From Flavobacteriaceae bacterium (GTDB taxonomy: Bacteria; Bacteroidota; Bacteroidia; Flavobacteriales; Flavobacteriaceae): a stretch of DNA of 64,000 nucleotides. Under the pieces are notes generated by a model. That model ran no database searches. It saw nothing but the letters and a program-made list of their open reading frames with translations, and was not told where the DNA came from. Shown one piece after another: positions 1 to 64,000 of the stretch. Each line of letters begins with the position of its first letter. Within the stretch, counting starts at the first letter, position 1. Where the stretch lies: positions 9,106 to 73,105 of the forward strand of contig JAHEMY010000001.1 in NCBI GenBank assembly GCA_024643425.1, read 5' to 3'. Position numbers and translations under genes: made by a program.

Positions 1-1
1 T

Positions 2-331
2 GCCGAAGGAACTTTTAAATTCGATGGCGGAAAATCATTAAGAATTGCCGGTCAACACCTTTGGACAAAGCAAGATCGTAAAGACTGGATGGGTGGAGTT
101 GTTGAATATAACTTTAACTCAAGCCTATCCCTTTATGTTGTGGACGCTTGGAACTATGGAGGAGAAGGTGAAATTCATTATTACAATTTAGGAGGAAGTT
201 ATACAAAAGGTAGAACTCGTTTAGGAATGAATTACGGGCGTCAGCGTGGAGGACTAATTTGTGTTGGTGGAGTTTGTAGATTTGTACCGGAAAATAATGG
301 TTTAAGTATTAACTTATCGGTGAATTTCTAG
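2..331 (+). CDS. C-terminal fragment of a probable outer-membrane beta-barrel protein; the gene starts upstream of the window
   Basis: The frame is open from base 2 with no stop. It ends ...CVGGVCRFVPENNGLSINLSVNF, and a terminal Phe is typical of OM barrels. A strong hairpin terminator follows. Confidence 0.5.
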   Translation, partial: AEGTFKFDGGKSLRIAGQHLWTKQDRKDWMGGVVEYNFNSSLSLYVVDAWNYGGEGEIHYYNLGGSYTKGRTRLGMNYGRQRGGLICVGGVCRFVPENNGLSINLSVNF

Positions 332-350
332 AACCGGTTTTATAACAAAT

Positions 351-383
351 AAAAAACCCGAAGAATTATCTTCGGGTTTTTTT
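351..383. terminator. Bidirectional rho-independent terminator
   Basis: A-run, stem cccgaag/cttcggg (357-363/370-376), then T-run. It lies between convergent genes ending at 331 and 402. Confidence 0.8.
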
Positions 384-401
384 ATGTTTATGCAGTTAGG
401 A

Positions 402-1124
402 TTATCTCTTCACAATCTTTGTTACTTGATTTGCTCCTTTATTATTGGACAATTCAACAAGATACATTTGAGAAGGTAAGTGCGCAACATTTACTGAATT
501 GTTTCCAGCAGTTAATTGCTCGTTAGCTACCACTCTACCTTGAACATCAAAAATTCTTAATTGAGTAGCCTCGGTAGCTTCAACAACTAAAACATCTTTA
601 ACATCTGTTGAAGCGATTTTAGCATTTACTAAATTTTGATCACCAACACTTAGATTTGGATCGTAACGATAAGTAAATGTAAGATCGTCTCCGATTTCAG
701 AACCGGCTCCATCCACTTGATAAAAACGGAACACATACTCGATAGGACTTCCATTACCATCGCCTAAGTTCACAAAGTGATCTCCTTCTTGATTTTGATT
801 TTGTCCTGGCTCAATAGTTACTACTTCAGATCCTGGAGGATACGACTGACCGATGGTTAGTCCGGTATAACATAAACCAAAACAAAGTTCTACGTCAGAA
901 CCATCATTATTAACAGCGCTCACAAATTCTATTTTCATAAAAATCTGATCGGTAGTAGATTCGTTGTTTACATAAAAAGGAATCTCAGCCACGCCATAGC
1001 CAAACACGTTAAAAGCTATTGTTTGACCATCAACTATCGGGTCTCCATCATGAGTTTCGACCGTAAACTGAGCAGAAACCAACGCTGTGGTTAATGCAAA
1101 AAGAAAAAATAAATTTCGTTTCAT
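402..1124 (-). CDS. Secreted hypothetical protein with a T9SS C-terminal sorting domain
   Basis: N-terminal signal peptide (MKRNLFFLFALTTALVSAQ). The last ~75 aa look like a Por secretion tail (...LRIFDVQGRVV...MYLVELSNNKGANQVTKIVKR). Confidence 0.6.
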   Translation of the reverse strand: MKRNLFFLFALTTALVSAQFTVETHDGDPIVDGQTIAFNVFGYGVAEIPFYVNNESTTDQIFMKIEFVSAVNNDGSDVELCFGLCYTGLTIGQSYPPGSEVVTIEPGQNQNQEGDHFVNLGDGNGSPIEYVFRFYQVDGAGSEIGDDLTFTYRYDPNLSVGDQNLVNAKIASTDVKDVLVVEATEATQLRIFDVQGRVVANEQLTAGNNSVNVAHLPSQMYLVELSNNKGANQVTKIVKR

Positions 1125-1346
1125 TTTAAATAAGGAAATTAGGTTAAAAAATATGTCGCAATATAAGAATTACTAATCAAACATTCTTTTCATACGTTAC
1201 AAACTTATCTTAATTTCAAAAAACTGAATGTCAACCTAGTAATAACAATATTCCCTACCAACTTGATAGGTAAAATGTATAAAAACAAAATACCTTTTTG
1301 TTGTTAATTTGACAAAAAATAAGTAATTTAATTGAGTTCAATCCAT

Positions 1347-1354
1347 TATATTTG
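1347..1354 (+). promoter_or_regulatory. Bacteroidota-type -7 promoter box (TAnnTTTG)
   Basis: TATATTTG lies 38 nt upstream of the ATG at 1392. No clean -33 TTG at the canonical spacing. Confidence 0.35.
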
Positions 1355-1391
1355 GAGCTTTGATAATTAAAAATTAAATAAATTCCTTAAA

Positions 1392-3074
1392 ATGAAAAAT
1401 TTATACTTAAGTCTTTTGACCGGACTTTTTGCTACCCTAGCATTTGGTCAAACGATTGTTTCTACCACTCCTGAGGACAAGAAAGTGATTCTTGAAGAAT
1501 TCACTGGTATTTACTGTGTGTATTGTCCAGAAGGACACACCATCGCTCAGGGATTCCAACAAAATAACCCTGGTGAGGTTTTTCTTATTAATATCCATGT
1601 TGGAAGTTTTGCCGCTCCATCGGGAGGAGATCCTGATTTCAGAACTCCATTTGGAACAGCAATTGCCAACCAATCTGGTCTAATAGGGTATCCTGCAGGT
1701 ACGGTGAATCGTCACGTTTTTCCTGGACGGGCTCAAAACGGTGGAAATGGTACCGCAATGAGTCGTAACCAATGGGTAATTAGTGGAAACGAAATTTTAA
1801 ATGAGGCTTCTTATATGAACATGGCCGTTGAAGCTGACATAGATGTACAGACTAACGAATTGACAGTACATGTTGAGGCTTTTTACACTGGAAACAGCCC
1901 TCAAAGTACGAATAAATTAAATGTTGCATTACTTCAGAACAATACCTTAGGGCCTCAAACCGGAGGAAATGCTGGAAATGAATATGTACACATGAATCGA
2001 TTGATTCATATGGTAACAGGACAGTGGGGGGATGAAGTTTCTCCAACCACCAATGGTTCATTTATCGATAGAACTTACACGTATACAATTCCTTCAGCTC
2101 ATAACAATGTGCCCATCAAAATTGAGGATTTAGAGTTAGTTGTTTTCATGACCGAAACAAACCAAGAGATTATCAGTGGAAATGGAAGTTTCCCAACGTA
2201 TTCTAATTTTGAGTTCCAACAAGATGCTACGATTTCTACCGTGGCGCAAATTTCAGATCAGTGTGGATTTGAAATCGCTCCAGTAATTACACTTCAGAAT
2301 GTAGGAGAGAATCCTTTAACTTCCGTAGAGATTACGTATTCTGTAAATGGCGGTACAGCTCAAAACTATACTTGGTCAGGAAACTTAACTTCTCTTCAAT
2401 CAGAATTAGTAACACTTCCAGGGATTGAGTACAGTTTAGAAGGTGTAAACGAACTTTCTGTAAGTGTTCAAAGTGACGACAATAATACCAACAACACCTA
2501 TGTTCAAAGTTTTGATCAAACTTTTACCAACACTAATGAAATTACTCTTCTTCTAAACACTGATAACCAAGGAAGTCAAACTACTTGGGAAATTGTGAAT
2601 GTTGCAGGTGATGTAGTTGAAAGTGGAGGACCTTACGGAAATAACCAGAATATTAATGAAACGTTCAGCCTAGCTGGAGACTGTTATATGTTCAACTTAA
2701 CAGATGCAGGTGGAAACGGATCTGGATCTGTAGTACTTTTTGACTCTGATAGCAATGTTATCTATTCAAGCAGTGGTGACTATGATTCAGGAGTTTCAGT
2801 AAGTTTCTCTACCGAAGGATTCTTAGGTCTTGGTGAAAACGTTTTTGGACAATTAGCTATTTATCCTAATCCTGCCAATAATGTTGTTACGATTCAAAAT
2901 GCAGAAAATGCTGCTGTTGTTATTTACGACATTCTAGGTAAAAAATTATTACAAGTTTCCTCAATTTCAAATCGCGAAACCATTGATGTTTCAAGATTTA
3001 CTTCAGGAACTTACTTTGTGTCTATTGAAAAAGACCAACAATCTACAGTTCAAAAACTAATTATCAACCGATAG
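1392..3074 (+). CDS. Omp28-related thioredoxin-like surface protein with T9SS C-terminal sorting domain (paralog 1)
   Basis: Signal peptide. The EEFTGIYCVYCPEGH CxxC motif is typical of Omp28-related proteins. C-terminal tail: YPNPANNVVTI...GTYFVSIEKDQQSTVQKLIINR. Confidence 0.7.
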   Translation: MKNLYLSLLTGLFATLAFGQTIVSTTPEDKKVILEEFTGIYCVYCPEGHTIAQGFQQNNPGEVFLINIHVGSFAAPSGGDPDFRTPFGTAIANQSGLIGYPAGTVNRHVFPGRAQNGGNGTAMSRNQWVISGNEILNEASYMNMAVEADIDVQTNELTVHVEAFYTGNSPQSTNKLNVALLQNNTLGPQTGGNAGNEYVHMNRLIHMVTGQWGDEVSPTTNGSFIDRTYTYTIPSAHNNVPIKIEDLELVVFMTETNQEIISGNGSFPTYSNFEFQQDATISTVAQISDQCGFEIAPVITLQNVGENPLTSVEITYSVNGGTAQNYTWSGNLTSLQSELVTLPGIEYSLEGVNELSVSVQSDDNNTNNTYVQSFDQTFTNTNEITLLLNTDNQGSQTTWEIVNVAGDVVESGGPYGNNQNINETFSLAGDCYMFNLTDAGGNGSGSVVLFDSDSNVIYSSSGDYDSGVSVSFSTEGFLGLGENVFGQLAIYPNPANNVVTIQNAENAAVVIYDILGKKLLQVSSISNRETIDVSRFTSGTYFVSIEKDQQSTVQKLIINR

Positions 3075-3090
3075 TTTTTTAAAATATATA

Positions 3091-3122
3091 AAAGGAGCTC
3101 ATTCATTTGAGCTCCTTTTATT
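3091..3122 (+). terminator. Rho-independent terminator between the two paralogs
   Basis: 10-bp stem aaaggagctc/gagctccttt with an 8-nt loop and a T-rich tail. Confidence 0.6.
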
Positions 3123-3164
3123 CTAATTCTATTCAATAAAAAAATAACCAATCAATTTAATTTT

Positions 3165-4856
3165 ATGCAAAGAAAATTTCTACCCATGCTATTTATGGGC
3201 TTGGTTACCGCGGTAACATTTGCTCAAACCATCGTGAGTATTACTCCCGAAAACAAAAAAGTAATCCTTGAAGAGTTCACAGGAATCTATTGTGTATACT
3301 GTCCTCAAGGTCATGCGATTGCACAAGCTATCCAAAACAACAACCCTGGAGAAGTATTTTTGATTAATATTCACCAAGGAAGTTTTGCCGCTCCATCCGG
3401 AGGAGATCCTGATTTCAGAACTCCATTTGGAAATGCAATTGCAAATCAATCCGGTCTTGTTGGATATCCTGCAGGAACTGTAAATCGTCATGTATTTCCA
3501 GGACAATCACAAAATGGTGGTAATGGAACGGCGATGAGTCGTTCAGCCTGGACTTCAACTGCCAATCAAACATTAGCACTAGGATCCTATTTGAACATGG
3601 CTGCCGAAGCTACTATTGACGTTGCTACAAGAGAACTTACCGTTCACGTTGAAAGTTTTTACACAGGTGATAGTCCAGAATCTACAAACCAATTAAACAT
3701 TGCACTCCTTCAAAACAACACCTTAGGACCACAAACCGGAGGTAATGCTGGTAATGAATACAATCACCAACACCGTCTAGTGCATTTAGTAACTGGCCAG
3801 TGGGGTGAAATTATTAATAATACAACGGAAGGGTCTTTTGATGACCGCACCATTACCTATACAATTCCGGCAGATTACAATGGTATTCCTGCAGAATTAG
3901 CAGATTTGGAAATTGTTGTTTTCATGACTGAAACAAATCAGGAAATTATTAGTGGTAATGGTACCTTCCCTGAATACACAAATTTTGAATTCCAAAATGA
4001 TATTCTTGTAAAAAACATCCATGAACTTTCTGAAACTTGTGTAAATCAAGTAGCTCCAACAGTTGAGATTCAGAATGTAGGGGGTGCAACAGCAACTTCT
4101 GTGGATATTGAATACATCATTAATGGAGAATCACATACATACACTTGGACTGGAACTTTAACTCCTTTAGCAACTGAAGTAGTGGATCTTCCTGCCGTAA
4201 CATTCGATTTTTCAGGAACCAATACAGTAACTGTATCTGTTCCAGCGGATGAAAATAATTCTAACAACGAATTGGCCACAAGTTTTGATGATGCACAGGA
4301 GTATTCTGGAAATGAATTGACTCTTGAAATCACAACCGATAACTGGGGTGAGGAATGTACTTGGGTAATGACCGATTATGAAGGAAATTATGTTGCAAAT
4401 GGAGGACCTTATCCAGATAACACTACCATTACTGAAACGATCACTTTACCAGGTGACAACTGCTACAATTTTGAGCTTTTGGATTCTTATGGTGACGGTG
4501 GAGGCCCTGTTAGCCTTACAGATAGTGAAGGAAATGTAATCTATGAAACAAACGGATCTTACGGTTCAGGTGAGTCTAAAAACTTTGGTTACCAACAATT
4601 CATTCTTGGTAACGAATCTTCTGTTCTTAACAATGTTGTTTTGTTCCCAAATCCGGCACAGTCAACTGTAACTTTAGTAAATGCAGAAAATGCTGCGGTT
4701 ACTGTGTACAATTTGTTAGGTCAAGTTTTACTTACTCAAAAACAGATCTCAAACCAAGAAGTGATTGAAGTTTCAAGCTTTCAAGCTGGTACATACCTAG
4801 TGAAAATTGAAAAGGATGGACAATCGACAGTTGAAAAACTAGTGATTATCAAGTAA
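3165..4856 (+). CDS. Omp28-related thioredoxin-like surface protein with T9SS C-terminal sorting domain (paralog 2)
   Basis: The N-terminal half closely parallels 1392..3074 (EEFTGIYCVYCPQGH, GSFAAPSGGDPDFRTPFG identical). C-terminal tail: FPNPAQSTVTL...GTYLVKIEKDGQSTVEKLVIIK. Confidence 0.7.
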   Translation: MQRKFLPMLFMGLVTAVTFAQTIVSITPENKKVILEEFTGIYCVYCPQGHAIAQAIQNNNPGEVFLINIHQGSFAAPSGGDPDFRTPFGNAIANQSGLVGYPAGTVNRHVFPGQSQNGGNGTAMSRSAWTSTANQTLALGSYLNMAAEATIDVATRELTVHVESFYTGDSPESTNQLNIALLQNNTLGPQTGGNAGNEYNHQHRLVHLVTGQWGEIINNTTEGSFDDRTITYTIPADYNGIPAELADLEIVVFMTETNQEIISGNGTFPEYTNFEFQNDILVKNIHELSETCVNQVAPTVEIQNVGGATATSVDIEYIINGESHTYTWTGTLTPLATEVVDLPAVTFDFSGTNTVTVSVPADENNSNNELATSFDDAQEYSGNELTLEITTDNWGEECTWVMTDYEGNYVANGGPYPDNTTITETITLPGDNCYNFELLDSYGDGGGPVSLTDSEGNVIYETNGSYGSGESKNFGYQQFILGNESSVLNNVVLFPNPAQSTVTLVNAENAAVTVYNLLGQVLLTQKQISNQEVIEVSSFQAGTYLVKIEKDGQSTVEKLVIIK

Positions 4857-4871
4857 TCCAACCCAAATAAC

Positions 4872-4902
4872 AAAAAACCCGAGGAAATCCTCGGGTTTTT
4901 TT
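4872..4902. terminator. Bidirectional rho-independent terminator
   Basis: A-run, stem cccgagg/cctcggg (4878-4884/4889-4895), then T-run. It overlaps the rsmG stop codon. Confidence 0.8.
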
Positions 4903-5536
4903 ATGCCTTGCCTTTAAATTTAAGTGGTACATGAACCACCGCTTTAGTTTCAAAAAATTCTTCTTCAAAATAACGACTTAGGGGATAGACAGTTGCTTTG
5001 GGAAACTCCTGCAACTCCTCTGTAAGCTCACCGCCTTTGAGATATAATATGCCATTAGACAAACCGTGTTTGCTCTTTTTAGCTGTTTTATCGCGAACCC
5101 ATTCCACGAAGGAATCCATTCGAGTTACTGCCCTACTCACAATAAAATCATAATTCCCGGAGACTTGTTCTACACGAGAATGCGTTCCTTTTACATTGCC
5201 AACACCTAAGCCGGAGGCCACTTCATTCACCACCTTAATTTTCTTTCCAATACTGTCAACCAAATGAAAATTACTTTCCGGAAATAGGATTGCTAAAGGA
5301 ATACCCGGAAATCCCCCACCTGTTCCAACATCCAAAATATGGCTCCCTGAAAGAAACGGCTGAACTTTAGCTATTCCCAAAGAATGTAGTACATGCCTTA
5401 GATAGAGCTCATCAACATCCTTTCGAGACACCACATTTATCTGTTGGTTCCAAAAAACATACAATTCCTTCAATTTTATAAATTGTTGAATTTGTACTTC
5501 TGTGAGCTCAGGAAAATATTTTAAAATAACATCCAT
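4901..5536 (-). CDS. rsmG: 16S rRNA (guanine527-N7)-methyltransferase RsmG (GidB)
   Basis: SAM motif DVGTGGGFPGIPLAI; typical length and N-terminus (LTEVQIQQF..L...WNQQINVVS). Confidence 0.85.
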   Translation of the reverse strand: MDVILKYFPELTEVQIQQFIKLKELYVFWNQQINVVSRKDVDELYLRHVLHSLGIAKVQPFLSGSHILDVGTGGGFPGIPLAILFPESNFHLVDSIGKKIKVVNEVASGLGVGNVKGTHSRVEQVSGNYDFIVSRAVTRMDSFVEWVRDKTAKKSKHGLSNGILYLKGGELTEELQEFPKATVYPLSRYFEEEFFETKAVVHVPLKFKGKA

Positions 5537-5661
5537 AGTGACTTATTAACCGCAAATGTAGGAGTTCCTTGATAAATTTAGCATTTCATTTTAGAGATTT
5601 CACGGGAGTATACGTATTTTAGCAAATTGAAATAAATTACATAATTCAAACCTATCTTATT

Positions 5662-6762
5662 GTGAGTCAGAGTAGCATAAAATTTTCCCGAACAGATTCT
5701 GCCCAGTTTTTTCGGACTTTAAATAAAAGAGTGAATTCATATTTCAAGGACAATAACCTTTCCAAATCAGGAAATTGGCAATTGCACTTGAAAACCGTTG
5801 TGATGTTTGCGCTTTACCTTACCCCTTATTTTTTATTGTTTTTTATCCCAATGCCCGGTTGGGTTCAGTTTCTGCTTACCATTGTAATGGGTATAGGTAT
5901 GGCAGGAGTAGGAATGAACGTAATGCACGATGCTAACCATGGTGCATATTCTTCTAAAAAGTGGGTGAATAAAATCATGGGAGGGTCTATTTATATCCTT
6001 GCAGGAAATGTATACAACTGGCAGGTTCAACATAACGTATTACACCACACTTACACCAATATTCACGGGCATGATGAAGATTTGGAAGCAGGACGTGTTT
6101 TACGATTCTCGAAGCATGCCGACTGGAATCCATTTCATCGCTTTCAGCATGTGTATAGTATTTTTCTTTATGGCTTGTTAACCATTAACTGGGTTCTTAC
6201 TGCCGACTTTATGCAAACAAGTCGTTATTTAAAAAGAAAATTGGCCTACGGGAAATACCCTAATCCTTTTGCCCAATGGAGTACCTTAATCGCTACCAAA
6301 GCACTTTATATTTTTATCTGGATTGTTATTCCAATTCTATTCTTTGATATTGCTTGGTGGAAAATATTAATCGGTTTTTTCATGATGCATTACACAGCCG
6401 GTGTTATTTTAAGTGTTGTGTTTCAATTGGCGCACGTTATTGAAGATGCAAGCATGCCATTACCGGATGAGTCCGGCACCATGAAGAATACTTGGGCCAT
6501 TCACCAATTATTTACCACGGTGAATTTTTCAACAAAAAATAAAATTGTGAACTGGTTTACCGGAGGATTGAACCATCAGGTAGAGCATCATATTTTTCCA
6601 AACATCAGCCATATTCATTACACGAAGATCTCTCAAATCGTGAAGAATACAGCAAAAGAATTTAATTTACCGTATAACGAATACAAAACAACGAGAAAAG
6701 CAATTATCGCCCATTTCAGATATTTAAAGGAAATGGGGGTCAAACCAGTGATATCCTCCTAA
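5662..6762 (+). CDS. Membrane fatty-acid desaturase (front-end-like histidine boxes)
   Basis: Three His boxes: HDANHG, HNVLHH, HQVEHH. Several TM segments. GTG start. Confidence 0.8.
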   Translation: MSQSSIKFSRTDSAQFFRTLNKRVNSYFKDNNLSKSGNWQLHLKTVVMFALYLTPYFLLFFIPMPGWVQFLLTIVMGIGMAGVGMNVMHDANHGAYSSKKWVNKIMGGSIYILAGNVYNWQVQHNVLHHTYTNIHGHDEDLEAGRVLRFSKHADWNPFHRFQHVYSIFLYGLLTINWVLTADFMQTSRYLKRKLAYGKYPNPFAQWSTLIATKALYIFIWIVIPILFFDIAWWKILIGFFMMHYTAGVILSVVFQLAHVIEDASMPLPDESGTMKNTWAIHQLFTTVNFSTKNKIVNWFTGGLNHQVEHHIFPNISHIHYTKISQIVKNTAKEFNLPYNEYKTTRKAIIAHFRYLKEMGVKPVISS

Positions 6763-6765
6763 TTT

Positions 6766-7953
6766 ATGAATCCAAAATTGTCTCGTCGCGTTAATGAAAT
6801 GTCGACATCGGCCACTTTGGCTATGGCTGCCAAAGCTCGCGAATTAAAAGAACAAGGTAAGAACATCATTGGATTGAGTTTAGGAGAACCGGATTTTACA
6901 ATTCCCGATTTTGTAAAAGATGCTGCTATTCAAGCGATAAAAGACGATTATCATTCTTACAGTCCCGTTGATGGCTATCTGGACTTAAAAAAAGCCATTA
7001 TCCATAAGTTTAAACGAGACAATGACCTTACCTATAGCCCTGCACAAATTGTGGTCTCTACCGGAGCCAAGCAATCTTTGGCGAATTTGGCTCAGGTACT
7101 ACTGAATGAAGGTGACGAAGTATTGCTTCCTGCCCCGTATTGGGTGAGTTATGCCGATATTTCCATGGTAGCCGGAGGAGTTCCCGTGGAAATACCAGCC
7201 ACTATTGAAAACGACTTTAAAATTACCCCTGAAGCGCTAGAAGCTGCTATTACACCAAGGTCAAAAATGATGATTTACAGCTCCCCTTGTAACCCAAGTG
7301 GATCGGTATATAGCAAAGAAGAACTTCGAGCCTTGGCCGATGTTTTGGTGAAATATCCAAATATTATTGTGATTAGTGACGAAATCTATGAGCACATTAA
7401 TTTCGTGGGTGATCACGTTTCTATGGCCAGTTTTGAAGATATGTATGACCGCACGGTGACCGTCAATGGCGTTTCAAAAGCCTACTCCATGACAGGGTGG
7501 CGAATTGGCTACATCGGAGCTCCAGAATACATTGCTCGGGCCTGTAATAAAATGCAGGGACAGGTAACTAGCGGCGCCAATTGCATTGCTCAAATTGCGA
7601 CCATTACCGCTTTAGAGAACCCACCTAGTAAGATTCAATATATGGTGGATGCCTTTAAAGAACGAAGGAAATTAATATTGAGTCTTTTGGCTGAAATTCC
7701 CGGATTCAAAACCAACGAACCGGAAGGGGCTTTTTATGTATTTCCCGACATTTCTTATTTTTTCGGAAAATCTTTAAAAGGACATACCATTCAAAGTGCA
7801 GAAGATTTTGCCTTATTTCTCTTAGCAGAGGCCGGAGTTGCGACAGTGACTGGTGAAGCCTTCGGAGATCCTAATTGCATTCGCATCTCCTATGCCGCAT
7901 CCGAATCGGATATTAGAGAAGCAATGAAACGCATTAAAGAAGTATTACAATAA
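6766..7953 (+). CDS. Class I PLP-dependent aminotransferase (aspartate aminotransferase-like)
   Basis: PLP-lysine context VNGVSKAYSMTGWRIGY, plus the SSPCNPSG motif. Confidence 0.85.
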   Translation: MNPKLSRRVNEMSTSATLAMAAKARELKEQGKNIIGLSLGEPDFTIPDFVKDAAIQAIKDDYHSYSPVDGYLDLKKAIIHKFKRDNDLTYSPAQIVVSTGAKQSLANLAQVLLNEGDEVLLPAPYWVSYADISMVAGGVPVEIPATIENDFKITPEALEAAITPRSKMMIYSSPCNPSGSVYSKEELRALADVLVKYPNIIVISDEIYEHINFVGDHVSMASFEDMYDRTVTVNGVSKAYSMTGWRIGYIGAPEYIARACNKMQGQVTSGANCIAQIATITALENPPSKIQYMVDAFKERRKLILSLLAEIPGFKTNEPEGAFYVFPDISYFFGKSLKGHTIQSAEDFALFLLAEAGVATVTGEAFGDPNCIRISYAASESDIREAMKRIKEVLQ

Positions 7954-7983
7954 AAAAAGCCCGCAATTTGCGGGCTTTTTTAT
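7952..7983. terminator. Bidirectional rho-independent terminator
   Basis: A-run, stem agcccgc/gcgggct, then T-run. It lies between convergent genes ending at 7953 and 7997. Confidence 0.8.
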
Positions 7984-7996
7984 TCCTTCGATAGGA

Positions 7997-8800
7997 TTAT
8001 TTTACAATAAAACTCTTATTTGAAGTTCCAAGTTCACTCTCAATGGAAACAAAATAAGTTCCTGAAGAAAGCTTCACTTCCAATTGAACTACTTGTCCTT
8101 CAAACGAACGGGCATAGAGTTGTTGACCTGAAATACTGTATACTTTCATAGTTCCTTCAGAAGGTTCAGATAACTTAAACGAAACCATTTCATTCGAACT
8201 TACGGGATTTGGATATACAGAAAAGTTAAAGACCTGTGCTTGATCGCCAATATTCAAAATACTACAACTCGCCGGTTCTGGTTCAAAACCTGCCGGGAAA
8301 GCAGCTTCAAAGGTTTCAACACCTGTTAAAGGCCATATATCCAAATTAATAATTTCATTATTTGGATTAATCAAACAAAAAGTTGGATAAGCCGAAACCC
8401 CAAAATTGGTATCTACGGCAGCACTTCCTCCATCCCCACTCGCAGCAGGCGCATGATTAAAAGGTCCTCCATACATTTCTTCATAGGCAATTACTTGCTC
8501 GTCCGTATCAAATCCTCGGTTAATAGACAAACAGTAAACTTCACCTTGGTTACATCCATATTTATCGTGCAATTCACTAAACGTAGGCTGCCAGGTTTGA
8601 CAAGGAACGCAGTCGACAAAAAAGAAATCTAGAAAAACGTACTTCCCTTGAGCTGTAATACTATACAGGTTATGTTCATTTCCTTCGATATCCGTAACGG
8701 TAAAATCGTCTACGATATCTCCTAGGTTATAGTTTTGTACTTGGGCATAGCCCGTAAAAGAGGCGACTATAAGCGCCAAAACGATTGTAATTTTTTTCAT
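7997..8800 (-). CDS. Secreted thioredoxin-fold (TlpA/redoxin-like) protein with T9SS C-terminal sorting domain
   Basis: Signal peptide; YVFLDFFFVDCVPCQ (CxxC); C-terminal tail YPNPVSSNEMV...GTYFVSIESELGTSNKSFIVK. Confidence 0.65.
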   Translation of the reverse strand: MKKITIVLALIVASFTGYAQVQNYNLGDIVDDFTVTDIEGNEHNLYSITAQGKYVFLDFFFVDCVPCQTWQPTFSELHDKYGCNQGEVYCLSINRGFDTDEQVIAYEEMYGGPFNHAPAASGDGGSAAVDTNFGVSAYPTFCLINPNNEIINLDIWPLTGVETFEAAFPAGFEPEPASCSILNIGDQAQVFNFSVYPNPVSSNEMVSFKLSEPSEGTMKVYSISGQQLYARSFEGQVVQLEVKLSSGTYFVSIESELGTSNKSFIVK

Positions 8801-8811
8801 AGGTTAGGTTA

Positions 8812-8875
8812 TTAATGAATGCTAAAACTAATTAATAATTAATTACTTAACAATTAAAAAAACAGCATTCATTAA
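8812..8875. repeat. 12-bp perfect inverted repeat flanking a 40-nt AT-rich spacer
   Basis: TTAATGAATGCT (8812-8823) and AGCATTCATTAA (8864-8875), directly upstream of the minus-strand start at 8800. Confidence 0.7.
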
Positions 8876-9043
8876 AATTTTTCACCCATATCATTTAATA
8901 AGCTCTAAAGACAGCTATTTCAGCGATACCCCACTCAACTCATAGAATTATAATGGGTTACCACAGAATAACACCTAAGTCAATTTTTGATATGATTTTT
9001 ATTGAAATAGCTATTTTTAATCTTCATTCTGTACATTTATAAG

Positions 9044-9856
9044 ATGGAAAAGATTCTTTTCATTTGTTTTTTGACGATTTCTTGCTCTAGCATGCACAGC
9101 CAAGAAAAGCAATTCTCATTGTACTATGAAAACGATCAATATGAACTAAATGAGAACCACAGGCGATTCATAGACAGTCTTAATCAACTTGACCAAAAAG
9201 ACCTATACGACATACACATCATCGGGTATACGAATAGTGTGGGTGAAAAAGATTATAATTTAGAACTATCACGAAAACGAGCCGAAAATGTCAAGAGCGA
9301 ACTTCGTGCTTTCACCATTATCTCATCGGTCGGACTTGGAGAACTAGACAGTGAATCGGCCAATAACAGACGTGTAGATGTATTTATTCATCGAAAAGAA
9401 GACCATATTCCTGTGGTCGGAGAAATTGTGGAAGCTCCTGTTATCTCTAAGCCCGTACTACCTTCGATTCGAAATTTAAAAAATCCGAAAATTGGTGATA
9501 AAGTCACTTTGCAAGGAATTATGTTTTATCCAGACCAGGATGTTATCATGGATGAAAGTAAAAATACTTTGGAAGAACTTTTGGCTTTTTTAAAATTATA
9601 TCCAACCATTAAATTTAAGCTGATTGGACATATTTGTTGTGGGGATAAGTATAAGCCCTATATCGATTTAAAAAATGTACGTACCGGCAAAAACGATCTC
9701 TCCGAAGCCAGGGCAAAGTCGTTATATAATTACCTACTTAAAAATGGCGTGCAAAAAAGCAGAATGCGCTACTTAGGGATGGCCTATCGGCATCCAACGG
9801 GAGAAGGTGATGAATTTGATCGCAGAGTAGAAATTGAAATTACAAGCCTGAAATAA
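9044..9856 (+). CDS. OmpA-family protein with two OmpA-like peptidoglycan-binding domains
   Basis: Signal peptide. Two OmpA_C-like units (...GYTNSVGEKDYNLELSRKRAENV...NRRVDV and ...LSEARAKSLYNYL...FDRRVEIEI). Confidence 0.7.
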   Translation: MEKILFICFLTISCSSMHSQEKQFSLYYENDQYELNENHRRFIDSLNQLDQKDLYDIHIIGYTNSVGEKDYNLELSRKRAENVKSELRAFTIISSVGLGELDSESANNRRVDVFIHRKEDHIPVVGEIVEAPVISKPVLPSIRNLKNPKIGDKVTLQGIMFYPDQDVIMDESKNTLEELLAFLKLYPTIKFKLIGHICCGDKYKPYIDLKNVRTGKNDLSEARAKSLYNYLLKNGVQKSRMRYLGMAYRHPTGEGDEFDRRVEIEITSLK

Positions 9857-11362
9857 TTATCGTCTTCTCCAGAAAAAGGGAGTAAACAATATTAATACGG
9901 TAAATAGCTCTAAACGACCAATAAGCATCAAGAAACTAGCCCACCATTTTGCCGCAACAGGGAGTCCTCCATAATTTTCAACCGGTCCTAAATCTCCTAA
10001 AGCAGGACCTACATTTCCAAGTGTAGAAGCAGCACCTCCAAGGGAGGTTTGAAAATCCAATCCCATTAAAGAAAATACAAGCACCCCTATTATAAAAGAA
10101 AGCATATACAGTATAAAAAATGCCAAAATATTAAAAACAATAGGCTGCTGTACTGCCTTGTGGTTATAGCGTACCGGTAAAATGGCATTCGGATGTAAGG
10201 TTCGTTTGAATTCTAAAATTCCATTTTTAATCATGATTAAATGCCTCACAATTTTTATCCCCCCAGCCGTGGAACCAGCCGAACCACCCAAAAACATTAA
10301 ACCAAAGAAAAATATGGTGAGAAAAGGCGTCCAAGCAGTAAAATCGGCGGAGACAAACCCGGTCGTCGTTACAACAGCTAAGACCTGAAACAATCCGTGC
10401 CGAAAAGCACTTTCTAAGGGTCCATAAACCATGGGATGATCGATGGTAGACATGCTCGGATCTGCTTTGAAATAGATAAAAAGAGCCGCAACTAAGGTCA
10501 ATCCTACAACAAAATAGAAGTACAATTTGAACTCTTCGTCCCTTAAAATTTTACTGAATTTCGTCTTAAAAGCGAAATAGCTTAAAACAAAATTGGTTCC
10601 CGCTAAGAACATGAATACAATAATTATATATTGAATTAATGGCTGACTATTATAATACGCGACACTAGCATTTTTAGTCGAAAATCCACCTGTACTTAAG
10701 GTGCTTAAAGAATGATTAATGGCGTCAAAAAAGGTCATCCCCGCTGCCCAAAGCAACAAGGTCTCAGCCAATGTATACCCTACATAAATAAGCCATAATC
10801 GCTTGGCTGTATCGGTAATTCGCGGGTGTAATTTATCCCCTGCAGGTCCGGGAGCTTCTGCAGCAAATAACTGCATCCCCCCTATTCCTAATAATGGTAA
10901 AATTGCAATGGCTAAAACAATAATCCCCATCCCTCCAATCCAATGGGTAATGCTTCTCCAAAACAAAACCCCTTTAGGAACGCTTTCAATATCACTTAAT
11001 ATGGAAGCACCCGTAGTGGTATAGCCGCTCATAGTTTCAAAAAAAGCATTGGTGAAGCTGGGGATCGCTCCTGTGAACAAATAAGGCATGGTTCCAGCCA
11101 AGGCCATAATAATCCATCCCAAGGATACAATCATGTATCCTTCTTTTTTCTGAATTTCCTTACGGTGGTGTCTTGAGAAAAACATGATAATCCCACCAAT
11201 TAGAAACGTTAAGGAAGCGGCATAGAACATCGATTGAACAACGCCATCGTCATACATTAAGCTCACAAAAGCAGAAAGAAGCATAAAACCGCCATTCACC
11301 AATAACAACAATCCCATGAGATGGGAAATAATTCGAAAGTTAATGGTTTTGAAGACACTCAT
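9857..11362 (-). CDS. trkH: Trk-type potassium uptake protein TrkH
   Basis: Polytopic membrane protein with repeated pore-loop motifs (TTTGAS, LSTGGFS, TTTGFVS, GSTAGGIK). Start and stop overlap with trkA. Confidence 0.85.
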   Translation of the reverse strand: MSVFKTINFRIISHLMGLLLLVNGGFMLLSAFVSLMYDDGVVQSMFYAASLTFLIGGIIMFFSRHHRKEIQKKEGYMIVSLGWIIMALAGTMPYLFTGAIPSFTNAFFETMSGYTTTGASILSDIESVPKGVLFWRSITHWIGGMGIIVLAIAILPLLGIGGMQLFAAEAPGPAGDKLHPRITDTAKRLWLIYVGYTLAETLLLWAAGMTFFDAINHSLSTLSTGGFSTKNASVAYYNSQPLIQYIIIVFMFLAGTNFVLSYFAFKTKFSKILRDEEFKLYFYFVVGLTLVAALFIYFKADPSMSTIDHPMVYGPLESAFRHGLFQVLAVVTTTGFVSADFTAWTPFLTIFFFGLMFLGGSAGSTAGGIKIVRHLIMIKNGILEFKRTLHPNAILPVRYNHKAVQQPIVFNILAFFILYMLSFIIGVLVFSLMGLDFQTSLGGAASTLGNVGPALGDLGPVENYGGLPVAAKWWASFLMLIGRLELFTVLILFTPFFWRRR

Positions 11363-12711
11363 TAGACAAAAAGTTTTTCAACTTTCTTGATGGACTGAGG
11401 AAGACAACATACTACGATACGATCGCCTTGCTGTATCTGGAAATCTCCAAGGGCAATCATCCCAATACCATTTCTTATCACCCCTCCAATAATGGCCGAT
11501 CGCGGAAAATCAATAGATTTTATTTTTTCGTTACAAACTGCCGAATTTGGTGAAACAATGAATTCTAAAAGCTCAGCATTCATGTTGTTCAAGCGCGTCA
11601 TTGCCACAATTTCTCCTTGACGGATATGACGGAAAATATGATTTGCCGCCAAAAGTTTTTTATTAATTAAGGTATCGATACCTATGGAATGAGACAATTG
11701 AAAATAATCCATGTTTTCAACTAAGGCAATGGTCTTTCTAACCCCTTTTGATTTGGCTACTAAGCAAGACATGATGTTCGTCTCACTATTCCCTGTTACC
11801 GCAATAAAAGCATCCATTTCGGAAATCGATTCTTCTGTTAAAAGCTCAACGTTTCTTCCATCGCCATTAATCACCAAACAATTGGGCACATCATCGGCAA
11901 TCTCAAAGGCCTTTTCTTTGTTATTTTCAATCAACTTTACGTTAAAACGACTTTCACAAAGATCCTTTGCTGTTTTTCGACCGATACTACTCCCCCCAAG
12001 GATCATTACATTTTTAATATCGTCTTTGACTTTTCCGGAAAGTTTAAAAATCTGGTCTACCCCTTTCTCTGTTGTGGTGAAATATACTTGGTCTCCCTCT
12101 TTGAATTGGGTATCTCCTCTGGGAATTAGGGTATATTGAGTTCCATACCGTTGGATAGCGATAGGAACATATTTAAGTTCGGGATATAAGGATCCTACTT
12201 CTTTAACGGTTTTATCAACAAACAAAGCCGTTCTGGATAAATGCAAACCAATCATGGTAAGTGCACCATCCTCAAATTCATAGGTATCGTTAAAAGCACT
12301 TTGGTTGAGAAGTAATTCTATTTCATTGGCCGCTAGGGATTCCGGAGAAATAAGTTCGTCAATTCCAAATTTGGTAAATCCCACTTCGTCTTTATTATCT
12401 AGGAATTCGGTATTTGAAATACGCGCAATTGTTCTCTTCGCTCCTAATTGCTTTGCCAAAACACAAGCAGTAATATTGGTGGTTTCACTTGACGTAACCC
12501 CAATCACCAAGTCGGTTCGATCAACCTGGGAATCCTTTAAAACTGATATCGAAGTGGCATCACCCCGGATTACACGAATATCCAAATGGGTATCGGCATA
12601 GTTCAGGGCATCACGATTGTTGTCTATAAGCGTAATATCTTGAGATTCGAAAGAAAGCAGTTTTGCTAGATGAAATCCCACTTCGCCGGCGCCGGCAATT
12701 ATAATTTTCAT
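11362..12711 (-). CDS. trkA: Trk system NAD-binding protein TrkA
   Basis: Two Rossmann units (MKIIIAGAGEVG..., VMILGGSSIGR...). Start placed at the internal Met of the 465-aa ORF (MKIIIAG). Confidence 0.85.
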   Translation of the reverse strand: MKIIIAGAGEVGFHLAKLLSFESQDITLIDNNRDALNYADTHLDIRVIRGDATSISVLKDSQVDRTDLVIGVTSSETTNITACVLAKQLGAKRTIARISNTEFLDNKDEVGFTKFGIDELISPESLAANEIELLLNQSAFNDTYEFEDGALTMIGLHLSRTALFVDKTVKEVGSLYPELKYVPIAIQRYGTQYTLIPRGDTQFKEGDQVYFTTTEKGVDQIFKLSGKVKDDIKNVMILGGSSIGRKTAKDLCESRFNVKLIENNKEKAFEIADDVPNCLVINGDGRNVELLTEESISEMDAFIAVTGNSETNIMSCLVAKSKGVRKTIALVENMDYFQLSHSIGIDTLINKKLLAANHIFRHIRQGEIVAMTRLNNMNAELLEFIVSPNSAVCNEKIKSIDFPRSAIIGGVIRNGIGMIALGDFQIQQGDRIVVCCLPQSIKKVEKLFV

Positions 12712-12822
12712 ACGTGTAAGTAAGAACTTTGAGGGACAAAAGTACAAAAATTGAATCATTTGGTATTATTTTACCCTACACATTCTTCTTCGCTCTAAGG
12801 CTGCTATTCTCCTAAAAAATAG

Positions 12823-12830
12823 TAATTTTG
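12823..12830 (+). promoter_or_regulatory. Bacteroidota-type -7 promoter box (TAnnTTTG)
   Basis: TAATTTTG ends 11 nt upstream of the ubiE ATG. Confidence 0.45.
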
Positions 12831-12841
12831 CATCCGCATTT

Positions 12842-13573
12842 ATGGAAAAGAAAATAACACCTTACAAGGATTCTAATCTGAATAAAAAGGAACAGGTTGA
12901 ACAAATGTTCGATACCATTTCCGGTAATTATGATGGTTTAAATCGAGTAATCTCTTTGGGCACCGATATTCAGTGGCGAAAAAAAGTAGTGCGAATGGTT
13001 CAAGACAAGAATCCTTCGGCCGTACTTGATATTGCTACTGGCACCGGTGATCTTGCGATACAATTTGCTGAAACCCTACAAGGAGCTAAAATTGTAGGGC
13101 TCGATCTTTCCGAAGGGATGCTATCGGTTGCACGAAAAAAAATCGCTAAAGAGAACTACTCATGCGAATTGAGTTTCATCAAAGGGGATAGTGAAGCACT
13201 TCCGTTTGAAGACAATAGTTTTGAAGCCATTACCGTTTCTTTCGGAATAAGAAATTTTGAAACCCTCGAATTAGGGTTATCCGAAATTTACCGTGTCTTA
13301 AGCCCGGGAGGTATTTTCATTATTTTGGAAACCTCGGTTCCAACTAGGTTTCCTTGGAAACAAGGATATCACCTCTACAGTAAAGGAATTTTACCTATTA
13401 TTGGAAAAATTTTCTCAAAAGACAAGGTGGCATATCGCTATTTAAGTGAAAGTGCTTCTGTTTTTCCATTTGGAGAAAAGCTTAACAATATTTTACGTAA
13501 AATTGGGTTTATAGAAGTGGAAAATAAACCACAAACTCTGGGAGTAGCAACTATTTATAGGGCCACGAAATAA
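12842..13573 (+). CDS. ubiE: Demethylmenaquinone / ubiquinone C-methyltransferase UbiE/MenG
   Basis: MFDTISGNYDGLNRVISLG...WRK and the SAM motif LDIATGTGDLA; ...SFGIRNF... Confidence 0.85.
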   Translation: MEKKITPYKDSNLNKKEQVEQMFDTISGNYDGLNRVISLGTDIQWRKKVVRMVQDKNPSAVLDIATGTGDLAIQFAETLQGAKIVGLDLSEGMLSVARKKIAKENYSCELSFIKGDSEALPFEDNSFEAITVSFGIRNFETLELGLSEIYRVLSPGGIFIILETSVPTRFPWKQGYHLYSKGILPIIGKIFSKDKVAYRYLSESASVFPFGEKLNNILRKIGFIEVENKPQTLGVATIYRATK

Positions 13574-13575
13574 TT

Positions 13576-14283
13576 ATGAAGCACGTTTTAGTAGTATTTG
13601 CGTTTCTAATGATGAGTAATTCGGTATTTGGCCAATTATTCAGTAAAGAACGTTTAGCCAATTTAGAAACCTTCGATAATAGACTCCTCTCCTGGGGCTA
13701 TTTTTTAGGTTTTAATCAATACGACTTTAAATTCGACTACAACAACCAAATTTCAGACAGAGAAACCGATATTCTAGTAGAAACTCAGACAGGCTTCAAT
13801 GTTGGACTTATTGGTGATTTACGAATCAATCAATACATCAATTTACGATTAGAGCCGGGTATTTACTTTACCCAACGTAATTTGATGTTTCCCGGATTTG
13901 AAGAAGAACGTGATTTTCTTCGAGAGGTGAAGTCTACTTACATCCATGTTCCGTTATTGCTCAAATTTTCAACGAAGCGCATCAATAATATTAAACCTTT
14001 TGTGGTTGTGGGGATATCTCGCTCCCTTAATTTGGGTAGCAACGAAAACAATCCTGAAGACAACAGCATTGGGCAATTTCGCATGTCTCAAGGCACCGGC
14101 TATTACGAAGTTGGGTTTGGAATTGACCTCTACCTTTTCTATTTCAAATTCTCTCCTTCTATTCGAGGTGTTTTTGCAACGAGTGATGAATTAGTTCGAG
14201 ATGACGACCCTAATAGCCCTTGGACTTCAAATGTGGCATCGATGAAAACTCGGGGTGTTTTTATCAACTTTACCTTTCAATAG
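13576..14283 (+). CDS. PorT-like outer-membrane beta-barrel protein
   Basis: Signal peptide, alternating-strand pattern, C-terminal ...GVFINFTFQ. The family call rests on resemblance only. Confidence 0.5.
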   Translation: MKHVLVVFAFLMMSNSVFGQLFSKERLANLETFDNRLLSWGYFLGFNQYDFKFDYNNQISDRETDILVETQTGFNVGLIGDLRINQYINLRLEPGIYFTQRNLMFPGFEEERDFLREVKSTYIHVPLLLKFSTKRINNIKPFVVVGISRSLNLGSNENNPEDNSIGQFRMSQGTGYYEVGFGIDLYLFYFKFSPSIRGVFATSDELVRDDDPNSPWTSNVASMKTRGVFINFTFQ

Positions 14284-14998
14284 AGCGGCGGAATTCATTT
14301 AAAAGAATCCCTGTAGCCGTTGCGACATTGAGACTTTCAGCCCCTTCGCTCTTTCTGAAATTAGGTATGGTAATTCGATGATTCAATTTTGTAAGAATTG
14401 ACTCCGAAATCCCATTTGCTTCACTTCCCATCACTAAAACAGCGGCTTCTGGCAGACTTGTTTTATACACATTATCGCCTTCTAAAACAGCGCCGAAAAT
14501 TGGAAGTTTTGTTGTCGTTAGAAATTCTACTATGCTGGTATAATGAATAGTTACACGGGCAATTGAACCCATTGTAGATTGCACCACTTTTGGATTAAAG
14601 CTATCGACAGTATCTTCGGAACAGACCAAATGCTTTACACCAAACCAATCACAAAGTCGAATGATGGTCCCAAGGTTTCCAGGATCTCTCACTGTGTCCA
14701 AAACTACAATCAGATCGTCGTCGGGAATAGTTTCTTCATCTGGAATTTGAAAGACGGCCAACCAACCGTTGGTGTTTTTCAACGCACTCATTTTTTGAAG
14801 TTCCTTTTCCGACAGATATTCCGGTGAAGGCAAGCCGGGCAAGGTTCCTTCCTGAGCAAAGAAATATTTCAATTTAAGGTTTGAATGAAACAAGTCGGCA
14901 ATTAATTTTGCCCCTTCTGCAACAAATAGTCCGTGTTTAATTCGGTACTTTTTTTGATGCAGACTCGTTATTAATTTTATTTCGTTATTGCTTGTCAA
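14270..14998 (-). CDS. TrmH/SpoU-family RNA 2'-O-methyltransferase
   Basis: SpoU motifs (VVLDTVRDPGNLGTIIR, LVMGSEANGIS, IPNFRKSEGAESLNVATATGILL). Start placed at TTG 14998 (LTSNNEIKLITSLHQKKYR). The ATG at 15157 would add 53 atypical residues. Confidence 0.7.
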   Translation of the reverse strand: MTSNNEIKLITSLHQKKYRIKHGLFVAEGAKLIADLFHSNLKLKYFFAQEGTLPGLPSPEYLSEKELQKMSALKNTNGWLAVFQIPDEETIPDDDLIVVLDTVRDPGNLGTIIRLCDWFGVKHLVCSEDTVDSFNPKVVQSTMGSIARVTIHYTSIVEFLTTTKLPIFGAVLEGDNVYKTSLPEAAVLVMGSEANGISESILTKLNHRITIPNFRKSEGAESLNVATATGILLNEFRRSIER

Positions 14999-17591
14999 AA
15001 TTATTCTATTTTTGAATGAGAGAAATCTAAATTCATTGACTCCAACCCTCACAAAAATATCATTATTTTTAGGAATTGCACTGCTTCTGGCATCGTGTAA
15101 TGCCGTACAGCATTTGAACGACCCGGAAATGTTGTTAATAAACAATAAGGTAGTCATTGACGGAGAAGAAAGTAAAAATGATGAAGCTTACAGTTTAATT
15201 TCGCAGAAGCCGAACCAACGCATTCCCATTATCAACCTACCTTTCAGCCTTCATGTCTACAACCTCGCTGAACCTAAACCCGATTCTACCTTTCAAGCAT
15301 GGCTTACTAGAAAACCAAAGCGAGAACAACGTCTAGAGAATCTACTTTCCAGAAAACAAGTGGTTGCTTTAGACACCAGCAAGGTAAAATTTAATCAATG
15401 GCTTCAGAAAATAGGTGAGGCACCTGTTGTTATTGATGAAAAGAAATCCGAAAAATCTCTAAAACAAATCCAAAAGTATTTCTATAACAAAGGGTGGTTC
15501 AATGTAAGTGGAAAATATGAAATTCAGCGGGATAGTATCAAAGAGAAAAGAGGAAGTGTAACCTATTATATCAATAGGAAAAAACCTTATAACATCGATT
15601 CCATTTCAGAAAAAATTAGTTCGCCCATCGTGGATTCTCTTTTTCAGCTTAGAAAGAAACGAACTTTTATACGTCCGGGGGAGCAATATGATGTGGCCAA
15701 CTTTGATAATGAAAGGTCTAGAATTACTTTACAAATGCGAAATTCCGGATTGTACTACTTCGATCAAGATTATGTGACTTTTGAAGCCGACACAAACAAA
15801 TTGGGGCAGAAAGTTAACGTAGAATACATTATTCCAGATCGAAGAATTACCGTTGGTGACAGTATTTCCTCCACAGAGCCCTTTAAGATTTATAAAATTA
15901 CTGATGTACGCATAATTACCGATTACAATTTCGAAAATCGAAACAAAGCTTTTACCGATTCAGTTAATTATAAAGGTTATGAATTATTTGGCTATGAAAA
16001 ATTAAAATACAGACCAAAGGCACTTACAGATGCCGTTTCAATTAGCCCGGGAAACATCTTTAAAGATATCGACCGCACCCTCACCTATAATCAAATTAGC
16101 GAATTGCGAAATTTCAGATATCCTACCATTAATTACCAAGAAGACCCAAGGGATAGCACAGGAACAGGGCTTATTTCAACTATTATTCTAACCCCTAGAA
16201 AGAAATATAATTTATCAATCGACTTTGATGCATATACCTCTACCATCCAACAGTTTGGAATAGGTTTTAGTAGTACTTTTTTAATTAGAAATGTATTTAG
16301 GGGTGCCGAGAATTTAGAAATTTCAGGAAGTGGTAGTGTGGGTTCCACTAAGGACAACGGAGATCCAAATAGCCGGTTTTTTAACTCCTCAGACGTTGGG
16401 TTCAATTTAGGCCTATCTTTTCCTAGCATCCTATTCCCTGTTAATACAACCAAGTTTATTCCGAAGTATATGTCGCCACTAACAACGATTAGTACGGGGA
16501 TTAACGCTCAAAAAAATATTGGTTTGGACCGCCAAAGTACGAACGGGGTATTTAGTTACCGATGGAAACCATCAAACATCCGAACCAATCAATTCGACTT
16601 GGTTAATTTACAGTATGTTCGAAATTTGAATCCTGAAAATTATTTCAATGTTTACAAAACCTCTTACGACCTACTCAATGATCTTGCCGAGGAAGTAGGT
16701 TACGAGTTCCAAAATGATGATAACCAACTTGAAATCCCGGATGAAATCAATTTATTTTATTTGGAATATTTGACATCTACAGAATTAAACAGAACACCTG
16801 AAACCGATGAACAATTTCTTCGTGTTGTTCAACGGCAAAGCAGACTTACCGACAACAACCTCATTTTTGCCAGTAATTTTACTTGGATTCGGGACAGCCG
16901 TCAGAATATCTATGACAATAGTTTTTCTCGTGTTAGCCTCAAGGTGGAACTGGCAGGAAACTTTCTATCCGCCATTTCATCATTGGCAAATCTCAAGGAA
17001 AATGTAATAGGTCAATCTGAATTATTTGGAGTCGCCTATTCCCAATACGCAAAATTCGAAACCAACTATATTCGACATTGGACTTTCGACGATGGAACTA
17101 TTTTTGCCTTCAGGGGGTTTGGTGGTATTGCTATCCCTTATGGAAACAGCACCAGCATCCCATTTACCAGAAGTTACTTCGCCGGAGGTGCAAACGACAA
17201 CCGAGGTTGGCGTGCTTACGATCTAGGTCCGGGGAGCAGTGGCGGTCTGCTCGATTTTAATGAAGCTAACTTTAAATTAGCCTTTAATGGAGAATACCGA
17301 TTTCCAATATTAGGGAGTTTCAAAGGAGCGTTCTTTGCAGACGCAGGAAACATTTGGAATATTTTCGACGATTTTGACGTTCCTGAATTTCAATTTGAAG
17401 GATTAAAAGACTTAAAAGAGATTGCTTTAGCCACCGGTGTAGGACTCCGTTATGATTTTGGTTTCTTCGTAATTCGTTTTGATACTGGCTTCAAAACCCA
17501 TGACCCCGGCCTACCCGAAGGCGAGCGTTGGTTTAAACAGTATAATTTTTCAAACGCTGTTTATAACATAGGAATCAACTATCCCTTTTAA
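14988..17591 (+). CDS. BamA/TamA-family outer-membrane protein with lipoprotein signal (TamL-like)
   Basis: Lipobox ...GIALLLASCN; C-terminal Omp85 barrel (...FFADAGNIW..., ends NIGINYPF). No in-frame ATG, so the real start is probably TTG at 14988, 15012 or 15036. Confidence 0.7.
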   Translation: MLVKIILFLNERNLNSLTPTLTKISLFLGIALLLASCNAVQHLNDPEMLLINNKVVIDGEESKNDEAYSLISQKPNQRIPIINLPFSLHVYNLAEPKPDSTFQAWLTRKPKREQRLENLLSRKQVVALDTSKVKFNQWLQKIGEAPVVIDEKKSEKSLKQIQKYFYNKGWFNVSGKYEIQRDSIKEKRGSVTYYINRKKPYNIDSISEKISSPIVDSLFQLRKKRTFIRPGEQYDVANFDNERSRITLQMRNSGLYYFDQDYVTFEADTNKLGQKVNVEYIIPDRRITVGDSISSTEPFKIYKITDVRIITDYNFENRNKAFTDSVNYKGYELFGYEKLKYRPKALTDAVSISPGNIFKDIDRTLTYNQISELRNFRYPTINYQEDPRDSTGTGLISTIILTPRKKYNLSIDFDAYTSTIQQFGIGFSSTFLIRNVFRGAENLEISGSGSVGSTKDNGDPNSRFFNSSDVGFNLGLSFPSILFPVNTTKFIPKYMSPLTTISTGINAQKNIGLDRQSTNGVFSYRWKPSNIRTNQFDLVNLQYVRNLNPENYFNVYKTSYDLLNDLAEEVGYEFQNDDNQLEIPDEINLFYLEYLTSTELNRTPETDEQFLRVVQRQSRLTDNNLIFASNFTWIRDSRQNIYDNSFSRVSLKVELAGNFLSAISSLANLKENVIGQSELFGVAYSQYAKFETNYIRHWTFDDGTIFAFRGFGGIAIPYGNSTSIPFTRSYFAGGANDNRGWRAYDLGPGSSGGLLDFNEANFKLAFNGEYRFPILGSFKGAFFADAGNIWNIFDDFDVPEFQFEGLKDLKEIALATGVGLRYDFGFFVIRFDTGFKTHDPGLPEGERWFKQYNFSNAVYNIGINYPF

Positions 17592-17604
17592 CCACATTTT
17601 TTTT

Positions 17605-17612
17605 TACTTTTG
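17605..17612 (+). promoter_or_regulatory. Bacteroidota-type -7 promoter box (TAnnTTTG)
   Basis: TACTTTTG lies 20 nt upstream of the fbaA ATG. Confidence 0.45.
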
Positions 17613-17631
17613 TAAGCTAAACAACTATCGC

Positions 17632-18699
17632 ATGAGTCATTCCATCCAACCGGGAGTTGCTACCGGAAAAGACGTTCAACAAATATTTAAACTGGCCAAG
17701 GAAAAGCAATTTGCTATGCCTGCGGTGAATGTGGTTGGATCAAATACCATTAATACCGTTCTTGAAACGGCAAAAGAACTAAATGCCCCTGTTATTATTC
17801 AGTTTTCAAATGGTGGTGCACAATTCAATGCCGGCAAAGGACTGTCCAACGATCAGCAAAAAGCTGCCATTGCGGGAGGAATTGCGGGCGCCAGACATAT
17901 ACATGAATTGGCTAAAGCCTATGGAAGTACTGTAATTTTGCATACAGACCATTGCGCTAAGAATTTATTACCATGGATTGACGGCTTGCTTGATGCGAGT
18001 GAGGACCATTTTAAAAGAGCCGGTAGTTCTCTATACAGTTCTCATATGATTGATCTTTCTGAAGAACCTATTGAAGAGAATATTGAAATTTGTAAGCGTT
18101 ATTTGGAACGCATGAGCAAAATGAACATGACGCTGGAAATCGAATTGGGGATTACAGGAGGAGAAGAAGATGGTGTTGACAATAGCGATGTTGATAGTTC
18201 GAAATTGTACACCCAGCCAGAAGAAGTGGCTTATGCTTATGAAGAATTGATGAAGGTGAGCAATCAATTCACTGTCGCTGCAGCTTTTGGAAATGTACAC
18301 GGAGTATATAAGCCTGGTAATGTGAAACTTACACCAAAAATTTTGCGCAATTCCCAAGATTTTGTTCAGAAGAAATTCAACACAGGATTAAATCCAGTTG
18401 ATTTTGTCTTTCATGGAGGTAGCGGATCTACCCTCGATGAGATAAGAGAAGCCATTGGTTATGGCGTAGTAAAAATGAATATCGACACCGATTTACAATT
18501 TGCTTTTACAGAAGGAATTCGAGATTATATGGTGAATAACATCGATTACTTAAGAACCCAAATTGGTAATCCCGATGGCAGTGATGTTCCAAATAAAAAA
18601 TATTACGACCCCAGAAAGTGGTTACGCGAAGGAGAAGTTACCTTCAAAAAACGATTAATTCAAGCTTTTGAAGACTTGAATAATGTAAATACACTATAA
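17632..18699 (+). CDS. fbaA: Class II fructose-bisphosphate aldolase
   Basis: FAMPAVNVV..., LHTDHC, FGNVHGVYKPGNVKL, FVFHGGSGS. Confidence 0.9.
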   Translation: MSHSIQPGVATGKDVQQIFKLAKEKQFAMPAVNVVGSNTINTVLETAKELNAPVIIQFSNGGAQFNAGKGLSNDQQKAAIAGGIAGARHIHELAKAYGSTVILHTDHCAKNLLPWIDGLLDASEDHFKRAGSSLYSSHMIDLSEEPIEENIEICKRYLERMSKMNMTLEIELGITGGEEDGVDNSDVDSSKLYTQPEEVAYAYEELMKVSNQFTVAAAFGNVHGVYKPGNVKLTPKILRNSQDFVQKKFNTGLNPVDFVFHGGSGSTLDEIREAIGYGVVKMNIDTDLQFAFTEGIRDYMVNNIDYLRTQIGNPDGSDVPNKKYYDPRKWLREGEVTFKKRLIQAFEDLNNVNTL

Positions 18700-18720
18700 A
18701 AACAAGACAAACTCCTCTAT

Positions 18721-19590
18721 ATGGCTTGGTTTAAACGGACAAAAAAAGGGATTCAAACTCCTACGGAAGATAAAAAGGATGTTCCAAAAGGGCTATGGTA
18801 TAAATCCCCAACGGGCAAAATAGTTGATGCCGATGAGCTTGAAAAAAACTTCTATGTGAGCCCGGAAGATGGGTATCACGTACGAATTGGAAGTAAAGAA
18901 TATTTTGAAATTCTTTTTGACGATGGAAAATTCAAAGAATTGGATAAAACTTTAGCGTCGAAAGACACTTTAAAGTTTGAGGACACTAAAAAATACCCCG
19001 ATCGATTAAAAGATGCGCAAGACAAAACCGGCCTTGTGGATGCCGTGAGAACTGCGGTTGGAAAATCGATGGGCGAGAATTTAGTGATCGCTTGTATGGA
19101 TTTTAGTTTTATTGGAGGTTCCATGGGAAGTGTCGTAGGTGAAAAGATTGCGCGTGCTGCAGATTATTCTTTAAAGCACAAGATACCCTTTATGATTATT
19201 TCGAAAAGTGGAGGAGCACGAATGATGGAAGCGGCGCTATCCCTGATGCAATTAGCGAAAACCAGCGCTAAATTAGCACAGCTATCAAAAGCACAAATAC
19301 CTTACATCTCCTTGTGTACAGACCCCACAACCGGTGGTACCACCGCATCTTTTGCGATGTTGGGGGACATCAATATTAGTGAGCCAGGAGCTTTGATTGG
19401 ATTTGCAGGTCCTCGGGTTGTACGCGATACCACAGGTAAAGAATTACCTGAAGGTTTTCAAACAGCAGAATTTTTATTGGAACATGGCTTTTTAGATTTT
19501 ATTAGTCATCGTAAAGATCTAAAACGAAAAATTAATCTATACCTTGATTTGATTTTGAATCGACCACTAAGGGAGAAAAATTTAGCATAA
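18721..19590 (+). CDS. accD: Acetyl-CoA carboxylase carboxyltransferase beta subunit
   Basis: MAWFKR...; [18 protein letters not shown]; [19 protein letters not shown]. Confidence 0.9.
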
Positions 19591-19617
19591 AAAAAACCGC
19601 CAGAAGGCGGTTTTTTT
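19591..19617. terminator. Bidirectional rho-independent terminator
   Basis: A-run, stem accgcc/ggcggt with loop agaa, then T-run. It lies between convergent genes. Confidence 0.8.
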
Positions 19618-19629
19618 CTTTTCTACTAT

Positions 19630-20466
19630 TTAATTTCCTAACAGCACCGGATATTCAATACCGTTAAAAATAATGGTTGCGAACCCATCGCAAGTGCCAT
19701 CACCAAAATCTAGTATTCCGGTTAATGCCTCTTGATTCACTTCGATACGTCCACTCACGAAATAAAGGCAAGTCATTTCTCTTACCAATCGTTCAGTCAC
19801 TTCTCCGGTACGCTCAAAACCATTGCTCAATACTGTTTGCCAAGTTCCGGTAATGTGATACACATTATCCATCCAGGTACCACTGCCAACTCCTTCCACC
19901 CATTCGGTAATGCGCAAGCCATCTCTATTGGCAGTCACGGAAGTTCCGGGAAAACTAATAGTAATATCCTCACTTACGGTTGATTGCGGATTTCCATTGC
20001 TATTTTCAAGGGTACGATTAATGGTTCCTCCTCCCTCAATGCCGTTCTGATTGTAGGTAAAATTCAAATAGGTATAATCGATATTTCTAGTGCCGGCCAC
20101 CAGAGGACCGTACTCCATACTAATCTTTCCTGATACAACGGCTCCATTGTAGAGCGTGCACTCATCTCCAAAATCTAAAAGAATGGTGCCTCCATTACCA
20201 TTTGTGGTTATTGTAAAGGCCGTGCATTCCGGAAAAATAGAATTTGGCATTCTTTGTCCCGGTTCCTCAATTTGAACATAGCCCCCTTCCACAATATTCT
20301 GAGCTCCTTCAACGATATTATCGGTTTGAGCAGCAAAGGCAGTATTTTCCGCAGAAAAATTTACTTCCTGATTGCTTGCAGCATCGTCATCACTTTTACA
20401 TGAAACTGCGGCAAATAACACAGCAACAAAAGAAAAAAGGGCGATTTTCTTTATTTTAGTTCTCAT
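19630..20466 (-). CDS. Hypothetical lipoprotein
   Basis: Signal peptide with lipobox (FAAVSCKSDDD). No recognisable domain. Confidence 0.5.
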   Translation of the reverse strand: MRTKIKKIALFSFVAVLFAAVSCKSDDDAASNQEVNFSAENTAFAAQTDNIVEGAQNIVEGGYVQIEEPGQRMPNSIFPECTAFTITTNGNGGTILLDFGDECTLYNGAVVSGKISMEYGPLVAGTRNIDYTYLNFTYNQNGIEGGGTINRTLENSNGNPQSTVSEDITISFPGTSVTANRDGLRITEWVEGVGSGTWMDNVYHITGTWQTVLSNGFERTGEVTERLVREMTCLYFVSGRIEVNQEALTGILDFGDGTCDGFATIIFNGIEYPVLLGN

Positions 20467-20581
20467 AATGGTAGGTCTTTAAGTTATGGTTTTATGTCTA
20501 ATTTAACGTAAAAGGGTTTCTTTCAGTATTTAATAATTAAAATATTTATACAATACTACCTATTTTTTCTTTTGCTTTTTG

Positions 20582-20589
20582 TACTTTTG
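20582..20589 (+). promoter_or_regulatory. Bacteroidota-type -7 promoter box (TAnnTTTG)
   Basis: TACTTTTG lies 58 nt upstream of the rpsO ATG at 20647. Confidence 0.35.
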
Positions 20590-20646
20590 CCGCTCGATAA
20601 TCACAAGGTTATCAACATACATAAAAATCATTTAAATAATATTGGC

Positions 20647-20916
20647 ATGTATTTAACATCTGAAGAAAAACAAAAACTTTTTAAAAAACACGGTAAAAGC
20701 GCAACCGACACAGGCTCTGCTGAAGGTCAAATCGCTTTGTTCACACACCGTATCCAACACCTTACCGAACACCTTAAGAAAAATCACAAGGACTACAACA
20801 CAGAGCGTTCTTTGGTTCGTATGGTAGGTAAGCGTCGTTCTTTATTGGATTATCTAATGAAGAAGGATATCATGAGATACCGTGCCATTATAAAAGAATT
20901 AGGATTACGTAAGTAA
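20647..20916 (+). CDS. rpsO: 30S ribosomal protein S15
   Basis: MYLTSEEKQKLFKKHG...GSAEGQIALFTHRIQHLTEHLKKNHKDYNTERSLVRMVGKRRSLLDYL. Start placed at the internal Met of the longer ORF. Confidence 0.9.
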   Translation: MYLTSEEKQKLFKKHGKSATDTGSAEGQIALFTHRIQHLTEHLKKNHKDYNTERSLVRMVGKRRSLLDYLMKKDIMRYRAIIKELGLRK

Positions 20917-20923
20917 GCCAAAA

Positions 20924-20951
20924 AAGGGACGCTTTGAGTGTCCCTTTTTTT
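20924..20951 (+). terminator. Rho-independent terminator after rpsO
   Basis: Stem gggac/gtccc (extended by A/T pairs) followed by a T-run. Confidence 0.7.
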
Positions 20952-21100
20952 ATTTTTTCAGTATATTTCTGAAAATTTACAAAGAAAAAGCTACCCCTAG
21001 TTTTTCATTGGTCAAACCACACAACAACACAACACTAGGTTTGAAACCCAAACCTTGACCATTAGTAACGGTGCCCCTTAGGCACTAAAATGAAAAACAA

Positions 21101-23347
21101 ATGATACCTAAAGTATTTAGAGAGGTCATTGACCTCGGTGACGGGCGTGAAATTACGCTTGAAACCGGAAAATTAGCAAAACAAGCCCATGGTTCCGTAG
21201 TGGTTCAATCGGGTAACTGTATGTTGCTTTGTACGGTTGTTTCTAACTACAAACAAAGTGATGTAGACTTTCTTCCACTAACTGTGGATTACCGTGAAAA
21301 ATTTGCGGCTTCGGGTCGTTATCCGGGAGGATTCTTCAAAAGAGAAGCGCGCCCAAGCGATGGTGAAGTATTAACCATGCGTTTAGTAGATCGTGTACTT
21401 CGTCCACTATTCCCAAAAGATTATCATTCTGAAACTCAAGTGATGATTCAACTAATGTCTCACGACGATGAAGTCATGCCCGATGCAATGGCTGGATTAG
21501 CAGCTTCTGCGGCGATCCAATTGTCCGACTTCCCATTTGAATGTCCTATTTCTGAAGTAAGAGTTGGACGAATCAATGGTGAATTTATCATCAACCCATC
21601 TAGAGCCCAATTGGAAGAAAGTGACTTGGATATGGTCATTGGTGCTTCTGCCGACTCAGTAATGATGGTGGAAGGTGAAATGAAGGAAATTTCAGAAGAG
21701 GAAATGACCGAAGCTATTAAAGCTGCGCATGAAGCCATTAAGGTCCAGTGTGCTGCTCAGGTTCGATTAGCAGAAGCTTTCGGAAAAAAAGAAGTTCGTG
21801 AATACGAAGCAGAAAGAGCCGATGAAGCTTTGGAGAAAAAGATTCACGACATGGCATACGATAAAGTATATGCTGTAGCAAAAGCTGGTTCTTCTAAACA
21901 TGAAAGAAGCGCTGCGTTTTCAGAAATTAAGGAAGAAATCGTTGCTTCATTCTCTGAAGAAGAGGTGGAAGATTACGGTGATTTAATTTCAAAATACTAT
22001 TATAAAGCAGAAAAGGAAGCCGTTCGTGACCTTACTTTGAACGAAGGACTTCGTTTAGATGGTAGAAAAACAACTGAAATTCGCCCTATCTGGTGTGAAG
22101 TTGACTATTTACCTTCAACACACGGTTCAGCCATCTTTACCCGTGGGGAAACTCAAGCCTTGGCTACTGTAACCCTGGGAACTTCAAGAGAAGCAAATCA
22201 AATTGATATGCCATCTTTTGAGGGAGAAGAAACATTCTACCTTCACTATAACTTCCCTCCTTTCTCAACCGGTGAAGCTAGACCTATTCGAGGTACTTCA
22301 CGTCGTGAAGTGGGACACGGAAACTTAGCGCAACGAGCGTTAAAAGGAATGATCCCAAAAGATTGTCCTTATACGGTTCGTGTAGTTTCGGAAGTATTGG
22401 AAAGTAACGGATCCTCATCTATGGCCACTGTATGTAGTGGAACTATGGCATTGATGGATGCGGGAGTTCAATTAATTAAACCTGTTTCCGGTATTGCCAT
22501 GGGATTGATTTCTGATGCTAAAAGTGGAAAATATGCCGTGTTATCGGACATCCTAGGAGATGAAGATCACTTAGGTGATATGGATTTCAAAGTTACCGGA
22601 ACTGCAGACGGAATTACAGCCTGTCAAATGGACATAAAGGTTAAAGGACTTTCCTATGAGATTTTAGTGAACGCTTTGAAACAAGCACGCGACGGTCGTT
22701 TGCACATATTGGGTAAACTAACCGAAACGATTGCTGCGCCAAATGCCGATGTGAAAGCTCATGCTCCTAAAATGGTTACAGTTACTATTCCAAATGAATA
22801 CATTGGAGCCTTAATTGGACCAGGTGGAAAAGTAATCCAAGAACTTCAGAAAACAACCAAAACAACGATTGTTATCAATGAAGATCCTGTAACAGAAGAA
22901 GGAATTGTGGAAATTTTAGGTACCAACCAAGAAGGGATTGATGCTGTTTTGGCAAAAATCGATTCTCTTACCTTTAAACCTGAAGTTGGAAGCGTATACG
23001 AAGTAAAAGTGATCAAGATCCTTGATTTTGGAGCTGTTGTTGAGTATATGGATGCACCTGGAAATGAAGTACTACTTCACGTTTCTGAATTGGATTGGAA
23101 ACGCACCGAAAATGTAACCGATGTGGTAAACATGGGTGACGTTTTTGATGTGAAATACTTTGGTGTAGACCCTAGAACCAAAAAGGATAAGGTTTCAAGA
23201 AAAGCACTTTTACCAAAACCGGAAGGTTATGTAGAGCGCCCACCTCGTGATGATAAGCGAAGTGGTGGACGTGATAACCGCAGTGGTGGACGTGACAATC
23301 GAGGTGGTGACCGAGATAATAGAAATCGAGACCGAAGAAGAGATTAA
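21101..23347 (+). CDS. pnp: Polyribonucleotide nucleotidyltransferase (PNPase) with Arg/Gly/Asp-rich C-terminal tail
   Basis: Two RNase PH domains, KH ([13 protein letters not shown]) and S1 ([18 protein letters not shown]) domains. The tail is ...[28 protein letters not shown]. Confidence 0.95.
23261..23323 (+). repeat. Three tandem 21-bp repeats encoding the heptad [21 protein letters not shown]
   Basis: agtggtggacgtgataaccgc / agtggtggacgtgacaatcga / ggtggtgaccgagataataga, inside the pnp 3' end. Confidence 0.85.
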
Positions 23348-23374
23348 TTTTTCTTTTCATAATACATTGCTATC

Positions 23375-23408
23375 AAAGCCTTCAACATTGAAGGCTTTGT
23401 TTTTTTTA
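23375..23408 (+). terminator. Rho-independent terminator after pnp
   Basis: About 10-bp stem aaagccttca/tgaaggcttt followed by gTTTTTTTT. Confidence 0.8.
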
Positions 23409-23505
23409 AAGAAAAAAGTGAACTTATTGTAACATTTTGCATCTATCCTACGTATAACTACCTACAAGAGGAAATTTAATCTAAAAAAGTTAGGAGAACC
23501 CCTTA

Positions 23506-24369
23506 ATGAGACAACTTAAAATTACAAAGCAGGTTACCAATCGTGAAACCGCTTCCTTAGACAAGTATCTACAAGAAATTGGAAAAGTTGACTTAATTAC
23601 CGCAGACGAAGAAGTAGAGTTGGCACAGCGCATCAAAGCGGGTGACCAACGTGCATTGGAAAAATTGACCAAAGCCAACTTGCGTTTCGTGGTTTCCGTA
23701 GCAAAACAATACCAAAATCAAGGTTTGACACTTCCCGATTTAATTAATGAAGGGAACCTTGGGCTTATTAAAGCTGCACAACGTTTTGACGAAACCCGTG
23801 GATTTAAGTTTATTTCTTACGCCGTTTGGTGGATTCGACAGTCCATTCTTCAGGCCTTAGCCGAGCAATCTCGTATTGTACGTCTTCCTTTGAACAAAAT
23901 TGGAAGTATCAACAAAATAAACAAAACATACGCGTTCCTAGAACAAGCACACGAACGTCCGCCTTCTGCAGAGGAAATCGCAAAAGAATTGGACATGACT
24001 ATTAATGATGTAAAGGAGTCCATGAAAAACTCCGGACGTCATGTATCCATGGATGCGCCATTGGTTGAAGGTGAAGACTCAAACCTTTACGATGTATTGC
24101 GTAGTGGTGAGTCTCCAAATCCGGATCGTACTTTATTACACGAATCTCTTCGAACTGAAATTGAACGTGCCTTGGAAACATTAACTCCGCGTGAGGCTGA
24201 TGTAATTCGTTTGTATTTCGGATTAGGAAACCAACATCCTATGACGCTTGAAGAAATTGGAGAGACCTTCGATTTAACACGTGAGCGTGTTCGACAAATT
24301 AAGGAAAAAGCCATTCGTAGGCTAAAACATACCTCAAGAAGTAAAATCTTGAAAACCTATTTGGGCTAG
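23506..24369 (+). CDS. rpoD: Primary RNA polymerase sigma factor (sigma-70 family, Bacteroidota SigA type)
   Basis: Regions 2-4 are present: [49 protein letters not shown]. Confidence 0.9.
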
Positions 24370-24425
24370 ACCCTTACAGCAACAACAGTTAAAAAAATAA
24401 CTGTTCGTTTTTTGATTGATGAATA

Positions 24426-24456
24426 ACCTCCGGCTGATTACCGGAGGTTTTTTTTA
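24426..24456 (+). terminator. Rho-independent terminator after rpoD
   Basis: Stem acctccgg/ccggaggt plus an 8-T run. A weaker AT-rich hairpin precedes it at 24385-24404. Confidence 0.8.
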
Positions 24457-24487
24457 TCTTTATACAAATAAACACCTCACCAATTTA

Positions 24488-24886
24488 ATGAATCACACTA
24501 TTTGTTATATAAGTAAAGCAAAAGAAGGGCTCACTGCCATAGAAATTGAAAATATATTTGCTACTACACAAACTAAAAATAACGAAGCTGGCATAAAAGG
24601 AATATTATTGTTTGGATTCGGTAATTTTTTTCAAGTTTTAGAAGGTGACAAGAAAGTAATTGATGACCTTTACCTCAAGAAAATTTGCGATGATAATAGA
24701 CACTATGATTTATTAACCATTATTAATTATCCGATAAAATATCCCATTTTTAGCGAATATAGCTCGGAATTCAATATTGTAAAAACAAATACTCAATTAG
24801 ACCAGGTGAAAGCCTATTTGAATCAAAATAAGCTACATCATCTATCAAAGAATATTCAACGAATGTTAAATCCATTTCTTCTATAA
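24488..24886 (+). CDS. Short stand-alone BLUF-domain (blue-light FAD sensor) protein
   Basis: ICYISKA (Tyr) ... GIKGILLFGFGNFFQVLEGDKKVIDDLY (Gln) pattern. Start placed at Met25 of the ORF because the upstream part covers the rpoD terminator. Confidence 0.7.
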   Translation: MNHTICYISKAKEGLTAIEIENIFATTQTKNNEAGIKGILLFGFGNFFQVLEGDKKVIDDLYLKKICDDNRHYDLLTIINYPIKYPIFSEYSSEFNIVKTNTQLDQVKAYLNQNKLHHLSKNIQRMLNPFLL

Positions 24887-24888
24887 TC

Positions 24889-25548
24889 ATGAAAGATACC
24901 CTTATTGCCCCCTCGATCCTAGCCGCCGATTTTGCCAACCTTCAACGCGACATAGAAATGGTGAATTCCAGCGAAGCCGATTGGTTCCATATCGACATTA
25001 TGGACGGGGTATTCGTTCCAAATATTTCATTTGGAATGCCTGTACTTAAAGCAATTTCTAAACATGCGAAGAAAACCATTGATGTGCATTTAATGATTGT
25101 AGATCCAGATCGATACATCAAAACCTTTGCACAACTTGGAGCCAATGTTCTCACAGTACATTATGAGGCTTGCACCCATTTACATCGCACCCTTCAAGCC
25201 ATTAAAGCAGAAGGAATGCAGGCAGGTGTGGCATTAAATCCACACACGCCGGTTTCATTGCTTGAAGATATCATTGAAGATATCGATTTGGTATGTATCA
25301 TGAGTGTGAATCCGGGTTTTGGCGGACAAAGCTTTATCCAAAATACCTATCAAAAAGTTGCCGCCTTAAAAGAATTGATTACGCGTAAAGGTGCAAATAC
25401 TCAAATCGAAATTGATGGTGGTGTAACCAATAAAAATGCAAAAGCACTTAAAGAAGCCGGTGCCGATGTTCTGGTCGCAGGGAGCTATGTTTTTGGCGCT
25501 CAAAACCCCACAGCAACCATTGCCGGTCTTAAAGAACTCATTTCTTAA
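24889..25548 (+). CDS. rpe: Ribulose-phosphate 3-epimerase
   Basis: IAPSILAADFANL..., HIDIMDGVFVPNISFG, MSVNPGFGGQSFI, IEIDGGV. Confidence 0.9.
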   Translation: MKDTLIAPSILAADFANLQRDIEMVNSSEADWFHIDIMDGVFVPNISFGMPVLKAISKHAKKTIDVHLMIVDPDRYIKTFAQLGANVLTVHYEACTHLHRTLQAIKAEGMQAGVALNPHTPVSLLEDIIEDIDLVCIMSVNPGFGGQSFIQNTYQKVAALKELITRKGANTQIEIDGGVTNKNAKALKEAGADVLVAGSYVFGAQNPTATIAGLKELIS

Positions 25549-25618
25549 AGGTCAATAATTATAATATTGAACTTCTTTTAGTAGCTTTATAGTACTTTTC
25601 AACATTAAATGTTTGAAA

Positions 25619-26707
25619 ATGCAAGCTACTCCTTCTTTTGATTCTTGGACTTCAATATTCCTTTTGGCCGTTGCCATGGGACTGTTTCTGTTTATTTCAA
25701 TCCTTTTAAATAAGAACAAGAAGCACCTACCTATTAGCTTACTAGTGCTCGCATTTTCATTAATTCTGTTTCAATATGTTCTTTATTGGACTCGATACGA
25801 GACCGTTTTTCCCTATTTGCAGATGCTCCCTCACCTCTGCTATTATACCACGGGACCTTTGCTTTATTTGTATTTCCTAAGACTTTATAAACGAGACGTT
25901 TCATTTAATTATGCCTGGCATTTTTTGCCGGCCTTTCTTGTTTTAATTACCTATACTGCCCTTTTATGGAACCAAGTTTCATCCATTGAAATTAAGGTGC
26001 CATGGAATTGGTTCTCTAAGAATCCTTGGTTCATTGCTATTCACATGAGCATCTATGCAGTGGCTTCAATGCGCTGGGTATTTCGCAGCCCAAAAATCAC
26101 AGAGTATCAAACCTTGCGAAAGCGTTGGACCTCAATCCTCATTATTTTATATGGAACTTTTGTTTTGGCATATGTTTCCTATTATGTTTTGGTCAATTTT
26201 GACTTTTTCAACAGTCAATGGGATTATATGATTTCCATTGTAATGAGTATTTCTATTTATACCATTGGATATTTTATAATTAAAGAGCCTCAAGTTTTTG
26301 ACGGGGCATTCTTCACAGAGCTATTCCTGCCAATTGAGAATAAGGACAGCTCTTTTGAGGAATCTCTTTTAAACGAATTTTACCGAAAGCTCACTCGACA
26401 CATGGATGTTGAAAAACCTTATATAGATAACGAACTACGTTTAGTGCACCTTGCAGATCAATTAGGATTTTCGACACACATGCTTTCAAAAGTGATTAAT
26501 AAAAAATCTGGCAAAAACTTTAATCAATTTGTGAATGATTATCGTCTGCAAGAAGCAAAACGATTACTCTTAGAAAATCCGGATTACAGTGTAAAGACCA
26601 TCTACTTCGATGTTGGATTCAATAACAAGGCAACTTTCTACAACGCCTTTAAAAAAGAGTTCCAATGCACACCTCTTCAGTACAGAGATTCGACCATTTC
26701 AACCTAA
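25619..26707 (+). CDS. AraC-family transcriptional regulator with polytopic membrane N-terminal domain
   Basis: About 6 TM segments, then an AraC HTH (LADQLGFSTHMLSKVINK... YFDVGFNNKATFYNAFKKEF). An alternative TTG start is at 25613. Confidence 0.75.
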   Translation: MQATPSFDSWTSIFLLAVAMGLFLFISILLNKNKKHLPISLLVLAFSLILFQYVLYWTRYETVFPYLQMLPHLCYYTTGPLLYLYFLRLYKRDVSFNYAWHFLPAFLVLITYTALLWNQVSSIEIKVPWNWFSKNPWFIAIHMSIYAVASMRWVFRSPKITEYQTLRKRWTSILIILYGTFVLAYVSYYVLVNFDFFNSQWDYMISIVMSISIYTIGYFIIKEPQVFDGAFFTELFLPIENKDSSFEESLLNEFYRKLTRHMDVEKPYIDNELRLVHLADQLGFSTHMLSKVINKKSGKNFNQFVNDYRLQEAKRLLLENPDYSVKTIYFDVGFNNKATFYNAFKKEFQCTPLQYRDSTIST

Positions 26708-26799
26708 AGTACAGAAAATGTGTCCATTTTTATAAATCTGAACCCTTCTACTTTTTCATCTTCAGAAATTAGCGTCATTAATCAATAAAAACGAACATT

Positions 26800-27933
26800 A
26801 TGAAAACTATTCAATTTTTACTTTGTACGCTGGTTTTAAGTTTAACCATGAACACTTTTGCCCAACCCGAGTATTATATGTATGTAAGTGATGCAGGAGG
26901 ATTTAATAATCCACCATGGCAAATATTGCGATACGACATTGACGGTAACAATCCTCAGGTATTCATTGACAATGATTTCTTCGTTGGTGAAGGTGTTGGA
27001 TGGCCGCAAGATATTCTCTTTTTAGAAGATCAAGGTGTTGTACTTATTTCCTGCCTCGTTGGAAATAGAATTACAAAGCACAATGCCAGCACCGGAGCTT
27101 ATATCGAAGATTTTGCCACTGTTCCAGGAAGTCCAACTCGCATGAAAATAGGTAATGACAATCTAATATATGTAGTTCAATGGAGCAATTCGAACAATAA
27201 AATTCTTCGTTATCAGCAAGACGGCACCTTTGTGGATGAATTTACCGACGAGGGTGTTCCTAGTAGTGTTGGTCTGGATTGGGATAGCGATGGCAACCTT
27301 TATGTTGGCTCTTATGGAACCAACACGGTAACCAAATTTGATACAAACGGGATAAGTCAGGGGTCATTTATTAGTTCCGATCTCTCCGGTCCCACGAATA
27401 TTCATTTCGAAGAGAATGGTACTATGCTTGTGTTAAATTGGAATGGCGGGAATGTAAAGCGTTTTGATGCTGATGGAAATTTTCTTGAAGTCTTTACAAC
27501 CGAAGTTACACAACCCGAAGGAATTGCCGTGAACCCGGTCACCGGAAATTATATTTTCGGAAATGGGGGGCCTGCTAAAATTGATGAATTCCAAGCTGAT
27601 GGAAGTTTTGTAACTAGTTTAGTCGACAGTGGAGAGGGCGGATTAGGGCAACCAAATGCGGTGGTAATAAGAGACGCCACCTTTGCCGTTAGCGACTTCA
27701 ATCAAAAGAAAGTTATGGTCTCCCCTACCATGGGCTCTGTCTTTCAAATTAATCGAAATGAAATCATTGACCTTTCCTCCATAGATGTATTTAGCATTAG
27801 CGGACAAAAAGTGGCTAGCATCAATATGGAAGAGTCTGTTTGGGATGCGAGTTATCTTAATGAAGGCCTTTATTTTCTAACAGCCACCTCCGGAAAAACC
27901 AATTACCTTCAAAAAATAATAATTAAGAAATAG
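26800..27933 (+). CDS. Secreted beta-propeller (NHL/SMP-30-like repeats) protein with T9SS C-terminal sorting domain
   Basis: Signal peptide; repeated ~45-aa units (DGNLYV..., NGTMLVLNW..., PEGIAVNP...); tail ...GLYFLTATSGKTNYLQKIIIKK. Confidence 0.55.
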   Translation: MKTIQFLLCTLVLSLTMNTFAQPEYYMYVSDAGGFNNPPWQILRYDIDGNNPQVFIDNDFFVGEGVGWPQDILFLEDQGVVLISCLVGNRITKHNASTGAYIEDFATVPGSPTRMKIGNDNLIYVVQWSNSNNKILRYQQDGTFVDEFTDEGVPSSVGLDWDSDGNLYVGSYGTNTVTKFDTNGISQGSFISSDLSGPTNIHFEENGTMLVLNWNGGNVKRFDADGNFLEVFTTEVTQPEGIAVNPVTGNYIFGNGGPAKIDEFQADGSFVTSLVDSGEGGLGQPNAVVIRDATFAVSDFNQKKVMVSPTMGSVFQINRNEIIDLSSIDVFSISGQKVASINMEESVWDASYLNEGLYFLTATSGKTNYLQKIIIKK

Positions 27934-27954
27934 GCTAATTCCTTTTCTTTTGAA

Positions 27955-27990
27955 AAGCCTGACTTGAATTACCAAGCAGGCTTTTCTATC
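27955..27990 (+). terminator. Rho-independent terminator (bulged hairpin)
   Basis: aagcctgacttg / caagcaggctt with loop aattac and a T-rich tail. Confidence 0.55.
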
Positions 27991-27994
27991 TTTG
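27987..27994 (+). promoter_or_regulatory. Bacteroidota-type -7 promoter box (TAnnTTTG)
   Basis: TATCTTTG lies 16 nt upstream of the TTG start at 28010. Confidence 0.45.
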
Positions 27995-28009
27995 TAAAAA
28001 ACGGAACTT

Positions 28010-28978
28010 TTGACTATTGAAAAAGAAGTACTGATTATTGGGGGCGGGCCTATTGGCATTGCTTGTGCATTGGCGTGTAAAAAAGAGCAATTGGATTATG
28101 TGGTGTTAGAAAAAGGGGCTCTTGTAAATTCCTTGTTCAATTATCCGCTGAATATGAGTTTTTTTTCTACTTCTGAAAAGCTTGAAATTGGCGGTATTCC
28201 ATTTATTACGAATAATCCAAAGCCTCACCGCGATGATGCTTTAGAATATTACCGAAGAGTTGCTCGCTCCAATGCGCTCCATATACAATTATATGAGAAC
28301 GTGGAATCTGTAAAAAAAACAAATAATGGTTTTTTAGTAAGCTCGGAAAAAGCGGAGTATTCTGTTAAGAATTTAATTATTGCAACCGGATTTTACGACA
28401 TCCCAATGTTGTTAAATGTGCCCGGCGAATCCCTTCCAAAAGTGACCCACTATTTTAAAGAAGCACATCCCTATGTGATGCAAAAAACCATCGTAGTTGG
28501 TGCCAGCAATTCGGCGGTAGATGCTGCCTTGGAAATTTATCGAAAAGGAGGTGATGTCACGATGATTGTTCGAGGACCTTCCATAGGTGAACGGGTGAAG
28601 TATTGGGTGAAGCCCGATATTGAAAATAGAATCGCAGAGGGAAGCATTAAGGCTTTTTTCAATACTGAAATAAAAGAAATAAAGGAAGGCGAAGTAGTCC
28701 TGTCTACCCTAAATGGGGATATTAATATTCTCAATGACTTTGTGGTGGCTTTAACCGGATATCGTCCAAATTTAAAGTTTTTAGCTTCCTTAGGGGTAAA
28801 CCTCTCTGAGGATGATAAAAAGTTGCCCGAATATCATCCGGAAACTATGGAGACCAACGTGAAGGGAATTTACCTGGCAGGGGTAATTTGCGGTGGCTTA
28901 GAAACTCACAAATGGTTTATTGAGAATTCCAGAATTCATGCGAAACAAATTGTCGATCACATTAAGGCTAAGGCTTAA
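28010..28978 (+). CDS. YpdA-like FAD/NAD(P)-binding thiol-disulfide reductase (thioredoxin-reductase fold without CxxC)
   Basis: VLIIGGGPIGIACA at the N-terminus and a second dinucleotide motif VVGASNSAVDAA. TTG start; no in-frame ATG upstream of the Rossmann motif. Confidence 0.6.
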   Translation: MTIEKEVLIIGGGPIGIACALACKKEQLDYVVLEKGALVNSLFNYPLNMSFFSTSEKLEIGGIPFITNNPKPHRDDALEYYRRVARSNALHIQLYENVESVKKTNNGFLVSSEKAEYSVKNLIIATGFYDIPMLLNVPGESLPKVTHYFKEAHPYVMQKTIVVGASNSAVDAALEIYRKGGDVTMIVRGPSIGERVKYWVKPDIENRIAEGSIKAFFNTEIKEIKEGEVVLSTLNGDINILNDFVVALTGYRPNLKFLASLGVNLSEDDKKLPEYHPETMETNVKGIYLAGVICGGLETHKWFIENSRIHAKQIVDHIKAKA

Positions 28979-29811
28979 TAGCCTGCATACCTGAAGTTCA
29001 ATAATTTTTGCGTGGCTTCGTAAATTACGGGGAATTGATTTTCTAATTCCTCCGGTGCTTCAAAAAAGTATTCTGCTAATACAGCCATGAATTCGTATTG
29101 ATTGGTAAAGGCATAATTCCGAAAAAACTTTGTTTCATCCAATCGGGCACGAACCTCATCATCGGTAAGTTGTTTTAGAATATTCTGAAACTGTTTTGAA
29201 AATCGGTTTGAATCAATATCCCGACTTTGTTTGGACTCCAATTGCATCGCATGCATGAACTCATGAATTCCAAGATTAAGCTTGTCGTTACTTATTTTAT
29301 AACCTTTTTCAAAGTGTTTCCATGACAAAACCAAGGCTCGCTCACGAGGATTGAATTCTCCTTTATGATAACTATCATTTATGTTACTGAAAAATTCTTC
29401 CGGGTAGATTAAAATATAGTCAATAAGATCGTATTCGTAATTCTTTCGGCCAAATGAAACCATACATCCCACTGCTCCAATAAGTACCTTCATTCGATCC
29501 GTAAGTACTATCTCTCCCCTGGCAATGAATTTCTTTTCAGCTAAAAATCGAGACAAGCGGTGTTGAAACTGAAGTCGTTCTTTTTTGGTCAATTTTGAGT
29601 AAAACTCAAATTCATTTTCAATTACAGATAGTTGGGCGGGTTTTAATTTCCGATACACCCAATAATGTCTAAAAAAAGGCCGGTCGTAGCGATCGGCATA
29701 CCAGTTTTCAAAAACTCTAAAAAGGAAGAAGCCAAAGCCCAATAGCACAATGAGGTAGGCATAAGGGGCAAGCCATGTAAAATTCTCATCAGATGTTTGA
29801 ATCAACAACAT
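28975..29811 (-). CDS. Membrane-anchored zinc metallopeptidase (MtfA/M90-like)
   Basis: N-terminal TM (YAYLIVLLGFGFFLF), HExxH motif (GIHEFMHAMQ) and a downstream ...EYFFE. Confidence 0.6.
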   Translation of the reverse strand: MLLIQTSDENFTWLAPYAYLIVLLGFGFFLFRVFENWYADRYDRPFFRHYWVYRKLKPAQLSVIENEFEFYSKLTKKERLQFQHRLSRFLAEKKFIARGEIVLTDRMKVLIGAVGCMVSFGRKNYEYDLIDYILIYPEEFFSNINDSYHKGEFNPRERALVLSWKHFEKGYKISNDKLNLGIHEFMHAMQLESKQSRDIDSNRFSKQFQNILKQLTDDEVRARLDETKFFRNYAFTNQYEFMAVLAEYFFEAPEELENQFPVIYEATQKLLNFRYAGY

Positions 29812-29892
29812 TGGGTAAATTTGGGGTTGAAAGATAGGAATATTTTGTATAATCCTGATTATCTGATAAAAACGTTATTCAAACAACGAATA

Positions 29893-30600
29893 TTATCTAC
29901 GTGATAAAATGCTTAAGATATACCAAAAAAGGAGCATTAAGGAAGCAAATAATCCTAATGAAGCTGCTACATATTGATCTTCACTGTATTCATGCACAAT
30001 GTTTGATGTTTGGTATAAAATAGATCCTGCGGCTAGTATGATCATGCCCACACTAAACCACAAACCTAAATTAAACCCAAATAATACTCCGGCTACAATA
30101 AGTCCCAACGCAATAAAGAAACCAACTGCCAAAATTGAACGAAGAAAAGAGAAATCTTTTTTGGTAACCAGGACAATGGCCGATAAACCGGCAAATAAGG
30201 AAATTGTAAGGATTGCCGCCTGATTAATTAATTCGGCTCCTCCATCGGCGGCATAATAGATGGCAATATAAATTAGAGGAATAAAAATAAAGGCCTCCGC
30301 TACTACATAAATGAGCAATGCGATGTATTGTTTGTTGCGATCGTGCTCCTTTAATGCCATCTTTTCGGCGTAATTGGTAATAAACATAAAGCCTCCCAGC
30401 ATCACTAACCACGTCCACCCTTGGGTTAACGACAAGGCAAATTCCAACAAGGCCGGAATTTGAAAAAATATAGTTTCAACTGCAATAAACATAAGCACTG
30501 CCAAAGCCACGTGGCTATAAGTTTTTCTGTAAAAGGCCGCACGTGCTTCGGTTGATAAAGTAGCGACACTGGGATAGGCATTCGATTGAATTTGATTCAT
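29893..30600 (-). CDS. Bax inhibitor-1/YccA family membrane protein
   Basis: Seven TM segments, N-terminal ...FYRKTYSHVALAVL..., charged C-terminal end. Confidence 0.75.
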   Translation of the reverse strand: MNQIQSNAYPSVATLSTEARAAFYRKTYSHVALAVLMFIAVETIFFQIPALLEFALSLTQGWTWLVMLGGFMFITNYAEKMALKEHDRNKQYIALLIYVVAEAFIFIPLIYIAIYYAADGGAELINQAAILTISLFAGLSAIVLVTKKDFSFLRSILAVGFFIALGLIVAGVLFGFNLGLWFSVGMIILAAGSILYQTSNIVHEYSEDQYVAASLGLFASLMLLFWYILSILSRR

Positions 30601-30626
30601 TATTTCGGTGTGTTATATGGCTTTAA

Positions 30627-31157
30627 TTACTTACTACTTTCTCCCTTGAAATGCTGAGAGTTGTTTTTAAACAAGATATTAAACGTAGTTAGGGAACCAT
30701 AACATCTTGTAATATATTGCTGAAGGTCTATTTTATCGGATTCTTCTAATGTGCTACTCGCATTGATTTTTTGTTCCATGACGCGCAATCGATCCCGAAG
30801 CATCACAATTTTATGAAAAAAAGTGTCGATAGGAATTTCTTTATTACTGAGGCTCGAATCCTTCGGCTGTAATACGAGGGTTCCCCCTTTAAATTTATCA
30901 GCGATGGGAACAATTTCACTTACATCGCTCCATCGTCGCAACAAATCTCTCATGGTGCGTTCTACTTCATAAAAGGAAATGGCATCTAAATCGTCTTCGG
31001 AAGCTTCAATAATTTCAAAATCATCTTCGTGTGGAATAGTCTCTAAACCATTCTCAATAAAGGTGACCCAATACATTTTTCGGTCTACATTGGTTACCAC
31101 TCCTTTCCCAAATTCGGGATGATTTATTCTTGAGCCAATTGCTAATAAGGGTTGCAT
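30627..31157 (-). CDS. Hypothetical protein with N-terminal small beta (Tudor/SH3-like, HxxFGxGxV) motif
   Basis: The INHPEFGKGVVTNV motif resembles the small beta domain at the C-terminus of UvrD/PcrA-like proteins. The rest is helical. Confidence 0.4.
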   Translation of the reverse strand: MQPLLAIGSRINHPEFGKGVVTNVDRKMYWVTFIENGLETIPHEDDFEIIEASEDDLDAISFYEVERTMRDLLRRWSDVSEIVPIADKFKGGTLVLQPKDSSLSNKEIPIDTFFHKIVMLRDRLRVMEQKINASSTLEESDKIDLQQYITRCYGSLTTFNILFKNNSQHFKGESSK

Positions 31158-31280
31158 GAAATAATTATTTGAATGAATTGTAAAAATAGAAAAATCTAAT
31201 TCATCGCAAGCCTTTAGGGCTATTTTCGTTTACAAATAAGAAGTTATTTATGTATCTTCGCATCCTGAAAATATGCAGTT

Positions 31281-31730
31281 GTGAGTTTACAGAATGAAAT
31301 AATGGATGCCTTAAAAACGGCGATGAAAGAAAAGAATACGGTAGCCTTGGAATCGTTGCGAGCCGTAAAATCTGCGCTTTTGTTGGCTCAAACTCAAAGT
31401 GGTGCAAAAACAGAACTTTCCGAAACTGACGAAGTAAAATTACTTCAGAAGTTAGTAAAACAACGCAAGGACAGTGCTGCTATTTTTAGTGAACAAGGAA
31501 GAAACGACTTAGCCGAGCCAGAACTGGCACAGGCAGCGGTAATCGAAAAATTTTTACCGGAGCAAATGAGCTCTGAAGAAATTGAAAAAGTAATCGAGCA
31601 AATTATATCCCAGTCAGGAGCAAACTCTATGAAAGATATGGGAAAAGTAATGGGAATGGCTAACGCCCAAATGGCTGGAAAGGCAGATGGTAAGACCATC
31701 GCTGCTTTGGTAAAAGAAAAGTTAGGGTAA
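31281..31730 (+). CDS. yqeY: GatB/YqeY domain protein
   Basis: (GTG)SLQNEIMDALKTAMKEKN...LESLRAVKSALLLAQT...; ends ...ADGKTIAALVKEKLG. Confidence 0.85.
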   Translation: MSLQNEIMDALKTAMKEKNTVALESLRAVKSALLLAQTQSGAKTELSETDEVKLLQKLVKQRKDSAAIFSEQGRNDLAEPELAQAAVIEKFLPEQMSSEEIEKVIEQIISQSGANSMKDMGKVMGMANAQMAGKADGKTIAALVKEKLG

Positions 31731-31733
31731 AAA

Positions 31734-31807
31734 GGCCGCGTGGCGCAACTGAATAGCGCATCAGATTTCGGCTCTGAGGGTTGGGGGTTTGAATCCCTCC
31801 GCGGTCA
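31734..31807 (+). tRNA. tRNA-Arg (anticodon UCG)
   Basis: Hand-folded cloverleaf. 7-bp acceptor (GGCCGCG/CGCGGTC, one G-U), D stem GCGC/GCGC, anticodon stem TCAGA/TCTGA with loop TT-TCG-GC, 5-nt variable loop, T stem GGGGG/CCCTC, discriminator A. No encoded CCA. Confidence 0.85.
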
Positions 31808-31809
31808 CA
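31792..31809 (+). repeat. Direct repeat copy 1 (tRNA 3' end; att-like core)
   Basis: AATCCCTCCGCGGTCACA, identical to 31964-31981. Confidence 0.9.
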
Positions 31810-31820
31810 TCAAGCAGCAT

Positions 31821-31849
31821 CCCGGTGATAACTCACCGGGATTTTTTTT
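31821..31849 (+). terminator. Rho-independent terminator after the tRNA
   Basis: Stem cccggtga/tcaccggg, loop taac, 8-T run. Confidence 0.85.
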
Positions 31850-31899
31850 GCGAATTGAGGAAAGTTTACTTTTCGAAAAGAAGTTCTAAAAAATCCAAA

Positions 31900-31920
31900 T
31901 AAGTTTGTTCAACAAACTTA
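31900..31920. repeat. 21-bp perfect palindrome
   Basis: TAAGTTTGTT-C-AACAAACTTA. A 12-bp palindrome, CTTTTCGAAAAG, lies at 31869-31880. Confidence 0.9.
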
Positions 31921-31963
31921 GGGAGGCTATTTGCAGCATTGAACTTCGAGGAACCTCGAAAGT

Positions 31964-31981
31964 AATCCCTCCGCGGTCACA
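31964..31981 (+). repeat. Direct repeat copy 2 (orphan copy of the tRNA 3' end)
   Basis: AATCCCTCCGCGGTCACA with no upstream tRNA body. Followed by its own terminator. Confidence 0.9.
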
Positions 31982-31983
31982 AC

Positions 31984-32016
31984 AAAAAAGCCTGCAATGA
32001 TTTGCAGGCTTTTTTA
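31984..32016. terminator. Bidirectional rho-independent terminator
   Basis: A-run, stem aagcctgcaa/ttgcaggctt, loop tgat, T-run. Also serves the minus-strand gene ending at 32038. Confidence 0.85.
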
Positions 32017-32037
32017 TTATGTAGGATCTTTGGAACT

Positions 32038-32670
32038 CTATCTATTGCCATAGGCAATGTGAACCCATTTAGTACTTCCACTTTCAATTACTTCTCCGAT
32101 TACTTTTACCATCTGATTTCTAAAAATCACATCTCCATTTCTCGAAGTATTCGGGAATTCAGGTTTCCCCATAACGCCATTTCGCACATTCATATCCATA
32201 TTGGAGATGTACAAATTATTTTTGGAAATTGAAGGTACACCATCCAACATGACCGGTTCATCAGGAAATCCTTTAGTATCTTCAAATTTCTTATACAAGG
32301 TTCTTCCACTGGATTCTTTTAGTTGAACATAGCCCGTTTTTGGGTACAGTGCGTTTATGTTCACAAGAGTCTTGATGTAATAATCTCCTTCTTGTCCAAA
32401 ATTTGATAAATAGCTTTTATAGGATTTAAAGGAGTTGGTTGTTTTTGCGACATTAAAATAGATACTATCTGTTGCTCTGGACAAAGCTTCTAAATGACTC
32501 TTATTCACTTCGTATAAAGAATCGATTTCGTCTTTTTGCTGCTTCAATTCGGTATTAGATTCAAGCAGCTTGGATTCACTAATCTTTAAGTCGTAGGAAT
32601 ACTTTACCACCAGGGCAAATAAAACAAAGATGGAAATGGTAAGAATGGCAACAATCGCTCTAAATTTCAT
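32038..32670 (-). CDS. Membrane-anchored coiled-coil protein with C-terminal SH3b-like domain (hypothetical)
   Basis: N-terminal TM (AIVAILTISIFVLFALVV), heptad-like stretch (SKLLESNTELKQQKDEIDSLYEV), C-terminus MNVRNGV...GDVIFRNQMVKVIGEVIESGSTKWVHIAY. A 6-bp gap separates it from the upstream gene. Confidence 0.55.
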   Translation of the reverse strand: MKFRAIVAILTISIFVLFALVVKYSYDLKISESKLLESNTELKQQKDEIDSLYEVNKSHLEALSRATDSIYFNVAKTTNSFKSYKSYLSNFGQEGDYYIKTLVNINALYPKTGYVQLKESSGRTLYKKFEDTKGFPDEPVMLDGVPSISKNNLYISNMDMNVRNGVMGKPEFPNTSRNGDVIFRNQMVKVIGEVIESGSTKWVHIAYGNR

Positions 32671-32676
32671 AGTTCT

Positions 32677-32988
32677 TTATTTTATGTGAATGGCTGCTTG
32701 CCTTCTTGATCTAATTAATACAACGATGAGTAATGCGAGTAGTACAAAAAAGCCTCCTGCGGCAAAACTTGCAATAAAATTGGCTGGATTTAACACTAAA
32801 AAAACCAAGGAGGCAATTGCAAAAACCCCCATCAGCACCATAAAAAACTTTATCACAAATTCGACGTCTTTAGAGTTTGCTTGCGCCCCAAATACATTTA
32901 TGGTTTTTTGATCGCCAATGGTTACATTTCCCTGGGACTCAATGGTGGTTCCTTCTACTGTGTTTTTTTTGGTTGTTTGTTCGGTCAT
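32677..32988 (-). CDS. Small membrane protein: N-terminal KNT..EG..GN..IGD module plus two TM helices (hypothetical)
   Basis: Residues 8-26 are KNTVEGTTIESQGNVTIGD. TM1 is FVIKFFMVLMGVFAIASLVFLVL and TM2 is FIASFAAGGFFVLLALLIVVLI, with a basic C-terminal end RSRRQ. Confidence 0.55.
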   Translation of the reverse strand: MTEQTTKKNTVEGTTIESQGNVTIGDQKTINVFGAQANSKDVEFVIKFFMVLMGVFAIASLVFLVLNPANFIASFAAGGFFVLLALLIVVLIRSRRQAAIHIK

Positions 32989-33018
32989 AGTTAGATTTAA
33001 ATTATCACGCTTTCATGT

Positions 33019-33474
33019 CTATCCATCTCCAAGCGTAAAGTCGCCTCCTCCTTTTATCGTAACATCCTTCATTGTATTTTTTTCATCATAGTGATCTTGA
33101 CCGGGAGCCCTATCACCAATTTTAATGTTTCCACTGATATCCAAATTAGCCCCTTCTATCGTGTTTTTTCGGGTTATCACATTATTCATCGAGGGGTTTG
33201 GTTTCTTAGATTCAGCAATCCATTTTTGAAGTTCAATTCTAAATTGATCGTCCTTGATCATTTCACTCATTACGTCCTCGACTTCTGCCTGCACTTCCGG
33301 TGATTCCGGAGCTTCTTCCATTTGTTGAATTAAGGATACCTTATCGCTTTTTTTAAACCATCCACGCATCCACTTCACCGAGCCCGAAACAAAATCGTCA
33401 ATAGCGTTATTCACCTCCTTATTCTTGGCACAAGTGTTTACTAATAATCCCAGTCCGAGGGTAATTAATTCCAT
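33019..33474 (-). CDS. Small hypothetical protein with acidic helical centre and two C-terminal KNT..G..IGD-type modules
   Basis: Hydrophobic N-terminus MELITLGLGLLV, acidic stretch EEAPESPEVQAEVEDV. Module copies are at residues 103-121 (KNTIEGANLDISGNIKIGD) and 132-150 (KNTMKDVTIKGGGDFTLGD). Confidence 0.55.
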   Translation of the reverse strand: MELITLGLGLLVNTCAKNKEVNNAIDDFVSGSVKWMRGWFKKSDKVSLIQQMEEAPESPEVQAEVEDVMSEMIKDDQFRIELQKWIAESKKPNPSMNNVITRKNTIEGANLDISGNIKIGDRAPGQDHYDEKNTMKDVTIKGGGDFTLGDG

Positions 33475-33680
33475 GATTTTAATTTTTTTAAAAAACCTAA
33501 ATTCAGCAATAGAATTTCTTTAAATACGATTTATTGAAACTACACAAAACATTTTATAGGTTAAAAATTAAAGGTTAAGTTACTATTTTTTCAATTGAAT
33601 TTAAACATCTGTACTATTATTCTTACTTATCAAAACTATTATTCAGTCACAAAATTCACCAACAATATTTGTGATCTTTC

Positions 33681-35060
33681 TTATGATAACAAGGTTTCAT
33701 CTAAAAAAGTCAAAAACTCATCCTTGGAGTTTTCGGGTTCGAAGAATGCATTATAGACCCAAGCACCGCGATCGAAACATTCCATTTTATATCGAATCCC
33801 AGCTTTTTTTGAAACCTTCAAATAGTATTTTTTAGACTCTTCAAGCTTGGCCAAATAAATGTTTGCTTCCGCCAAGGTTGCCCATTTACTTGCTGTGGGG
33901 TACAAATAATTTGAAGCCCCTTGTACAGCCTTCGTGGCATACTCTCTCATCTCCCTTCGATCAAGATCTAATTTTGCATATAGGAAAGCTACTTTCACTG
34001 CGTTTGTGAATATTTGTTCTTCATCATTAGTAGACAAGGCAAGTTCGTACGCTTTTTTGTAGGTGGCCAAGGTCTTTTCCCCATCTTTTTGCCCCTTACT
34101 TCTCAAGTATTGATTTCGATACAAATCTCCTAGCAATTCCAATAAATCGGGATCCTGATGTGTTTTCTTATTTTTTTCAAGTTGATGCGTAGCGTCGTCC
34201 ACTCGCCCAACAGCTTCCATTGCTTTTATGAGTTTTATGTAATTATCTTCATCCAAGTCTTCTATTTTCGGTTCCAAATCGATAATAGTCGATTCGAAAT
34301 CCTCTTTATTTCTTGGAAAGAAACTCAAAATGATATTTTCCGACATCTGTGTTTTGAAAAAAGGTGTTTGCACGCATGGGTTATCGTCGTCATCAACACA
34401 TTCTGCCGCTCTTTTTGGCACTTCTTCAAAAATGTACTCGACCACATCCATGATGCTTATTTCAGGGTCGATAAAAGGGCGTCTGTGTTTGCCGGAGAGT
34501 ACTTCCAATAAACATTGGGTAAAGAAACTTTCATTATTGTATCCATAGGATTTTTGATTATCCTGACAAGAAGCCATCACCCAAATACCCTGTTCGTCGT
34601 TTAACTTTTGGGCCATTCCATAAAGCCCTTTAATTCCTGTTTGAATCATCCCTTCAGCATGACAACAGTCTAAGAATAACACCAATCGACTCGATGGTAG
34701 TGCATTTACTTTTTCCTTCAGTTCTTCCGCAGTGACCCAGGTTTTTTTATAATTTTCAGCGGTCATTCCGTAGGGTTGCAGAAAAAACTTGTGTTCATCT
34801 CCAAACTTTCCACCATGCCCCGAGTAATAAAGAATGATCGAAGATTCTTCATTTGTTTTTTCCTTCAAGGTATCAAAGGCTTTTAGGATTCCTTGGCGGG
34901 TAGCCTTTTTTTCAGTTAGTAGAATTACATTTTCCTTTGGATACCCAACAAGTTTCTTATTTGTAATTGATTTGTACAAGTTCTGAGCATCTTTCACGGT
35001 ATAGGGTAAATCGTCCCCAACCCCTATGATTAATGCATAGGTGTTATTGCGGTTTTCCAT
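33681..35060 (-). CDS. Caspase-like (peptidase C14) protease fused to a C-terminal all-helical TPR-like domain
   Basis: YALIIGVG..., His in ILYYSGHGG (H82), Cys in VLFLDCCHAEG (C133), then WVMASCQDNQKSYG...FFTQCLLEVLSG. Residues ~275-459 are helical repeats (LLGDLYRNQY..., SKWATLAEANIYLAKLEESKKYY). Confidence 0.8.
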   Translation of the reverse strand: MENRNNTYALIIGVGDDLPYTVKDAQNLYKSITNKKLVGYPKENVILLTEKKATRQGILKAFDTLKEKTNEESSIILYYSGHGGKFGDEHKFFLQPYGMTAENYKKTWVTAEELKEKVNALPSSRLVLFLDCCHAEGMIQTGIKGLYGMAQKLNDEQGIWVMASCQDNQKSYGYNNESFFTQCLLEVLSGKHRRPFIDPEISIMDVVEYIFEEVPKRAAECVDDDDNPCVQTPFFKTQMSENIILSFFPRNKEDFESTIIDLEPKIEDLDEDNYIKLIKAMEAVGRVDDATHQLEKNKKTHQDPDLLELLGDLYRNQYLRSKGQKDGEKTLATYKKAYELALSTNDEEQIFTNAVKVAFLYAKLDLDRREMREYATKAVQGASNYLYPTASKWATLAEANIYLAKLEESKKYYLKVSKKAGIRYKMECFDRGAWVYNAFFEPENSKDEFLTFLDETLLS

Positions 35061-35095
35061 AATTTCATTTAAAAATTAAAACTCGTAGGATTTAA

Positions 35096-37171
35096 TCATT
35101 GCCAAAATTTCATGACACGATCAAAGATTTGGGTTTGAATATAAGGCTGAAAATGTATATCGTATTGAAAGGCTGAAGGAGTATATCTTTTTCCCGAGGC
35201 CACTGCTTTGAGCAAATAATCCATTGCTTCTTTTTCATTTCCTGCAGCAGCATAATATTGGGCCATTCCATAGTCTACCCAACCAAATTGAAAATTTGTA
35301 CGACTTGCATCCAATTTCGATAAATACCTTTGAGCCTTTTCAGAAGCTCCGAGTTTCATCGAAGCGATTGCCAAATAAGGTAAATAATTTATCGCGTCAG
35401 ACTTCTCATACAGCGCTTCATATAACTGCTCGGCTTTTCGATAATTCCCAAGATAATAATAAGCCAAAGGCAATAATTCACGCTCTTCATCTGAAATGGA
35501 ATTCCAATTTTCTTCCAAAGATTTGATTACCTGATTATAATACAGTGATGCAAAGTCACTTTTCCCTTGAATAAAAAATTCTTTCCCTGAAAACAAAGTG
35601 AATGCATGCCATCGTTCGGAGGTATTGTTCAATTTGATACTCGCTAATAAATCATCGACTGCATTCTTATTTCCATTAACAACATATGCCCTTAATAACG
35701 CTTCCTTCACCCATTCGTTACCTTTCAATCGTGAGAAAGGTTCGAGCAACTCGATTGCTTTGTCCATCTCTTTTAATTCGATATAGGCCAAGGCCATTAT
35801 ATAATTTCTAAATTCACAAGAACGGCATTTCTGAAAGTCCATATCTTTCATAGAAAGGGCATTGTAAATTCCCTCCACATCTTCCGGTTTATTGACAAAC
35901 TGCATCGCCAGTACCATAGCGCCGCTATTATTCTCCAGGTTGAAAGGTTCAATGTTGTATTCCTCCTTAAAATAAGTATAGGCATTTCTATTATTCCCTT
36001 TCAGTAAAGCATCATAAAAATTCAACAAATTCATTTGCCTCTTATTATTGCTTGTTTCTTTTGCCAATAAGTGATGGAGGGAATCTGCCACAGCGAATTG
36101 ATCTTGGTTGTAATAGTATTCAATTCGATCTACTTTTGGCTCGAAGTAATTTGGATCAATCGCTATGGCTTCGTTCAATAAGGTTAAATATTCAGGATCA
36201 ATGTTTGAATACTTTGTATGCGCTTCTAATAGCAACTGGTAGGCTTCAAAATTAGGAGGTGTTTCTTCAAATCCTATTTCACTTTCATTCTCCATGACCA
36301 AGTACCCTAAAATACGCTGTTTTAAAGCTTCAATACAATCTAAGGGTGCATTGGGGTCGCAGGTAACTGGTTCGAACGAAATAAGCGTCTTACTCATGGT
36401 ATTGTCCACAATGGAACACTGCACTAACAAGGAGCCTTTACTTAGATAATAAGTACCATTAATAATTTTTGAGGGTTTCAGATAATCTTTGAGAATTCCT
36501 TGATCACCCGCAGTGTTTTTTGAAGCCAACATGACGCTGGAATAATCTTCAATTATTTTAGGGGATATTACCTGCCCCACTTTATTTTGTGTAATCCCAT
36601 GCATAATCCAATCGACCGCCATCTTCCCTACAACATCTAACTTATCGTTAAGGGTATTATTTTCAAATTTTAAAACCGCTATTTTATTTCCCTCTTCAGG
36701 AGTATTTAATAAAGGAATTCCGGCAACTGCGGTTTCACCTGGCTCCACAAAGTTCGCGCGCACAATCAATGAAGCCGACAATAGTGCGATCATAGAGATC
36801 ACTAAAAGGAACGTAAAATACATGCGTTGGAAATTGCTTCTAAAGCGAAATCCAAGAATAGTTTTTGAATTTTTCTTATTCAACTCAATGGCAGATTTTG
36901 CTGAAGCTTTTCGGGGTCGAGCACCTGAAGCCTCCTCCATGCCATGATCTTTCAAAGGTTTTAAACGAAATTTCCAGATTAAATAAACATAGAACGGAAA
37001 CCCAATTAATAGGACAAGAAGAAGGTAAGTCATTGCTAATTTGGGTAAACCGAAAGGTTCTCGAAGCACAGACAACACTTGAAGCAACAACCAACTAGAA
37101 ACAAGGTAAATAGAAAGGTTTTTAAAAACCTCTTTCTCATGACATTCATTAAAAAAATCCTTTATTTTCAT
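35096..37171 (-). CDS. Membrane-anchored TPR-repeat protein with TolB-N/FlgO-like juxtamembrane module
   Basis: Three TM segments in the first ~140 aa, then IAVLKFENNTLNDKLDVVGKMAVDWIMHGI, then ~400 aa of TPR-like helices. It ends 35 bp before the caspase gene start. Confidence 0.65.
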   Translation of the reverse strand: MKIKDFFNECHEKEVFKNLSIYLVSSWLLLQVLSVLREPFGLPKLAMTYLLLVLLIGFPFYVYLIWKFRLKPLKDHGMEEASGARPRKASAKSAIELNKKNSKTILGFRFRSNFQRMYFTFLLVISMIALLSASLIVRANFVEPGETAVAGIPLLNTPEEGNKIAVLKFENNTLNDKLDVVGKMAVDWIMHGITQNKVGQVISPKIIEDYSSVMLASKNTAGDQGILKDYLKPSKIINGTYYLSKGSLLVQCSIVDNTMSKTLISFEPVTCDPNAPLDCIEALKQRILGYLVMENESEIGFEETPPNFEAYQLLLEAHTKYSNIDPEYLTLLNEAIAIDPNYFEPKVDRIEYYYNQDQFAVADSLHHLLAKETSNNKRQMNLLNFYDALLKGNNRNAYTYFKEEYNIEPFNLENNSGAMVLAMQFVNKPEDVEGIYNALSMKDMDFQKCRSCEFRNYIMALAYIELKEMDKAIELLEPFSRLKGNEWVKEALLRAYVVNGNKNAVDDLLASIKLNNTSERWHAFTLFSGKEFFIQGKSDFASLYYNQVIKSLEENWNSISDEERELLPLAYYYLGNYRKAEQLYEALYEKSDAINYLPYLAIASMKLGASEKAQRYLSKLDASRTNFQFGWVDYGMAQYYAAAGNEKEAMDYLLKAVASGKRYTPSAFQYDIHFQPYIQTQIFDRVMKFWQ

Positions 37172-37274
37172 TGTTTTTAGAAAGAAAGAGTCAGCAGTAG
37201 TTTATTGACCATTGTTTTGAAATGTGCTTTTATTTCACTAATATAGTAATAATATAAATCTAAAACAGTACGTT

Positions 37275-37409
37275 ATGGCAACCAAAAAAACCTCAGCTTC
37301 GTCTAAATCTGATGCAAGTTCAAAGAAGGCTTCATCCAAAAGTAGTAATGCCGGTGCTCCTAAAAGAGCATCTTCAAAAAGCGCCATTGATCCTAAAAGA
37401 GGGACGTAA
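37275..37409 (+). CDS. Possible small (44 aa) Lys/Ser-rich basic protein
   Basis: ATG...TAA ORF read by hand: MATKKTSASSKSDASSKKASSKSSNAGAPKRASSKSAIDPKRGT. An AT-rich hairpin (37423-37450) follows. It is below the ORF-track cutoff. Confidence 0.3.
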   Translation: MATKKTSASSKSDASSKKASSKSSNAGAPKRASSKSAIDPKRGT

Positions 37410-37570
37410 ATCAAAGGAGTTTATGGTCATTCCATTATAACCATAAAATCGTTGTTTCAAATCCAAAGAATTTTCCTACAAAAAATGACACATTCCTAGA
37501 TTATGTTTAATTGCCAAACACAATCCGGTATGATTGGTATTTAGTGAACTCAATAATAATGAACATAAAT

Positions 37571-37602
37571 AAAAAAAAGAGGCGATTGTATCGCCTCTTT
37601 TT
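37571..37602. terminator. Bidirectional rho-independent terminator (ends the dcw operon after ftsZ)
   Basis: 8-A run, stem agaggcga/tcgcctct, loop ttgta, T-run. Confidence 0.85.
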
Positions 37603-37643
37603 ACATTAGCGTTCAAGCCAATGCCTATTTTGAATCCATCAAA

Positions 37644-39686
37644 TTAGTCTACATTATCGTGTAAGAAAGAATTGTTTGAGCGCAAATCAATATCGTCATC
37701 ATCTGTATTTACGGAAGTTCTTGATAATTTTGTATCCTCCGAACTCGTATCGTCCAATTCGATTCCCATTCTTTTATAAGCCGGTTGCTTTTCAATGTCT
37801 TCAATCTTGGAAGCACTATTTCTAAACTTATAGTTAAACTCCTTCATTTTCCGCTTTCGTTCTTCCGTGCGATCACTTAATAATTTGGAAATTGGTGAAT
37901 TAATAGGATCTGCAGGCTCGTTAGAATTTCCTTCTTTTTCAGGCGCTTCAACCGTTTTGGTTTTAAACTGAAGTGCTTCTTCTGCCACTTCTTTCGATTC
38001 TTTTGGCTTCGCATTATTAAGTTGCTCTTCCATTTCTTCGTAATCGTCTAAACTATAGCGCTTCACTCCTTTATCGGAGATCTCAGTAATAGGAATAATC
38101 TCCACAGCTTTTACCTCAATATCTTCAATTTTTCGAACCAAAAGCTCAGGTTCGTCTTCCACTTTTTGAACCTCTCTAGATTTTGTCTTTTTGGGTCCAT
38201 CACTCTTTCTTTGAATTGGTAGATCAAACATCAACATTTGTTCATCCATGGGTTCCTCTACAAACTCATCCGATTCTTCCACCATTTTTTGCGGTAAATC
38301 CTCTTTGAGTTCAACAATTTCAAAATCGTTCACATCAATTTCATTGATTTGCAACTGCTGAAATTCGGCCAAGTAGTGAATGTCTACATAACTTGCATCC
38401 ACAGGCAGGTTTTTTAGAAATTCTGAAGTCTCAATATATCCTTCAAAGGGCAATTCTTTTTCTGAGGTTTGCTCTTGATTTGAAGATGTATGTTCTTCCT
38501 CTTCAAAATCTACTTCAAACAAGGTATGACGAATTACAGGTGCTTCTTCAACTTCAACTTCAGCCTCTGGCGCATCTACTGTTTCCTCTTCTATTATTGG
38601 ATCTTTATCTAAAGCAGGGCTTAGGTTGTGTACCGCCTTTTGCTCGTCCTCAAGTGTATGGATGATTTTCTTAGCCTCCGTATTTACGATTTCATTTTGT
38701 TGTTCTGCATTAAACCCCGTGGCGATTACTGTAATGGAAATTGCTCCTTCCAAGGTATCATCTTCTCCAACCCCCATTATGATGTTAGCGCTATGACCGG
38801 CTTCTTCCTGAATATGGTCGCTAATTTCTCCAATTTCATCGATGGTAATTTCCTCCGTCCCAGAGACAATAAGAAGCAATACGTTTTTCGCACCCTTAAT
38901 TTTATTATCATTTAGAAGGGGCGAATCGAGGGCTTTATTAATAGCATCCTTGGCGCGGTTTGAACCAATGGCAGTTGAACTTCCCATAATAGCAGTTCCA
39001 CTATCCGCTAAAACCGTCTTTGCATCTCTAAGGTCAATGTTTTGTGTGTAATGATGTGTAATTACCTCTGCAATACCTCGAGCTGCAGTAGCCAACACTT
39101 CATCTGCTTTTGAGAAACCTGCTTTGAATCCAAGATTCCCATACACCTCACGTAATTTATTGTTATTGATAACAATAAGAGAATCAACATTATTTCTCAA
39201 GTTTTCAACTCCAATATGGGCTTGGTCATTTCGTAGTTTCCCTTCAAACTGAAAAGGAATGGTTACAATACCAACGGTAAGAATATCCAATTCTTTGGCC
39301 ATACGGGCAATAATAGGTGCAGCTCCTGTTCCCGTACCACCTCCCATTCCGGCAGTAATGAAAATCATTTTTGTATTGGTAGAAAGCATTTCTCTAATTT
39401 CTTCCATGCTTTCTACCGCAGACTGCTCACCAATTTTAGGGTTCGCGCCTGCTCCTAATCCTTCGGTTAACGACACCCCCAATTGAATTTTAACGGGGAC
39501 CGGACTGTTTTCCAAAGCTTGAGAATCGGTGTTACAAATAACAAAATCAACGCCTTTAATCCCCTGACTAAACATGTGATTAATGGCATTACTTCCTCCT
39601 CCACCTACGCCTATAACCTTAATAACATTGGATTGGTTCTTTGGCAGGTCGAAGGAAATGTTGTCAAATTCTGTGTTGCTGCTCAT
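37644..39686 (-). CDS. ftsZ: Cell division protein FtsZ with ~330-aa acidic linker
   Basis: GVGGGGSNAINHM, the tubulin signature GMGGGTGTGAAP, and the C-terminal peptide ...NNSFLHDNVD. Confidence 0.95.
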   Translation of the reverse strand: MSSNTEFDNISFDLPKNQSNVIKVIGVGGGGSNAINHMFSQGIKGVDFVICNTDSQALENSPVPVKIQLGVSLTEGLGAGANPKIGEQSAVESMEEIREMLSTNTKMIFITAGMGGGTGTGAAPIIARMAKELDILTVGIVTIPFQFEGKLRNDQAHIGVENLRNNVDSLIVINNNKLREVYGNLGFKAGFSKADEVLATAARGIAEVITHHYTQNIDLRDAKTVLADSGTAIMGSSTAIGSNRAKDAINKALDSPLLNDNKIKGAKNVLLLIVSGTEEITIDEIGEISDHIQEEAGHSANIIMGVGEDDTLEGAISITVIATGFNAEQQNEIVNTEAKKIIHTLEDEQKAVHNLSPALDKDPIIEEETVDAPEAEVEVEEAPVIRHTLFEVDFEEEEHTSSNQEQTSEKELPFEGYIETSEFLKNLPVDASYVDIHYLAEFQQLQINEIDVNDFEIVELKEDLPQKMVEESDEFVEEPMDEQMLMFDLPIQRKSDGPKKTKSREVQKVEDEPELLVRKIEDIEVKAVEIIPITEISDKGVKRYSLDDYEEMEEQLNNAKPKESKEVAEEALQFKTKTVEAPEKEGNSNEPADPINSPISKLLSDRTEERKRKMKEFNYKFRNSASKIEDIEKQPAYKRMGIELDDTSSEDTKLSRTSVNTDDDDIDLRSNNSFLHDNVD

Positions 39687-39719
39687 ATGGTTTTACTTTT
39701 TGTGAGGTTGTTCTTTTTC

Positions 39720-41060
39720 TTATTCTGCATTATCAAGGAATTCTTTAAATTTTTCAGCCCATCTGTCAAAGAATCGTTTTCCACCACTGGTCTGCGGCTC
39801 TTTATAGGTTTTTTCATTTACATCGGCTTCAATTTCTGAACCATCATTTTCTTTAGATCCTTCGGATTCATCGGGTATAATTGGAGCCTGGTTTTTTATT
39901 TTACTGTTTAAACTACTCAACACCAATCCAACTGCCGTGGCATACATAGGGCTGGTTGTTTCGCTATCGCTGTCTCCGGCAAGATGTTCATTTGGATATC
40001 CTATACGTGTATCCATTCCGGTAATGTACTCCACCAATTGTTTCAGGTGTTTCAGTTGAGCTCCCCCTCCAGTGAGTACTATTCCGGCAATCAACTTCTT
40101 TTTTTGTTCTTCATGACCGTAGTTCTTTATTTCGAGGTAGGCCTGTTCAATAATTTCAACAACCCGGGCATGGATAATTTTTGAAAGATTTTTCAGCGTA
40201 ATCTCCTTAGGTTCTCGCCCTCGTAATCCCGGAATCGAAACTATTTCATTGTCTTTATTCTCGCCCGGCCATGCTGAACCAAATTTAATTTTAAGCAGCT
40301 CGGCTTGCTTTTCGATAATCGAACATCCTTCTTTGATGTCTTCAGTAATCACATTCCCTCCAAAAGGGATCACAGCGGTATGCCTGATTATACCATCTTT
40401 AAAAATGGCTAAATCTGTAGTACCACCACCGATATCGATCAATGCTACTCCCGCTTCCTTCTCCTCCTGGCTTAAGACAGCATTTGCCGATGCCAATGGC
40501 TCCAGTGTGATTCCCGACAATTCTAATCCGGCACTTTTAACGCAACGTCCTATGTTTCTTATCGATGAAACCTGTCCTACTACCACATGAAAATTTGCTT
40601 CCAAACGACCTCCATACATTCCTATGGGTTCCTTTATTTCAGCCTGCCCATCGACCTTATAATCCTGGGGTAACACATGGATAATTTCTTCTCCGGGTAG
40701 CATCACCAATTTATGGACCTGGTTACACAGGCGATCGATATCCTCGTCATCAATTACTTCATCACTATTGGCACGCGTTATATAATCACTGTGTTGTAAA
40801 CTACGGATATGCTGTCCGGCGATGCCTACAACAACATCCTGTATTTTCATACCTGAGGAAGTTTCAGCATCTTGAACTGCCTGCTGAATGGATTGAATGG
40901 TTTGGGTGATATTATTTACCACTCCTCTATGAACTCCAAGGCTTTTGGACTTTCCAATGCCCAGGATTTCCATTTTGCCATAATCGTTTTTACGACCAAT
41001 CATTGCCACAATCTTTGTGGTCCCAATATCCAATCCTACGGCAATGTTTTGATTTTCCAT
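39720..41060 (-). CDS. ftsA: Cell division protein FtsA
   Basis: Actin-fold motifs (VGLDIGTTKIVAMIG, ALIDIGGGTTDLAIF, GIVLTGGGAQL). Confidence 0.9.
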   Translation of the reverse strand: MENQNIAVGLDIGTTKIVAMIGRKNDYGKMEILGIGKSKSLGVHRGVVNNITQTIQSIQQAVQDAETSSGMKIQDVVVGIAGQHIRSLQHSDYITRANSDEVIDDEDIDRLCNQVHKLVMLPGEEIIHVLPQDYKVDGQAEIKEPIGMYGGRLEANFHVVVGQVSSIRNIGRCVKSAGLELSGITLEPLASANAVLSQEEKEAGVALIDIGGGTTDLAIFKDGIIRHTAVIPFGGNVITEDIKEGCSIIEKQAELLKIKFGSAWPGENKDNEIVSIPGLRGREPKEITLKNLSKIIHARVVEIIEQAYLEIKNYGHEEQKKKLIAGIVLTGGGAQLKHLKQLVEYITGMDTRIGYPNEHLAGDSDSETTSPMYATAVGLVLSSLNSKIKNQAPIIPDESEGSKENDGSEIEADVNEKTYKEPQTSGGKRFFDRWAEKFKEFLDNAE

Positions 41061-41062
41061 GA

Positions 41063-41779
41063 TTATATTTTTGACGCAACTACCTGGTTTCCAAATCTTA
41101 AATCAACCAGCTGATACTCTGCACTTTTATTATCCTTTTTTATTTTCTGAAAAAACGCCTTAAAATTTTTAAACTTTACCTCCATATTTTCTATGGAACC
41201 GAATAGCACTTTAAAACTTTGTTTTCTCAAATTCAGAATTACCTCTCCGTTTTGCTTTTCATGAATTCCGGTCACCAATTGATTCAAAACTGAATCGTTC
41301 TTTATTTTAATCAGCAATGGTGTTAATTCAGTAAAACCATTTTTCGAGCTTCCTGAAATCAGAGGGACCCTCGCCGAATACACATTGGATAGGGGCATCT
41401 CTTTTCCGTCTTCATCAATATAATAATTGGCCGAACCTGCCACTCGAGCAATGGGATTTCGTTGTTCAATTTGTGCTCCCAATACACCATCAATTGTAAC
41501 AAAAACCTGAGCTTTCCGCACCATAGGGTTTTGTCTTAGCCTCCCTTCCATCTCTTTCAAAACTAAAGTTTCTTTAGGGATGCTCGTAATTGAGTCATTA
41601 CTTTGTATTAACAATTTATTAACCGTTGCCAGCGTAATAAAAGGTTGATGATCGTCTACAAAATTGATCTTCACATCGGTGATATTTCGACGTTCGTTCC
41701 GTTGTTTTGCAAAACTCATTAAAAAAGCCACTAAACCAAGCAAAACAAAGAGTTTTATGATGCCCCAATTAATTCTCAT
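41063..41779 (-). CDS. ftsQ: Cell division protein FtsQ-like
   Basis: A single N-terminal TM, a POTRA-like region, and its position between murC and ftsA. Confidence 0.7.
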   Translation of the reverse strand: MRINWGIIKLFVLLGLVAFLMSFAKQRNERRNITDVKINFVDDHQPFITLATVNKLLIQSNDSITSIPKETLVLKEMEGRLRQNPMVRKAQVFVTIDGVLGAQIEQRNPIARVAGSANYYIDEDGKEMPLSNVYSARVPLISGSSKNGFTELTPLLIKIKNDSVLNQLVTGIHEKQNGEVILNLRKQSFKVLFGSIENMEVKFKNFKAFFQKIKKDNKSAEYQLVDLRFGNQVVASKI

Positions 41780-43124
41780 GGCTTAGATATTTAGTTATTT
41801 TCATTACTTCCGTTCCGATATCTCCGGCACCCACCATAAGTTTAATCTTACATGAGGACCGATCTATTTTTTCGATTAATTCTTCACGACGCACCAATGC
41901 CTTTTTCGGGTTTGAAATTTGTTTCAATAACCATAACGAATTCACACCATCCATAGGCAATTCCCTTGCGGGATAAATATCCATAAGCAGCACTTCATCA
42001 AATTGCGATAAACTTGCAGCAAATGCCTCGGCGAAATCTCTAGTTCGGCTAAATAAATGCGGTTGAAATACAATGAGTTTTTCCTCGTTTGGGTACATTT
42101 CCGTAACCGCTTGATAAAGGGCATTAATCTCTGTTGGATGATGCGCATAATCATCGATTAATACCAAATCTTCCGTTTTTATTCGGTAAGAAAATCGACG
42201 TTGAACACCTTTAAAAGATAACAAAGCTTTGGGCAGGCCGGGTAATGGGGTTCCCGCAATTATGGCCATACCCAAAGCTGTTACCGCATTTTGTAGGTTA
42301 TGATGTCCGGGCAGTAAAAATTTTAAATTATATAGAACTTCGTTAGGTGTTTTTAGGTTAAAAATATAGGCGCCATCTTCAATACGAACGTCTTGAGCTT
42401 CGTAGTCGGCCGTTTCATTTACACCTACCTCTTTTCCGTTTAAGGGCAATCCTTTCTTCACAAGAAGATGTTCCCGATTAGGCACCAAATCTGCAAAGTC
42501 TTTAAAGGATTTTTCCAATTCACTTGCTGCGCCATAGATATCCAAATGATCTGCATCCATAGAGGTTACACAAGCAATTGTTGGATGTAATTGCATAAAA
42601 GAACGGTCAAATTCATCGGCCTCCACCACCGTAATTGCATCGCCATTATAGATAAAATTGGATTGATAATTTTCTGCAATTCCTCCTAAAAATGCCGTGA
42701 CCGGCATTCCCGAAGCGGCCAACAAATGCCCTAAGATGGCTGAAGTGGTAGTTTTTCCATGCGTTCCGGCTACCGCGATACAGGTGGAGTCTTTGGTAAT
42801 CTCCCCCAAAAGTTTGGCTCTTTTTACGACCTCAAAATCATGAGTTCGAAAATAGTCCATGAGCCTACTGTCTTTTGGAATGGCCGGTGTATAAACCACT
42901 AAAGTGTTTTCTTTTGAAAGCTTATAATCGGCCAACACCTCCGGATGATCATCGAAAGTGATAATCATTCCTTCAGCAATGAGTTGCTCTGTGAGCTCCG
43001 AGGGTGTTTTATCGTATCCGTAGATTGTTTTGTTGAATTTATTTGCATAACGAGCCAATGCACTCATACCAATCCCTCCGATTCCGACGAAATACAATTG
43101 CGTTATGTTGGCGAATGGCTTCAT
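41769..43124 (-). CDS. murC: UDP-N-acetylmuramate--L-alanine ligase
   Basis: [36 protein letters not shown]. Confidence 0.9.
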
Positions 43125-44218
43125 CGAGGCTCGTTTAACAATTTTTGTATTTCCGAAACAATTGCTTTGGTCGCATTTGGTTTGGCTAGCTTTTTAATGT
43201 TGGAAGACAATTTATTTTGCAGGCTTTCATCGTCCATTAATTCCTTAAATCTCAAAGTAAACTGCGTACTTAACTCTGACTCTTTCAACATAATAGCAGC
43301 ATCCTGACCAACAATGGAAGCAGCATTCTTAGTTTGATGATCTTCTGCTACATTGGGCGAAGGAATAAAAATCACCGGCTTTCCGACCAAGCAAAGTTCT
43401 GATACAGAAAGCGCACCTGCTCTTGATATAATAAAATCGGCAGCTGCATAAGCCAAATCCATCTTATTTAGAAAAGCATGCACTTGCACTTCACCATGGC
43501 TATATCCCTTATAACTTTCAAAATAATATTTACCACACTGCCAGATTACTTGAACTCCCAAATCTTTAAACATTTCCAGGGAATCATAAATAAGCTGGTT
43601 GATTCTTCCGGCCCCTAAACTACCGCCTAAAACCAGCAGTGTCTTTTTTGATTTATCCAATTGGAAAAACTCCAAAGCTTCATTTCTTTTCGAAGCGATT
43701 TCCAAAAGATCTTGTCGTACCGGATTGCCTGTCTCCACAATCTTTTCCGCTGGAAAAAAACGATCCATATTTGGATAAGCCACACATATTTTTCGAACTC
43801 TTTTGCTAAGCCATTTATTTGTTATTCCTGCATGGCTATTTTGTTCTTGAATTAAACAAGGGAGCTTTCGCATCGAAGCTACCCGTAGTAGTGGTGCACT
43901 TGCATATCCTCCCGTACCAATCGCGACATCCGGTTTAAATGCATTGATTATTTTTCGAGATCTTATCAGGCTTGACGCCAACTTTAACGGAAATGCTAAA
44001 TTCTGCAATTTCAAATTTCTCTGAAGTCCAGAAATCCAAAGGCCTTCTATTTTAAATCCGTTTTGAGGCACCTTTTCCATTTCCATTCGATCCTTGGCAC
44101 CTACAAATAAAAATTCGGCAGTTGGGTATTGCAATTGCAACTCTTTTGCAATGGCAATAGCCGGGTAGATATGACCTCCCGTCCCTCCTCCTGATATGAT
44201 AAATTTATAAGGCTTCAC
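43121..44218 (-). CDS. murG: Undecaprenyldiphospho-muramoylpentapeptide beta-N-acetylglucosaminyltransferase
   Basis: [17 protein letters not shown]..., [12 protein letters not shown], ...EDHQTKNA. Confidence 0.9.
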
Positions 44219-45395
44219 TTAATATATCTAATGGATTCTCTTCCTTTTCTTCTTTCAATACTACTTCTCGTTTGGCACTTACACTCAAAATCATTCCCAA
44301 GGCTAAACAGGTCATCCAAATGGAAGTACCCCCACTTGAAATTAGTGGCAAGGTCTGCCCGGTTACCGGAAACAATTCAACAGCAACCGCCATATTGATA
44401 AGCGCTTGAAAAATAATGGGTAAGCCAACACCCACAACCATTAACTTTCCGAAAAAGGAAGTGCTTTTATGTACTACGATCACTAAACGAAATAACAGCA
44501 ACAAATAAAGAAACAATAGAAATAAGGCTCCCGCCAAACCAAACTCTTCAACAATTACGGCGTAAATGAAATCGGAAGAAGATTGCGGCAAGAAATTCTT
44601 TTGAACACTCTTCCCGGGTCCTAAACCAAATACACTCCCCGAAGCAATGGCGATTTTGGCTTTTTCAATTTGGTAATCGGCTTCGGTATCCTTTTTGTCC
44701 GTAAAATTTTCAATTCGACTCATCCAGGTATCCACGCGGTTCGGGAATACACCGGGAAATGCTTTTGCACTTAGCACGAAAAGAGTTAGAAGAACAAGTC
44801 CCGCACCCAGAACAATGCCTAAATAACGTAAAGGATATCCTCCGATAAATACCAAGACGACTACCATCGTAAAGATGATGGCCGTAGTTGAGAAATTCGC
44901 CGGTAAGATCAATGCCAAAACTAAAAATACCGGTGTCCACAGAGGTAATAAAGTCTCTTTGAAAGTAACTTCCTTATCTTTTATTCTTGATAAATACCGC
45001 GCAACGTAGGTAAGTAAAACAACAGACGCCAAAGTAGAAGTTTGGAAAGTGACCCCAACAAAAGGAACTCGAATCCAACGACTCGCATTTGCTCCATCGA
45101 TTGTGGTTCCTTGGCTTAAGGTTATTAAAAGCAAGACAACCACTATAGGCAAAGCAATAATCGACAAACCTTTAAAATAATGGTAGGGAATTTTATGGAC
45201 CCCATACAAAATGGCGAATCCCAATAATAAATGCGCAAAATGTTTAATTAAAAATTTAAAGGTATTTCCATCCCCATACATATAAGCCAGGTTACTACTT
45301 GCACTGTAAACCGGCAAAAATGAAAATAAGGCCAAAACGCCTACTACGGCCCAAATCGCTCTATCTCCTTGTATGTAATGAAACAAATTTTTCAT
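44205..45395 (-). CDS. ftsW: FtsW/RodA/SpoVE-family peptidoglycan glycosyltransferase
   Basis: A 10-TM SEDS pattern with ...[18 protein letters not shown]... Position in the dcw cluster. Confidence 0.85.
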
Positions 45396-46732
45396 TATAA
45401 ATTTCTTACGGCATTTTTAAATTGTCTTCCTCGGTCCTCGTAATTTTCAAAAAGATCGAAGCTTGCACAAGCCGGAGACAACAACACGGTATCTCCTTTT
45501 TCAGATAAGCGATAGGCAACTTGAACCGCATCTTGCATGCTTTCAGTTTGCACCAGCATATCCACTACATTACCAAAAGCGTTGATGATCTTATCATTAT
45601 CCACACCTACACAAATAATGGCCTTTACTTTTTCATTAACCAAGGGAAGTAATTCGGTATAATCATTCCCCTTATCTACTCCTCCTACAAGCCATACCGT
45701 AGGACCTTCCATACTTTCCAGTGCATAATACGTTGCGTTTACATTGGTAGCCTTGGAATCGTTGATGTACAAGACATTATTAATTTTCAATACGTTTTCC
45801 AAACGATGTTCAACCCCTTGAAAATGTTCCATCGATTGTCGGATGGTATCTTTGCGAATGCGCAATAAGGTGGCTACAGTCGAGGCTGCCATAGCATTTT
45901 TTAAATTGTGATTTCCGCTTAGTGCAAGTGTTGATATTGGCATAGTGAATGTGTTATGTTCTGTTTTTATTATGATTTGTTTGTTTTCTAAATAAGCGCC
46001 CTTTTCAAGTTTCTTTTCAATTGAAAAAGGCAATTTTTGAGCGGCAATAGGATGGTTTGAAAGCCATGTATTAATAAATTCGTTGTCTGCATCGTATATG
46101 AAATAATCTTCCGGACCTTGATTCATTGTAATTCTAAATTTGGAAGCGATGTATTCATTCATATCGTAATGATATCGATCCAAATGGTCGGGTGAAATAT
46201 TTGTAAGCACTGCGATGTGAGGCTTAAAACTTTCGATTCCGTCCAACTGAAAACTGCTTATTTCCAAAACGTAATTCTCATAATTACCCTCTGCAACCAG
46301 CTGCGCGAAACTTTTTCCAATATTTCCTCCCAATGCAACATTCAATCCCCCCTGCTCCAATAGATAATGTGTTAAGGTTGCCGTGGTGGTTTTGCCGTTG
46401 CTACCGGTTATACCAACCATTGTTGCTTTGGTGTACTGCGCTGCAAATTCAATTTCTGAAATCACAGGAATCCCAGCTTTTTTTAGCTGAAGCACTACAG
46501 GTGCTTCATCTTTAATTCCCGGACTTTTCATTACCACATCGGCATTCATAATTTTCGCTTCTGAATGACCTTCCTCTTCCCATTCCAACTCATGATGTAA
46601 AAGAACTTGTTTATAAGTTTCTTTTATTTTACCGAAGTCTGAAACAAAGACTTCAAATCCTTTTTGTTTTCCCAAAATGGCAGTCCCTACGCCACTTTCT
46701 CCTGCACCCAATATCACTAATCGCTTGCCCAC
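45395..46732 (-). CDS. murD: UDP-N-acetylmuramoylalanine--D-glutamate ligase
   Basis: ILGAGESGVG, GITGSNGKTTTA, ...NDSKATNV. Confidence 0.9.
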   Translation of the reverse strand: MGKRLVILGAGESGVGTAILGKQKGFEVFVSDFGKIKETYKQVLLHHELEWEEEGHSEAKIMNADVVMKSPGIKDEAPVVLQLKKAGIPVISEIEFAAQYTKATMVGITGSNGKTTTATLTHYLLEQGGLNVALGGNIGKSFAQLVAEGNYENYVLEISSFQLDGIESFKPHIAVLTNISPDHLDRYHYDMNEYIASKFRITMNQGPEDYFIYDADNEFINTWLSNHPIAAQKLPFSIEKKLEKGAYLENKQIIIKTEHNTFTMPISTLALSGNHNLKNAMAASTVATLLRIRKDTIRQSMEHFQGVEHRLENVLKINNVLYINDSKATNVNATYYALESMEGPTVWLVGGVDKGNDYTELLPLVNEKVKAIICVGVDNDKIINAFGNVVDMLVQTESMQDAVQVAYRLSEKGDTVLLSPACASFDLFENYEDRGRQFKNAVRNL

Positions 46733-46733
46733 A

Positions 46734-47969
46734 CTATCTAATTTTTAGTGTGACTATCGTCACCACAGCCAGCACAATACCTACAATCCAAAAACGAGTC
46801 ACAATCTTGCTTTCATGATACCCCTTCACCTGATAGTGATGATGCAGGGGAGACATTCTGAAAATCCGCCGTCCCTCCCCATATTTCTTTCGCGTGTATT
46901 TAAACCAACCCACCTGCAATACCACCGATAAATTTTCTAAAAGGAATATTCCACATAGAATCGGGATCAACCATTCCTTGCGAATAGCAATGGCAATAAC
47001 CGCAATGATTCCACCAATGGTAAGACTCCCGGTATCGCCCATAAAAACTTGTGCCGGATAGGCATTGTACCATAAAAACCCAATAAGGGCTCCCACAAAG
47101 GCCATGATAAAAATGGTGAGCTCCCCGGTATTTGGGATGTACATAATGTTTAAGTAATCCGAAAAAACAAGGTTTCCCGATACCCAGGCAAAAATTGCAA
47201 GGGTCACTCCAATTATGGCCGAAGTACCCGCAGCGAGTCCATCAATTCCATCGGTAAGGTTGGCTCCGTTCGACACGGCGGTGATGATAAAAATTACAAT
47301 TGGGATAAAAACAAGCCATGCATACGGTTTGTATTTTTCTCCCGCCCATGTAACTAATTTTTCATAGTTGATTTCATTGTTTTTAACAAAGGGAAGTGTG
47401 GTTAGCAGTGTCTTTTCTTCTTCATAAAAGTCGGCACTAACACTAGTATTCTGTCCCACCTCTTGCGTTTGAACCACCTCTAGTTTCTGACGTCTTACCG
47501 TAATATCTTCATGAAAATACATGGTTGCTCCCACAATAATTCCCAAACCAACTTGGCCAAATACTTTGAATTTCCCGGGCAGTCCTTCTTTATCCTTTTT
47601 AAACTTTTTAATATAATCATCAATAAACCCGATAATCCCCATCCAGATGGTAGTGACTAACAGCATGATGACATAGATGTTTTCCAATTTTGCAAACAAC
47701 AATACAGGAACAATCGTTGCCAGAATAATAATAATACCTCCCATGGTTGGGGTTCCTGCCTTTTCACTTTGTCCTTCCAAACCTAAGTTGCGAATAGTCT
47801 CACCTACTTGTTTTTTCTGAAGAAATGCAATGATTTTTTTACCATAGACCGTAGCAATCACCAAGGAGAGAATCACAGCAAGTGCTGCACGGAAAGTGAT
47901 GAACTGAAAAAGTCCGGCTCCTGGGATGTCGTAGGTTTTATCGAGAAAGTCAAATAGGTAATACAGCAT
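46734..47969 (-). CDS. mraY: Phospho-N-acetylmuramoyl-pentapeptide transferase
   Basis: ...TPTMGG..., [24 protein letters not shown]. Confidence 0.9.
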
Positions 47970-47970
47970 G

Positions 47971-49434
47971 CTATTTGTTTAGATCGGTTAATAGTTCGTT
48001 CACAATTTTATAGTCGTCAAAATCAAAGCGTTCACCCCGAATTTCCTGGTACGTTTCGTGTCCTTTGCCTGCTACTAAAATGATATCTCCTGCTTCTGCC
48101 ATTGCACAAGCGGTTTTGATGGCTTGTCTACGATTTGTAATAGATATCGTTTTTTTAAAATGTTCTGCCGGCACTCCTTTTTCAATTGCTTGGATGATAA
48201 GCTCAGGGTCTTCGTTACGGGGGTTGTCGCTAGTAAAAATTACTTTTGTGCTTAAGATGGAGGCAATCTGACCCATTTTAGGGCGCTTTTCGGCATCTCG
48301 ATTTCCACCACAACCCACGACTGTAATCAAATTTTCATTTCCGGTGCGAATAGAATTTATGGTCTCAAGGACGTTCTTTAAAGCGTCCGGCGTATGGGCA
48401 TAATCTACTATGGCCGTAATTTTTGTGGGAGAGATTGCATATTGAAAGCGTCCATCCACACTTTCTAAGGTGCTCATCAATTGAAGGATTTCCAACGATT
48501 CAATCCCTAGCAAATCGGCTGTCGCATAGATTGCCAATAAATTATAGGCATTGAAACTTCCTATGAGTCGTGTCCATAATTCATGTCCGTTTATCTTTAG
48601 CAGTAGGCCGTTAAATTGATTTTCAAGTATCTGTGCTTTGTAATCGGCAAACGACTTTAGCGCATACATATACTTCTTCGCCTTAGTATTTTGGAGCATA
48701 ACGGGCCCATTCTTATCGTCGGCGTTTGAAATGGCAAAAGCGGATTTTGGCAGCTGATCAAAAAATGACTTCTTTACGTCTCGATATTCTTTGAAATCTT
48801 TATGATAGTCTAAATGATCGTGAGAAAGATTGGTGAAGATTCCCCCCCGGAAATTTAATGCATGCGTTCGAAACTGATGAATTCCGTGTGAACTCACCTC
48901 CATAAAGCAATAAGTTACACCGGAATCTACCATCGCTCTTAGGTGGCGATTTATGGTTAACGAATCCGGCGTAGTATGGGTAGATGGAATGATCTCATCA
49001 CCAATACGAATATTCACCGTAGAAATTAATCCGGCAATGTATCCAGCTTTCTGGAACAGATGATACAACAAGGTACTTACCGTGGTTTTTCCGTTGGTAC
49101 CGGTAATCCCAATGAGCTGAAGAGATTCTGAAGGATTCTCATAATAATTTGCCGCCATATAGGCCAATGCTCTTTGCGAATTATCGACCTGTACGTAAGT
49201 AATACCGTTGATAATCACTTCCGGAAGTTCCTCGCAAATAATGCACAAGGCACCTTGATTACAAGCATTGGTGATATATTCATGGCCGTCGGATAGTGTC
49301 CCTTTTATTGCAACGAAGACATCATTTAACCCAACCTTTCGCGAATCGAACTCTATGTTCCTAATCGCTACAGAAGTAGTCCCTACCACCTTTTCAAGGG
49401 TAACTTTATAGAGTATGTCTTTTAAAAGAATCAC
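47971..49434 (-). CDS. murE: UDP-N-acetylmuramoyl-L-alanyl-D-glutamate--2,6-diaminopimelate ligase
   Basis: [11 protein letters not shown], ...[19 protein letters not shown]. Confidence 0.9.
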
Positions 49435-51425
49435 GATAATTTTAATACTATGGTTTGACCTTTTTTTATGGGCTCGCCCGAGGAAACAGATTGACCTATC
49501 ACCACGCCTTGCCCGCTAGCAACTACTTTAATCCCAAGATTTTCCAACAACGACACTGCATCCATACCTGCCATACCGGTGACATCGGGAATTTGATTGG
49601 TTGTGTTTTGTATAATTGAATGGTACTTACTAAAGTCTGTTGCAACTTCAGGCAACACTAGATTACCATCGGAGACTCGATCGATGTTTGGACTATCGGT
49701 ATATATTTTTTGGGCGATGCGCTTAAATACAGGACCGGTCACATCGGCGCCATAATACCCTTTCTTAGTACTCGGCTTATGAATCACCACAATACAGGAG
49801 TATTTTGGGTTATCGGCAGGAAAGTATCCAGCGAAGGATGAAATATACCTGCGGTTGCTTGACCAATCGGACATCCAATATTCTGTACGGGCAGTGCCTG
49901 TTTTACCAGCCATAGGGAAATATTCAGAATATAAATTTCTTCCCGTCCCACGTTTCACGATATTCTTGAGAATATCCCTTATTTCGAAAAGCGTTTTATC
50001 CGAACAAATTTTTGGGTTTAGGATTTCGGTTGAAAAGGTTTCTACTTCATGGTTCACCTTATGAATTTCTTTGATGAATTTTGGCTTTACCATGATGCCA
50101 TTGTTGGCTAAGGCGTTGTAAAATGTGAGTGTTTGCAATGGTGTGATTTGCAGGTTATATCCGTAAGCCATGGAAGGCAAGGCATTCTTGCTCCATTTTT
50201 TATCTCCCGGTCTTGGAATATCAGGCTTCCCCTCACCGGTGATAGGTACACCTAAGGGTTGAGTAAGGTGCCAATCGGAAAAATGATTAAGAAACTTCTC
50301 TGGATTTGACGCATAATTGTCGTCGATGATGGTTGCCAAGCCAATATTGGACGAAACTTCTAAGGCTTTTGCCGCAGAAATCTTACCATGACCTTTGGTG
50401 TCTGTAATGGTTCGACCGTAGAAGGGTTTGCTTCCTGAAAGAGTATTTACAACAGTGGCTGTATCAATCACACGATCTTCCAAAGCTGCGGTCATCGCCA
50501 TCACTTTGAAGGTTGATCCGGGTTCATGGCTTTCGCCAATGGCATAATTCAATTTTTCGTAATACGTCCCTATTTTAGTTCGACCCAAATTAGAAACAGC
50601 TTTTATTTCTCCTGTAGCTACTTCCATTACAATTACGGTTCCATGCTCTGCTTCGTAATACTCCATCTGTTTCAATAAAGCATGATGTGCGATGTCTTGG
50701 ATGTTGACGTTGATGGTTGTTAAGATGTCGTAGCCATCTTGAGGCTCAATTTCATTTTCATCGGAAACAGGCTTCCACTGCCCTTGCGCGATTTTCTGCT
50801 TTAATCGCTGACCATTCTTTCCTCGCAGGTAGGTGTCGAATGCTCCTTCAAACCCTACTTCATAAGCTCCGGTTTTATCGGTTCGCTGATTCCCAACCAA
50901 ACGCTCCCCTATTTTTCCCATAGGATGCTCGCGCACGGTGCGTTGCTCGACAATAATTCCTCCGCGGTAAGGGCCCTTATTGAATAAAGGCATTTTTTTA
51001 ACAGTGATGTAATCACCATACCCCAGTCCTTTGGCGATAAGCAGGTATCGATTCTTATTAGCGCGGGCTTTTCTTAAGAGGTTTTCATAATACGATGAAG
51101 GCTTGCCAAATTGTTTGCTTAATGCTTTTGAAAGTGATACTAGATTTTCATTAAAATCTCCTGCAGAAACGGTTACCGCATCGAAGCGTATGTCGTATTT
51201 GGGAACCGATGTAGCCAATAAACTTCCATCATCGGCAAAAACATTTCCCCTACTTGCCGGAATGGTGAAATTCTTTGTAGTATTCAATTCAGCGAGCGCC
51301 CGATACTTTTCACCTTCCACAAATTGAATACTCGCCAATTTGAAGACAATAAGTCCGGCGAAGATGAACATACCGCCGGCGATGAAGTAGAATCGGTTTA
51401 ATATGTTCTTTTCTTCTACGGCCAT
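49431..51425 (-). CDS. ftsI: Penicillin-binding protein (FtsI-type transpeptidase) with C-terminal PASTA domain
   Basis: N-terminal TM; STFK (EPGSTFKV), SSN, KTGT (AGKTGTA); C-terminal VPDVTGM...-type PASTA. Confidence 0.85.
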   Translation of the reverse strand: MAVEEKNILNRFYFIAGGMFIFAGLIVFKLASIQFVEGEKYRALAELNTTKNFTIPASRGNVFADDGSLLATSVPKYDIRFDAVTVSAGDFNENLVSLSKALSKQFGKPSSYYENLLRKARANKNRYLLIAKGLGYGDYITVKKMPLFNKGPYRGGIIVEQRTVREHPMGKIGERLVGNQRTDKTGAYEVGFEGAFDTYLRGKNGQRLKQKIAQGQWKPVSDENEIEPQDGYDILTTINVNIQDIAHHALLKQMEYYEAEHGTVIVMEVATGEIKAVSNLGRTKIGTYYEKLNYAIGESHEPGSTFKVMAMTAALEDRVIDTATVVNTLSGSKPFYGRTITDTKGHGKISAAKALEVSSNIGLATIIDDNYASNPEKFLNHFSDWHLTQPLGVPITGEGKPDIPRPGDKKWSKNALPSMAYGYNLQITPLQTLTFYNALANNGIMVKPKFIKEIHKVNHEVETFSTEILNPKICSDKTLFEIRDILKNIVKRGTGRNLYSEYFPMAGKTGTARTEYWMSDWSSNRRYISSFAGYFPADNPKYSCIVVIHKPSTKKGYYGADVTGPVFKRIAQKIYTDSPNIDRVSDGNLVLPEVATDFSKYHSIIQNTTNQIPDVTGMAGMDAVSLLENLGIKVVASGQGVVIGQSVSSGEPIKKGQTIVLKLS

Positions 51426-51428
51426 GTT

Positions 51429-51746
51429 TTAGTTGGTCTTTGCGACGATTACTTTTTGCGGCGGAGTTTCTGAAGGATATAACCCTCGGTTCTCCATTGC
51501 CTTGATTATTTTGGTTTCCATTTTTGCTTGCATCAATCGCATGCGCACATCGACATACTCACTCTTTAATTCTTTTACATCGTTGTTAAGTTTTGCAATC
51601 TGATGCACTTTCTTATCGGCTTGGTGCGAACTTGCGATCATCACCAATGCCAAGAGTGAAAGGAATATGATAAAGCGCCAATTTTTAAAAGCATCATCGC
51701 TTACCAAAAACTTTCCTTTGATGATATTGTAAAAATTCTTCTTCAT
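51429..51746 (-). CDS. FtsL-like small bitopic cell-division protein
   Basis: A single TM (WRFIIFLSLLALVMIA) plus a coiled coil. Position between rsmH and ftsI. Confidence 0.6.
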   Translation of the reverse strand: MKKNFYNIIKGKFLVSDDAFKNWRFIIFLSLLALVMIASSHQADKKVHQIAKLNNDVKELKSEYVDVRMRLMQAKMETKIIKAMENRGLYPSETPPQKVIVAKTN

Positions 51747-52654
51747 GAGCGTTTTTCGGCAATTCTAAGTTTTGCACTGCGTGCCCGATTGTTCAACTTT
51801 ATTTCAGCTTCTGCAGGAATAATGAGTTTTCCAACCGGCTTTAAAGGAACTTCCACCCTCCCAAAAACATCCTTTTCAGGTTCACCTTCAAACATTCCAT
51901 TTCGAATAAATCTCTTGACCAATCGATCTTCCAACGAATGATAGGAAATCAAACTAAGCCTCCCGCCGGGTTTAAGTACTTCAACCGTTTGCATTAGAAA
52001 TTCTTTCAACGCTTCCAGTTCCTGATTCACTTCAATACGAAGGGCTTGGAATATCTGAGCCAACACTTTGTTTTCTCGATGCTTTGGTAAAAACCTCTTG
52101 AGCACCTCTTTTAATTTTTCACTTGAAGCAATAGGCTCCTTTTCCCTGGCTTCAACGATGAGTCTAGCCATTCCAGCTGCTGCTCTCAACTCGCCATACT
52201 GCGAGAAAATGGCTCGAAGATCCTTTTCATCATAAGTATTTACCACTTGGTACGCAGACAACGGATTGTCTTGATTCATTCTCATATCCAATTTCGATTC
52301 AAATCTTGTTGAAAATCCGCGTTCGGGCTCATCAAATTGATGTGAAGAAACTCCGAAGTCTCCTAAGATTCCATCCACTTCGCTATACCCGTAAAATCGA
52401 AGAAATCGTTTTAGAAACCTGAAATTCTCATTAATGAGCAAAAAACGAGGGTCGTCAATTGCATTGTTAAGAGCGTCTTTATCCTGATCAAAAGCGATGA
52501 GCTTTCCTTGGGGGCTTAAATGTTTTAATATTTCTTTTGAATGTCCTCCGCCGCCAAAAGTGACATCCACATAGACCCCATCGGGTTGGATGTCGAGACC
52601 TTCCACCGTCTCTTTAAGCAAAACCGGATTATGATATTCCATCATCAATTTCAT
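51743..52654 (-). CDS. rsmH: 16S rRNA (cytosine1402-N4)-methyltransferase RsmH (MraW)
   Basis: YHNPVLLKE..., DVTFGGGGHS, GDFGVSSHQFD, ISYHSLEDR. The start could be Met4 or Met5 (52645/52642). Confidence 0.9.
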   Translation of the reverse strand: MKLMMEYHNPVLLKETVEGLDIQPDGVYVDVTFGGGGHSKEILKHLSPQGKLIAFDQDKDALNNAIDDPRFLLINENFRFLKRFLRFYGYSEVDGILGDFGVSSHQFDEPERGFSTRFESKLDMRMNQDNPLSAYQVVNTYDEKDLRAIFSQYGELRAAAGMARLIVEAREKEPIASSEKLKEVLKRFLPKHRENKVLAQIFQALRIEVNQELEALKEFLMQTVEVLKPGGRLSLISYHSLEDRLVKRFIRNGMFEGEPEKDVFGRVEVPLKPVGKLIIPAEAEIKLNNRARSAKLRIAEKRS

Positions 52655-53102
52655 TAGCTCCTCCCATGACGTCTTCGGCTAGGTCTGCAAAATCGTTTGC
52701 CGCATCATCTATGGCTTTTTCATAGTTATTTTTATCCCAAATCTCAATAATACTAATGGCCGATGAAAGGACAATTTCTTTATCAATCCCAGCAAACACC
52801 ATTAAATCCTTAGGTATATTCAATCTTCCCGTAGTATCCATTTCCACCGTTCTCACACCTGCCGTAAAACGACGAATGAAATCGTTGTTTTTTCGATTAA
52901 AGCGGTTTAACCCACTCATCTTTTGCATGAGCTTTTGCCATTCTTCCATGGGATATAACTCCAGACAGTTTTGAAACACCGCCCGTTTTAAGACAAACCC
53001 CGTACTCGCTACTGGAGCGATTTGCTTTTTTAAATCGGCAGGAATCATCACCCGACCCTTAGTATCGGCTTTGCAATGGTATGTCCCTATGAGATTTAGC
53101 AT
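52629..53102 (-). CDS. mraZ: Transcriptional regulator MraZ
   Basis: Two SpoVT/AbrB-like halves (DTKGRVMIPADL and DTTGRLNIPKDL). First gene of the dcw cluster. Confidence 0.9.
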   Translation of the reverse strand: MLNLIGTYHCKADTKGRVMIPADLKKQIAPVASTGFVLKRAVFQNCLELYPMEEWQKLMQKMSGLNRFNRKNNDFIRRFTAGVRTVEMDTTGRLNIPKDLMVFAGIDKEIVLSSAISIIEIWDKNNYEKAIDDAANDFADLAEDVMGGANEIDDGIS

Positions 53103-53129
53103 GTATTGGTTGTCTGCATGTTATAAATC

Positions 53130-53137
53130 CAAATATA
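53130..53137 (-). promoter_or_regulatory. Bacteroidota-type -7 promoter box (TAnnTTTG) of the mraZ/dcw promoter
   Basis: The minus strand reads TATATTTG, 28 nt upstream of the mraZ ATG. Confidence 0.5.
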
Positions 53138-53147
53138 AATAGTTTTT

Positions 53148-53193
53148 ACCACTTTTTACCACTTTTTACCACTTTGTTGATAAGTTTTACCAC
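53148..53193 (-). promoter_or_regulatory. Probable MraZ operator: four phased GTGGT boxes
   Basis: The minus strand reads GTGGTAAAAA x3 with exact 10-bp spacing (53148-53172). A fourth GTGGT lies 21 bp further upstream (53189-53193). Confidence 0.65.
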
Positions 53194-53314
53194 CTCCTCA
53201 TTGTCGGGTTATTGTATGAAGTAAAGTTCAACTGATTTACAGCGGGTTAATATGAATTAAGCTTACAGAGTTTTCAACAGTAAAAAGACCCGTTCAGATT
53301 CATTAAAATTTGTG

Positions 53315-53322
53315 TACTTTTG
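53315..53322 (+). promoter_or_regulatory. Bacteroidota-type -7 promoter box (TAnnTTTG)
   Basis: TACTTTTG lies 22 nt upstream of the ATG at 53344. Confidence 0.45.
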
Positions 53323-53343
53323 TCATTAGTTTGATTAGACTAT

Positions 53344-54108
53344 ATGGCATATCCTCTTAAGAAAGAAGGCAAATATTCTTACCTGGAAATTGGAGAAGGC
53401 ACTCCAATTATTATCATGCACGGACTTATGGGAGGCCTGAGTAATTTTGATGGCGTGGTGGACTTTTTTCCTAAAAAAGGGTACAAAGTTGTGATTCCTG
53501 AACTGCCTATTTACTCCATGCCTATTTTAAAAACGAATGTTAAGAATATTGCTGTTTTCGTATCAAAGTTCATCGAGCATAAAGGATATGAGCAAGTAAT
53601 TCTCTTAGGAAACTCGCTGGGAGGTCACATTGGATTAATGGTCACCAAGTTATTTCCAAAAAAAGTTAAGGCCTTAGTAATTACGGGTAGTTCCGGTCTA
53701 TATGAAAGCGCTATGGGTGAAACCTATCCAAAGCGAGGCGATTACGATTACATCAAGGAAAAGGCAGAAAATGTATTCTATGATCCATCGATTGCGACTA
53801 AAGAAATTGTCGATGAAGTATATGCAAGTGTGAACGATCGCACCAAATTAATTCGAACCTTATCGATTGCAAAAAGTGCAATTCGTCATAACATGGCGAA
53901 AGATCTTCCTCATATGACAAACCCTACATGCATTATTTGGGGTAAGAATGACACGGTGACTCCACCGGAAGTAGGGCAAGAATTTCATAGCTTACTGCCG
54001 GATTCAAATTTATTTTGGATTGATAAATGTGGGCATGCCGCAATGATGGAACACCCCGACACCTTTAATGAAATTCTCTACGCTTGGTTACAGGATAGAG
54101 GTTTTTAA
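53344..54108 (+). CDS. Alpha/beta-fold hydrolase
   Basis: HGLMGG oxyanion region, nucleophile elbow GNSLGG, C-terminal ...CGHAAMMEHP. Confidence 0.75.
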   Translation: MAYPLKKEGKYSYLEIGEGTPIIIMHGLMGGLSNFDGVVDFFPKKGYKVVIPELPIYSMPILKTNVKNIAVFVSKFIEHKGYEQVILLGNSLGGHIGLMVTKLFPKKVKALVITGSSGLYESAMGETYPKRGDYDYIKEKAENVFYDPSIATKEIVDEVYASVNDRTKLIRTLSIAKSAIRHNMAKDLPHMTNPTCIIWGKNDTVTPPEVGQEFHSLLPDSNLFWIDKCGHAAMMEHPDTFNEILYAWLQDRGF

Positions 54109-54117
54109 TACTACACT

Positions 54118-54741
54118 ATGAAAATTACATCGGCAGAATTTGTGATGAGCAACAGCGATGTAGCACAGTGTCCGAATCAACCACTCCCTGAATACGCATT
54201 TATTGGCCGTTCCAACGTTGGGAAATCTTCTTTGATCAACATGCTTATGCAGCGCAAAAGTTTGGCAAAAACCAGTGGAAGGCCTGGAAAAACGCAACTC
54301 ATTAACCATTTTCTAATTAATAAAAATTGGTTTTTGGTCGACTTACCCGGATATGGCTATGCACGGGTGTCAAAACAAAGCAAGAAGACATTCCAGAAAT
54401 TTATTACCGCCTATTTTGAAAAGAGAAAGCAGCTTGTTTTAGGCTTTGTTCTCATTGATTCGAGGCACGAACCTCAGCCCATTGATTTGGAGTTCATGGA
54501 ATGGCTTGGAGAGCAACAAATTCCCTTTAGTATTGTATTTACAAAAGCCGACAAACTAAAGCCAAATGCCCTTAAAAGAAATCTAGAAATTTACGCTGCA
54601 AAAATGCTAGAGACTTGGGAAGAAATGCCCATGCATTTTATCACGTCGTCAAGCAATAACGCCGGTCGTGAAGAACTATTGGATTACATTGATCAAATTA
54701 ACCAAGAAATGAAAGAGCAACAAGGATTGCCCTTTAACTAA
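54118..54741 (+). CDS. engB: Ribosome biogenesis GTP-binding protein YihA/EngB
   Basis: [12 protein letters not shown] (G1), DLPGYG (G3), TKADK (G4). Confidence 0.85.
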
Positions 54742-55073
54742 GACTTCTTCAACTCCAATTTTTCAGCAAAATAATCGCAAAAGTCGCGCATCGTCGCACT
54801 CATTTTTTCGTCCCCGGTAGCCCGTTCAAAAGTTTCGGTCATTGCCGTTAAGGTTTGGTGAAAAAATACTTTCATTTCATCCAAAGGCATATCCTTGGTC
54901 CATAAATCAATTCGCAAAGCTTCTTTTGCTTTATGATCCCAAACCGATAAGAGTACGGCCTTCGCCTCTTCTTGATTGACGCCTCCATCCGGAGCCGACC
55001 AGTTTAATTTTTCAGGGATTTTATTTTCGTCCAATCCAACTTGAATAGAAATCTTTGAGGTATGTAACGCCAT
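54738..55073 (-). CDS. gldC: Gliding motility protein GldC
   Basis: About 111 aa, ...[20 protein letters not shown]..., immediately downstream of gldB, matching the known Flavobacterium johnsoniae gldB-gldC arrangement. Confidence 0.65.
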
Positions 55074-56050
55074 TATTTTTGCGGTTTATATTGTGAATTA
55101 TTGAAAATATGTTCAGCCTTGTGTGTCATTAGTTCCAAAACCGAAACATCATTATTTTCCATGTAGGAACGTACAATTTGCCAACCCAACCATCGGCCAA
55201 TCATTCCCGGCGAATCATTGTCAATTTCAAGATTGAATTTCGAAAATGGCGCGGGATCAATGAACCGTTGAACAAGTTTTGAATTTGTATTATACAGCAA
55301 TTCATTTTCGATAAAGTAGCGCCAGATTTCAATTTCATTTTCCCGAGCCCAGTTTATTTCGTCGGTGGTAAAGCCAATTTTATGTGCATCCTCGGTTCCC
55401 ACGAGCCACAAATCGTTTAAATATAAAATCTTCCCAAAATAAACCATCAAACTAAGTAAAGTACGATCCGAAGGAGGTGCGACATACTTCTTGGCATATA
55501 GGGATGCCACGTCGGGCCCTATGCGCTCCGGTCTTAGGTTTTTAACTAAGAATTTCGGTATTCCTTCATAGAAATAATGAGTACTTCCCAGGTAGGTATC
55601 CAATTCTAAAATAAGCAAACTATCGTTCGCAATAACCCTAGTTCGGTAATCGACATCCGAAGTGGTTGTGTACACTTTTGGAGCCTCAAATTCAGGGAAA
55701 TAATAATAAATATGTTGAAAGATCCTTTGCAAATCATCTTTTAGCACCTCCGTGTTTGGGAAAGTTTTTAAAACCTCACGATCCAACTCTTTTTGCAGGG
55801 TATCGGTAATTTTACCGATCCAAATACTATCAGGGTATTGCGCAGGAAAAAATAACGGAAACTTTTGTTTCAATCTTGGTAAATCCTCTACTGTGGCCTC
55901 AGCAAATTCTTTATCAAATCGCACCACTTCAAAATCCATGGGAAGGTTTGATATTTCCTTCTCCATATTAGTATTCGAGTTACATCCTAACCCTATTGTT
56001 AAAACGGAGCAAAGTCCAAAAATTATTCTAAATGTTCCTATTCGATTCAC
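55073..56050 (-). CDS. gldB: Gliding motility lipoprotein GldB
   Basis: Lipobox (LTIGLGCNSN), ~325 aa, RFDKEF...LP.LK.KFPLFF N-terminal pattern, paired with gldC. Confidence 0.65.
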   Translation of the reverse strand: MNRIGTFRIIFGLCSVLTIGLGCNSNTNMEKEISNLPMDFEVVRFDKEFAEATVEDLPRLKQKFPLFFPAQYPDSIWIGKITDTLQKELDREVLKTFPNTEVLKDDLQRIFQHIYYYFPEFEAPKVYTTTSDVDYRTRVIANDSLLILELDTYLGSTHYFYEGIPKFLVKNLRPERIGPDVASLYAKKYVAPPSDRTLLSLMVYFGKILYLNDLWLVGTEDAHKIGFTTDEINWARENEIEIWRYFIENELLYNTNSKLVQRFIDPAPFSKFNLEIDNDSPGMIGRWLGWQIVRSYMENNDVSVLELMTHKAEHIFNNSQYKPQK

Positions 56051-56075
56051 AGTCGATTTTTAAATTTTGATTCCC

Positions 56076-56083
56076 TATTTTTG
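56076..56083 (+). promoter_or_regulatory. Bacteroidota-type -7 promoter box (TAnnTTTG)
   Basis: TATTTTTG lies 42 nt upstream of the nadE ATG. Confidence 0.4.
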
Positions 56084-56124
56084 TGTTGCAAAGGTATCAT
56101 TAATCTCTATAAATTCCTTTTTAA

Positions 56125-56910
56125 ATGAATACTGAAAAAGTTGCCATATATATTGTAGACTGGCTAAAGACATATGCTGTAAACGCAGGGATGGACGGAT
56201 TTGTTGTAGGAGTAAGCGGCGGTATTGATTCGGCTGTTACGTCGACTCTGTGCGCCATGACCGGTATGCGGACCCTTTGTGTAGAAATGCCCATTCATCA
56301 GGCAGCCTCTCAAGTAACCAGAGCCCAAGAACATATCACTCAACTTAAAAAACGTTTTGCAAATGTAACCGATGCACGGGTTGATTTAACTCCTGTATTT
56401 GAAGAATTCAAGAAACAAGTCCCTCAAGGACAAAAAGACCCAAATTTAGATTTAAGCTTGGCCAATACAAGAGCAAGACTTCGTATGTCTACGCTATACT
56501 ATTTTGCAGGATTGCATCGATACCTCGTGGCTGGAACGGGAAACAAAGTAGAGGATTTTGGTGTAGGCTTTTACACCAAATATGGTGATGGTGGCGTTGA
56601 TCTTAGTCCGATAGCCGATTTAATGAAAAGTGAGGTCTACAAAATTGGAGAATTTGTTAAGGTTCCCAACAGCATTATGAAAGCCACTCCTACCGATGGT
56701 CTTTTTGGAGACAGCCGAAGTGATGAAGATCAAATAGGAGCAAGTTACGATGAGCTCGAATGGGCAATGAAAATGAAGGATGAAGGTAAAATCCCACAGG
56801 ATTTTATTGGGCGTGAAAAAGTGGTTCTTGAAATCTTTTTAAAACTCAATAGAGCCAATCAGCACAAAATGATTCCCATACCTGTATGTGAAATACCATC
56901 AACATTATAG
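56125..56910 (+). CDS. nadE: NH3-dependent NAD+ synthetase
   Basis: PP-loop VVGVSGGIDSAV, ...GTGNKVEDFGVGFYTKYGDGG..., TPTDGL. Confidence 0.9.
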   Translation: MNTEKVAIYIVDWLKTYAVNAGMDGFVVGVSGGIDSAVTSTLCAMTGMRTLCVEMPIHQAASQVTRAQEHITQLKKRFANVTDARVDLTPVFEEFKKQVPQGQKDPNLDLSLANTRARLRMSTLYYFAGLHRYLVAGTGNKVEDFGVGFYTKYGDGGVDLSPIADLMKSEVYKIGEFVKVPNSIMKATPTDGLFGDSRSDEDQIGASYDELEWAMKMKDEGKIPQDFIGREKVVLEIFLKLNRANQHKMIPIPVCEIPSTL

Positions 56911-57070
56911 ATTTACTCGTAATTGGTCGAATATTATTGAACTTAAACGAAAAAAAAGTATCCCTCTTCATCTTTTTTATAGTTTTGATTTTGTAGTATA
57001 AATATTACAAAACCTCACACTTATTTCACTGTCCCTGTTTTAAGTGTTTTTACGTAAAAACAACCTTAAA

Positions 57071-57703
57071 ATGAAGAGAATCGTTATTGCAGATCACCAT
57101 CCTGTGACTAAGAAAGGGATAGCTTGCATGCTTAAAAAGTCTGCAGATTATACAATTGTTGGCAAGGCCAATAATGGAGATGAATTATTTAAAAGTCTCA
57201 AAGAGGACAAGCCGGACATTCTAATTATGGAAATCGATATGCCACAACTCAACGGCATCAACATCCTGAGAACCATTAAAACTGAATACCCAAATACTCG
57301 TGTCATGATTTTCTCCCAACATCCCGAGGAAATTTATGCACTAAGATCTATCAAATCCGGTGCGGCAGGTTATGTGCCGAAAACTGCTTCAACGAAGAGT
57401 TTTTTGAAAGCTTTAAAACAAATTGCCAAAGGGGGTATTTTCTTGAATGAAGACTTGACCTCAACTTTTACCAGTCGAAATGTAGGTGAGGCAAGTGCAA
57501 TAAGTCGTTATAAAAAATTATCGTCTAGGGAAATTGAAGTGCTCAATTTACTTTCAAGCGGCAAGCGAAACAAAGATATAGCGAACGCTTTGGATATTAA
57601 CGAAAAAACAGTGAGTACTTACAAAACCAGACTTCTGAAAAAGCTGAAAGTCGACAACTTGGCCGACTTAATCAACCAGTCTAGAATGTTTCAATTTGGC
57701 TAA
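57071..57703 (+). CDS. NarL/FixJ (LuxR-type) response regulator, orphan
   Basis: REC domain (MKRIVIADHH..., phosphoacceptor context ILIMEIDMP) plus LuxR HTH (LSSREIEVLNLLSSGKRNKDIANALDINEKTVSTYKTRLLKKL). No adjacent histidine kinase. Confidence 0.8.
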   Translation: MKRIVIADHHPVTKKGIACMLKKSADYTIVGKANNGDELFKSLKEDKPDILIMEIDMPQLNGINILRTIKTEYPNTRVMIFSQHPEEIYALRSIKSGAAGYVPKTASTKSFLKALKQIAKGGIFLNEDLTSTFTSRNVGEASAISRYKKLSSREIEVLNLLSSGKRNKDIANALDINEKTVSTYKTRLLKKLKVDNLADLINQSRMFQFG

Positions 57704-59668
57704 TTAAATTACCCGATTCAAACGCTCGGAAAGCATCTTTCGAAGCGTATTATAATCCATGATATCTTGCATCAATTCAGAGTCTACTGAAGACTCACTC
57801 TGTTGGACTTTTCCACTCAACTCCCCTATTTTTTTGGCAACCAGCAATCTCCTCAAATTGAGGATGGTATCTATCACTTCTTTAGAAACACCGTGTTCTT
57901 TATTCTTTGTGAAAATTTCACGTCGCTGCCAATCGTGCAATTGATATTTTTCGTCGTCCATGATAATATGAGTTACCACCGAACCTAATTCTTGAGGTAA
58001 CTGGTTCACAAACTGATCCATCTTTAAACTTTCAGCCCGCTGGTATTCTTCTATAATGGCAAAATAGAGCTGTTGAAAAATTGGATTTGCAAACTCTACT
58101 TCATCATCTTGTAAATCCAAAAACACTTTTTCAAATACCTTAGATTTAATTTTCTCCTGACGGTGAACTACTTCACCTGTAGTTTCGGATTCCATCATTA
58201 AATCGTCAAAATCTTCCTCCATTTCACCATACAACAACAACAATTCGATGATCTTTCGCTCCAGACTTTCCTGTAAATCGACTTTTTCAATATGCTGAGT
58301 GGTTTTAGGTTCAACCACGCGAAGCGTATTATCATCCGATTTGGTTTTTTTGGAGGCATCGCGACGTTCTTTTTGGAGCAGCTGTGCCAAAGTGCTAAAC
58401 AGCACCTCCTCACTTATGTCCATAATTCTTGAACATTCCTTGAGGTACACTTCTTGTTTGATGTGGTCCGGTATCTTAGAAATGCTGGTAACCATATCTC
58501 GAATAGTCTCCGCCTTTTTTACTGGGTCGTTCTTCGATTCCTTTGCCAGTAAGGACGCCTTAAAATTGATAAAATCAGTAGCATTCTCATTCAAATAATG
58601 AGTGATGTCGTCCAAAGAGTTTTCACGCGCAAAGCTATCGGGATCTTCACCTTCCGGGAAGGTGCAAATCTTCACGTTTAGTCCTTGCTCCAAGATCAAA
58701 TCCACACCACGAAGGGAAGCACGTAATCCTGCAGCATCTCCATCAAAAAGCAATGTGATGTTTTTGGTTAACCGATGTATCAATCGAATTTGATCTGCTG
58801 TTAAGGCCGTTCCCGACGATGAAACTACATTTTGTATTCCTCGTTGGTGCAGCTGAATCACATCGGTATACCCTTCCACCAAATAACAATTATCTTGCTT
58901 GGCAATGGCTTGCTTTGCAAAATAAATCCCATAGAGCACTTTACTCTTATGGTATACTTCGCTTTCAGGAGAGTTTAAGTATTTAGCAGCTTTCTTATCA
59001 TTGACAAGTATTCTTCCTCCAAATCCCAAAACACGTCCGCTAAGGCTATGAATTGGAAAAAGCACCCTTCCTTTAAATCGATCGAATTTTTTATCGTCCT
59101 TAACGATGGTAAGTCCTGTTTTTTCTAAAAAACTTAATTGATATCCATTTTTCAATGCACTATTGGTGAAGGCATCCCATTCATCCAAAGCATATCCTAA
59201 TTGAAATTTGGTTATGGTTTCTTTAGAAAATCCGCGCTCTTTGAAGTAGCTAAGACCAATCGCTTTTCCTGGTCCTGTTTCATGAAGTGTTTCTTGAAAA
59301 TAGGTATTTGCATATTCATTAACCAAATACAAACTCTCTCGTTCGTTAGCCTCTTCCTTTTGTTCTTGAGATTGTTCGGTTTCTTCAATTTCAATTCCAT
59401 ATTTCTTGGCGAGATACTTTATGGCCTCGGGATAAGTAAAATGTTCGTGTTCCATAACGAAGGCCACGACATTTCCCCCTTTTCCACTTGAAAAATCCTT
59501 CCAAATCTGCTTCACAGGAGAAACCATAAAACTTGGCGTTCGTTCATCGCTAAATGGACTCAAGCCTTTATAGTTGCTTCCCGATTTTTTAAGTTGCACA
59601 AAATCACCAATTACCTCCTCAACTCGGGCGGTGTCAAACACTTGATCTATGGTAGTTCTTGAAATCAA
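57704..59668 (-). CDS. dnaG: DNA primase DnaG
   Basis: Zinc-ribbon region (...YKGLSPFSDERTPSFMVSP), TOPRIM (YLVEGYTDVI...LFDGDAAG). Confidence 0.9.
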   Translation of the reverse strand: MISRTTIDQVFDTARVEEVIGDFVQLKKSGSNYKGLSPFSDERTPSFMVSPVKQIWKDFSSGKGGNVVAFVMEHEHFTYPEAIKYLAKKYGIEIEETEQSQEQKEEANERESLYLVNEYANTYFQETLHETGPGKAIGLSYFKERGFSKETITKFQLGYALDEWDAFTNSALKNGYQLSFLEKTGLTIVKDDKKFDRFKGRVLFPIHSLSGRVLGFGGRILVNDKKAAKYLNSPESEVYHKSKVLYGIYFAKQAIAKQDNCYLVEGYTDVIQLHQRGIQNVVSSSGTALTADQIRLIHRLTKNITLLFDGDAAGLRASLRGVDLILEQGLNVKICTFPEGEDPDSFARENSLDDITHYLNENATDFINFKASLLAKESKNDPVKKAETIRDMVTSISKIPDHIKQEVYLKECSRIMDISEEVLFSTLAQLLQKERRDASKKTKSDDNTLRVVEPKTTQHIEKVDLQESLERKIIELLLLYGEMEEDFDDLMMESETTGEVVHRQEKIKSKVFEKVFLDLQDDEVEFANPIFQQLYFAIIEEYQRAESLKMDQFVNQLPQELGSVVTHIIMDDEKYQLHDWQRREIFTKNKEHGVSKEVIDTILNLRRLLVAKKIGELSGKVQQSESSVDSELMQDIMDYNTLRKMLSERLNRVI

Positions 59669-59774
59669 ATTGAAAACTGGTAGGATGTAAAAATACTATA
59701 TTTTGAAGTTAATTTAAGGAAAATCCCCTTCGTTAACTTTTATTCTTGTGACCTTAATATAAAGGATAGAAAAG

Positions 59775-60752
59775 TTATTTTTTTCGATCAATCACGTAAT
59801 TGACCATAAGCTCCAAAGAAGCTTTGTAAGGCGAATCCGGGTACTTCTGCAACAGGCTCAAAGCTTGTTCTTGGTAAGACTTCATTCGGTCTATGGCATA
59901 CGACAACCCTCCCAGCTCCTTAACTTTACTAATCACTTGTTTCACCCGAGCCTTGTCCTTATTATGATTCTTTACAGAATTTATCAGCCAAGCTCTTTCT
60001 TTTGGACTTGCGACATTGAGTGCATGGATGAGTGGTAGCGTCATCTTCTTTTCTTTGATATCAATTCCCGTAGGTTTCCCGATAGCATCATCCCCATAAT
60101 CGAATAAATCATCTTTTATTTGAAACGCCATTCCAATGAGCTCTCCAAATTTTCTTAAATGCTCGACCTCCTCTTTAGAGGCGTTTACCGACTGTGCTCC
60201 CATAGCGCAACAGGCTGCAATCAAGGTGGCCGTTTTTTGTCGAATGATATCAAAATAAACCGCTTCCGTAATGTCCAGGCGCCTCGCTTTCTCGATTTGC
60301 AGCAATTCGCCTTCACTCATTTCGCGTACCGCTACCGAAATAATTTTCAAGAGATCAAAATCGTCATTATCTATCGAAAGAAGCAATCCTTTCGACAATA
60401 GGTAATCCCCAACAAGCACCGCTATTTTATTTTTCCAAAGTGCATTAATTGAAAAGAATCCGCGTCGCCGATTGCTATCGTCTACTACATCGTCATGCAC
60501 TAACGTGGCAGTATGTATTAATTCGATAACAGAAGCTCCTCGATACGTACGTTCGTTGACCAGGCCTTCATTACACATTTTGGCGATAAGGAACACAAAC
60601 ATGGGGCGCATTTGTTTTCCTTTACGATTCACCACATAATGAGTGATTCGATTGAGCAGGGCCACATGGGTAGACATAGCTTGGTAGAACTTCTTTTCAA
60701 AAAGTTCCATCTCAGCTTCAATAGGTGCTTTTATTTGATAGGTTACCTTCAT
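59775..60752 (-). CDS. Polyprenyl diphosphate synthase (IspB-like)
   Basis: The two Asp-rich motifs LVHDDVVDD and QIKDDLFDY. Confidence 0.85.
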   Translation of the reverse strand: MKVTYQIKAPIEAEMELFEKKFYQAMSTHVALLNRITHYVVNRKGKQMRPMFVFLIAKMCNEGLVNERTYRGASVIELIHTATLVHDDVVDDSNRRRGFFSINALWKNKIAVLVGDYLLSKGLLLSIDNDDFDLLKIISVAVREMSEGELLQIEKARRLDITEAVYFDIIRQKTATLIAACCAMGAQSVNASKEEVEHLRKFGELIGMAFQIKDDLFDYGDDAIGKPTGIDIKEKKMTLPLIHALNVASPKERAWLINSVKNHNKDKARVKQVISKVKELGGLSYAIDRMKSYQEQALSLLQKYPDSPYKASLELMVNYVIDRKK

Positions 60753-60802
60753 TAATTCTCAAAGATATTCAATCTTTAGAAAGTGTTCTTATCTAACTTA
60801 AA

Positions 60803-60827
60803 CAGAGCGGTAGAAAAAGCCGCTCTG
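60803..60827 (-). terminator. Possible terminator hairpin after rlmN
   Basis: Stem cagagcgg/ccgctctg. On the minus strand it is followed only by a weak TTTAAGTT tract. Confidence 0.4.
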
Positions 60828-60832
60828 ATTAG

Positions 60833-61882
60833 TTAATGTTTATTTGCCAGCTGCCCACAAGCAGCATCGATATCTTTTCCTCGACTTCGTCTAACCGTAA
60901 CCGGTATTTTAAACGCTTCAAGCCGATCTATATAACGCTGTACGCGATCGTCTCCCGCTTGCTGAAAGTCTCCGTCGTCGATAGGGTTGTATTCAATTAA
61001 ATTCACTTTGCAAGGAACATATTTACAAAACTTGATGAGGGCGTCAATATCCTCTTCCTTATCATTGATGTTCTTCCAAACCACATATTCATATGTAATA
61101 CGACTTTTGGTCTTGGCATACCAATATTCCAACGAGTCCCTCAAATCATCTAGCGTAAATGTCTTTGCGAAGGGCATGATCTGTTCCCGTGTTTCTTGAA
61201 TTGCAGAATGTAAGGATACGGCCAACTTAAATTTCACCTGGTCGTCCGCCATTTTTTTAATCATTTTAGGTACTCCAGAGGTAGAAACGGTTATTCGTTT
61301 TGGCGACATTCCCATGCCTTCATCTCCTGTAATTTTATCGATAGAAGCAATTACGTTTTTGTAATTCATGAGGGGTTCCCCCATTCCCATAAATACAATA
61401 TTGGATAAGGGACGGTTATGATACAACATACTTTCCCGATGAATTGCCACGACTTGATCGTAAATTTCATCAGGATTCAAATTTCTCATTCGCTTTAGCC
61501 TTGCCGTTGCACAAAATTTGCAATCCAAGCTACAACCTACTTGAGATGATACACAAGCGGTGGTTCGATTTTTTGCAGGAATAAGCACAGATTCGACAAT
61601 TAAACCGTCATGCAAGCGCACAGCATTTTTAATGGTGCCATCGCTACTTTTTTGCAACGAATCGACTTGAATATGATTGATGGTGAAATGGTCCTCTAGC
61701 AGAGCTCTTGTTTCCAAGGAAAGGTTCGTCATTGCATCGAAATTATGGGCTCCTTTGGCCCACAACCATTCGTACACTTGATTCCCTCTAAAAGATTGAT
61801 CCCCCATTTCGACAAAGAAATTTCGAATCTCTTCTTTAGACAAAGCTCGGATGTCTTTTTTAGCCTCTTTCATTCGCCACAA
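60833..61882 (-). CDS. rlmN: 23S rRNA/tRNA (adenine-C2)-methyltransferase RlmN (radical SAM)
   Basis: CxxxCxxC (GCSLDCKFCAT), ...FMGMGEPL..., ...DIDAACGQL. An alternative start is Met4 (61873). Confidence 0.9.
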   Translation of the reverse strand: MWRMKEAKKDIRALSKEEIRNFFVEMGDQSFRGNQVYEWLWAKGAHNFDAMTNLSLETRALLEDHFTINHIQVDSLQKSSDGTIKNAVRLHDGLIVESVLIPAKNRTTACVSSQVGCSLDCKFCATARLKRMRNLNPDEIYDQVVAIHRESMLYHNRPLSNIVFMGMGEPLMNYKNVIASIDKITGDEGMGMSPKRITVSTSGVPKMIKKMADDQVKFKLAVSLHSAIQETREQIMPFAKTFTLDDLRDSLEYWYAKTKSRITYEYVVWKNINDKEEDIDALIKFCKYVPCKVNLIEYNPIDDGDFQQAGDDRVQRYIDRLEAFKIPVTVRRSRGKDIDAACGQLANKH

Positions 61883-61936
61883 AAGTACAATAATTAAGTA
61901 AACACCCGCTTGAGGAAATGGATTGTGAAAGACAAC

Positions 61937-63595
61937 CTACCGCTGAATGATAATTTTTTTGGTAATGGTGTTGTCGGTATCACCATCGATTAAATGAAGA
62001 AAATAAATCCCGTTGGCATATTGTTCAACATTGAAGATGTTTTGAGAACTTGCCATAGAACCATTGGATAGTTTTTGACCTACCAGGTTATAAAACTCAT
62101 ACCTTAAATCAGGGTATTGGGTATTCATCACTGTAATATAAGAAGTAGCCGGATTCGGAAAAACGGCTAATTGTCCTTCCAATTCAAAATCGCCAATGTT
62201 CAAAGAATTTTCAAGGGTTGGAACTGTTGACAAGCCCATATTGGTAGGGTCCAGCCAATCTTTTAAACGAGTTTCGGATGTAGCACCGTAATCCCATGAA
62301 ACAGCAAATCGTCCATAAATATCATATTCCTGATTATTTTCAACGCCGTTACAATAGGAGAGCCCTGCATACAGCTGACCTATGATACTTCCATTTTCAT
62401 TAAACAATGGAGAGCCTGATGAACCGCTTTCGGTAGTTCCAATGTCCCAACCATTACCATTTCCAACGGACTGGCCTTTAATTAACCAAACTTCCGTTCC
62501 ATTGGCGTTATCTTTCATTGCCGGATCGTCGTCACGACATATTTTCATAATATCACCACTTGGGTGATGCATGCCAACCTGAAATTCGGGATCATTATCA
62601 GAATTATCCCAACCGGCAAAGGACACATCCCAAGAGGAAGGTATTTTATTGTATAACTCGACCAAAGCAAAATCTGAATGTGCATTATGAGCTAGCAACT
62701 CTGCACCACTCATGGTAAAATTTGTTTGTAAATCGGCACTTTCATCTTCAGTTCCACAAACAGGACTAGGACTTACCCAATTGAAACGAACAGACCACAA
62801 TCCAGGGTTGGAATTTTGAAGACAATGATTCCCGGTAAGCAGCAGCGGTTTCTTATCCTGCAATGCATTATTCACTAATACCGCTGAACACAAATACCCA
62901 TTTCCTAAATTCAAAAGTGCAATGGATTTCTTTAATTTATTTTTCAATGATTCAAAATCACTACCAACAGAACAATTTACATCGTAATTACAATCACCAG
63001 AATCTCCCAATCCACGATTCTCTTCATCACCAAGAATATCTGATTCATTGCCAATTCGATATCCATGGATAATGTTTCGGATTTTTAACAAGGCGGGAGT
63101 AACAATACCCTGCGGTTGATAATATTCTACAATCACCACATCACCGGAAATAAACCATGAGCCCATTTGATCGGAATTTCGGTTATGATCGCTGGTATAT
63201 ACTTTCGAATAATCGGATCGATCCAGGTTATACAACTGCAGGCGAGCTCCTTCAGGAAGTTTAAATTGGTTGAAATTAACTCCTAAGTTGACTGCCTCCG
63301 GAGATTTTATGGCAATTCGCCACAATTTAGCTCCGTTATTAAGTTCGATCCAAGATCCATCCTCATTAAAATCCAGAGCAATTGGCCGTTCTATTCCAAA
63401 TCGCCATGGTTTCGACTTATCGCGATCATTGAGTGCATCCTCTGCTATTATTTGAGAAAGGTCAATTGGCGGCAAAGAAAGTGGGGTCACATCTTGCAAC
63501 TCCAGGGTCCAACCAATAGGTTTGTCTGTGGTATATTGAGCATTCAAACTTACCACAGAAAAAACAAAAAGACTAAAAAGCAGGCGTAAGCGCAT
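61937..63595 (-). CDS. Secreted trypsin-fold (S1, lysyl-endopeptidase-like) serine protease with T9SS C-terminal sorting domain
   Basis: Signal peptide; triad contexts LLTGNHC (His), DFALVEL (Asp), TESGSSGSPLF (Ser); tail FPNPATSYITV...GIYFLHLIDGDTDNTITKKIIIQR. Confidence 0.7.
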   Translation of the reverse strand: MRLRLLFSLFVFSVVSLNAQYTTDKPIGWTLELQDVTPLSLPPIDLSQIIAEDALNDRDKSKPWRFGIERPIALDFNEDGSWIELNNGAKLWRIAIKSPEAVNLGVNFNQFKLPEGARLQLYNLDRSDYSKVYTSDHNRNSDQMGSWFISGDVVIVEYYQPQGIVTPALLKIRNIIHGYRIGNESDILGDEENRGLGDSGDCNYDVNCSVGSDFESLKNKLKKSIALLNLGNGYLCSAVLVNNALQDKKPLLLTGNHCLQNSNPGLWSVRFNWVSPSPVCGTEDESADLQTNFTMSGAELLAHNAHSDFALVELYNKIPSSWDVSFAGWDNSDNDPEFQVGMHHPSGDIMKICRDDDPAMKDNANGTEVWLIKGQSVGNGNGWDIGTTESGSSGSPLFNENGSIIGQLYAGLSYCNGVENNQEYDIYGRFAVSWDYGATSETRLKDWLDPTNMGLSTVPTLENSLNIGDFELEGQLAVFPNPATSYITVMNTQYPDLRYEFYNLVGQKLSNGSMASSQNIFNVEQYANGIYFLHLIDGDTDNTITKKIIIQR

Positions 63596-63665
63596 GCGTA
63601 ACGATTATATATTGTCAATAAGGAACATAAATATAGCCTTTTCTTTTGAAATTCAAGGGACTAAT

Positions 63666-63696
63666 AAAAAAAATCCCATGTTGAAGAACACGGGAT
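63666..63696 (-). terminator. Rho-independent terminator after queA
   Basis: The minus strand reads a hairpin atccc(gtg)/(cat)gggat followed by an 8-T run. Confidence 0.7.
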
Positions 63697-63718
63697 TTTA
63701 AGTGATTGTTTACTTTGC

Positions 63719-64000
63719 TTAGATGATCAACATCGCGTCACCATAGGTGTAAAATCTATATCGTTCCTTGATGGCTTCCGCATAGGCCTTTTTAATAAAT
63801 TCGTGACCCGCAAATGCCGACACCATCATCAACAATGTTGATTTCGGGGTGTGGAAATTAGTCACCATACTGTTGGCAATGCTAAAATCGTAAGGAGGGA
63901 AAATAAATTTATTGGTCCATCCTGAATAATCGTTCAAAGTTGCATTTGAAGAAACTGAACTTTCCAAAGCACGCATTACCGTAGTTCCTACGGCACAAAC
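63719..64000 (-). CDS. queA: S-adenosylmethionine:tRNA ribosyltransferase-isomerase QueA, C-terminal part (gene continues beyond the window)
   Basis: The frame is open to the window edge (…[14 protein letters not shown]…[15 protein letters not shown]...[13 protein letters not shown]). Confidence 0.85.

Follow-up and report, generated by a model that had tools for sequence, protein, structure and literature searches.

A caspase–TPR-S locus with a motif-sharing pair of small proteins: a candidate conflict module downstream of ftsZ in a Flavobacteriaceae bacterium

Introduction

Several described systems bear on the locus reported here. Among the Thoeris systems, type VIII uses ThsI, a CMP hydrolase joined to TPRs, and type IV pairs a TIR protein with the caspase-like protease ThsE. 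The TPR-S scaffold is a predicted sensor of NAD-derived signals made by TIR domains, and the TPR region of the type VIII effector has been proposed to perceive cADPR (10.64898/2025.12.03.692087, citing Burroughs & Aravind); the Pfam family PF20308 derives from Burroughs & Aravind 2020, and a caspase joined to TPR-S is a catalogued architecture. Amyloid signalling is represented by the Bell/BASS-NLR pairs (Dyrka et al. 2020, 10.1101/2020.01.06.895854), whose BASS motifs are described as K-depleted, and by the Bab/Agp antiphage system of E. coli (Ibarlosa et al. 2024, 10.1101/2024.11.07.622273); the accessible part of the Dyrka preprint makes no mention of Bacteroidetes. Finally, the EACC1–caspase system consists of two genes (Kaur et al. 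2020; Evans et al. 2025).

Here we compare with these systems a five-gene block in a 64,000-nucleotide stretch of DNA from a marine member of the Flavobacteriaceae, referred to as the window. We hold, with moderate confidence, that the block is a conflict or regulated-cell-death module in which known themes appear in a new combination, and we infer a mechanism for it.

Results and Discussion

The block consists of five consecutive minus-strand ORFs, all of them intact, as the sequence-only reading had described: p1 (35096–37171, 691 aa), p2 (33681–35060, 459 aa), p3 (33019–33474, 151 aa), p4 (32677–32988, 103 aa) and p5 (32038–32670, 210 aa). The intergenic distances in the ORF listing, 35, 206, 30 and 6 bp from p1–p2 to p4–p5, agree with those given earlier, and the box noticed in the 206-bp p2–p3 gap reads directly as TAGTTTTG on the minus strand (33638–33631). 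It fits TAnnTTTG, which we take to be the consensus of the Bacteroidota-type −7 promoter element, and is thus a possible candidate −7 element serving p3–p5. Just 3′ of p5, an inverted repeat forms a GC-rich hairpin with T-runs on both strands (31978–32021), which is probably a bidirectional terminator closing the module. On the opposite flank, hairpin analysis recovers the intrinsic terminator of ftsZ that was said to border the block (37602–37574, minus strand), and p1 therefore needs its own promoter inside 37172–37573.

Earlier described as a three-TM, TPR-rich protein, p1 indeed carries three hydrophobic segments in a hydropathy scan (about residues 18–36, 44–66 and 116–138), and its TPR matches fall within the last ~240 aa (NCBIfam TPR_END_plus, 32.2 bits at a cutoff of 32; TPR proteins among the PDB profiles, E down to 4.5e-7). 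In the predicted topology, residues 67–115 form a basic cytoplasmic loop (net charge +9), and a conserved region whose fold has no assignment (residues ~150–300) is predicted to be periplasmic together with the TPRs. The caspase gene is consistently partnered by p1, which lies directly upstream of it in ~47 loci that span two caspase subfamilies, and the C-terminal 530 aa of p1 are homologous to a cyclase-fused protein in locus L152 (E 2e-41).

The next protein, p2, matches Peptidase_C14 at 71.5 bits (Pfam cutoff 21.4) over residues 8–215 (34416–35039, minus strand). The YYSGHG signature with catalytic His82 (34815–34817) and the DCCHAEG signature with Cys132 and catalytic Cys133 (34662–34664) show no variation across 15 orthologues (alignment A1), and the entire C-terminal region is conserved in the same alignment. 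Within this TPR-S/helical repeat region (residues ~276–459, 33684–34235), PF20308 matches residues 276–344 at 27.0 bits (cutoff 27.6), and TPR-S is found in 13 of the 15 orthologues (best E 4e-12). The proposed caspase with an intact His/Cys dyad and a helical-repeat domain is thereby upheld. We recovered 262 homologues, the orthologues being 53–85% identical along their full length; the nearest solved structures are Arg/Lys-specific metacaspases, and the best named match is the NCBIfam EACC1-type caspase model (76.7 bits, below the family cutoff of 140). We predict that p2 acts in the cytoplasm as a metacaspase-like protease, with TPR-S as its fused sensor domain. The label 'undescribed', once applied to the whole block, goes too far for this core, whose architecture is covered by PF20308.

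The third product, p3, is predicted to be soluble and combines a helical domain (residues 1–95, with the hydrophobic N-terminal helix MELITLGLGLLVN) with two 19-aa motif repeats, KNTIEGANLDISGNIKIGD (residues 103–121, 33112–33168, minus strand) and, after a 10-aa Gly/Asp-rich linker, KNTMKDVTIKGGGDFTLGD (residues 132–150, 33025–33081, minus strand). A TM scan of p4 identifies two TM helices, the second with an AAGG patch; its N-terminus, predicted to be cytoplasmic, bears a lone motif copy, KNTVEGTTIESQGNVTIGD (residues 8–26, 32911–32967, minus strand), and a conserved K-D-V-E-F segment (in general form K-D-[VIL]-E-F) lies just ahead of the membrane. That p3 and p4 share a 19-residue module is confirmed by BLASTP (E 2e-6, motif twice in p3) and by a regex scan for the motif (19–20 aa, consensus in p3 KN..G[ND]hxhGD), which yielded 27 matches across six-frame ORFs totalling 2.17 million residues and none in the five shuffles that served as control. 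The motif includes lysines, is kept in every cassette-carrying genome, and is found only in p3-type proteins and their same-locus partners. Double copies sit at the p3-type C-terminus, spaced by a 10–12-aa Gly/Ser/Asp linker, while single N-terminal copies occur on CHAT-STAND-TPR proteins (L151, L154), three STAND-TPR proteins (L156), a 273-aa protein (L153) and p4-type proteins. p4 is conserved in six loci (L002, L003, L015, L070, L152, L155) and always accompanies p3.

Judged by its homologues, p3 is the founder of a Bacteroidota family that lacks a Pfam model (60 representatives, at least 214 clusters). The protein has no Pfam match and no PDB sequence match, and its AF2 model (six helices and two three-stranded beta units, pLDDT 65) retrieves nothing better than E 0.8 with Foldseek. 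PADLOC and PHROGs recognise none of p1, p3, p4 and p5, and searches of Pfam, NCBIfam, PADLOC and PHROGs place the small proteins in no characterised unrelated family. Some family members join the p3 module to a caspase, trypsin, CHAT, alpha/beta-hydrolase or EAD11 domain, with the motif internal and upstream of the enzymatic domain; in one such fusion, P0143, the partner is a caspase of the p2 type (36% identity, E 4e-43). Genes of the p3 type also have CHAT/STAND neighbours and, once, lie beside a restriction-modification system.

The last protein, p5, has an N-terminal TM anchor and a coiled coil, as previously described, followed by a C-terminal domain with an SH3-like sequence pattern that is predicted to be periplasmic. 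The 'SH3b-like' designation fared less well: Pfam SH3_3 gives E 0.04–0.12 in two orthologues and no match to the window protein, and the AF2 model (pLDDT 47) is unusable. p5 is the recurrent last gene of the module: its homologues, the p5-like genes, come after each type of cassette (E 4e-16, alignment A6). All five genes recur in the same order in four further loci (L070, L002, L003, L015), and in another lineage (L152/L155) homologous modules of all five are clustered: alongside a caspase and a CHAT-nSTAND1 protein, these loci encode p3, p4, a p5-like protein and a sensor region like that of p1 (E 2e-41).

Across the wider family, the slot 3′ of p2 varies: it may hold p3 and p4, a TIR-TM protein, the TM module of the latter lacking its TIR, or nothing, and a p5-like gene usually comes after it. 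TIR_2 occupies the slot in six orthologous loci (52.9 bits, cutoff 28), the TIR-less TM module in eight, and nothing follows the caspase gene in five orthologous loci. The persistence of the TIR-less module in eight loci suggests a function without the TIR. A longer paralogue, with caspase, hydrolase and TPR-S regions, is followed by one or two genes whose TIR-like N-termini belong to proteins homologous to the TIR-TM slot proteins. At the position of the TIR catalytic Glu, this long group keeps Glu and the short group has Asp or Gln; the short-group TIRs of the subgroup nearest the window are without the catalytic residue. In agreement with the earlier statement that gasdermin, STAND NTPase and TIR are missing, the block contains neither a signal-generating enzyme nor an NTPase, and no TIR is found within the 64-kb window.

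The conflict reading proposed earlier is strengthened because TIR domains appear in the slot, the p3 module is fused to effector enzymes and p3 genes have CHAT/STAND neighbours; what does not stand is the novelty of its core and, probably, the division of labour between the small proteins. p3 had been cast as adaptor or substrate and p4 as membrane effector, but these roles probably need swapping: with its double motif, we propose p3 as a Bell-like death effector or adaptor, p4 carrying the 'trigger-side' copy. In this mechanism, an envelope or infection cue sensed by p1 and/or a TPR-S ligand would activate p2, which would cut after a basic residue, possibly in the K-D-[VIL]-E-F segment of p4, or otherwise unmask the motif. 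The single p4 motif could then seed homotypic, amyloid-like beta assembly and so act as a template for the double p3 motif, whereupon p3 would free its hydrophobic first helix and breach the inner membrane, perhaps jointly with p4; the membrane-anchored p5, with its periplasmic SH3-like domain, would be accessory. The defence role of such a module would probably be anti-phage abortive infection.

At the level of sequence, the arrangement of the motif in p3 and p4 is the one that marks Bell/BASS-NLR and Bab/Agp amyloid signalling in genomes. As in these systems and in fungal HET-S/NWD2, a small helical protein that begins with a hydrophobic helix ends in a ~20-aa beta-motif, which in p3 forms two pseudo-repeats across a Gly-rich linker; the same motif appears once at the N-terminus of the adjacent gene's product and is associated with CHAT, TIR, NB-ARC/STAND and EAD domains. 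There are also differences. The single-copy partner is the 103-aa, two-TM p4 rather than an NLR or TPR-PIN receptor, the pair sits inside a caspase–TPR-S operon, and similarity of p3 to Bell or Babybell proteins was sought in sequence and fold (Pfam, PDB, Foldseek) and not found. Within the p3 family, only 27 of 67 members are acidic at positions 2–4. Furthermore, p3-type fusions carry the motif internally, upstream of the enzyme, unlike canonical Bell-BASS effectors, and the p3/p4 motif has lysines whereas BASS is K-depleted.

Both amyloid templating and ordinary homotypic beta-strand docking could fit the sequence data. A less likely alternative is that the motif is an EAD-type adaptor whose non-amyloid docking brings p4 and p3 to each other or to the protease, that p3 is an adaptor only, and that death comes about either by promiscuous proteolysis, the mode of type IV Thoeris, or through a protease-released p4 pore in the EACC1 manner. 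The fusions of the p3 module to EAD11 and several effector enzymes resemble those of EADs (Kaur 2020), metacaspase-like proteases of type IV Thoeris kill through promiscuous cleavage, and EACC1 is a small TM protein switched on by caspase cleavage (Evans 2025). The EACC1 parallel extends to a caspase-superfamily protease whose C-terminal sensor varies, encoded beside a small (~100-aa) TM protein; the N-terminal soluble part and TM part of p4 are similar in size, and cleavage could strip the former to leave a membrane-active fragment. However, p2 falls short of the EACC1-type cutoff, no EACC1 model matches p3, p4 or p5 and no EAD model p3 or p4, and the gene order is reversed, EACC1 being 5′ of its caspase with one TM helix and p4 3′ with two; p1 and p5 are extra constant genes here. 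Moreover, the strict pairing of two copies on a small helical protein with one N-terminal copy on NLR-like partners is the specific hallmark of amyloid pairs. Gasdermin systems likewise place a caspase-like protease gene beside a latent membrane-permeabilising protein, but Pfam and PADLOC detect no gasdermin homologue among the block proteins, the candidate effectors are far smaller, and a shared motif stands in place of the autoinhibitory C-terminal peptide.

The relation to Thoeris concerns the p1–p2 core. Both fuse an effector enzyme to the TPR-S scaffold (PF20308) and use a caspase-family protease as executioner, and a TIR gene lies immediately downstream of p2 in orthologous and paralogous loci. 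In contrast, a TIR gene is missing from the window, the nearest subgroup has TIRs without the catalytic Glu, and Thoeris is a two-gene system lacking an obligatory p1-type membrane protein, a p5-like gene and a motif-sharing pair. As part of the reading we favour, and with the same moderate confidence, we suggest that the p1–p2 family descends from, or is sister to, Thoeris-type TIR and caspase–TPR-S systems, and that the TIR partner had been left without its catalytic Glu in this lineage and the p3–p4 cassette fills its slot. It seems unlikely that the block is instead a decayed Thoeris-like system whose signal generator was lost, leaving it inert or reliant on a TIR elsewhere with p3–p5 as unrelated cargo. 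Such decay would accord with the catalytic-Glu TIRs retained beside the long paralogues, the TIR-less window, the five loci with nothing after the caspase gene and the tie of TPR-S to TIR-derived signals; against it stand the intact ORFs, the invariant dyad and full-length orthologue conservation, the constant order of p3–p5 after p2 in five genomes, the P0143 fusion, the L152/L155 clusters that bring all five modules together and the persistence of the TIR-less TM module.

The block is an accessory insertion just downstream of ftsZ. Whether it belonged to the core synteny of relatives was settled by ~50 related Flavobacteriia metagenome loci, in which ftsA, ftsZ and yqeY are contiguous and the block is absent; among the loci compared, it lies 3′ of ftsZ solely in the window, L070, L001 and L003, and the ftsZ–yqeY junction of L074 and L080 holds different cargo. 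No recognisable defence island surrounds it in this window. The adjacency to ftsZ in four genomes, the predicted periplasmic domains of p1 and p5 and a ZapG-like Pfam match of p5 (E 0.043) might point to a non-conflict role, with p1, p2 and p5 as a periplasm-sensing proteolytic regulator of the division machinery or envelope. We consider this very improbable: besides the junctions without the block, its location differs in Muriicola, Gilvibacter, Lentiprolixibacter and others, where ftsZ is not found within 10 kb of it, its partners (TIR, CHAT, STAND, EAD11) are of conflict-system types, and the ZapG match, far under the cutoff, lies in the TM/coiled-coil segment.

On the yqeY side, the att-like scar described at tRNA-Arg(TCG) (31734–31808, plus strand) is present as a 22-nt repeat of the tRNA 3′ end (31792–31813 and 31964–31985), but it encloses only ~150 bp and leaves the block outside. 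It is scarcely credible that p4 and p5 are a holin-like and spanin-like phage lysis remnant at this site, unconnected with the caspase, as the repeat's hint of past integration, the Rz-like spanin matches of p5 (PHROG, E 0.02–0.06) and the holin match of p4 (Pfam, E 0.44) would suggest, since these matches are insignificant and do not reach beyond TM/coiled-coil segments, neither an integrase nor any other phage gene is present, p4 is tied to p3 by the common motif, and the caspase gene is followed by p5-like genes in any cassette type.

An accessory five-gene block at the ftsZ-yqeY junction

Between tRNA-Arg and ftsZ, the minus strand of the window carries five consecutive open reading frames, p1 (35096-37171, 691 aa), p2 (33681-35060, 459 aa), p3 (33019-33474, 151 aa), p4 (32677-32988, 103 aa), and p5 (32038-32670, 210 aa), separated in that order by gaps of 35, 206, 30, and 6 bp. 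All five lie exactly where the sequence-only reading had placed them, and the TAGTTTTG box (33638-33631, minus strand, read from the window sequence) and the ftsZ terminator hairpin (37602-37574, minus strand) that it had pointed out are both real. A sigma-70 promoter scan returned 17 sites against 18.6 expected, and promoters in Bacteroidota differ from the sigma-70 type; we regard it as uninformative here. The spacer from the ftsZ terminator to the start of p1 (37172-37573) is unusually long at about 400 bp, and in the equivalent region of locus L070 an ORF of 44 aa has been called on the other strand. The FtsZ of the window (37644-39686) is a 680-aa protein in which a tubulin-like core (the first ~320 aa) is followed by an acidic low-complexity linker of ~300 aa and then the conserved C-terminal peptide; its homologs in related loci are comparably long (669-699 aa).

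A metagenome scan with the neighboring YqeY protein as the query yielded 80 loci for a survey of this junction. About 50 of these have ftsA, ftsZ, and yqeY side by side on a single strand, usually with the same tRNA-Arg next, so that relatives without the block have ftsZ abutting yqeY directly. The block directly follows ftsZ only in the window and in loci L070 (all five genes, then yqeY), L003 (all five), and L001 (p1 and p2 only). Where yqeY-tRNA and ftsZ converge as in the window, the junction measures 125 bp in L076 and holds unrelated cargo in L074 and L080, and in Muriicola, Gilvibacter, Lentiprolixibacter, Croceitalea, and others the module is sited elsewhere in the genome. The five-gene block is an accessory insertion. 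No integrase was seen with it, and the G+C content is level across block and flanks (about 0.33-0.39), so that composition does not mark it as foreign.

We also considered whether the block is a classical tRNA-integrated island. The sole tRNA of the window, tRNA-Arg(TCG) (31734-31808), does have a direct repeat of its 3′ end, 22 nt long and 95% identical (31964-31985 versus 31792-31813, 172 bp apart), which substantiates the att-like scar noted earlier; the repeat nevertheless encloses only about 150 bp and leaves the block outside, and no second copy flanking the block was found near ftsZ. On both counts the island reading falls and was dropped. The repeat resembles an integration or excision scar unrelated to the edges of the five-gene block.

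In the window, yqeY and tRNA-Arg(TCG) (31281-31808) are inverted with respect to the dcw cluster and convergent with ftsZ, as opposed to their co-directional arrangement in L070 (13329-13916), L001 (11513-12100), and about 50 other loci. Because L074, L076, and L080 share the window's orientation, the ftsZ/yqeY junction is a breakpoint of a lineage-specific inversion. The same variable junction in L074 (8637-8949) also has an 86-aa ORF (MYFVYVLFSE...), GIY-YIG-like on visual inspection, whose end falls within or next to tRNA-Arg. Finally, the L003 contig (CAZOSF010000038.1), labeled 'uncultured Alteromonas sp.', bears a Flavobacteriaceae-type dcw cluster with an FtsA 90% identical to that of the window, together with the full five-gene module, and is probably mis-binned.

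A caspase-TPR-S core of a catalogued class

Residues 8-215 of p2 match Peptidase_C14 (PF00656) at 71.5 bits against a Pfam cutoff of 21.4, as do all 15 p2 orthologs compared, and among solved structures the domain comes closest to metacaspases (E 2.9e-8, profile versus PDB sequences), proteases that cut after Arg or Lys. The YYSGHG (His82) and LDCCHAEG (Cys132/133) segments are invariant across the 15-ortholog alignment. By both fold profile and a His-Cys dyad in SGHG and D-x-C-H contexts, p2 is thus assigned to Peptidase C14, the caspase/metacaspase superfamily. The C-terminal TPR-S domain (PF20308) is marginal for the single sequence (27.0 bits versus a cutoff of 27.6, E 7e-6) and supported at the family level, with detection in 13 of the 15 orthologs at E≤1e-3 (best 4e-12); precomputed Pfam annotation also lists it for P0001, a protein identical to the window p2. 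Searches identified about 66 full-length orthologs (53-85% identity) and a paralogous group of ~745 aa, in which an alpha/beta-hydrolase domain lies between caspase and TPR-S; we refer to these as the short and long groups.

The caspase and TPR-S core falls in a catalogued class, which tempers the earlier proposal of an undescribed module: the module itself is genuine and coherent and the general inference largely correct, but its core is of a catalogued architecture. Membership in the EACC1-caspase systems, to which the best named match points (NF047832, 'caspase, EACC1-associated type'), was rejected, as that match reaches 76.7 bits against a cutoff of 140, no EACC1 was found in p1, p3, p4, or p5 at E≤1 (Pfam, NCBIfam), and the gene order is reversed, with EACC1 encoded 5′ of the caspase in the known systems and the small genes 3′ of it in the window. 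A gasdermin system was likewise rejected, as Pfam and PADLOC reveal no gasdermin homolog in any of the five proteins, in agreement with the sequence-only reading. PADLOC and PHROGs return nothing for p1-p5 beyond a generic caspase match for p2, and p3, p4, and p5 lack significant matches across Pfam, NCBIfam, PADLOC, and PHROGs. With p1, they make up four families without an above-cutoff Pfam match and, if the reading of the system given below is right, are candidates for defense-system catalogs.

A variable slot and the link to TIR signaling

The position after the short-group caspase gene is variable. It is occupied by p3 and p4 in the window, L070, L002, L003, and L015 (type a), by a ~300-aa TIR_2 protein (52.9 bits versus a cutoff of 28) with a C-terminal TM module in six loci (type b), and by the type-b TM module without TIR in eight loci (type c, E about 1e-24 to the type-b C-terminus), and is empty in five (type d). 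A p5-like gene follows cassette types a, b, and c (E 4e-16 to window p5). In the long group, the caspase gene is preceded by a ~175-aa TM protein and trailed by one or two genes whose N-termini are TIR-like. The earlier statement that no TIR is present thus holds for the 64-kb window (tblastn with five TIR queries; none in p1-p5 by Pfam) but fails for the family, in which TIR domains are encoded at orthologous and paralogous loci.

TPR-S is, according to Burroughs & Aravind (2020), reportedly a scaffold predicted to sense NAD-derived signals. Citing that prediction, a survey of Thoeris systems takes cADPR to be the probable ligand perceived by the type VIII effector through its TPR (10.64898/2025.12.03.692087). 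In type IV Thoeris, the TIR is paired with a promiscuous caspase-like protease specific for Arg. Given this TPR-S/TIR link and the type IV precedent, the long-group loci look Thoeris-type, with a caspase-hydrolase-TPR-S effector. One such paralogous system, of a six-gene type, is found at L028:7482-13497 and likewise at L029-L047, with Lutibacter, Altibacter, and Aureitalea among its carriers. It encodes a p1-like protein of 650 aa, the 175-aa TM protein, the 745-aa caspase-alpha/beta-hydrolase-TPR-S protein, and one or two proteins with a TIR-like N-terminus and the catalytic Glu; it looks like an uncharacterized Thoeris-type system with a double-enzyme effector.

The window system departs from this scheme in two respects. 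Thoeris-type systems carry a TIR (ThsB-like) gene in the effector operon, whereas the window has none, and Thoeris-type TIRs use a catalytic Glu for signal production, whereas the TIRs of the window's caspase subgroup have Asp or Gln at that position. Alignment to the E. coli type IV and B. cereus type I ThsB proteins places this substitution in the short-group TIR-TM proteins (n=5), with Glu retained in the long-group TIRs. As the short-group TIRs are without the catalytic Glu and the TIR is often missing altogether, the window system is not simply Thoeris minus its TIR; its lineage appears to have given up TIR catalysis. The short-group TIR-TM fusions with Asp or Gln (L005:11463-12371, L023:11572-12474, L024:11484-12386) may be adaptor-type bacterial TIRs or TIRs in the course of being lost.

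A repeated motif pairs p3 with p4 and with larger partners

The module of the p3 family comprises a helical domain of ~95 aa and, after it, a 19-20-aa motif (HMM consensus KNVVKGADIKAGGDVHIGDK) in two copies parted by a 10-12-aa linker rich in Gly, Ser, and Asp. In the window, p3 has these copies at residues 103-121 and 132-150, and p4 carries one copy at residues 8-26. An exhaustive HMMER search retrieved 60 representative relatives of p3, and a profile search extended the family to at least 214 clusters, the named ones all from Bacteroidota (Lewinella, Saprospiraceae, Chitinophagales). Across six-frame ORFs of the window and 154 loci (2.17 million residues), a motif regular expression gave 27 matches and none in five shuffles, and two further loci contributed ten additional matches. 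The matches are of two kinds only, namely a double copy at a p3-type C-terminus and a single copy near the N-terminus of a protein from the same locus. The single-copy partners comprise p4-type 2-TM proteins in the window, L003, L015, L070, L152, and L155, as well as in L002, where the copy starts with His and was detected by motif HMMs; CHAT-STAND-TPR giants in L151 (MPYPPNSKNIVHGSITAGGNVHIGD) and L154 (MPPPHTQKNIVHGTIIAGGNVHIGD); an 818-aa STAND/TPR protein in L151; a 273-aa protein in L153; and, by a type I restriction-modification system in L156, three STAND-TPR proteins whose genes alternate with p3-EAD11 genes.

The p3 module occurs alone or fused upstream of other domains, including EAD11 (57-70 bits), a caspase (P0143), a trypsin-like peptidase (P0157), CHAT (P0163), and a DUF900 alpha/beta-hydrolase (P0137). 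The P0143 caspase is one of the p2 subfamily, with 36% identity across 230 aa (E 4e-43), and the fusion thereby provides a Rosetta-stone link between p3 and p2. EAD11 is found at the C-terminus of about half of the p3-family members listed, and this frequent fusion suggests that the p3 module acts as an EAD-type module, though as none of the named ones, since profiles for EAD1-11 match neither p3 nor p4.

A structural model of p3 (AF2, 67 sequences) features six helices and two small three-stranded units at moderate confidence, with a pLDDT of 65. No Foldseek match in the PDB improved on E 0.8 (a HET-s match at E 9.4 prompted the comparison with amyloid signaling but is not counted as evidence), the family profile retrieves nothing among PDB sequences, and Pfam has no match for p3.

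p1, p5, and recurrence of all five modules

In both caspase groups, virtually every member has the p1 gene directly upstream of its caspase gene (L001-L047, among 69 reference-genome loci). The protein combines three hydrophobic stretches with a loop of strongly basic character (residues 67-115, net charge +9), from which its C-terminal ~550 residues are predicted to lie outside the cytoplasm. Only the last ~240 residues match TPR proteins, and the family profile likewise retrieves generic TPR matches alone among PDB sequences, with none for residues ~150-300. The p5 C-terminus displays the pattern VRxGVIG...GxxVxV...WxxIxY, which is suggestive of an SH3-like domain; SH3_3 (Pfam) appears at E 0.04 and 0.12 in two p5 orthologs, Pfam yields nothing for window p5, the family profile has no match in the PDB, SH3 included, and the AF2 model, built from 8 sequences, reaches a pLDDT of only 47.

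Counterparts of all five modules recur independently in L152 and L155, loci from two assemblies. Here, p3 and p4 homologs (47% and 53% identical, the latter with the motif) and a p5-like gene matching the TM/coiled-coil N-terminus of p5 cluster divergently with genes for a 277-aa caspase, a CHAT-nSTAND1 protein, and a 745-aa protein whose residues 221-739 are homologous to p1 residues 157-688 (E 2e-41) and which has a nucleotide cyclase at its N-terminus, with a probable TM segment after it. This recurrence supports a functional linkage of all five components, and the cyclase-TM-p1-like architecture and its clustering support the p1-type region as an extracytoplasmic sensor tied to cytoplasmic signaling. 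In L002, L003, L015, and L070, the caspase fusion itself accompanies the motif-bearing small proteins, which answers affirmatively the question, raised by the sequence-only reading, of whether the two co-occur in other genomes. For their part, L152:112-6442 and L155:1126-7441 encode the stand-alone 277-aa caspase, the cyclase and p1-like fusion, and a CHAT-nSTAND1-beta-lactamase-domain protein of ~1070 aa, the beta-lactamase fold being unusual on a STAND protein.

Likeness to amyloid signaling and a possible mechanism

The p3/p4 arrangement is the one that defines amyloid signaling pairs at the genomic level, among them HET-S/NWD2 of fungi, Bell-BASS/NLR of bacteria, and the antiphage pair Bab/Agp of E. 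coli, which has been validated by experiment (10.1101/2020.01.06.895854, 10.1101/2024.11.07.622273). In these, a small helical effector with a hydrophobic helix 1 bears a short (~20-25-aa) C-terminal motif, sometimes as two pseudo-repeats around a flexible Gly/Pro loop, and a single copy is found at the N-terminus of the adjacent receptor. p3 and p4 show the same layout, with a short motif common to the C-terminus of the small effector and the N-terminus of the adjacent product, and so do their counterparts in L002, L003, L015, L070, L152, and L155. The domains reported to accompany BASS motifs, namely CHAT, TIR, alpha/beta-hydrolase, guanylate cyclase, and EAD, are furthermore the ones seen here. 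The partner, in contrast, differs: that of Bell/BASS is an NLR-like receptor (NB-ARC/NACHT/STAND plus repeats), whereas p4 couples the motif to two TM helices. NLR-like single-motif partners, absent from the window, are present for the p3-family members of L151, L154, and L156. The window p3 starts with MELITLGLGLLVN, which we set beside the 'MEPIS' region of Bab; helical bundles of the Bell/Babybell/HeLo type have an acidic residue at position 2-3, and one at positions 2-4 is found in only 27 of 67 p3-family members. Homology of p3 to Bell/Babybell is not demonstrable with Pfam, PDB sequences, or Foldseek. The preprint by Dyrka et al. never mentions Bacteroidota (10.1101/2020.01.06.895854), and nothing on this phylum was found in the searchable literature on amyloid signaling. 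Judged by motif layout, the p3 family and its motif apparently constitute an undescribed amyloid-signaling-type family in Bacteroidota. The new elements of the system are its constant p1 partner, the p3 family with its motif, and their pairing with a protease instead of an NLR.

From the observed gene content, domains, accessory status, co-occurrence, motif architecture, and fusions we infer a possible course of events. p1 and/or TPR-S would perceive a cue, upon which the metacaspase-like p2 would be activated; the p4/p3 motif pair would then pass on the signal by homotypic, possibly amyloid-like, assembly, speculatively triggered by cleavage at the conserved K-D-[VIL]-E-F segment of p4, and the membrane would be breached by the Bell-like p3 domain and/or the p4 TM helices. 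A fuller version, which we consider rather improbable, is that the motif defines a new amyloid-type family of Bacteroidota in which the protease or the membrane, not NTPase oligomerization, triggers p4 to nucleate a prion-like fold and p3 to form a Bell-like pore, amyloid templating having replaced TIR signaling within one system family.

If true, this fuller version would represent a protease-gated amyloid death switch wired to a caspase-TPR-S protein and a transmembrane periplasmic sensor rather than to an NLR. The reading of the system as a whole, if right, would extend amyloid-type signaling to Bacteroidota via a new motif family and offer a natural case of a 'receptor-side' motif on a tiny membrane protein, not an NLR, and the conserved transmembrane p1, with its periplasmic domain, beside a cytoplasmic caspase would hint at immune or stress sensing from beyond the cytoplasm. 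Bacterial antiphage and eukaryotic innate immunity are joined by three themes, namely caspase-like proteases, TIR domains, and amyloid death switches, and in this system family they exchange places in one operon slot.

In L156 (292-11440), two p3-EAD11 proteins are interspersed among three STAND-TPR giants (788, 1094, and 886 aa), each of which bears a single motif copy at its N-terminus, and another EAD11 protein and the type I restriction-modification system are encoded alongside; by its motif content, the locus is a dense array of putative amyloid-signaling pairs in a defense island.

Follow-up and report, generated by a model that had tools for sequence, protein, structure and literature searches.

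Bacterial amyloid signalling has so far been described as the coupling of a Bell-type effector to a large receptor in the cytoplasm, NLR-like or otherwise, and has been associated with multicellular lineages. In BASS4, the partners of Bell-domain proteins are NLR-like receptors (Dyrka et al. 2020, bioRxiv 10.1101/2020.01.06.895854). The Bell-side protein is small and helical; its N-terminal helix is hydrophobic, its second residue is acidic, and it ends in a motif of ~20 residues that is often doubled. The neighbouring collinear gene encodes an NB-ARC or NACHT protein with TPR or WD repeats, and one copy of the motif is found at the N-terminus of this protein. That paper stresses filamentous Actinobacteria and Cyanobacteria. 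In a published grammar analysis, HET-s was the closest match to BASS4. In the HET-s/HET-S and NWD2 pair (HRAM; PDB 2RNM and 2KJ3), two pseudo-repeats follow a helical membrane-targeting domain, and the NLR partner carries one copy. In the Bab/Agp system of E. coli, a non-NLR receptor acts on a Bell-type protein through amyloid signalling in phage defence (Ibarlosa et al. 2024; bioRxiv 10.1101/2024.11.07.622273). In this effector, four helices cup the hydrophobic helix 1, and two residues are essential, the acidic one at position 2 and a helix 1 glycine; its single-copy motif, BASS11, also occurs with TIR, CHAT and EAD domains. Finally, effector-associated domains (EADs) are small noncatalytic modules that couple an effector to a neighbouring protein, with effectors swapping freely; they are globular, ~80 residues or more and mostly helical (Kaur et al. 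2020, PMC7159879; Kaur et al. 2021, PMC8195603). The terms amyloid, beta-helix, EAD11 and TPR-S are all absent from the texts of PMC7159879 and PMC8195603.

Here, we describe a locus of an apparently unicellular flavobacterium in which a motif that, by sequence comparison, belongs to BASS4 would join a Bell-type effector to a 103-aa membrane protein.

Results

Within the window, i.e., the whole 64,000-nucleotide stretch of DNA that was analyzed, two adjacent minus-strand genes encode three copies of a 19-residue module. The 151-aa protein (33019..33474, minus) contains r1, KNTIEGANLDISGNIKIGD (33112..33168, minus; residues 103-121), and r2, KNTMKDVTIKGGGDFTLGD (33025..33081, minus; residues 132-150), which ends one residue ahead of the stop codon. 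The 103-aa protein (32677..32988, minus) contains a single copy, r0, KNTVEGTTIESQGNVTIGD (32911-32967, minus; residues 8-26). All three copies follow the pattern K-N-x10-G-x4-G-D and lie at the coordinates, on the minus strand, that a preliminary description had assigned to them. The 10 identities among 19 positions counted there between the first two copies were obtained again for r1 and r0; r2 and r0 share 9/19 and r1 and r2 6/19. That this similarity is far above chance was confirmed by comparing the two proteins with each other: the top ungapped 19-mer score (BLOSUM62) is 62, a value attained in 0/2000 shuffles of the 103-aa protein, which scored 19.7 ± 4.0 and never above 45. Moreover, in a six-frame translation of the whole window, the loose pattern [KRH]N..G..[ILVF]GD occurs at three sites only, those of r0, r1 and r2.

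In the AF2 model of the 151-aa protein, r1 forms strands at residues 104-107, 110-113 and 117-119 and r2 at 133-136, 139-142 and 146-148, with pLDDT mostly 73-84 in the repeat region and lower values at r2 and in the inter-repeat linker. The 19-residue unit is predicted to form one rung of a small triangular beta-solenoid. Thus, the beta character proposed earlier for the module is retained, but the predicted three-strand rung is more than the hairpin then envisaged. In composition, the motif abounds in charged residues and not in Q/N, which counts against an explanation by amyloid templating.

The three-copy motif is conserved in about 50 orthologue clusters. Its K, N, G and G-D positions show little or no variation in both repeats of the 151-aa family (52 sequences) and in the single copy of the 103-aa family (61 sequences). 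The variable positions, by contrast, separate the copies into an acidic first rung (r1), a basic second rung (r2) and a single acidic, r1-like rung (r0). Among 96 two-repeat proteins, r1 is acidic at unit positions 4, 7 and 9 in 72, 51 and 82%, respectively, whereas r2 is basic at these positions in 72, 43 and 76%. Within one protein, the two repeats carry opposite charges at the three positions in 72/96, 41/96 and 71/96 cases and like charges in at most 2/96. In addition, r0 resembles its cognate r1 more than non-cognate r1 copies (55.1 versus 50.8; p = 0.005 in a permutation test that ignores relatedness of the loci). One collected protein, P0170, with 5033 aa and 16 matched stretches, was recognized as an AHNAK-like eukaryotic repeat protein and discarded as a false positive. 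The assembly that contains P0052 is probably chimeric.

Residues 1-95 of the 151-aa protein (33190..33474, minus) were delimited by AF2 and conservation as a five-helix domain whose helix 1 starts MELITLGLGLLVNT. The predicted helices span residues 2-20, 27-42, 46-54, 59-72 and 76-89 (pLDDT 64-88 over residues 2-89). The N-terminus of the family reads MEL[IV][TS][LIM][GS][ILV]G, in which G9 is invariant and E2 nearly so (≥90%). Bell and Babybell domains are all-helical, span about 80-100 residues and have four helices around a hydrophobic N-terminal one. Compared with published descriptions, helix 1 has the features given for the 'MEPIS' region of these domains, i.e., an acidic position 2 or 3 and a hydrophobic, glycine-containing helix, and E2 and G9 parallel the essential acidic/glycine pair of the Bab/Agp effector. 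Pfam, NCBIfam and PADLOC hold no Bell model; the presence of an orthologue in the published Bell-side file lends indirect support to membership in the Bell-domain profile. We suggest that the 151-aa protein is presumably a Bell-type executioner in which helix 1 is sheathed by the other helices. However, strong hydrophobicity of helix 1 is confined to the Flavobacteriaceae subfamily; in distant relatives the helix is amphipathic. Moreover, in some relatives the helical domain precedes a caspase, CHAT or trypsin domain, which would be odd for a pure executioner. When the model of the 151-aa protein was compared with the PDB using Foldseek, nothing scored below E = 1.3; HET-s (rank 7, E 5.2) and Rx-CC (rank 11) were both nonsignificant.

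The gene for the 103-aa protein starts 30 bp past the 151-aa gene on the same strand, and wherever a locus extends far enough to show both, a gene of this family adjoins a two-repeat gene. At its N-terminus, r0 continues into a conserved extension, xKTINV[YF]G (residues 27-34; r0 plus extension, 32887..32967, minus), and a predicted transmembrane hairpin follows (residues 39-97; 32698..32874, minus) that consists of helices 39-66 and 71-97 (AF2, pLDDT 80-88). The r0 region is disordered in the monomer model (pLDDT below 50). As judged by Pfam and AF2, the protein is a disordered tail with two membrane helices and has no NTPase domain. Together with the helical and beta structure predicted for the 151-aa protein, these membrane helices bear out the pairing of a soluble with a membrane protein noted in the preliminary description. 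We infer that the 103-aa protein acts as the receptor-side partner with its disordered tail in the cytoplasm. One membrane partner, P0264, carries two N-terminal copies of the module. A metagenome scan with the 103-aa family recovered 2 loci only, and a scan of viral contigs found no locus.

Two observations place the module, which its first describer could assign to no known family, in BASS4. First, the r1 peptide of the Gilvibacter orthologue P0020, which is 57% identical to the 151-aa protein, agrees at every residue with the entry A0A1Y0MPC2_9FLAO of the BASS4 Bell-side dataset (C06, equal to BASS4), a published file said to hold fragments of Bell-side sequences (datasets in PMC8086366). 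Second, an HMM built from 100 other published BASS4 sequences matches the repeats in register. It scores ≥3.9 bits in 124/265 collected proteins versus 8/2650 shuffles and ≥8 bits in 37/265 versus 0/2650; the copies in the window are weak when taken alone (r1 4.3 bits, r0 3.9 bits). Thus, the motif is of a known kind. The spacing N-x10-G-x-h-x-h-G-[DN] (h, hydrophobic) is identical to that of BASS4. In all loci, as in the published pairs, the motif is C-terminal on the Bell-type protein and N-terminal on the product of the adjacent collinear gene. However, the 103-aa protein is a two-helix membrane protein and lacks the NLR-like layout of NB-ARC or NACHT with TPR or WD repeats. The locus also differs from published BASS4 pairs in the co-conservation of a third membrane protein and in its flavobacterium-like host. 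The BASS3/RHIM/PP motif (G-h-Q-h-G core) was rejected as a match; an HMM of 100 published BASS3 sequences reached ≤7.3 bits, on short stretches.

The likeness to HET-s, weak at the sequence level, extends to register and charge. The register N-x15-G-[ND] is the same, and when a PSSM of the 19-residue motif was run on HET-s, r2 and r1 were the top two windows, in register (p = 0.019 versus shuffled HET-s). The charge complementarity of r1 and r2 is also shared; Wasmer et al. are said to have described comparable salt-bridge ladders for HET-s r1 and r2 in 2008. Nevertheless, the middle hydrophobic position is displaced by two residues, the linker is 10 residues here versus 15 in HET-s, and the partner is not an NLR. 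Significant homology to HRAM was not detected, with no HET-s match at E ≤ 10 for the unit profile against the PDB and an hhalign probability of 0.4% against HET-S. The unit and family profiles gave no meaningful match among PDB sequences. Like Bab/Agp, the window has a two-gene candidate amyloid signalling pair with a non-NLR receptor side, but the motif family and copy number differ, and the 151-aa protein showed no sequence or fold match to Bab/Agp in profile and Foldseek comparisons. Unlike an EAD, the module is a 19-residue beta unit in a 2+1 arrangement; the proteins of the window have no match to Pfam EAD1-EAD11, and in relatives EAD11 is a separate domain after the repeats.

This 2+1 layout, with two copies on the effector and one at the N-terminus of the next product, recurs in at least five architectures, in line with the earlier proposal that the module is a homotypic adaptor between adjacent gene products. 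A TIR_2 or TIR-like domain can take the place of the helical domain with the same two genes downstream; downstream of CHAT with two repeats lies a one-repeat single-TM protein; and a protein with the helical domain, two repeats and a caspase domain is followed by a one-repeat EAD11 protein. In a cyanobacterial-type distant relative (P0228), the product of the following gene is a P-loop NTPase that, as judged by eye, carries a copy at its N-terminus. Caspase, CHAT, TIR, trypsin and EAD11 domains are found together with the module. The repeats share polypeptides with EAD11, caspase, TIR, PNP and trypsin domains, and in some single-chain proteins two or three repeats directly precede EAD11. Neither the swapping of the two-rung module onto TIR, CHAT, caspase and trypsin effectors nor that of the single rung onto EAD11 adaptors or a P-loop NTPase appears to have been described previously.

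A third gene (32038..32670, minus) starts 6 bp after the 103-aa gene and encodes a 210-aa protein with an N-terminal membrane anchor, a putative coiled-coil-like segment (by eye) and a conserved C-terminal domain, for which a match of one homologue (E 0.043) hints at a bacterial SH3-like fold. None of the three small proteins belongs to a family in Pfam, NCBIfam or PADLOC. The gene order, from the two-repeat gene to the one-repeat 2-TM gene to the gene of a third membrane protein, is found in 8/8 genome loci and in other contigs; the third product is divergent in L003 and L005, and the corresponding ORF is shorter in L006 and L007. In L009, L016 and L017, which are TIR-type loci, a 210-aa-type gene likewise follows the one-repeat membrane protein. 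This type of partner, a 2-TM mini-protein with a third membrane protein of ~200 aa in place of an NLR, likewise appears not to have been described before.

The neighbourhood could be read as a sign of a role in cell division, in which the trio would form a bactofilin-like, membrane-attached cytoskeletal element or scaffold linked to the adjacent dcw cluster. The cassette immediately follows ftsZ in the window and in L001, and the 210-aa protein has weak ZapG-like, ZapB and FtsL_2 matches (E 0.02-0.06). Bactofilins (PF04519) are, moreover, beta-helices of short triangular rungs (~18 residues) with conserved glycines at the turns. However, each protein has at most two rungs here, and neither a Pfam match to bactofilin at E ≤ 1 nor a bactofilin chain in the PDB at E ≤ 10 was found, so that the concern raised in the preliminary description, that the motif might be a bactofilin or other common beta-helix repeat, is not borne out. 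In addition, the trio lies in unrelated neighbourhoods in L003 and L005-L009, and TIR, caspase, CHAT, trypsin and EAD11 domains of conflict systems occur fused to the same module. We regard a division scaffold as very improbable.

Upstream of the trio lie two genes that we consider lineage-specific accessories. The first (33681..35060, minus) encodes a 459-aa protein with caspase (Peptidase_C14) and TPR-S domains (Pfam); the second (35096..37171, minus) encodes a 691-aa membrane and TPR protein, is the first gene of a five-gene block and is preceded by a terminator-like site at 37574-37602. The caspase-TPR-S gene is present in five loci only, i.e., the window, L001, L002, L004 and L015, and its product is 36% identical (E 4e-43) to the caspase domain of P0093, which in that protein is joined to the helical domain and repeats. 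This proximity raises the question of whether K-N and G-D mark protease sites or degrons, which would make the two small proteins substrates of the caspase-like protease rather than partners. Cleavage after basic residues is common among bacterial caspase homologues, and elsewhere the module is fused to caspase domains from the same clade. Nevertheless, motif and trio are equally conserved in loci that lack the caspase (L003, L005-L009, L016 and L017), and the conserved hydrophobic periodicity and the charge complementarity of r1 and r2 point to a folded beta structure; we see only a slight chance that the motif is a cleavage signal.

Discussion

We slightly favour a model in which templated beta-stacking couples a membrane-side trigger to polymerisation of a BASS4/Bell-type effector and to cell death. 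Here, a trigger at the membrane would be sensed by the co-conserved 210-aa protein and, in this lineage, possibly also by the caspase-TPR-S and membrane-TPR proteins, allowing r0 to take on the rung fold. Within the 151-aa protein, the acidic r1 and the basic r2 would stack on each other, and the acidic face of r0 would receive the stacked basic r2 of an effector. In the classical nucleation route of an oligomerised receptor, self-stacking is of the r0-r0 type; because r0 is acidic, such self-stacking looks unfavourable here. Further effector molecules would then join through r1/r2 stacking, and the polymerised effector would become active. In the Bell-type protein, helix 1 would be freed and the membrane damaged; in the sister systems, proximity would switch on the TIR, CHAT, caspase and trypsin domains. 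Regulated cell death, probably as abortive infection, would be the result. Neither HET-s nor Bab nor any solved structure gave a significant structural or sequence match by Foldseek, profiles or hhalign.

The same parts could also form a static tether, in which r1, r2 and r0 make up a stable 1:1 three-rung hetero-solenoid that docks the soluble Bell-type, TIR or CHAT protein on the membrane protein and involves neither prion-like templating nor polymerisation; regulation would then lie elsewhere, e.g., in caspase cleavage or the 210-aa protein. A basic r2 between acidic r1 and r0 would make a neat closed unit. Moreover, AF2 folds r1-r2 within the monomer, natural single chains have two or three repeats directly before EAD11, and P0264 already carries two copies on the membrane side. 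We nevertheless consider a tether rather unlikely. TIR, caspase, CHAT and trypsin enzymes are typically turned on through proximity or oligomerisation, neither of which a 1:1 complex supplies, and a solenoid of two or three rungs would be unusually small for a stable fold. In addition, the BASS members that have been tested, which are BASS1 and BASS3 and not BASS4, form fibrils and prions.

Returning to templated stacking, we tentatively propose, as a possibility short of an expectation, that the 2-TM mini-protein and its partner are a membrane-embedded, NTPase-free amyloid-signalling receptor for an envelope or membrane event that seeds BASS4 polymerisation of interchangeable effectors. If true, the trio would make up a small abortive-infection system of three genes, one that unicellular marine Flavobacteriia carry and that NLR-centred screens miss. 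If the mechanism holds, a membrane hairpin with a 19-residue tail would be the smallest known receptor side, and screens that require an NB-ARC or NACHT neighbour would have undercounted such systems. The three-gene cassette of ~1.4 kb would then also be a tractable model for how a trigger leads to templated polymerisation, including activation of the TIR and caspase type.

Results

Three collinear minus-strand ORFs encode a 151-aa protein (33019-33474), a 103-aa protein (32677-32988, 30 bp after the first) and a 210-aa protein (32038-32670, 6 bp after the second). The preliminary description placed a 19-residue module twice in the 151-aa protein (r1, residues 103-121, 33112-33168; r2, residues 132-150, 33025-33081) and once in the 103-aa protein (r0, residues 8-26, 32911-32967), and all three copies lie exactly there, in the minus-strand ORFs. 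The module is indeed common to both small proteins: their top ungapped 19-mer score is 62, compared with 19.7 ± 4.0 for shuffles (0/2000 reach 62), and it is conserved in orthologues (∼50 clusters for the 151-aa protein and ∼60 for the 103-aa protein). The few orthologues with organism names are from Bacteroidota, mostly Flavobacteriaceae, e.g., Gilvibacter, Eudoraea and Muriicola. The consensus of 268 distinct units is K-N-[VIT]-[VIL]-x-x-x-x-[ILV]-x-[AVI]-x-G-[DN]-[FVI]-x-[IL]-G-[DN], with K, N, G and G-D invariant or nearly so in every copy in both sets of orthologues. A loose version of the pattern had no match beyond the three copies in a six-frame translation of the 64-kb window.

Several lines of evidence identify the module as BASS4, one of the bacterial amyloid signalling sequences BASS1-10 defined by Dyrka et al. 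(bioRxiv 10.1101/2020.01.06.895854). First, the class C06 file of the Dyrka et al. 2021 datasets (PMC8086366), which is BASS4 according to their README, contains the entry A0A1Y0MPC2_9FLAO (ITKKNVVKDANIEVAGNVKIGDKNSDGSNYDQ), a peptide that matches residues 100-131 of P0020 at every position; P0020 is the orthologue from Gilvibacter sp. SZ-19 and shares 57% identity with the 151-aa protein of the window. Second, an HMM built from 100 other BASS4 entries, with the flavobacterial entry left out, matches the repeats of the 151-aa family in register. It scores ≥3.9 bits in 124/265 collected proteins compared with 8/2650 shuffles, and ≥8 bits in 37/265 compared with 0/2650. Scores of the window's own copies are low (r1, 4.3 bits; r0, 3.9 bits); among its long ORFs, only the 151-aa and 103-aa proteins score above about 2 bits, with one unrelated ORF at 2.0 bits. 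Third, P0223 and P0228, which carry typical cyanobacterial BASS4 repeats, were both retrieved by the 151-aa family profile. The motif and, probably, the effector are members of known families, which explains the 19-residue module. Bactofilin membership, raised as an alternative in the preliminary description, was not found in Pfam and PDB sequence profile searches, and a cytoskeletal role is unlikely. An HMM of published BASS3 sequences gave no support for BASS3/RHIM membership. P0170 (5033 aa), with 16 matches to the repeat part of the profile (VEVEGDIKLGDKE), is an AHNAK-like eukaryotic repeat protein and a compositional false positive.

Other flavobacterial peptides of this motif type, e.g., KSKNVNTGNVNTQGGNFRIGDD and NSKNVITGNVNTGGGNFINGD, which resemble the single-copy proteins P0192 and P0149, appear in the published files for BASS3 and BASS2 (36 and 38 of the PMC8086366 supplement). 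The class assignments published for Bacteroidota sequences seem inconsistent, and such scatter of Bacteroidota peptides suggests that they were caught peripherally and not recognised as a group.

AlphaFold2 with the family alignment (mean pLDDT 78) predicts that the 151-aa protein has five helices (2-20, 27-42, 46-54, 59-72 and 76-89) and, after them, two three-stranded units of short strands (104-119 and 133-148). In this model, the strand units form two rungs of a small beta-solenoid with a low-confidence 10-residue linker between them. The N-terminus is hydrophobic (MELITLGLGLLVNT), with G9 invariant and E2 nearly invariant (≥90%). In the 103-aa protein, residues 1-38, which bear r0, are modelled as a disordered tail (pLDDT below 50); after it comes a membrane hairpin of two helices (39-66 and 71-97) that is predicted confidently. 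Because a positively charged C-terminal tail follows the second helix, the r0 tail is probably cytoplasmic; similarly, the short basic N-terminus before the anchor of the 210-aa protein would put most of its mass outside the cytoplasm.

The copies r0, r1 and r2 form three distinct classes. Unit positions 4, 7 and 9 are acidic in 72, 51 and 82% of proteins in r1 and basic in 72, 43 and 76% in r2. Within one protein, r1 and r2 carry opposite charges at these positions in 72/96, 41/96 and 71/96 cases and the same charge in at most 2/96, as predicted for in-register stacking of r1 on r2. At the same positions r0 is acidic and r1-like, which suggests that r0 presents the face bound by r2. Moreover, r0 is closer to its own neighbour's r1 than to the r1 of other loci (55.1 versus 50.8; permutation p = 0.005; 12 loci); because this test ignores the relatedness of the loci, its support is modest. 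No such cognate preference was found between r0 and r2 in the 12 loci.

An exhaustive profile search yielded 178 representative relatives, in which the helical domain and two repeats are fused to caspase, CHAT, trypsin or EAD11 (an effector-associated domain), and in which CHAT or TIR_2 is joined to two repeats, PNP_UDP to a repeat and EAD11, and caspase to three repeats and EAD11. Tabulated neighbourhoods place caspase among the effectors carrying the module, together with TIR, CHAT and trypsin, and the arrangement of two copies plus one is kept. At L009 and L016, TIR_2 with two repeats is followed by a 107-aa one-repeat 2-TM protein and then by a homologue (∼200 aa) of the window's 210-aa protein; at L017, a TIR-like 215-aa protein with two repeats precedes the same two genes. 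At L019 and L020, the gene after CHAT with two repeats encodes a 211-aa protein that has a copy at its N-terminus and a single membrane helix; after the caspase fusion at L018 comes a 138-aa protein that combines EAD11 with an N-terminal copy. The trypsin fusion at L021 has, two genes downstream, an EAD11-like protein with an N-terminal copy, and the cyanobacterial-type P0228 is followed by a P-loop NTPase whose N-terminal copy was recognised by eye and is unscored by the model. The two-copy side varies in its effector, and the one-copy side in its receptor or adaptor. A role of the module as a protease site is unlikely.

Two N-terminal copies (KNKLTDTEIEAGGNVSIGD and KNKLKDSDIDSGRDTHIGD) precede the hairpin in P0264, a membrane-partner variant (contig in SRR23867505) whose gene still has a 150-aa and a 201-aa gene as its flanks. 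A DUF4062-nSTAND1-LRR NTPase (1178 aa; L017:133-3669) lies directly upstream of the trio with the TIR-like effector, and no motif copy was found in it. On two independent contigs (L009:2307-2903 and L016:1881-2477), the TIR-type trio has a GTP cyclohydrolase I gene in front of it, which may reflect synteny or a functional link. In P0090, P0094, P0097 and L021:3216-3539, a conserved strand-like segment, D-[IV]-[IV]-[ST]-G-N-x-x-V-x-[IV]-x-H-N-Y-[FY], between the last repeat and EAD11 may be a cap or extra half-rung.

The order two-repeat gene, one-repeat 2-TM gene, third membrane-protein gene holds in 8/8 genome loci recovered with the 151-aa family. The third product is clearly homologous to the 210-aa protein in most, divergent in L003/L005 and a shorter ORF in L006/L007. 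Upstream of the trio lie a caspase-TPR-S gene (Pfam Peptidase_C14 and TPR-S) and a 691-aa membrane-TPR gene; because only the trios of the window, L001, L002, L004 and L015 have them, they are lineage-specific accessories. Between the window's caspase and the one fused to the module in P0093, identity is 36% (E 4e-43). In Muriicola jejuensis (L004:847-5364), the 691-aa gene is represented by two paralogues in tandem, upstream of the gene for the caspase; a distant homologue, sharing about 25% identity, is encoded on the opposite strand in L006 and L007.

Immediately upstream of the five-gene cassette is a complete division/cell-wall cluster (murD, ftsW, murG, murC, ftsQ, ftsA, ftsZ; 37644-46732, minus strand); the cassette is likewise ftsZ-proximal in L001. 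Just past the end of the cassette are a tRNA-Arg (anticodon TCG; 31734-31808, plus strand) with a terminator-like hairpin (31819-31842) and an adjoining YqeY/GatB-like gene (31281-31730); the tRNA flank may be where the cassette inserted. A gene for a Bax inhibitor-1 family membrane protein (29893-30600, minus strand; Pfam Bax1-I, E 3e-29) is found at a distance of about 1.4 kb from it, and the intervening 176-aa ORF (30627-31157) matched no Pfam family.

Discussion

The evidence best supports a reading in which the window codes for a Bell-type effector (a helical cell-death domain) with a double BASS4 motif and the 2-TM mini-protein is its receptor-side partner. As in HET-s, BASS motifs sometimes occur twice on the Bell side; they are also found on TIR, CHAT and hydrolase effectors (Dyrka et al., bioRxiv 10.1101/2020.01.06.895854). 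BASS4, whose closest match is HET-s, is often repeated on the Bell side (Dyrka et al. 2021, PMC8086366). Independently, our motif scoring matrix ranks r2 of HET-s first and its r1 second, in an N-x15-G-[ND] register, in agreement with this closeness. Formal homology of the motif or the 151-aa protein to HET-s was not detectable by Foldseek, profile searches against PDB or hhalign. In phage defence, the Bell-type Bab and the non-NLR receptor Agp signal via BASS11, which depends on an acidic second residue and on a helix-1 glycine (Ibarlosa et al., bioRxiv 10.1101/2024.11.07.622273).

The motif classes, the predicted fold, gene linkage, domain swapping and family membership are shown here. By analogy with HET-s, BASS and Bab/Agp, from which we infer templating, a trigger and a lethal output, a membrane-side event would let r0 fold as a rung and capture r2. 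Addition of effector molecules would follow, with acidic and basic rungs alternating, and polymerisation would activate the Bell domain here and, in sister systems, TIR, CHAT and caspase domains. The main and still plausible rival to such signalling is a static complex of the three rungs that merely tethers the effector to the membrane.

Relative to the published accounts of these motifs that were consulted, three features of the Bell-BASS4 system appear to be new: a membrane mini-protein as the one-copy partner, a fixed third membrane gene, and the breadth of effector and adaptor swapping around the motif in Bacteroidota.

Follow-up and report, generated by a model that had tools for sequence, protein, structure and literature searches.

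[quoted passage not shown] It looks like a reduced derivative of a TIR-type immune system, without a TIR, and not like a housekeeping protease. In the reading that we favor, and that we consider fairly probable, the protein serves a conflict cassette as its executioner or activator protease, cuts after Arg or Lys, is gated by its TPR-S domain and derives from a TIR-linked effector.

The window, i.e. the whole 64-kb stretch of DNA that we analyzed, contains the following parts of this cassette:

32038..32670, minus strand: gene E, 210 aa, N-terminal TM anchor, coiled coil and conserved C-terminal domain (GYVQL...VRNG...) (ORF)
32677..32988, minus strand: gene D, 103 aa, two TM helices (ORF, alignment, hydropathy)
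33019..33474, minus strand: gene C, 151-aa soluble protein in the variable slot downstream of B (ORF)
33681..35060, minus strand: gene B, 459-aa fusion of caspase-like protease and TPR-S (ORF, Pfam, homologues, AF2)
35096..37171, minus strand: gene A, 691 aa, three N-terminal TM segments and a large TPR region (ORF, TPR matches, hydropathy)
37574..37602, minus strand: terminator-like hairpin between ftsZ and gene A, 13-bp stem with a T-run

Gene B is a caspase-like protease with an intact dyad

The gene B ORF (33681-35060, minus strand) starts with ATG, has a single stop and encodes 459 aa. The first-pass annotation had described the product as a peptidase C14 joined by an acidic linker to a helical domain. 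The peptides that it quoted are all found in the translation: YALIIGVG, YYSGHGG, LDCCHAEG and SCQ...FFTQCLLEVLSG in the protease, DLEPKIEDLDEDN in the linker, and LLGDLYRNQY, TLATYKKAYELA, IFTNAVKVAFLYAKL, SKWATLAEANIYLAKLEESKKYY and RYKMECFDRGAWVY in the C-terminal part. Its codon positions for H82 (34815-34817) and C133 (34662-34664) are right as well.

At E <= 1e-5, gene B has more than 260 homologues; those orthologs that match it in length are 53-85% identical. Hence, the gene is far beyond chance. The homologue search shows that orthologs are common across one bacterial family, and the length of the short form (without a hydrolase domain, see below) is kept in more than 60 clusters from several genera. 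The full-length AF2 model has a pLDDT of 85.6 and a pTM of 0.68.

The protease domain comprises the following features:

34416..35039, minus strand: Peptidase_C14 (caspase/metacaspase fold), residues 8-215 (Pfam, PADLOC, NCBIfam, Foldseek)
34989..34991, minus strand: codon of Asp24 (TVKDA), aligned with the S1-pocket Asp of the metacaspase motif C(I/V)NDA
34815..34817, minus strand: codon of the catalytic His82 (YYSGHGG), aligned with the SGHG His of Yca1 and AtMC4
34668..34670, minus strand: codon of Asp131 (LD-C-C-H), the Asp of metacaspase D-x-C-H-S-G and second acidic S1 residue
34662..34664, minus strand: codon of the catalytic Cys133 (LDCCHAEG), aligned with the Cys of DSCHSG in AtMC4
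34593..34634, minus strand: residues 143-156, a conserved, low-confidence loop right behind the catalytic Cys, at the position of the caspase L2/intersubunit linker

An hmmscan against Pfam bears out the peptidase assignment: PF00656 matches residues 8-215 with 71.5 bits (cutoff 21.4, E 1.1e-19). The PADLOC 'caspase' model matches as well (6.4e-15), and the best NCBIfam match is caspase_w_EACC1 (NF047832; E 1.6e-21), with 76.7 bits against a cutoff of 140. The fold runs on to about residue 250. It is a caspase-hemoglobinase fold, for which Foldseek retrieves GSU0716 (3bij, 6e-8), Yca1 (4f6o) and MALT1 with the gene B model. A profile built from 11 orthologs matches metacaspase structures with E 5e-8.

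The dyad is intact, as had been claimed, and it is kept in the orthologs. H82 and C133 align with the metacaspase catalytic residues. Both are invariant in 49 aligned short-form orthologs, and every one of 68 short forms retains the full dyad. Across 120 homologs the Cys motif D[CS]C[HY][AS] is always present (120/120), while the catalytic His is found in 119/120; the one exception (P0033) reads SGQG.

Both acidic S1 positions of the metacaspase type are filled in gene B, by D24 and D131. Asp24 is placed there by HMMER alignments to 4f6o, 6w8s and 7qp0, and both residues are invariant in the 49 orthologs. By analogy with metacaspase structures D24 would contribute to Arg/Lys specificity, and the protease is predicted from its sequence to cleave, probably, after Arg or Lys. 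The bacterial defense caspases characterized to date are Arg-cleaving: the type IV Thoeris caspase cuts after Arg (bioRxiv 10.1101/2024.10.24.620036), and LcCaspase cuts between R and G, i.e. also after Arg (PMC12642450).

The loop 143-156 is the sole segment with a pLDDT below 50 in the full-length model. A150, Q151 and L153 are invariant in the 49 orthologs, but the loop has no conserved Arg or Lys and hence no evident conserved autoprocessing site.

The C-terminal domain is a TPR module close to TPR-S, with a resemblance to ASK1

Two matches define the C-terminal half:

33684..34298, minus strand: all-helical TPR-S domain, residues 255-459 (AF2, Pfam, structure comparison)
34029-34235, minus strand: Pfam TPR-S match (PF20308), residues 276-344

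In an AF2 model, the C-terminal 205 residues form 11 helices (pLDDT 95.9, pTM 0.90), in line with the all-helical domain seen at first pass. There it had been compared to the DUF4071 (MAP3K TRAFs-binding) type of TPR domain. A TPR module with the fold of the ASK1 domain is indeed present; the closest Pfam family, however, is TPR-S. PF20308 gives 27.0 bits for the full protein and 27.7-28.0 for the isolated domain (cutoff 27.6). Gene B itself thus scores no better than threshold, whereas the match is clear in its orthologs (21/21 domains, best E 3e-17). MAP3K_TRAF_bd/DUF4071 (PF13281) gives 14.5 bits against a cutoff of 24.1 (E 0.018) and matches 2/21 ortholog domains. DUF4071 membership is thus out at the family level, and a structural, neighboring-family likeness is kept.

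The two families are different but not unrelated. A bacterial 'TRAFs-binding domain-containing protein' (RefSeq) that adjoins a Thoeris type VIII-like TIR, and that we call ThsI-like, is matched above threshold by both models over overlapping residues (TPR-S 64.5 bits). The weak PF13281 match in gene B falls on equivalent profile positions (206-251).

The highest TM-score in the structure comparison belongs to the ASK1 central regulatory region (5ULM), which we take to be the structural archetype of PF13281. It reaches 0.69 (TMq, with an rmsd of 4.7 A across 221 columns), while generic TPRs stay at about 0.5. Foldseek reports 17% identity between the gene B C-terminus and ASK1, with an E of only about 1e-3. 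A sequence search of the PDB with the C-terminal profile found designed TPR/PPR proteins only, and no ASK1. Hence, the link to ASK1 is visible at the fold level only. Since both models match the ThsI-like effector and the ASK1 TPR is the best structural match, the first-pass comparison to DUF4071 was essentially right.

A protein homologue search with the C-terminal profile returned just 4 short proteins. Our literature search, which did not cover the likely source paper of the family, found nothing under TPR-S or PF20308. A survey of Thoeris systems proposes that the TPR of ThsI is a cADPR sensor (10.64898/2025.12.03.692087).

The TPR-S family is linked to TIR proteins

We gathered the TPR-S family by an exhaustive search of representatives with the domain profile (E <= 1e-20). 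The profile retrieves 545 representative clusters, and all sampled matches score as TPR-S (99/99). At least 55 of these 99 members match an alpha/beta-hydrolase model and only 7 a caspase model. Judged by such profile matches, the fusion partner of TPR-S across the family is mostly an alpha/beta-hydrolase.

TIR proteins accompany the hydrolase fusions. We find a TIR ORF in 34/80 hydrolase-TPR-S loci, and in 16/23 of those loci that span at least 9 kb (control: 0 in 386 kb). The TIR is fused to the TPR-S protein in some loci and adjoins it in others, and these TIRs retain the catalytic Glu. Flavobacteriaceae also carry a long form, a fusion of caspase, hydrolase and TPR-S, with catalytically intact TIR neighbors: a TIR lies in 19/28 long-form loci, with the Glu kept. 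The best defense-model match of the long-form hydrolase is of the LmuA lipase type (E 8.6e-8). Among short-form loci a TIR is found in 7/29, and the Glu is Q or D in the three that we checked. There is no TIR anywhere in the 64-kb window.

The short form also differs in the TPR-S domain itself. A near-invariant set of residues marks the family: G308, G312, R313, K315, R316, W/Y318, Y352 and N356 (gene B numbering). Five of them (G308, G312, R313, R316 and Y352) reach a conservation of at least 94% among 91 hydrolase-TPR-S proteins, whereas no short form (0/68) has any of the five. In their place, G308 becomes E/N, G312 D, R313 L, R316 N and Y352 T/L. Gene B of the window reads E308, D312, L313, R315, N316, Y318, T352 and K356. 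The short form of the window thus has no hydrolase, no nearby TIR, and replacements at most of the TPR-S signature residues.

The cassette has a constant core and a variable slot

Gene A, which scores on TPR models (Pfam, NCBIfam), is separated from gene B by 35 bp. It lies directly upstream of B, or in long-form loci of a small gene, x169, in all but two of the Flavobacteriaceae loci for which upstream DNA was covered. As exceptions, A is absent in L032 and displaced by about 5 kb in L045/L047/L052. Several loci carry a tandem duplication of A, and A is absent from non-flavobacterial TPR-S loci. The large TPR region of A is predicted to be periplasmic, from hydropathy and the positive-inside rule only, while protein B is predicted to be cytoplasmic. 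This separation is a difficulty for any communication between A and B.

The slot downstream of B varies. It can hold TIR-TM/TIR-2TM proteins, 2-TM proteins or C and D, and it is empty in several A-B loci. In gene C the N-terminal helix is conserved, and the C-terminal part bears two 'KN...G[GN]x[IL]GD' motifs; orthologs occur at L001, L002 and L009. None of its 87 homolog clusters has a Pfam match, and one homolog is fused to EAD11. Gene D starts with a single 'KN...GNVTIGD' motif, followed by two TM helices that bear an AAGG patch. Its head resembles the tail of C (tblastn E 6e-5 to 3e-4). Neither gene has an EACC1, Trypco/Pepco, SLATT or other match in Pfam, NCBIfam or PADLOC, and we dropped these assignments. 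C and D also occur in a Bacteroidales MAG contig (L078) without A, B or any protease. This contig and the empty slots of several A-B loci show that C and D are not obligatory substrates.

Gene E, which closes the cassette in most variants, occurs behind all types of slot occupants. At L006, a TIR-TM protein is fused to a copy of the C-terminal domain of E (E 7e-4). To the eye this domain is SH3b-like, with zero profile support, and we do not assign it to SH3b. A, C, D and E have no gasdermin or EACC1 match in Pfam (at E <= 1) or PADLOC.

In the window the cassette is flanked by the housekeeping genes ftsZ and yqeY, and the hairpin at 37574..37602 sets it apart from the dcw operon. Another locus (L007) has the identical order ftsZ-A-B-yqeY without C, D and E. 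The flanks are unrelated in Gilvibacter, Muriicola, Lentiprolixibacter, Lacinutrix and Leeuwenhoekiella; the A and B core occupies different genomic sites in different genera. The cassette has no counterpart among the models of PADLOC v2. Base composition gives no clear island signature (GC 0.355-0.385 inside compared to 0.34-0.43 in the flanks). A sigma-70 promoter scan, which is unsuited to Bacteroidota, stayed at background (17 found, 18.8 expected). Between B and C lies an AT-rich gap of 206 bp with a Bacteroidetes-type -7 box, read by eye, which suggests that C, D and E may be a separate transcription unit.

The cassette compared to known defense systems

ThsI of type VIII Thoeris ('CMP hydrolase and TPR'; 10.64898/2025.12.03.692087) resembles gene B in that a C-terminal TPR-S follows an N-terminal effector domain. 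The TPR of ThsI is presumed to sense the signal that the TIR makes, and the long-form relatives of gene B adjoin TIRs. However, the ThsI effector is a nucleotide (CMP) hydrolase and that of gene B a caspase-like protease. Type VIII has an adjoining TIR that produces cADPR, whereas the window has none, and gene A is an extra constant component. The TPR domains of gene B and the ThsI-like protein are remote (hhalign probability 30%, E 5.6e-4). The ThsI-like protein and the rest of the family keep Y352 and N356, but the window clade lacks Y352 and often N356. With only TPR-S in common, a protease as effector and no TIR, we do not place the cassette in type VIII.

Type IV Thoeris (ThsE/PsCaspase; Rousset et al., 10.1101/2024.10.24.620036) shares the other half of the protein, since it also joins Peptidase_C14 to a C-terminal regulatory domain. 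Its protease is Arg-specific and is switched on through an immune pathway that depends on TIR (10.1101/2024.10.24.620036). Yet TPR-S is missing from a type IV-like caspase of 324 aa (L082), whose 23% identity to gene B is confined to the protease domain. Without a TIR in the window, type IV membership is rejected as well.

Other relatives lie within the TPR-S family. The alpha/beta-hydrolase-TPR-S proteins, which form the bulk of PF20308, have the same TPR-S domain as gene B at E <= 1e-20. The flavobacterial long forms have the same N-terminal caspase as gene B (40-47% identity), the same partner A and the same layout of the cassette. Unlike both, gene B has no hydrolase domain at all, and the TIR neighbors of short forms are absent or catalytically degenerate (three checked), whereas those of long forms are intact. 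ASK1/MAP3K5 (5ULM) has kinase and PH domains that gene B lacks and works in a different biological context.

In EACC1-caspase two-gene systems (PMC7159879; PMC12642450) a caspase with a variable C-terminal domain adjoins small membrane proteins, as here. The EACC1 gene sits 5' of the caspase, however, and the 5' gene here is the 691-aa TM-TPR protein. We find no EACC1 gene in the cassette (Pfam, E <= 1), NF047832 stays under its cutoff, and we reject this assignment. A bacterial gasdermin system is rejected too, given the lack of Pfam and PADLOC gasdermin matches in A, C, D and E. Finally, caspases paired with alpha/beta-hydrolases (Kaur 2020; LcCaspase/LcHydrolase, Evans 2025) show the pairing that the long-form relatives hold in one polypeptide; gene B, in contrast, has no hydrolase.

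What does the cassette do?

Gene B had been assigned at first pass to the effectors of conflict systems and not to housekeeping proteolysis. The varied genomic sites, the TIR proteins in sister slots and the TIR-linked TPR-S family support this assignment, with the caveats that the window locus has no TIR and that its clade is short of most TPR-S signature residues. A housekeeping or regulatory protease unconnected with conflict, for example for envelope or division control, seems very improbable to us. It would suit the position of A and B between ftsZ and yqeY in the window and L007, the envelope proteins A and E, the wide occurrence of orthologs in one bacterial family and the fact that we noticed no known defense genes beside the cassette. 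But a strong terminator lies between the cassette and ftsZ, the flanks in five genera are unrelated, and many genomes have TIR proteins in the slot, next to a member of a TIR-linked family. The variable content, the duplicated A and the swapped effector are typical conflict-system traits. That the short form is a functionless remnant in decay from the long TIR-linked system is hardly credible. Hydrolase domain, TIR partner and TPR-S signature have all been lost, and at some loci nothing lies downstream of B. Yet the uniform length, the intact dyad, the many invariant positions in both domains and the retention of A indicate purifying selection, not decay.

Could gene B still be a strict Thoeris-type effector? 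A distant TIR would then make an NAD-derived nucleotide on infection, TPR-S would bind it, and the caspase would degrade proteins promiscuously after Arg. A TIR signal can activate a caspase-like protease in type IV Thoeris (10.1101/2024.10.24.620036), TPR-S is common to gene B and the type VIII-like ThsI effector, and the long-form relatives adjoin intact TIRs. We nevertheless regard this as unlikely: no TIR lies within 64 kb, the catalytic Glu is replaced in the three short-form TIRs checked, the most conserved TPR-S residues, two Arg included, are replaced in 68/68 short forms, and gene B is not an ortholog of the type IV caspase. A similarly small chance goes to an activator protease that removes the N-terminal beta-motif of D and/or processes C, and so frees a 2-TM pore-forming toxin. 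Such an activator would parallel caspase-EACC1 and protease-gasdermin modules. Membrane proteins (D, the 2-TM module, TIR-2TM) fill the slot adjoining B, the soluble head of D with its two TM helices and glycine patch recalls the EACC1 layout (PMC7159879; PMC12642450), the EACC1-associated type is the best NCBIfam match of the caspase, and EAD11, to which a C-like protein is fused, is a conflict-system adaptor. Against this, that NCBIfam score is far under its cutoff, the neighbors score nothing on EACC1, gasdermin or Trypco/Pepco models, and L078 has C and D but no protease. The slot is empty at some A-B loci, slot proteins of the 2-TM-only kind have no obvious removable domain, and the gap with the -7 box suggests that C-D-E is transcribed separately.

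We therefore return to the conflict-cassette protease with a TIR-linked past. In the TIR-dependent (Thoeris-type) effectors that act against phages, TPR-S is the part presumed to sense the ligand. The ancestor of gene B was most likely a TIR-linked alpha/beta-hydrolase-TPR-S effector. It may then have gained the N-terminal caspase, which would have given the long form, still with catalytically intact TIR neighbors. Subsequently, the hydrolase, the TIR as signal generator and most conserved TPR-S signature residues would have disappeared from the window clade. Today, gene B would be a cytoplasmic protease of caspase/metacaspase fold in a Flavobacteriaceae conflict cassette, whose constant core would be B and the 3-TM membrane TPR protein A, usually with the membrane-anchored E in last place. 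TPR-S would hold the protease off until a ligand-induced rearrangement or oligomerization switches it on. Given the altered TPR-S signature and the lack of a TIR in the window, a comparison with Thoeris signaling may not fit gene B at all. In the window clade, a TIR nucleotide made at the locus has probably ceased to be the trigger, which may instead arrive via partner A or from a TIR at another site in the genome. The active protease would cleave cellular proteins and/or adjacent membrane proteins, leading to growth arrest or death of the infected cell.

A bolder version, which we think improbable as a whole, makes the short-form A-B cassette a TIR-independent caspase immune system. Taken together, its parts would be as follows: A senses an event at the envelope (for instance adsorption of a phage, injection of DNA or damage to the cell wall) and signals across the membrane to the re-purposed TPR-S of B; B is freed; and the interchangeable membrane effectors (C/D, 2-TM, TIR-2TM) are processed by the Arg/Lys-specific caspase into pores. 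If true, bacteria would have a 'receptor - caspase - pore' pathway, in which a Thoeris-type nucleotide sensor was rewired to a protein-protein switch.

Implications for immunity in Flavobacteriaceae

Caspase-like proteases and TIR signaling are two pillars common to bacterial and animal innate immunity. To our knowledge, only one characterized system joins the two so far, type IV Thoeris. The gene B locus and its relatives represent a second, independent union of a caspase with TPR-S, a sensor domain of TIR pathways, and TPR-S is the bacterial counterpart of the ASK1/DUF4071 TPR. If gene B is Arg/Lys-specific and ligand-gated, it is also a potentially useful switchable protease.

The family offers a natural series: hydrolase-TPR-S with TIR, caspase-hydrolase-TPR-S with TIR, and caspase-TPR-S without TIR. 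This series allows us to ask what TPR-S binds and how a nucleotide-gated effector gets a new trigger. The cassette also adds new candidate defense genes in marine Flavobacteriaceae, a family that current defense-system models cover poorly: the membrane TPR protein A, the C/D pair with its shared beta-motif, and E.

The cassette around gene B

Gene B belongs to a local unit of five minus-strand genes, A, B, C, D and E. The cassette lies between yqeY and the ftsZ/ftsA cluster.

Features around gene B in the window
31281-31730, plus strand: yqeY
32038-32670, minus strand: gene E, 210 aa, N-terminal transmembrane (TM) anchor
32677-32988, minus strand: gene D, 103 aa, two TM helices
33019-33474, minus strand: gene C, 151 aa
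33681-35060, minus strand: gene B, clean open reading frame (ORF), 459 aa
35096-37171, minus strand: gene A, 691 aa, three TM segments followed by a large TPR region
37574-37602: strong terminator-like hairpin that parts the cassette from ftsZ
37644-39686, minus strand: ftsZ, unusually long product (680 aa) whose C-terminal half is acidic and of low complexity
39720-51425, minus strand: co-directional run of ORFs from ftsA (39720-41060) onward; beyond ftsA it looks like the remainder of the dcw (cell-division/cell-wall) cluster

A 19-residue motif, KN-x(9-10)-G[GN]x[IKT][IL]GD, is common to C and D, with two copies in the tail of C (residues 103-121 and 132-150) and one in the head of D (8-26). 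With tblastn, C matches the D region at E 3e-4 and D matches the C region at E 6e-5. The motif may mediate beta-strand pairing between C and D. A C-like protein (homolog cluster P0335) carries three to four motif copies together with an EAD11 adaptor domain. A pair of C and D (50% and 47% identical to those of the window), followed by a TM-anchored protein, is found in a Bacteroidales MAG (JAFGBL010000291.1, L078:6870-8260) and in locus L079. Neither A nor a caspase nor a TIR lies near the pair in these two loci. Hence, C and D can occur without the protease, as a module of their own.

The C-terminal domain of E (GYVQL...VRNG...W..I.Y; 32047-32244) has no profile match. It recurs at the end of TIR430, a TIR-TM protein of Leeuwenhoekiella (L006:10678-11970; E 7e-4) with one TM segment at residues 196-220. 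A weak paralogous match to the same domain lies in the window ORF 18721-19590 (E 0.007).

B is a caspase-like protease with an intact dyad

Residues 8-215 of B match Peptidase_C14 (Pfam; E 1.1e-19, 71.5 bits, cutoff 21.4), and the generic 'caspase' model of PADLOC matches B at 6.4e-15. In HMMER alignments with reference metacaspases (Yca1 4F6O, AtMC4 6W8S and C. glabrata 7QP0), H82 aligns with the histidine of SGHG and C133 with the cysteine of D-S-C-H-S-G. D24 and D131 align with the two aspartates that, in metacaspases, line the S1 pocket for a basic P1 residue. None of the four residues varies among 49 aligned orthologs. Of the retrieved homologs, 120/120 carry the Cys motif and 119/120 the His; the one homolog cluster with a replaced catalytic His (P0033, 460 aa, 62% identity to B) reads SGQG, and either this is a naturally occurring inactive form or the sequence is in error. 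The first-pass annotation had called B a C14 protease with an H82/C133 dyad, and this assignment holds. All peptides it quoted are found in the translation, and its codon positions for H82 (34815-34817) and C133 (34662-34664) are right.

The AlphaFold2 model of full-length B (pLDDT 85.6, pTM 0.68) shows a helical domain after the alpha/beta sandwich of caspases. The sole disordered stretch of the model is a conserved loop directly after the catalytic Cys (residues 143-156). Foldseek matches include the bacterial caspase-like protein GSU0716 (3BIJ, 6e-8), yeast metacaspases and the MALT1 paracaspase.

The C-terminal domain is TPR-S

Residues ~255-459 are predicted to form a TPR solenoid of 11 helices (pLDDT 95.9, pTM 0.90; model input, 21 diverse orthologous domains). 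Pfam labels this domain TPR-S ('Tetratricopeptide Repeats-Sensor', PF20308). The score is 27.0 bits for full-length B, and 28.0 and 27.7 bits for the isolated domain, at a cutoff of 27.6. All 21/21 ortholog domains match TPR-S, with a best E of 3e-17.

The first-pass annotation had likened the domain to DUF4071, now MAP3K_TRAF_bd (PF13281). Strict membership in that family is ruled out: B scores 14.5 bits against a cutoff of 24.1, and a match is found in 2/21 orthologs. The resemblance, however, is real, as two observations show. The top PDB structure by TM-score is the central regulatory region of ASK1 (5ULM; TMq 0.69, rmsd 4.7 Å), the archetype of PF13281. LGN, KLC and designed TPRs reach a TM of ~0.5, and all Foldseek E-values for the domain are only ~1e-3. 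The other observation comes from a type VIII Thoeris-like system on the E. coli plasmid NZ_CP147111.1, which we found by using as query a type VIII Thoeris TIR listed in Table S1 of the Sorek-lab survey. The gene abutting the TIR of this system is annotated 'TRAFs-binding domain-containing protein', and its product is recognised by two models, TPR-S at residues 192-302 (64.5 bits) and MAP3K_TRAF_bd at residues 240-332 (31.2 bits). Thus the two models cover overlapping parts of one bacterial module. TPR-S is the better-fitting name for the C-terminal module of B.

Further genes of this plasmid locus (L080:4609-5472) code for a second TIR and a SLATT_1/SLATT_3 (DUF4231) protein. Hence, ThsH-like and ThsI-like effectors are apparently combined there. 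Rare operons with both have been described (10.64898/2025.12.03.692087).

TPR-S proteins are linked to TIR domains

An exhaustive profile search with the TPR-S domain of B returned 545 representative clusters at E ≤ 1e-3. Of the full-length representatives sampled, 99/99 match TPR-S. The N-terminal part, placed by the consensus of the hydrolase-TPR-S alignment, matches an alpha/beta-hydrolase model in at least 55/99 (Abhydrolase_6 55, PGAP1 48, DUF676 25); a caspase model is matched by only 7/99.

We scanned 80 metagenomic hydrolase-TPR-S loci with a small TIR HMM. A TIR ORF is present in 34/80, and in 16/23 of the loci of at least 9 kb, compared to 0 in 386 kb of control DNA (the window and unrelated loci). 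These TIRs keep the catalytic glutamate. In about ten of the 80 loci the TIR shares the reading frame of the hydrolase-TPR-S protein (metagenome contigs L120, L122, L135, L138, L139, L145, L148, L152, L154 and L160; ORFs of ~600-630 aa). These ORFs point to fusions of alpha/beta-hydrolase, TPR-S and TIR in a single chain, which would unite signal generator, sensor and effector.

For ThsI, the type VIII Thoeris effector ('CMP hydrolase and TPR'), activation by cADPR has been reported, and its TPR has been proposed as the sensor; Burroughs and Aravind (2020) had predicted a role of the ThsI-type TPR in TIR signalling (10.64898/2025.12.03.692087). Together with the TIR linkage, these data make TPR-S a module of TIR-dependent, Thoeris-type effectors.

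Cassette variants across Flavobacteriaceae

To survey the cassette, the window proteins were compared by tblastn with 58 Flavobacteriaceae loci. Where upstream DNA is available, A is, with two exceptions, the gene directly 5' of B or, in long-form loci, of the small x169 gene; L032 lacks A, and in L045, L047 and L052 A is displaced by ~5 kb. Tandem duplicates of A lie 5' of B in eight loci of Muriicola and relatives (L002, L011, L012, L013, L015, L018, L021 and L033; copies 44-53% identical to A of the window). A component that senses or sets specificity would be expected to diversify in this way.

The flanks of the cassette vary by genus (ABC transporter, molybdopterin enzymes, thrS-infC-rpmI-rplT and others). 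The closest reference genome, Flavobacteriaceae bacterium Ww87 (L007:137-10818, B 70% identical), has the same order as the window, ftsA-ftsZ-A-B-yqeY, minus C, D and E. The site is otherwise identical, which suggests that the slot content was gained or lost recently. The slot 3' of B holds C, D and E (window, Gilvibacter, Muriicola jejuensis and L009), a 300-aa TIR-2TM protein with E, the 2-TM module alone with E, or nothing.

Other genera (Leeuwenhoekiella, Lacinutrix, Lutibacter, Altibacter and others) carry a long form of B, a caspase-alpha/beta-hydrolase-TPR-S protein of ~730-750 aa. A and a small TM protein lie 5' of it; a PGDYG protein, one or two TIR-TM proteins and an E-like protein lie 3'. 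In a Lacinutrix long form (P0072, residues 292-514) the hydrolase domain weakly matches LmuA of PADLOC, a Lamassu lipase-type effector (E 8.6e-8).

The window's clade appears to carry a derived, TIR-less version of the cassette, in which three changes coincide. The hydrolase domain is absent from the short form of B. TIRs are rarer, in 7/29 short-form compared to 19/28 long-form loci, and there is none within the 64 kb of the window; the three short-form TIRs that were aligned have Gln or Asp in place of the catalytic Glu, whereas long-form TIRs keep it. Finally, most of the TPR-S signature is lost. Among 91 hydrolase-TPR-S proteins (B numbering) it consists of G308 (86/91), G312 (89/91), R313 (88/91), K315 (91/91), R316 (90/91), W318 (78/91), Y352 (89/91) and N356 (91/91), and long forms mostly keep it. 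Short forms have E/N308, D312, L313, N316 and T/L352 in 68/68 and K356 in 46/68, and keep only the basic 315 and the aromatic 318. Because hydrolase-TPR-S proteins are widespread, the parsimonious order is hydrolase-TPR-S, caspase-hydrolase-TPR-S, caspase-TPR-S; we infer this order by parsimony rather than from a phylogeny.

The Glu-replaced proteins are TIR-2TM proteins (L003:9499-10401, L012:8462-9370 and L020:8467-9396). Their 2-TM and C-terminal helix module also stands alone (134-142 aa) in eight other loci, and has no SLATT or other Pfam match.

Relation to known systems and a possible mechanism

B combines the caspase effector logic of type IV Thoeris with the TPR-S sensor module of type VIII. 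It differs from both by the added membrane TPR partner and, in the window, by being uncoupled from a TIR. B and the type IV caspase are not orthologous (23% identity; the type IV-like protein has no TPR-S), and B is not ThsI either, since the effector domains differ. An EACC1-type system is ruled out too: the closest NCBIfam model, 'caspase, EACC1-associated type', gives 76.7 bits, far under its cutoff of 140. TPR-S proteins, A, C, D, E, x169 and PGDYG are all without a model in PADLOC v2. Full-text literature searches, with the original TPR-S paper outside their scope, returned no description of such a cassette; an earlier computational listing of caspase-TPR-S fusions is possible. The caspase-TPR-S cassette is not categorically new.

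The type IV Thoeris caspase PsCaspase is Arg-specific; N7-cADPR made by the TIR activates it, and it then breaks down many proteins (10.1101/2024.10.24.620036). LcCaspase cuts an alpha/beta-hydrolase zymogen at R|G, and EACC1 is made into a pore by its caspase (PMC12642450). The bacterial defence caspases characterised so far are Arg-specific (10.1101/2024.10.24.620036; PMC12642450). Given this and its acidic S1 residues, we propose that B is an Arg/Lys-specific protease. Its own TPR-S domain would keep it inactive until a ligand induces rearrangement or oligomerisation and so releases it. Active B may then be an executioner, an activator of the adjacent membrane proteins, or both.

Since TPR-S is altered and the TIR is missing, the trigger in the window's clade is probably no longer a nucleotide made locally. 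The obvious candidate input is the always-present partner A. Hydropathy and the positive-inside rule predict that the TPR region of A is periplasmic, so any coupling with B would run through A's short cytoplasmic segments. Alternatively, a TIR encoded elsewhere could act on B in trans; this would fit the presence of TPR-S, less so its lost signature. B could also be dedicated to processing C and D. They are its neighbours in the window, but only one of the slot variants contains them, and they occur without a protease elsewhere.

The short form might instead be a decaying remnant, as the loss of the hydrolase and of most signature residues could indicate. Yet across several genera its length is constant, its dyad is intact and both domains have many invariant positions, which argues for continued function. 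A housekeeping role would agree with the position next to ftsZ; the TIR linkage of the TPR-S family and the variable slot speak more for a conflict-system effector. The first-pass annotation had placed B in that class, and this interpretation is supported overall with TPR-S as the corrected domain name, qualified by the absence of a TIR partner at the locus and the reduced signature.

The B locus is a well-defined, experimentally tractable case for how TIR-pathway sensors gate caspase-like proteases, and it bears on how TIR-pathway sensor systems are rewired.
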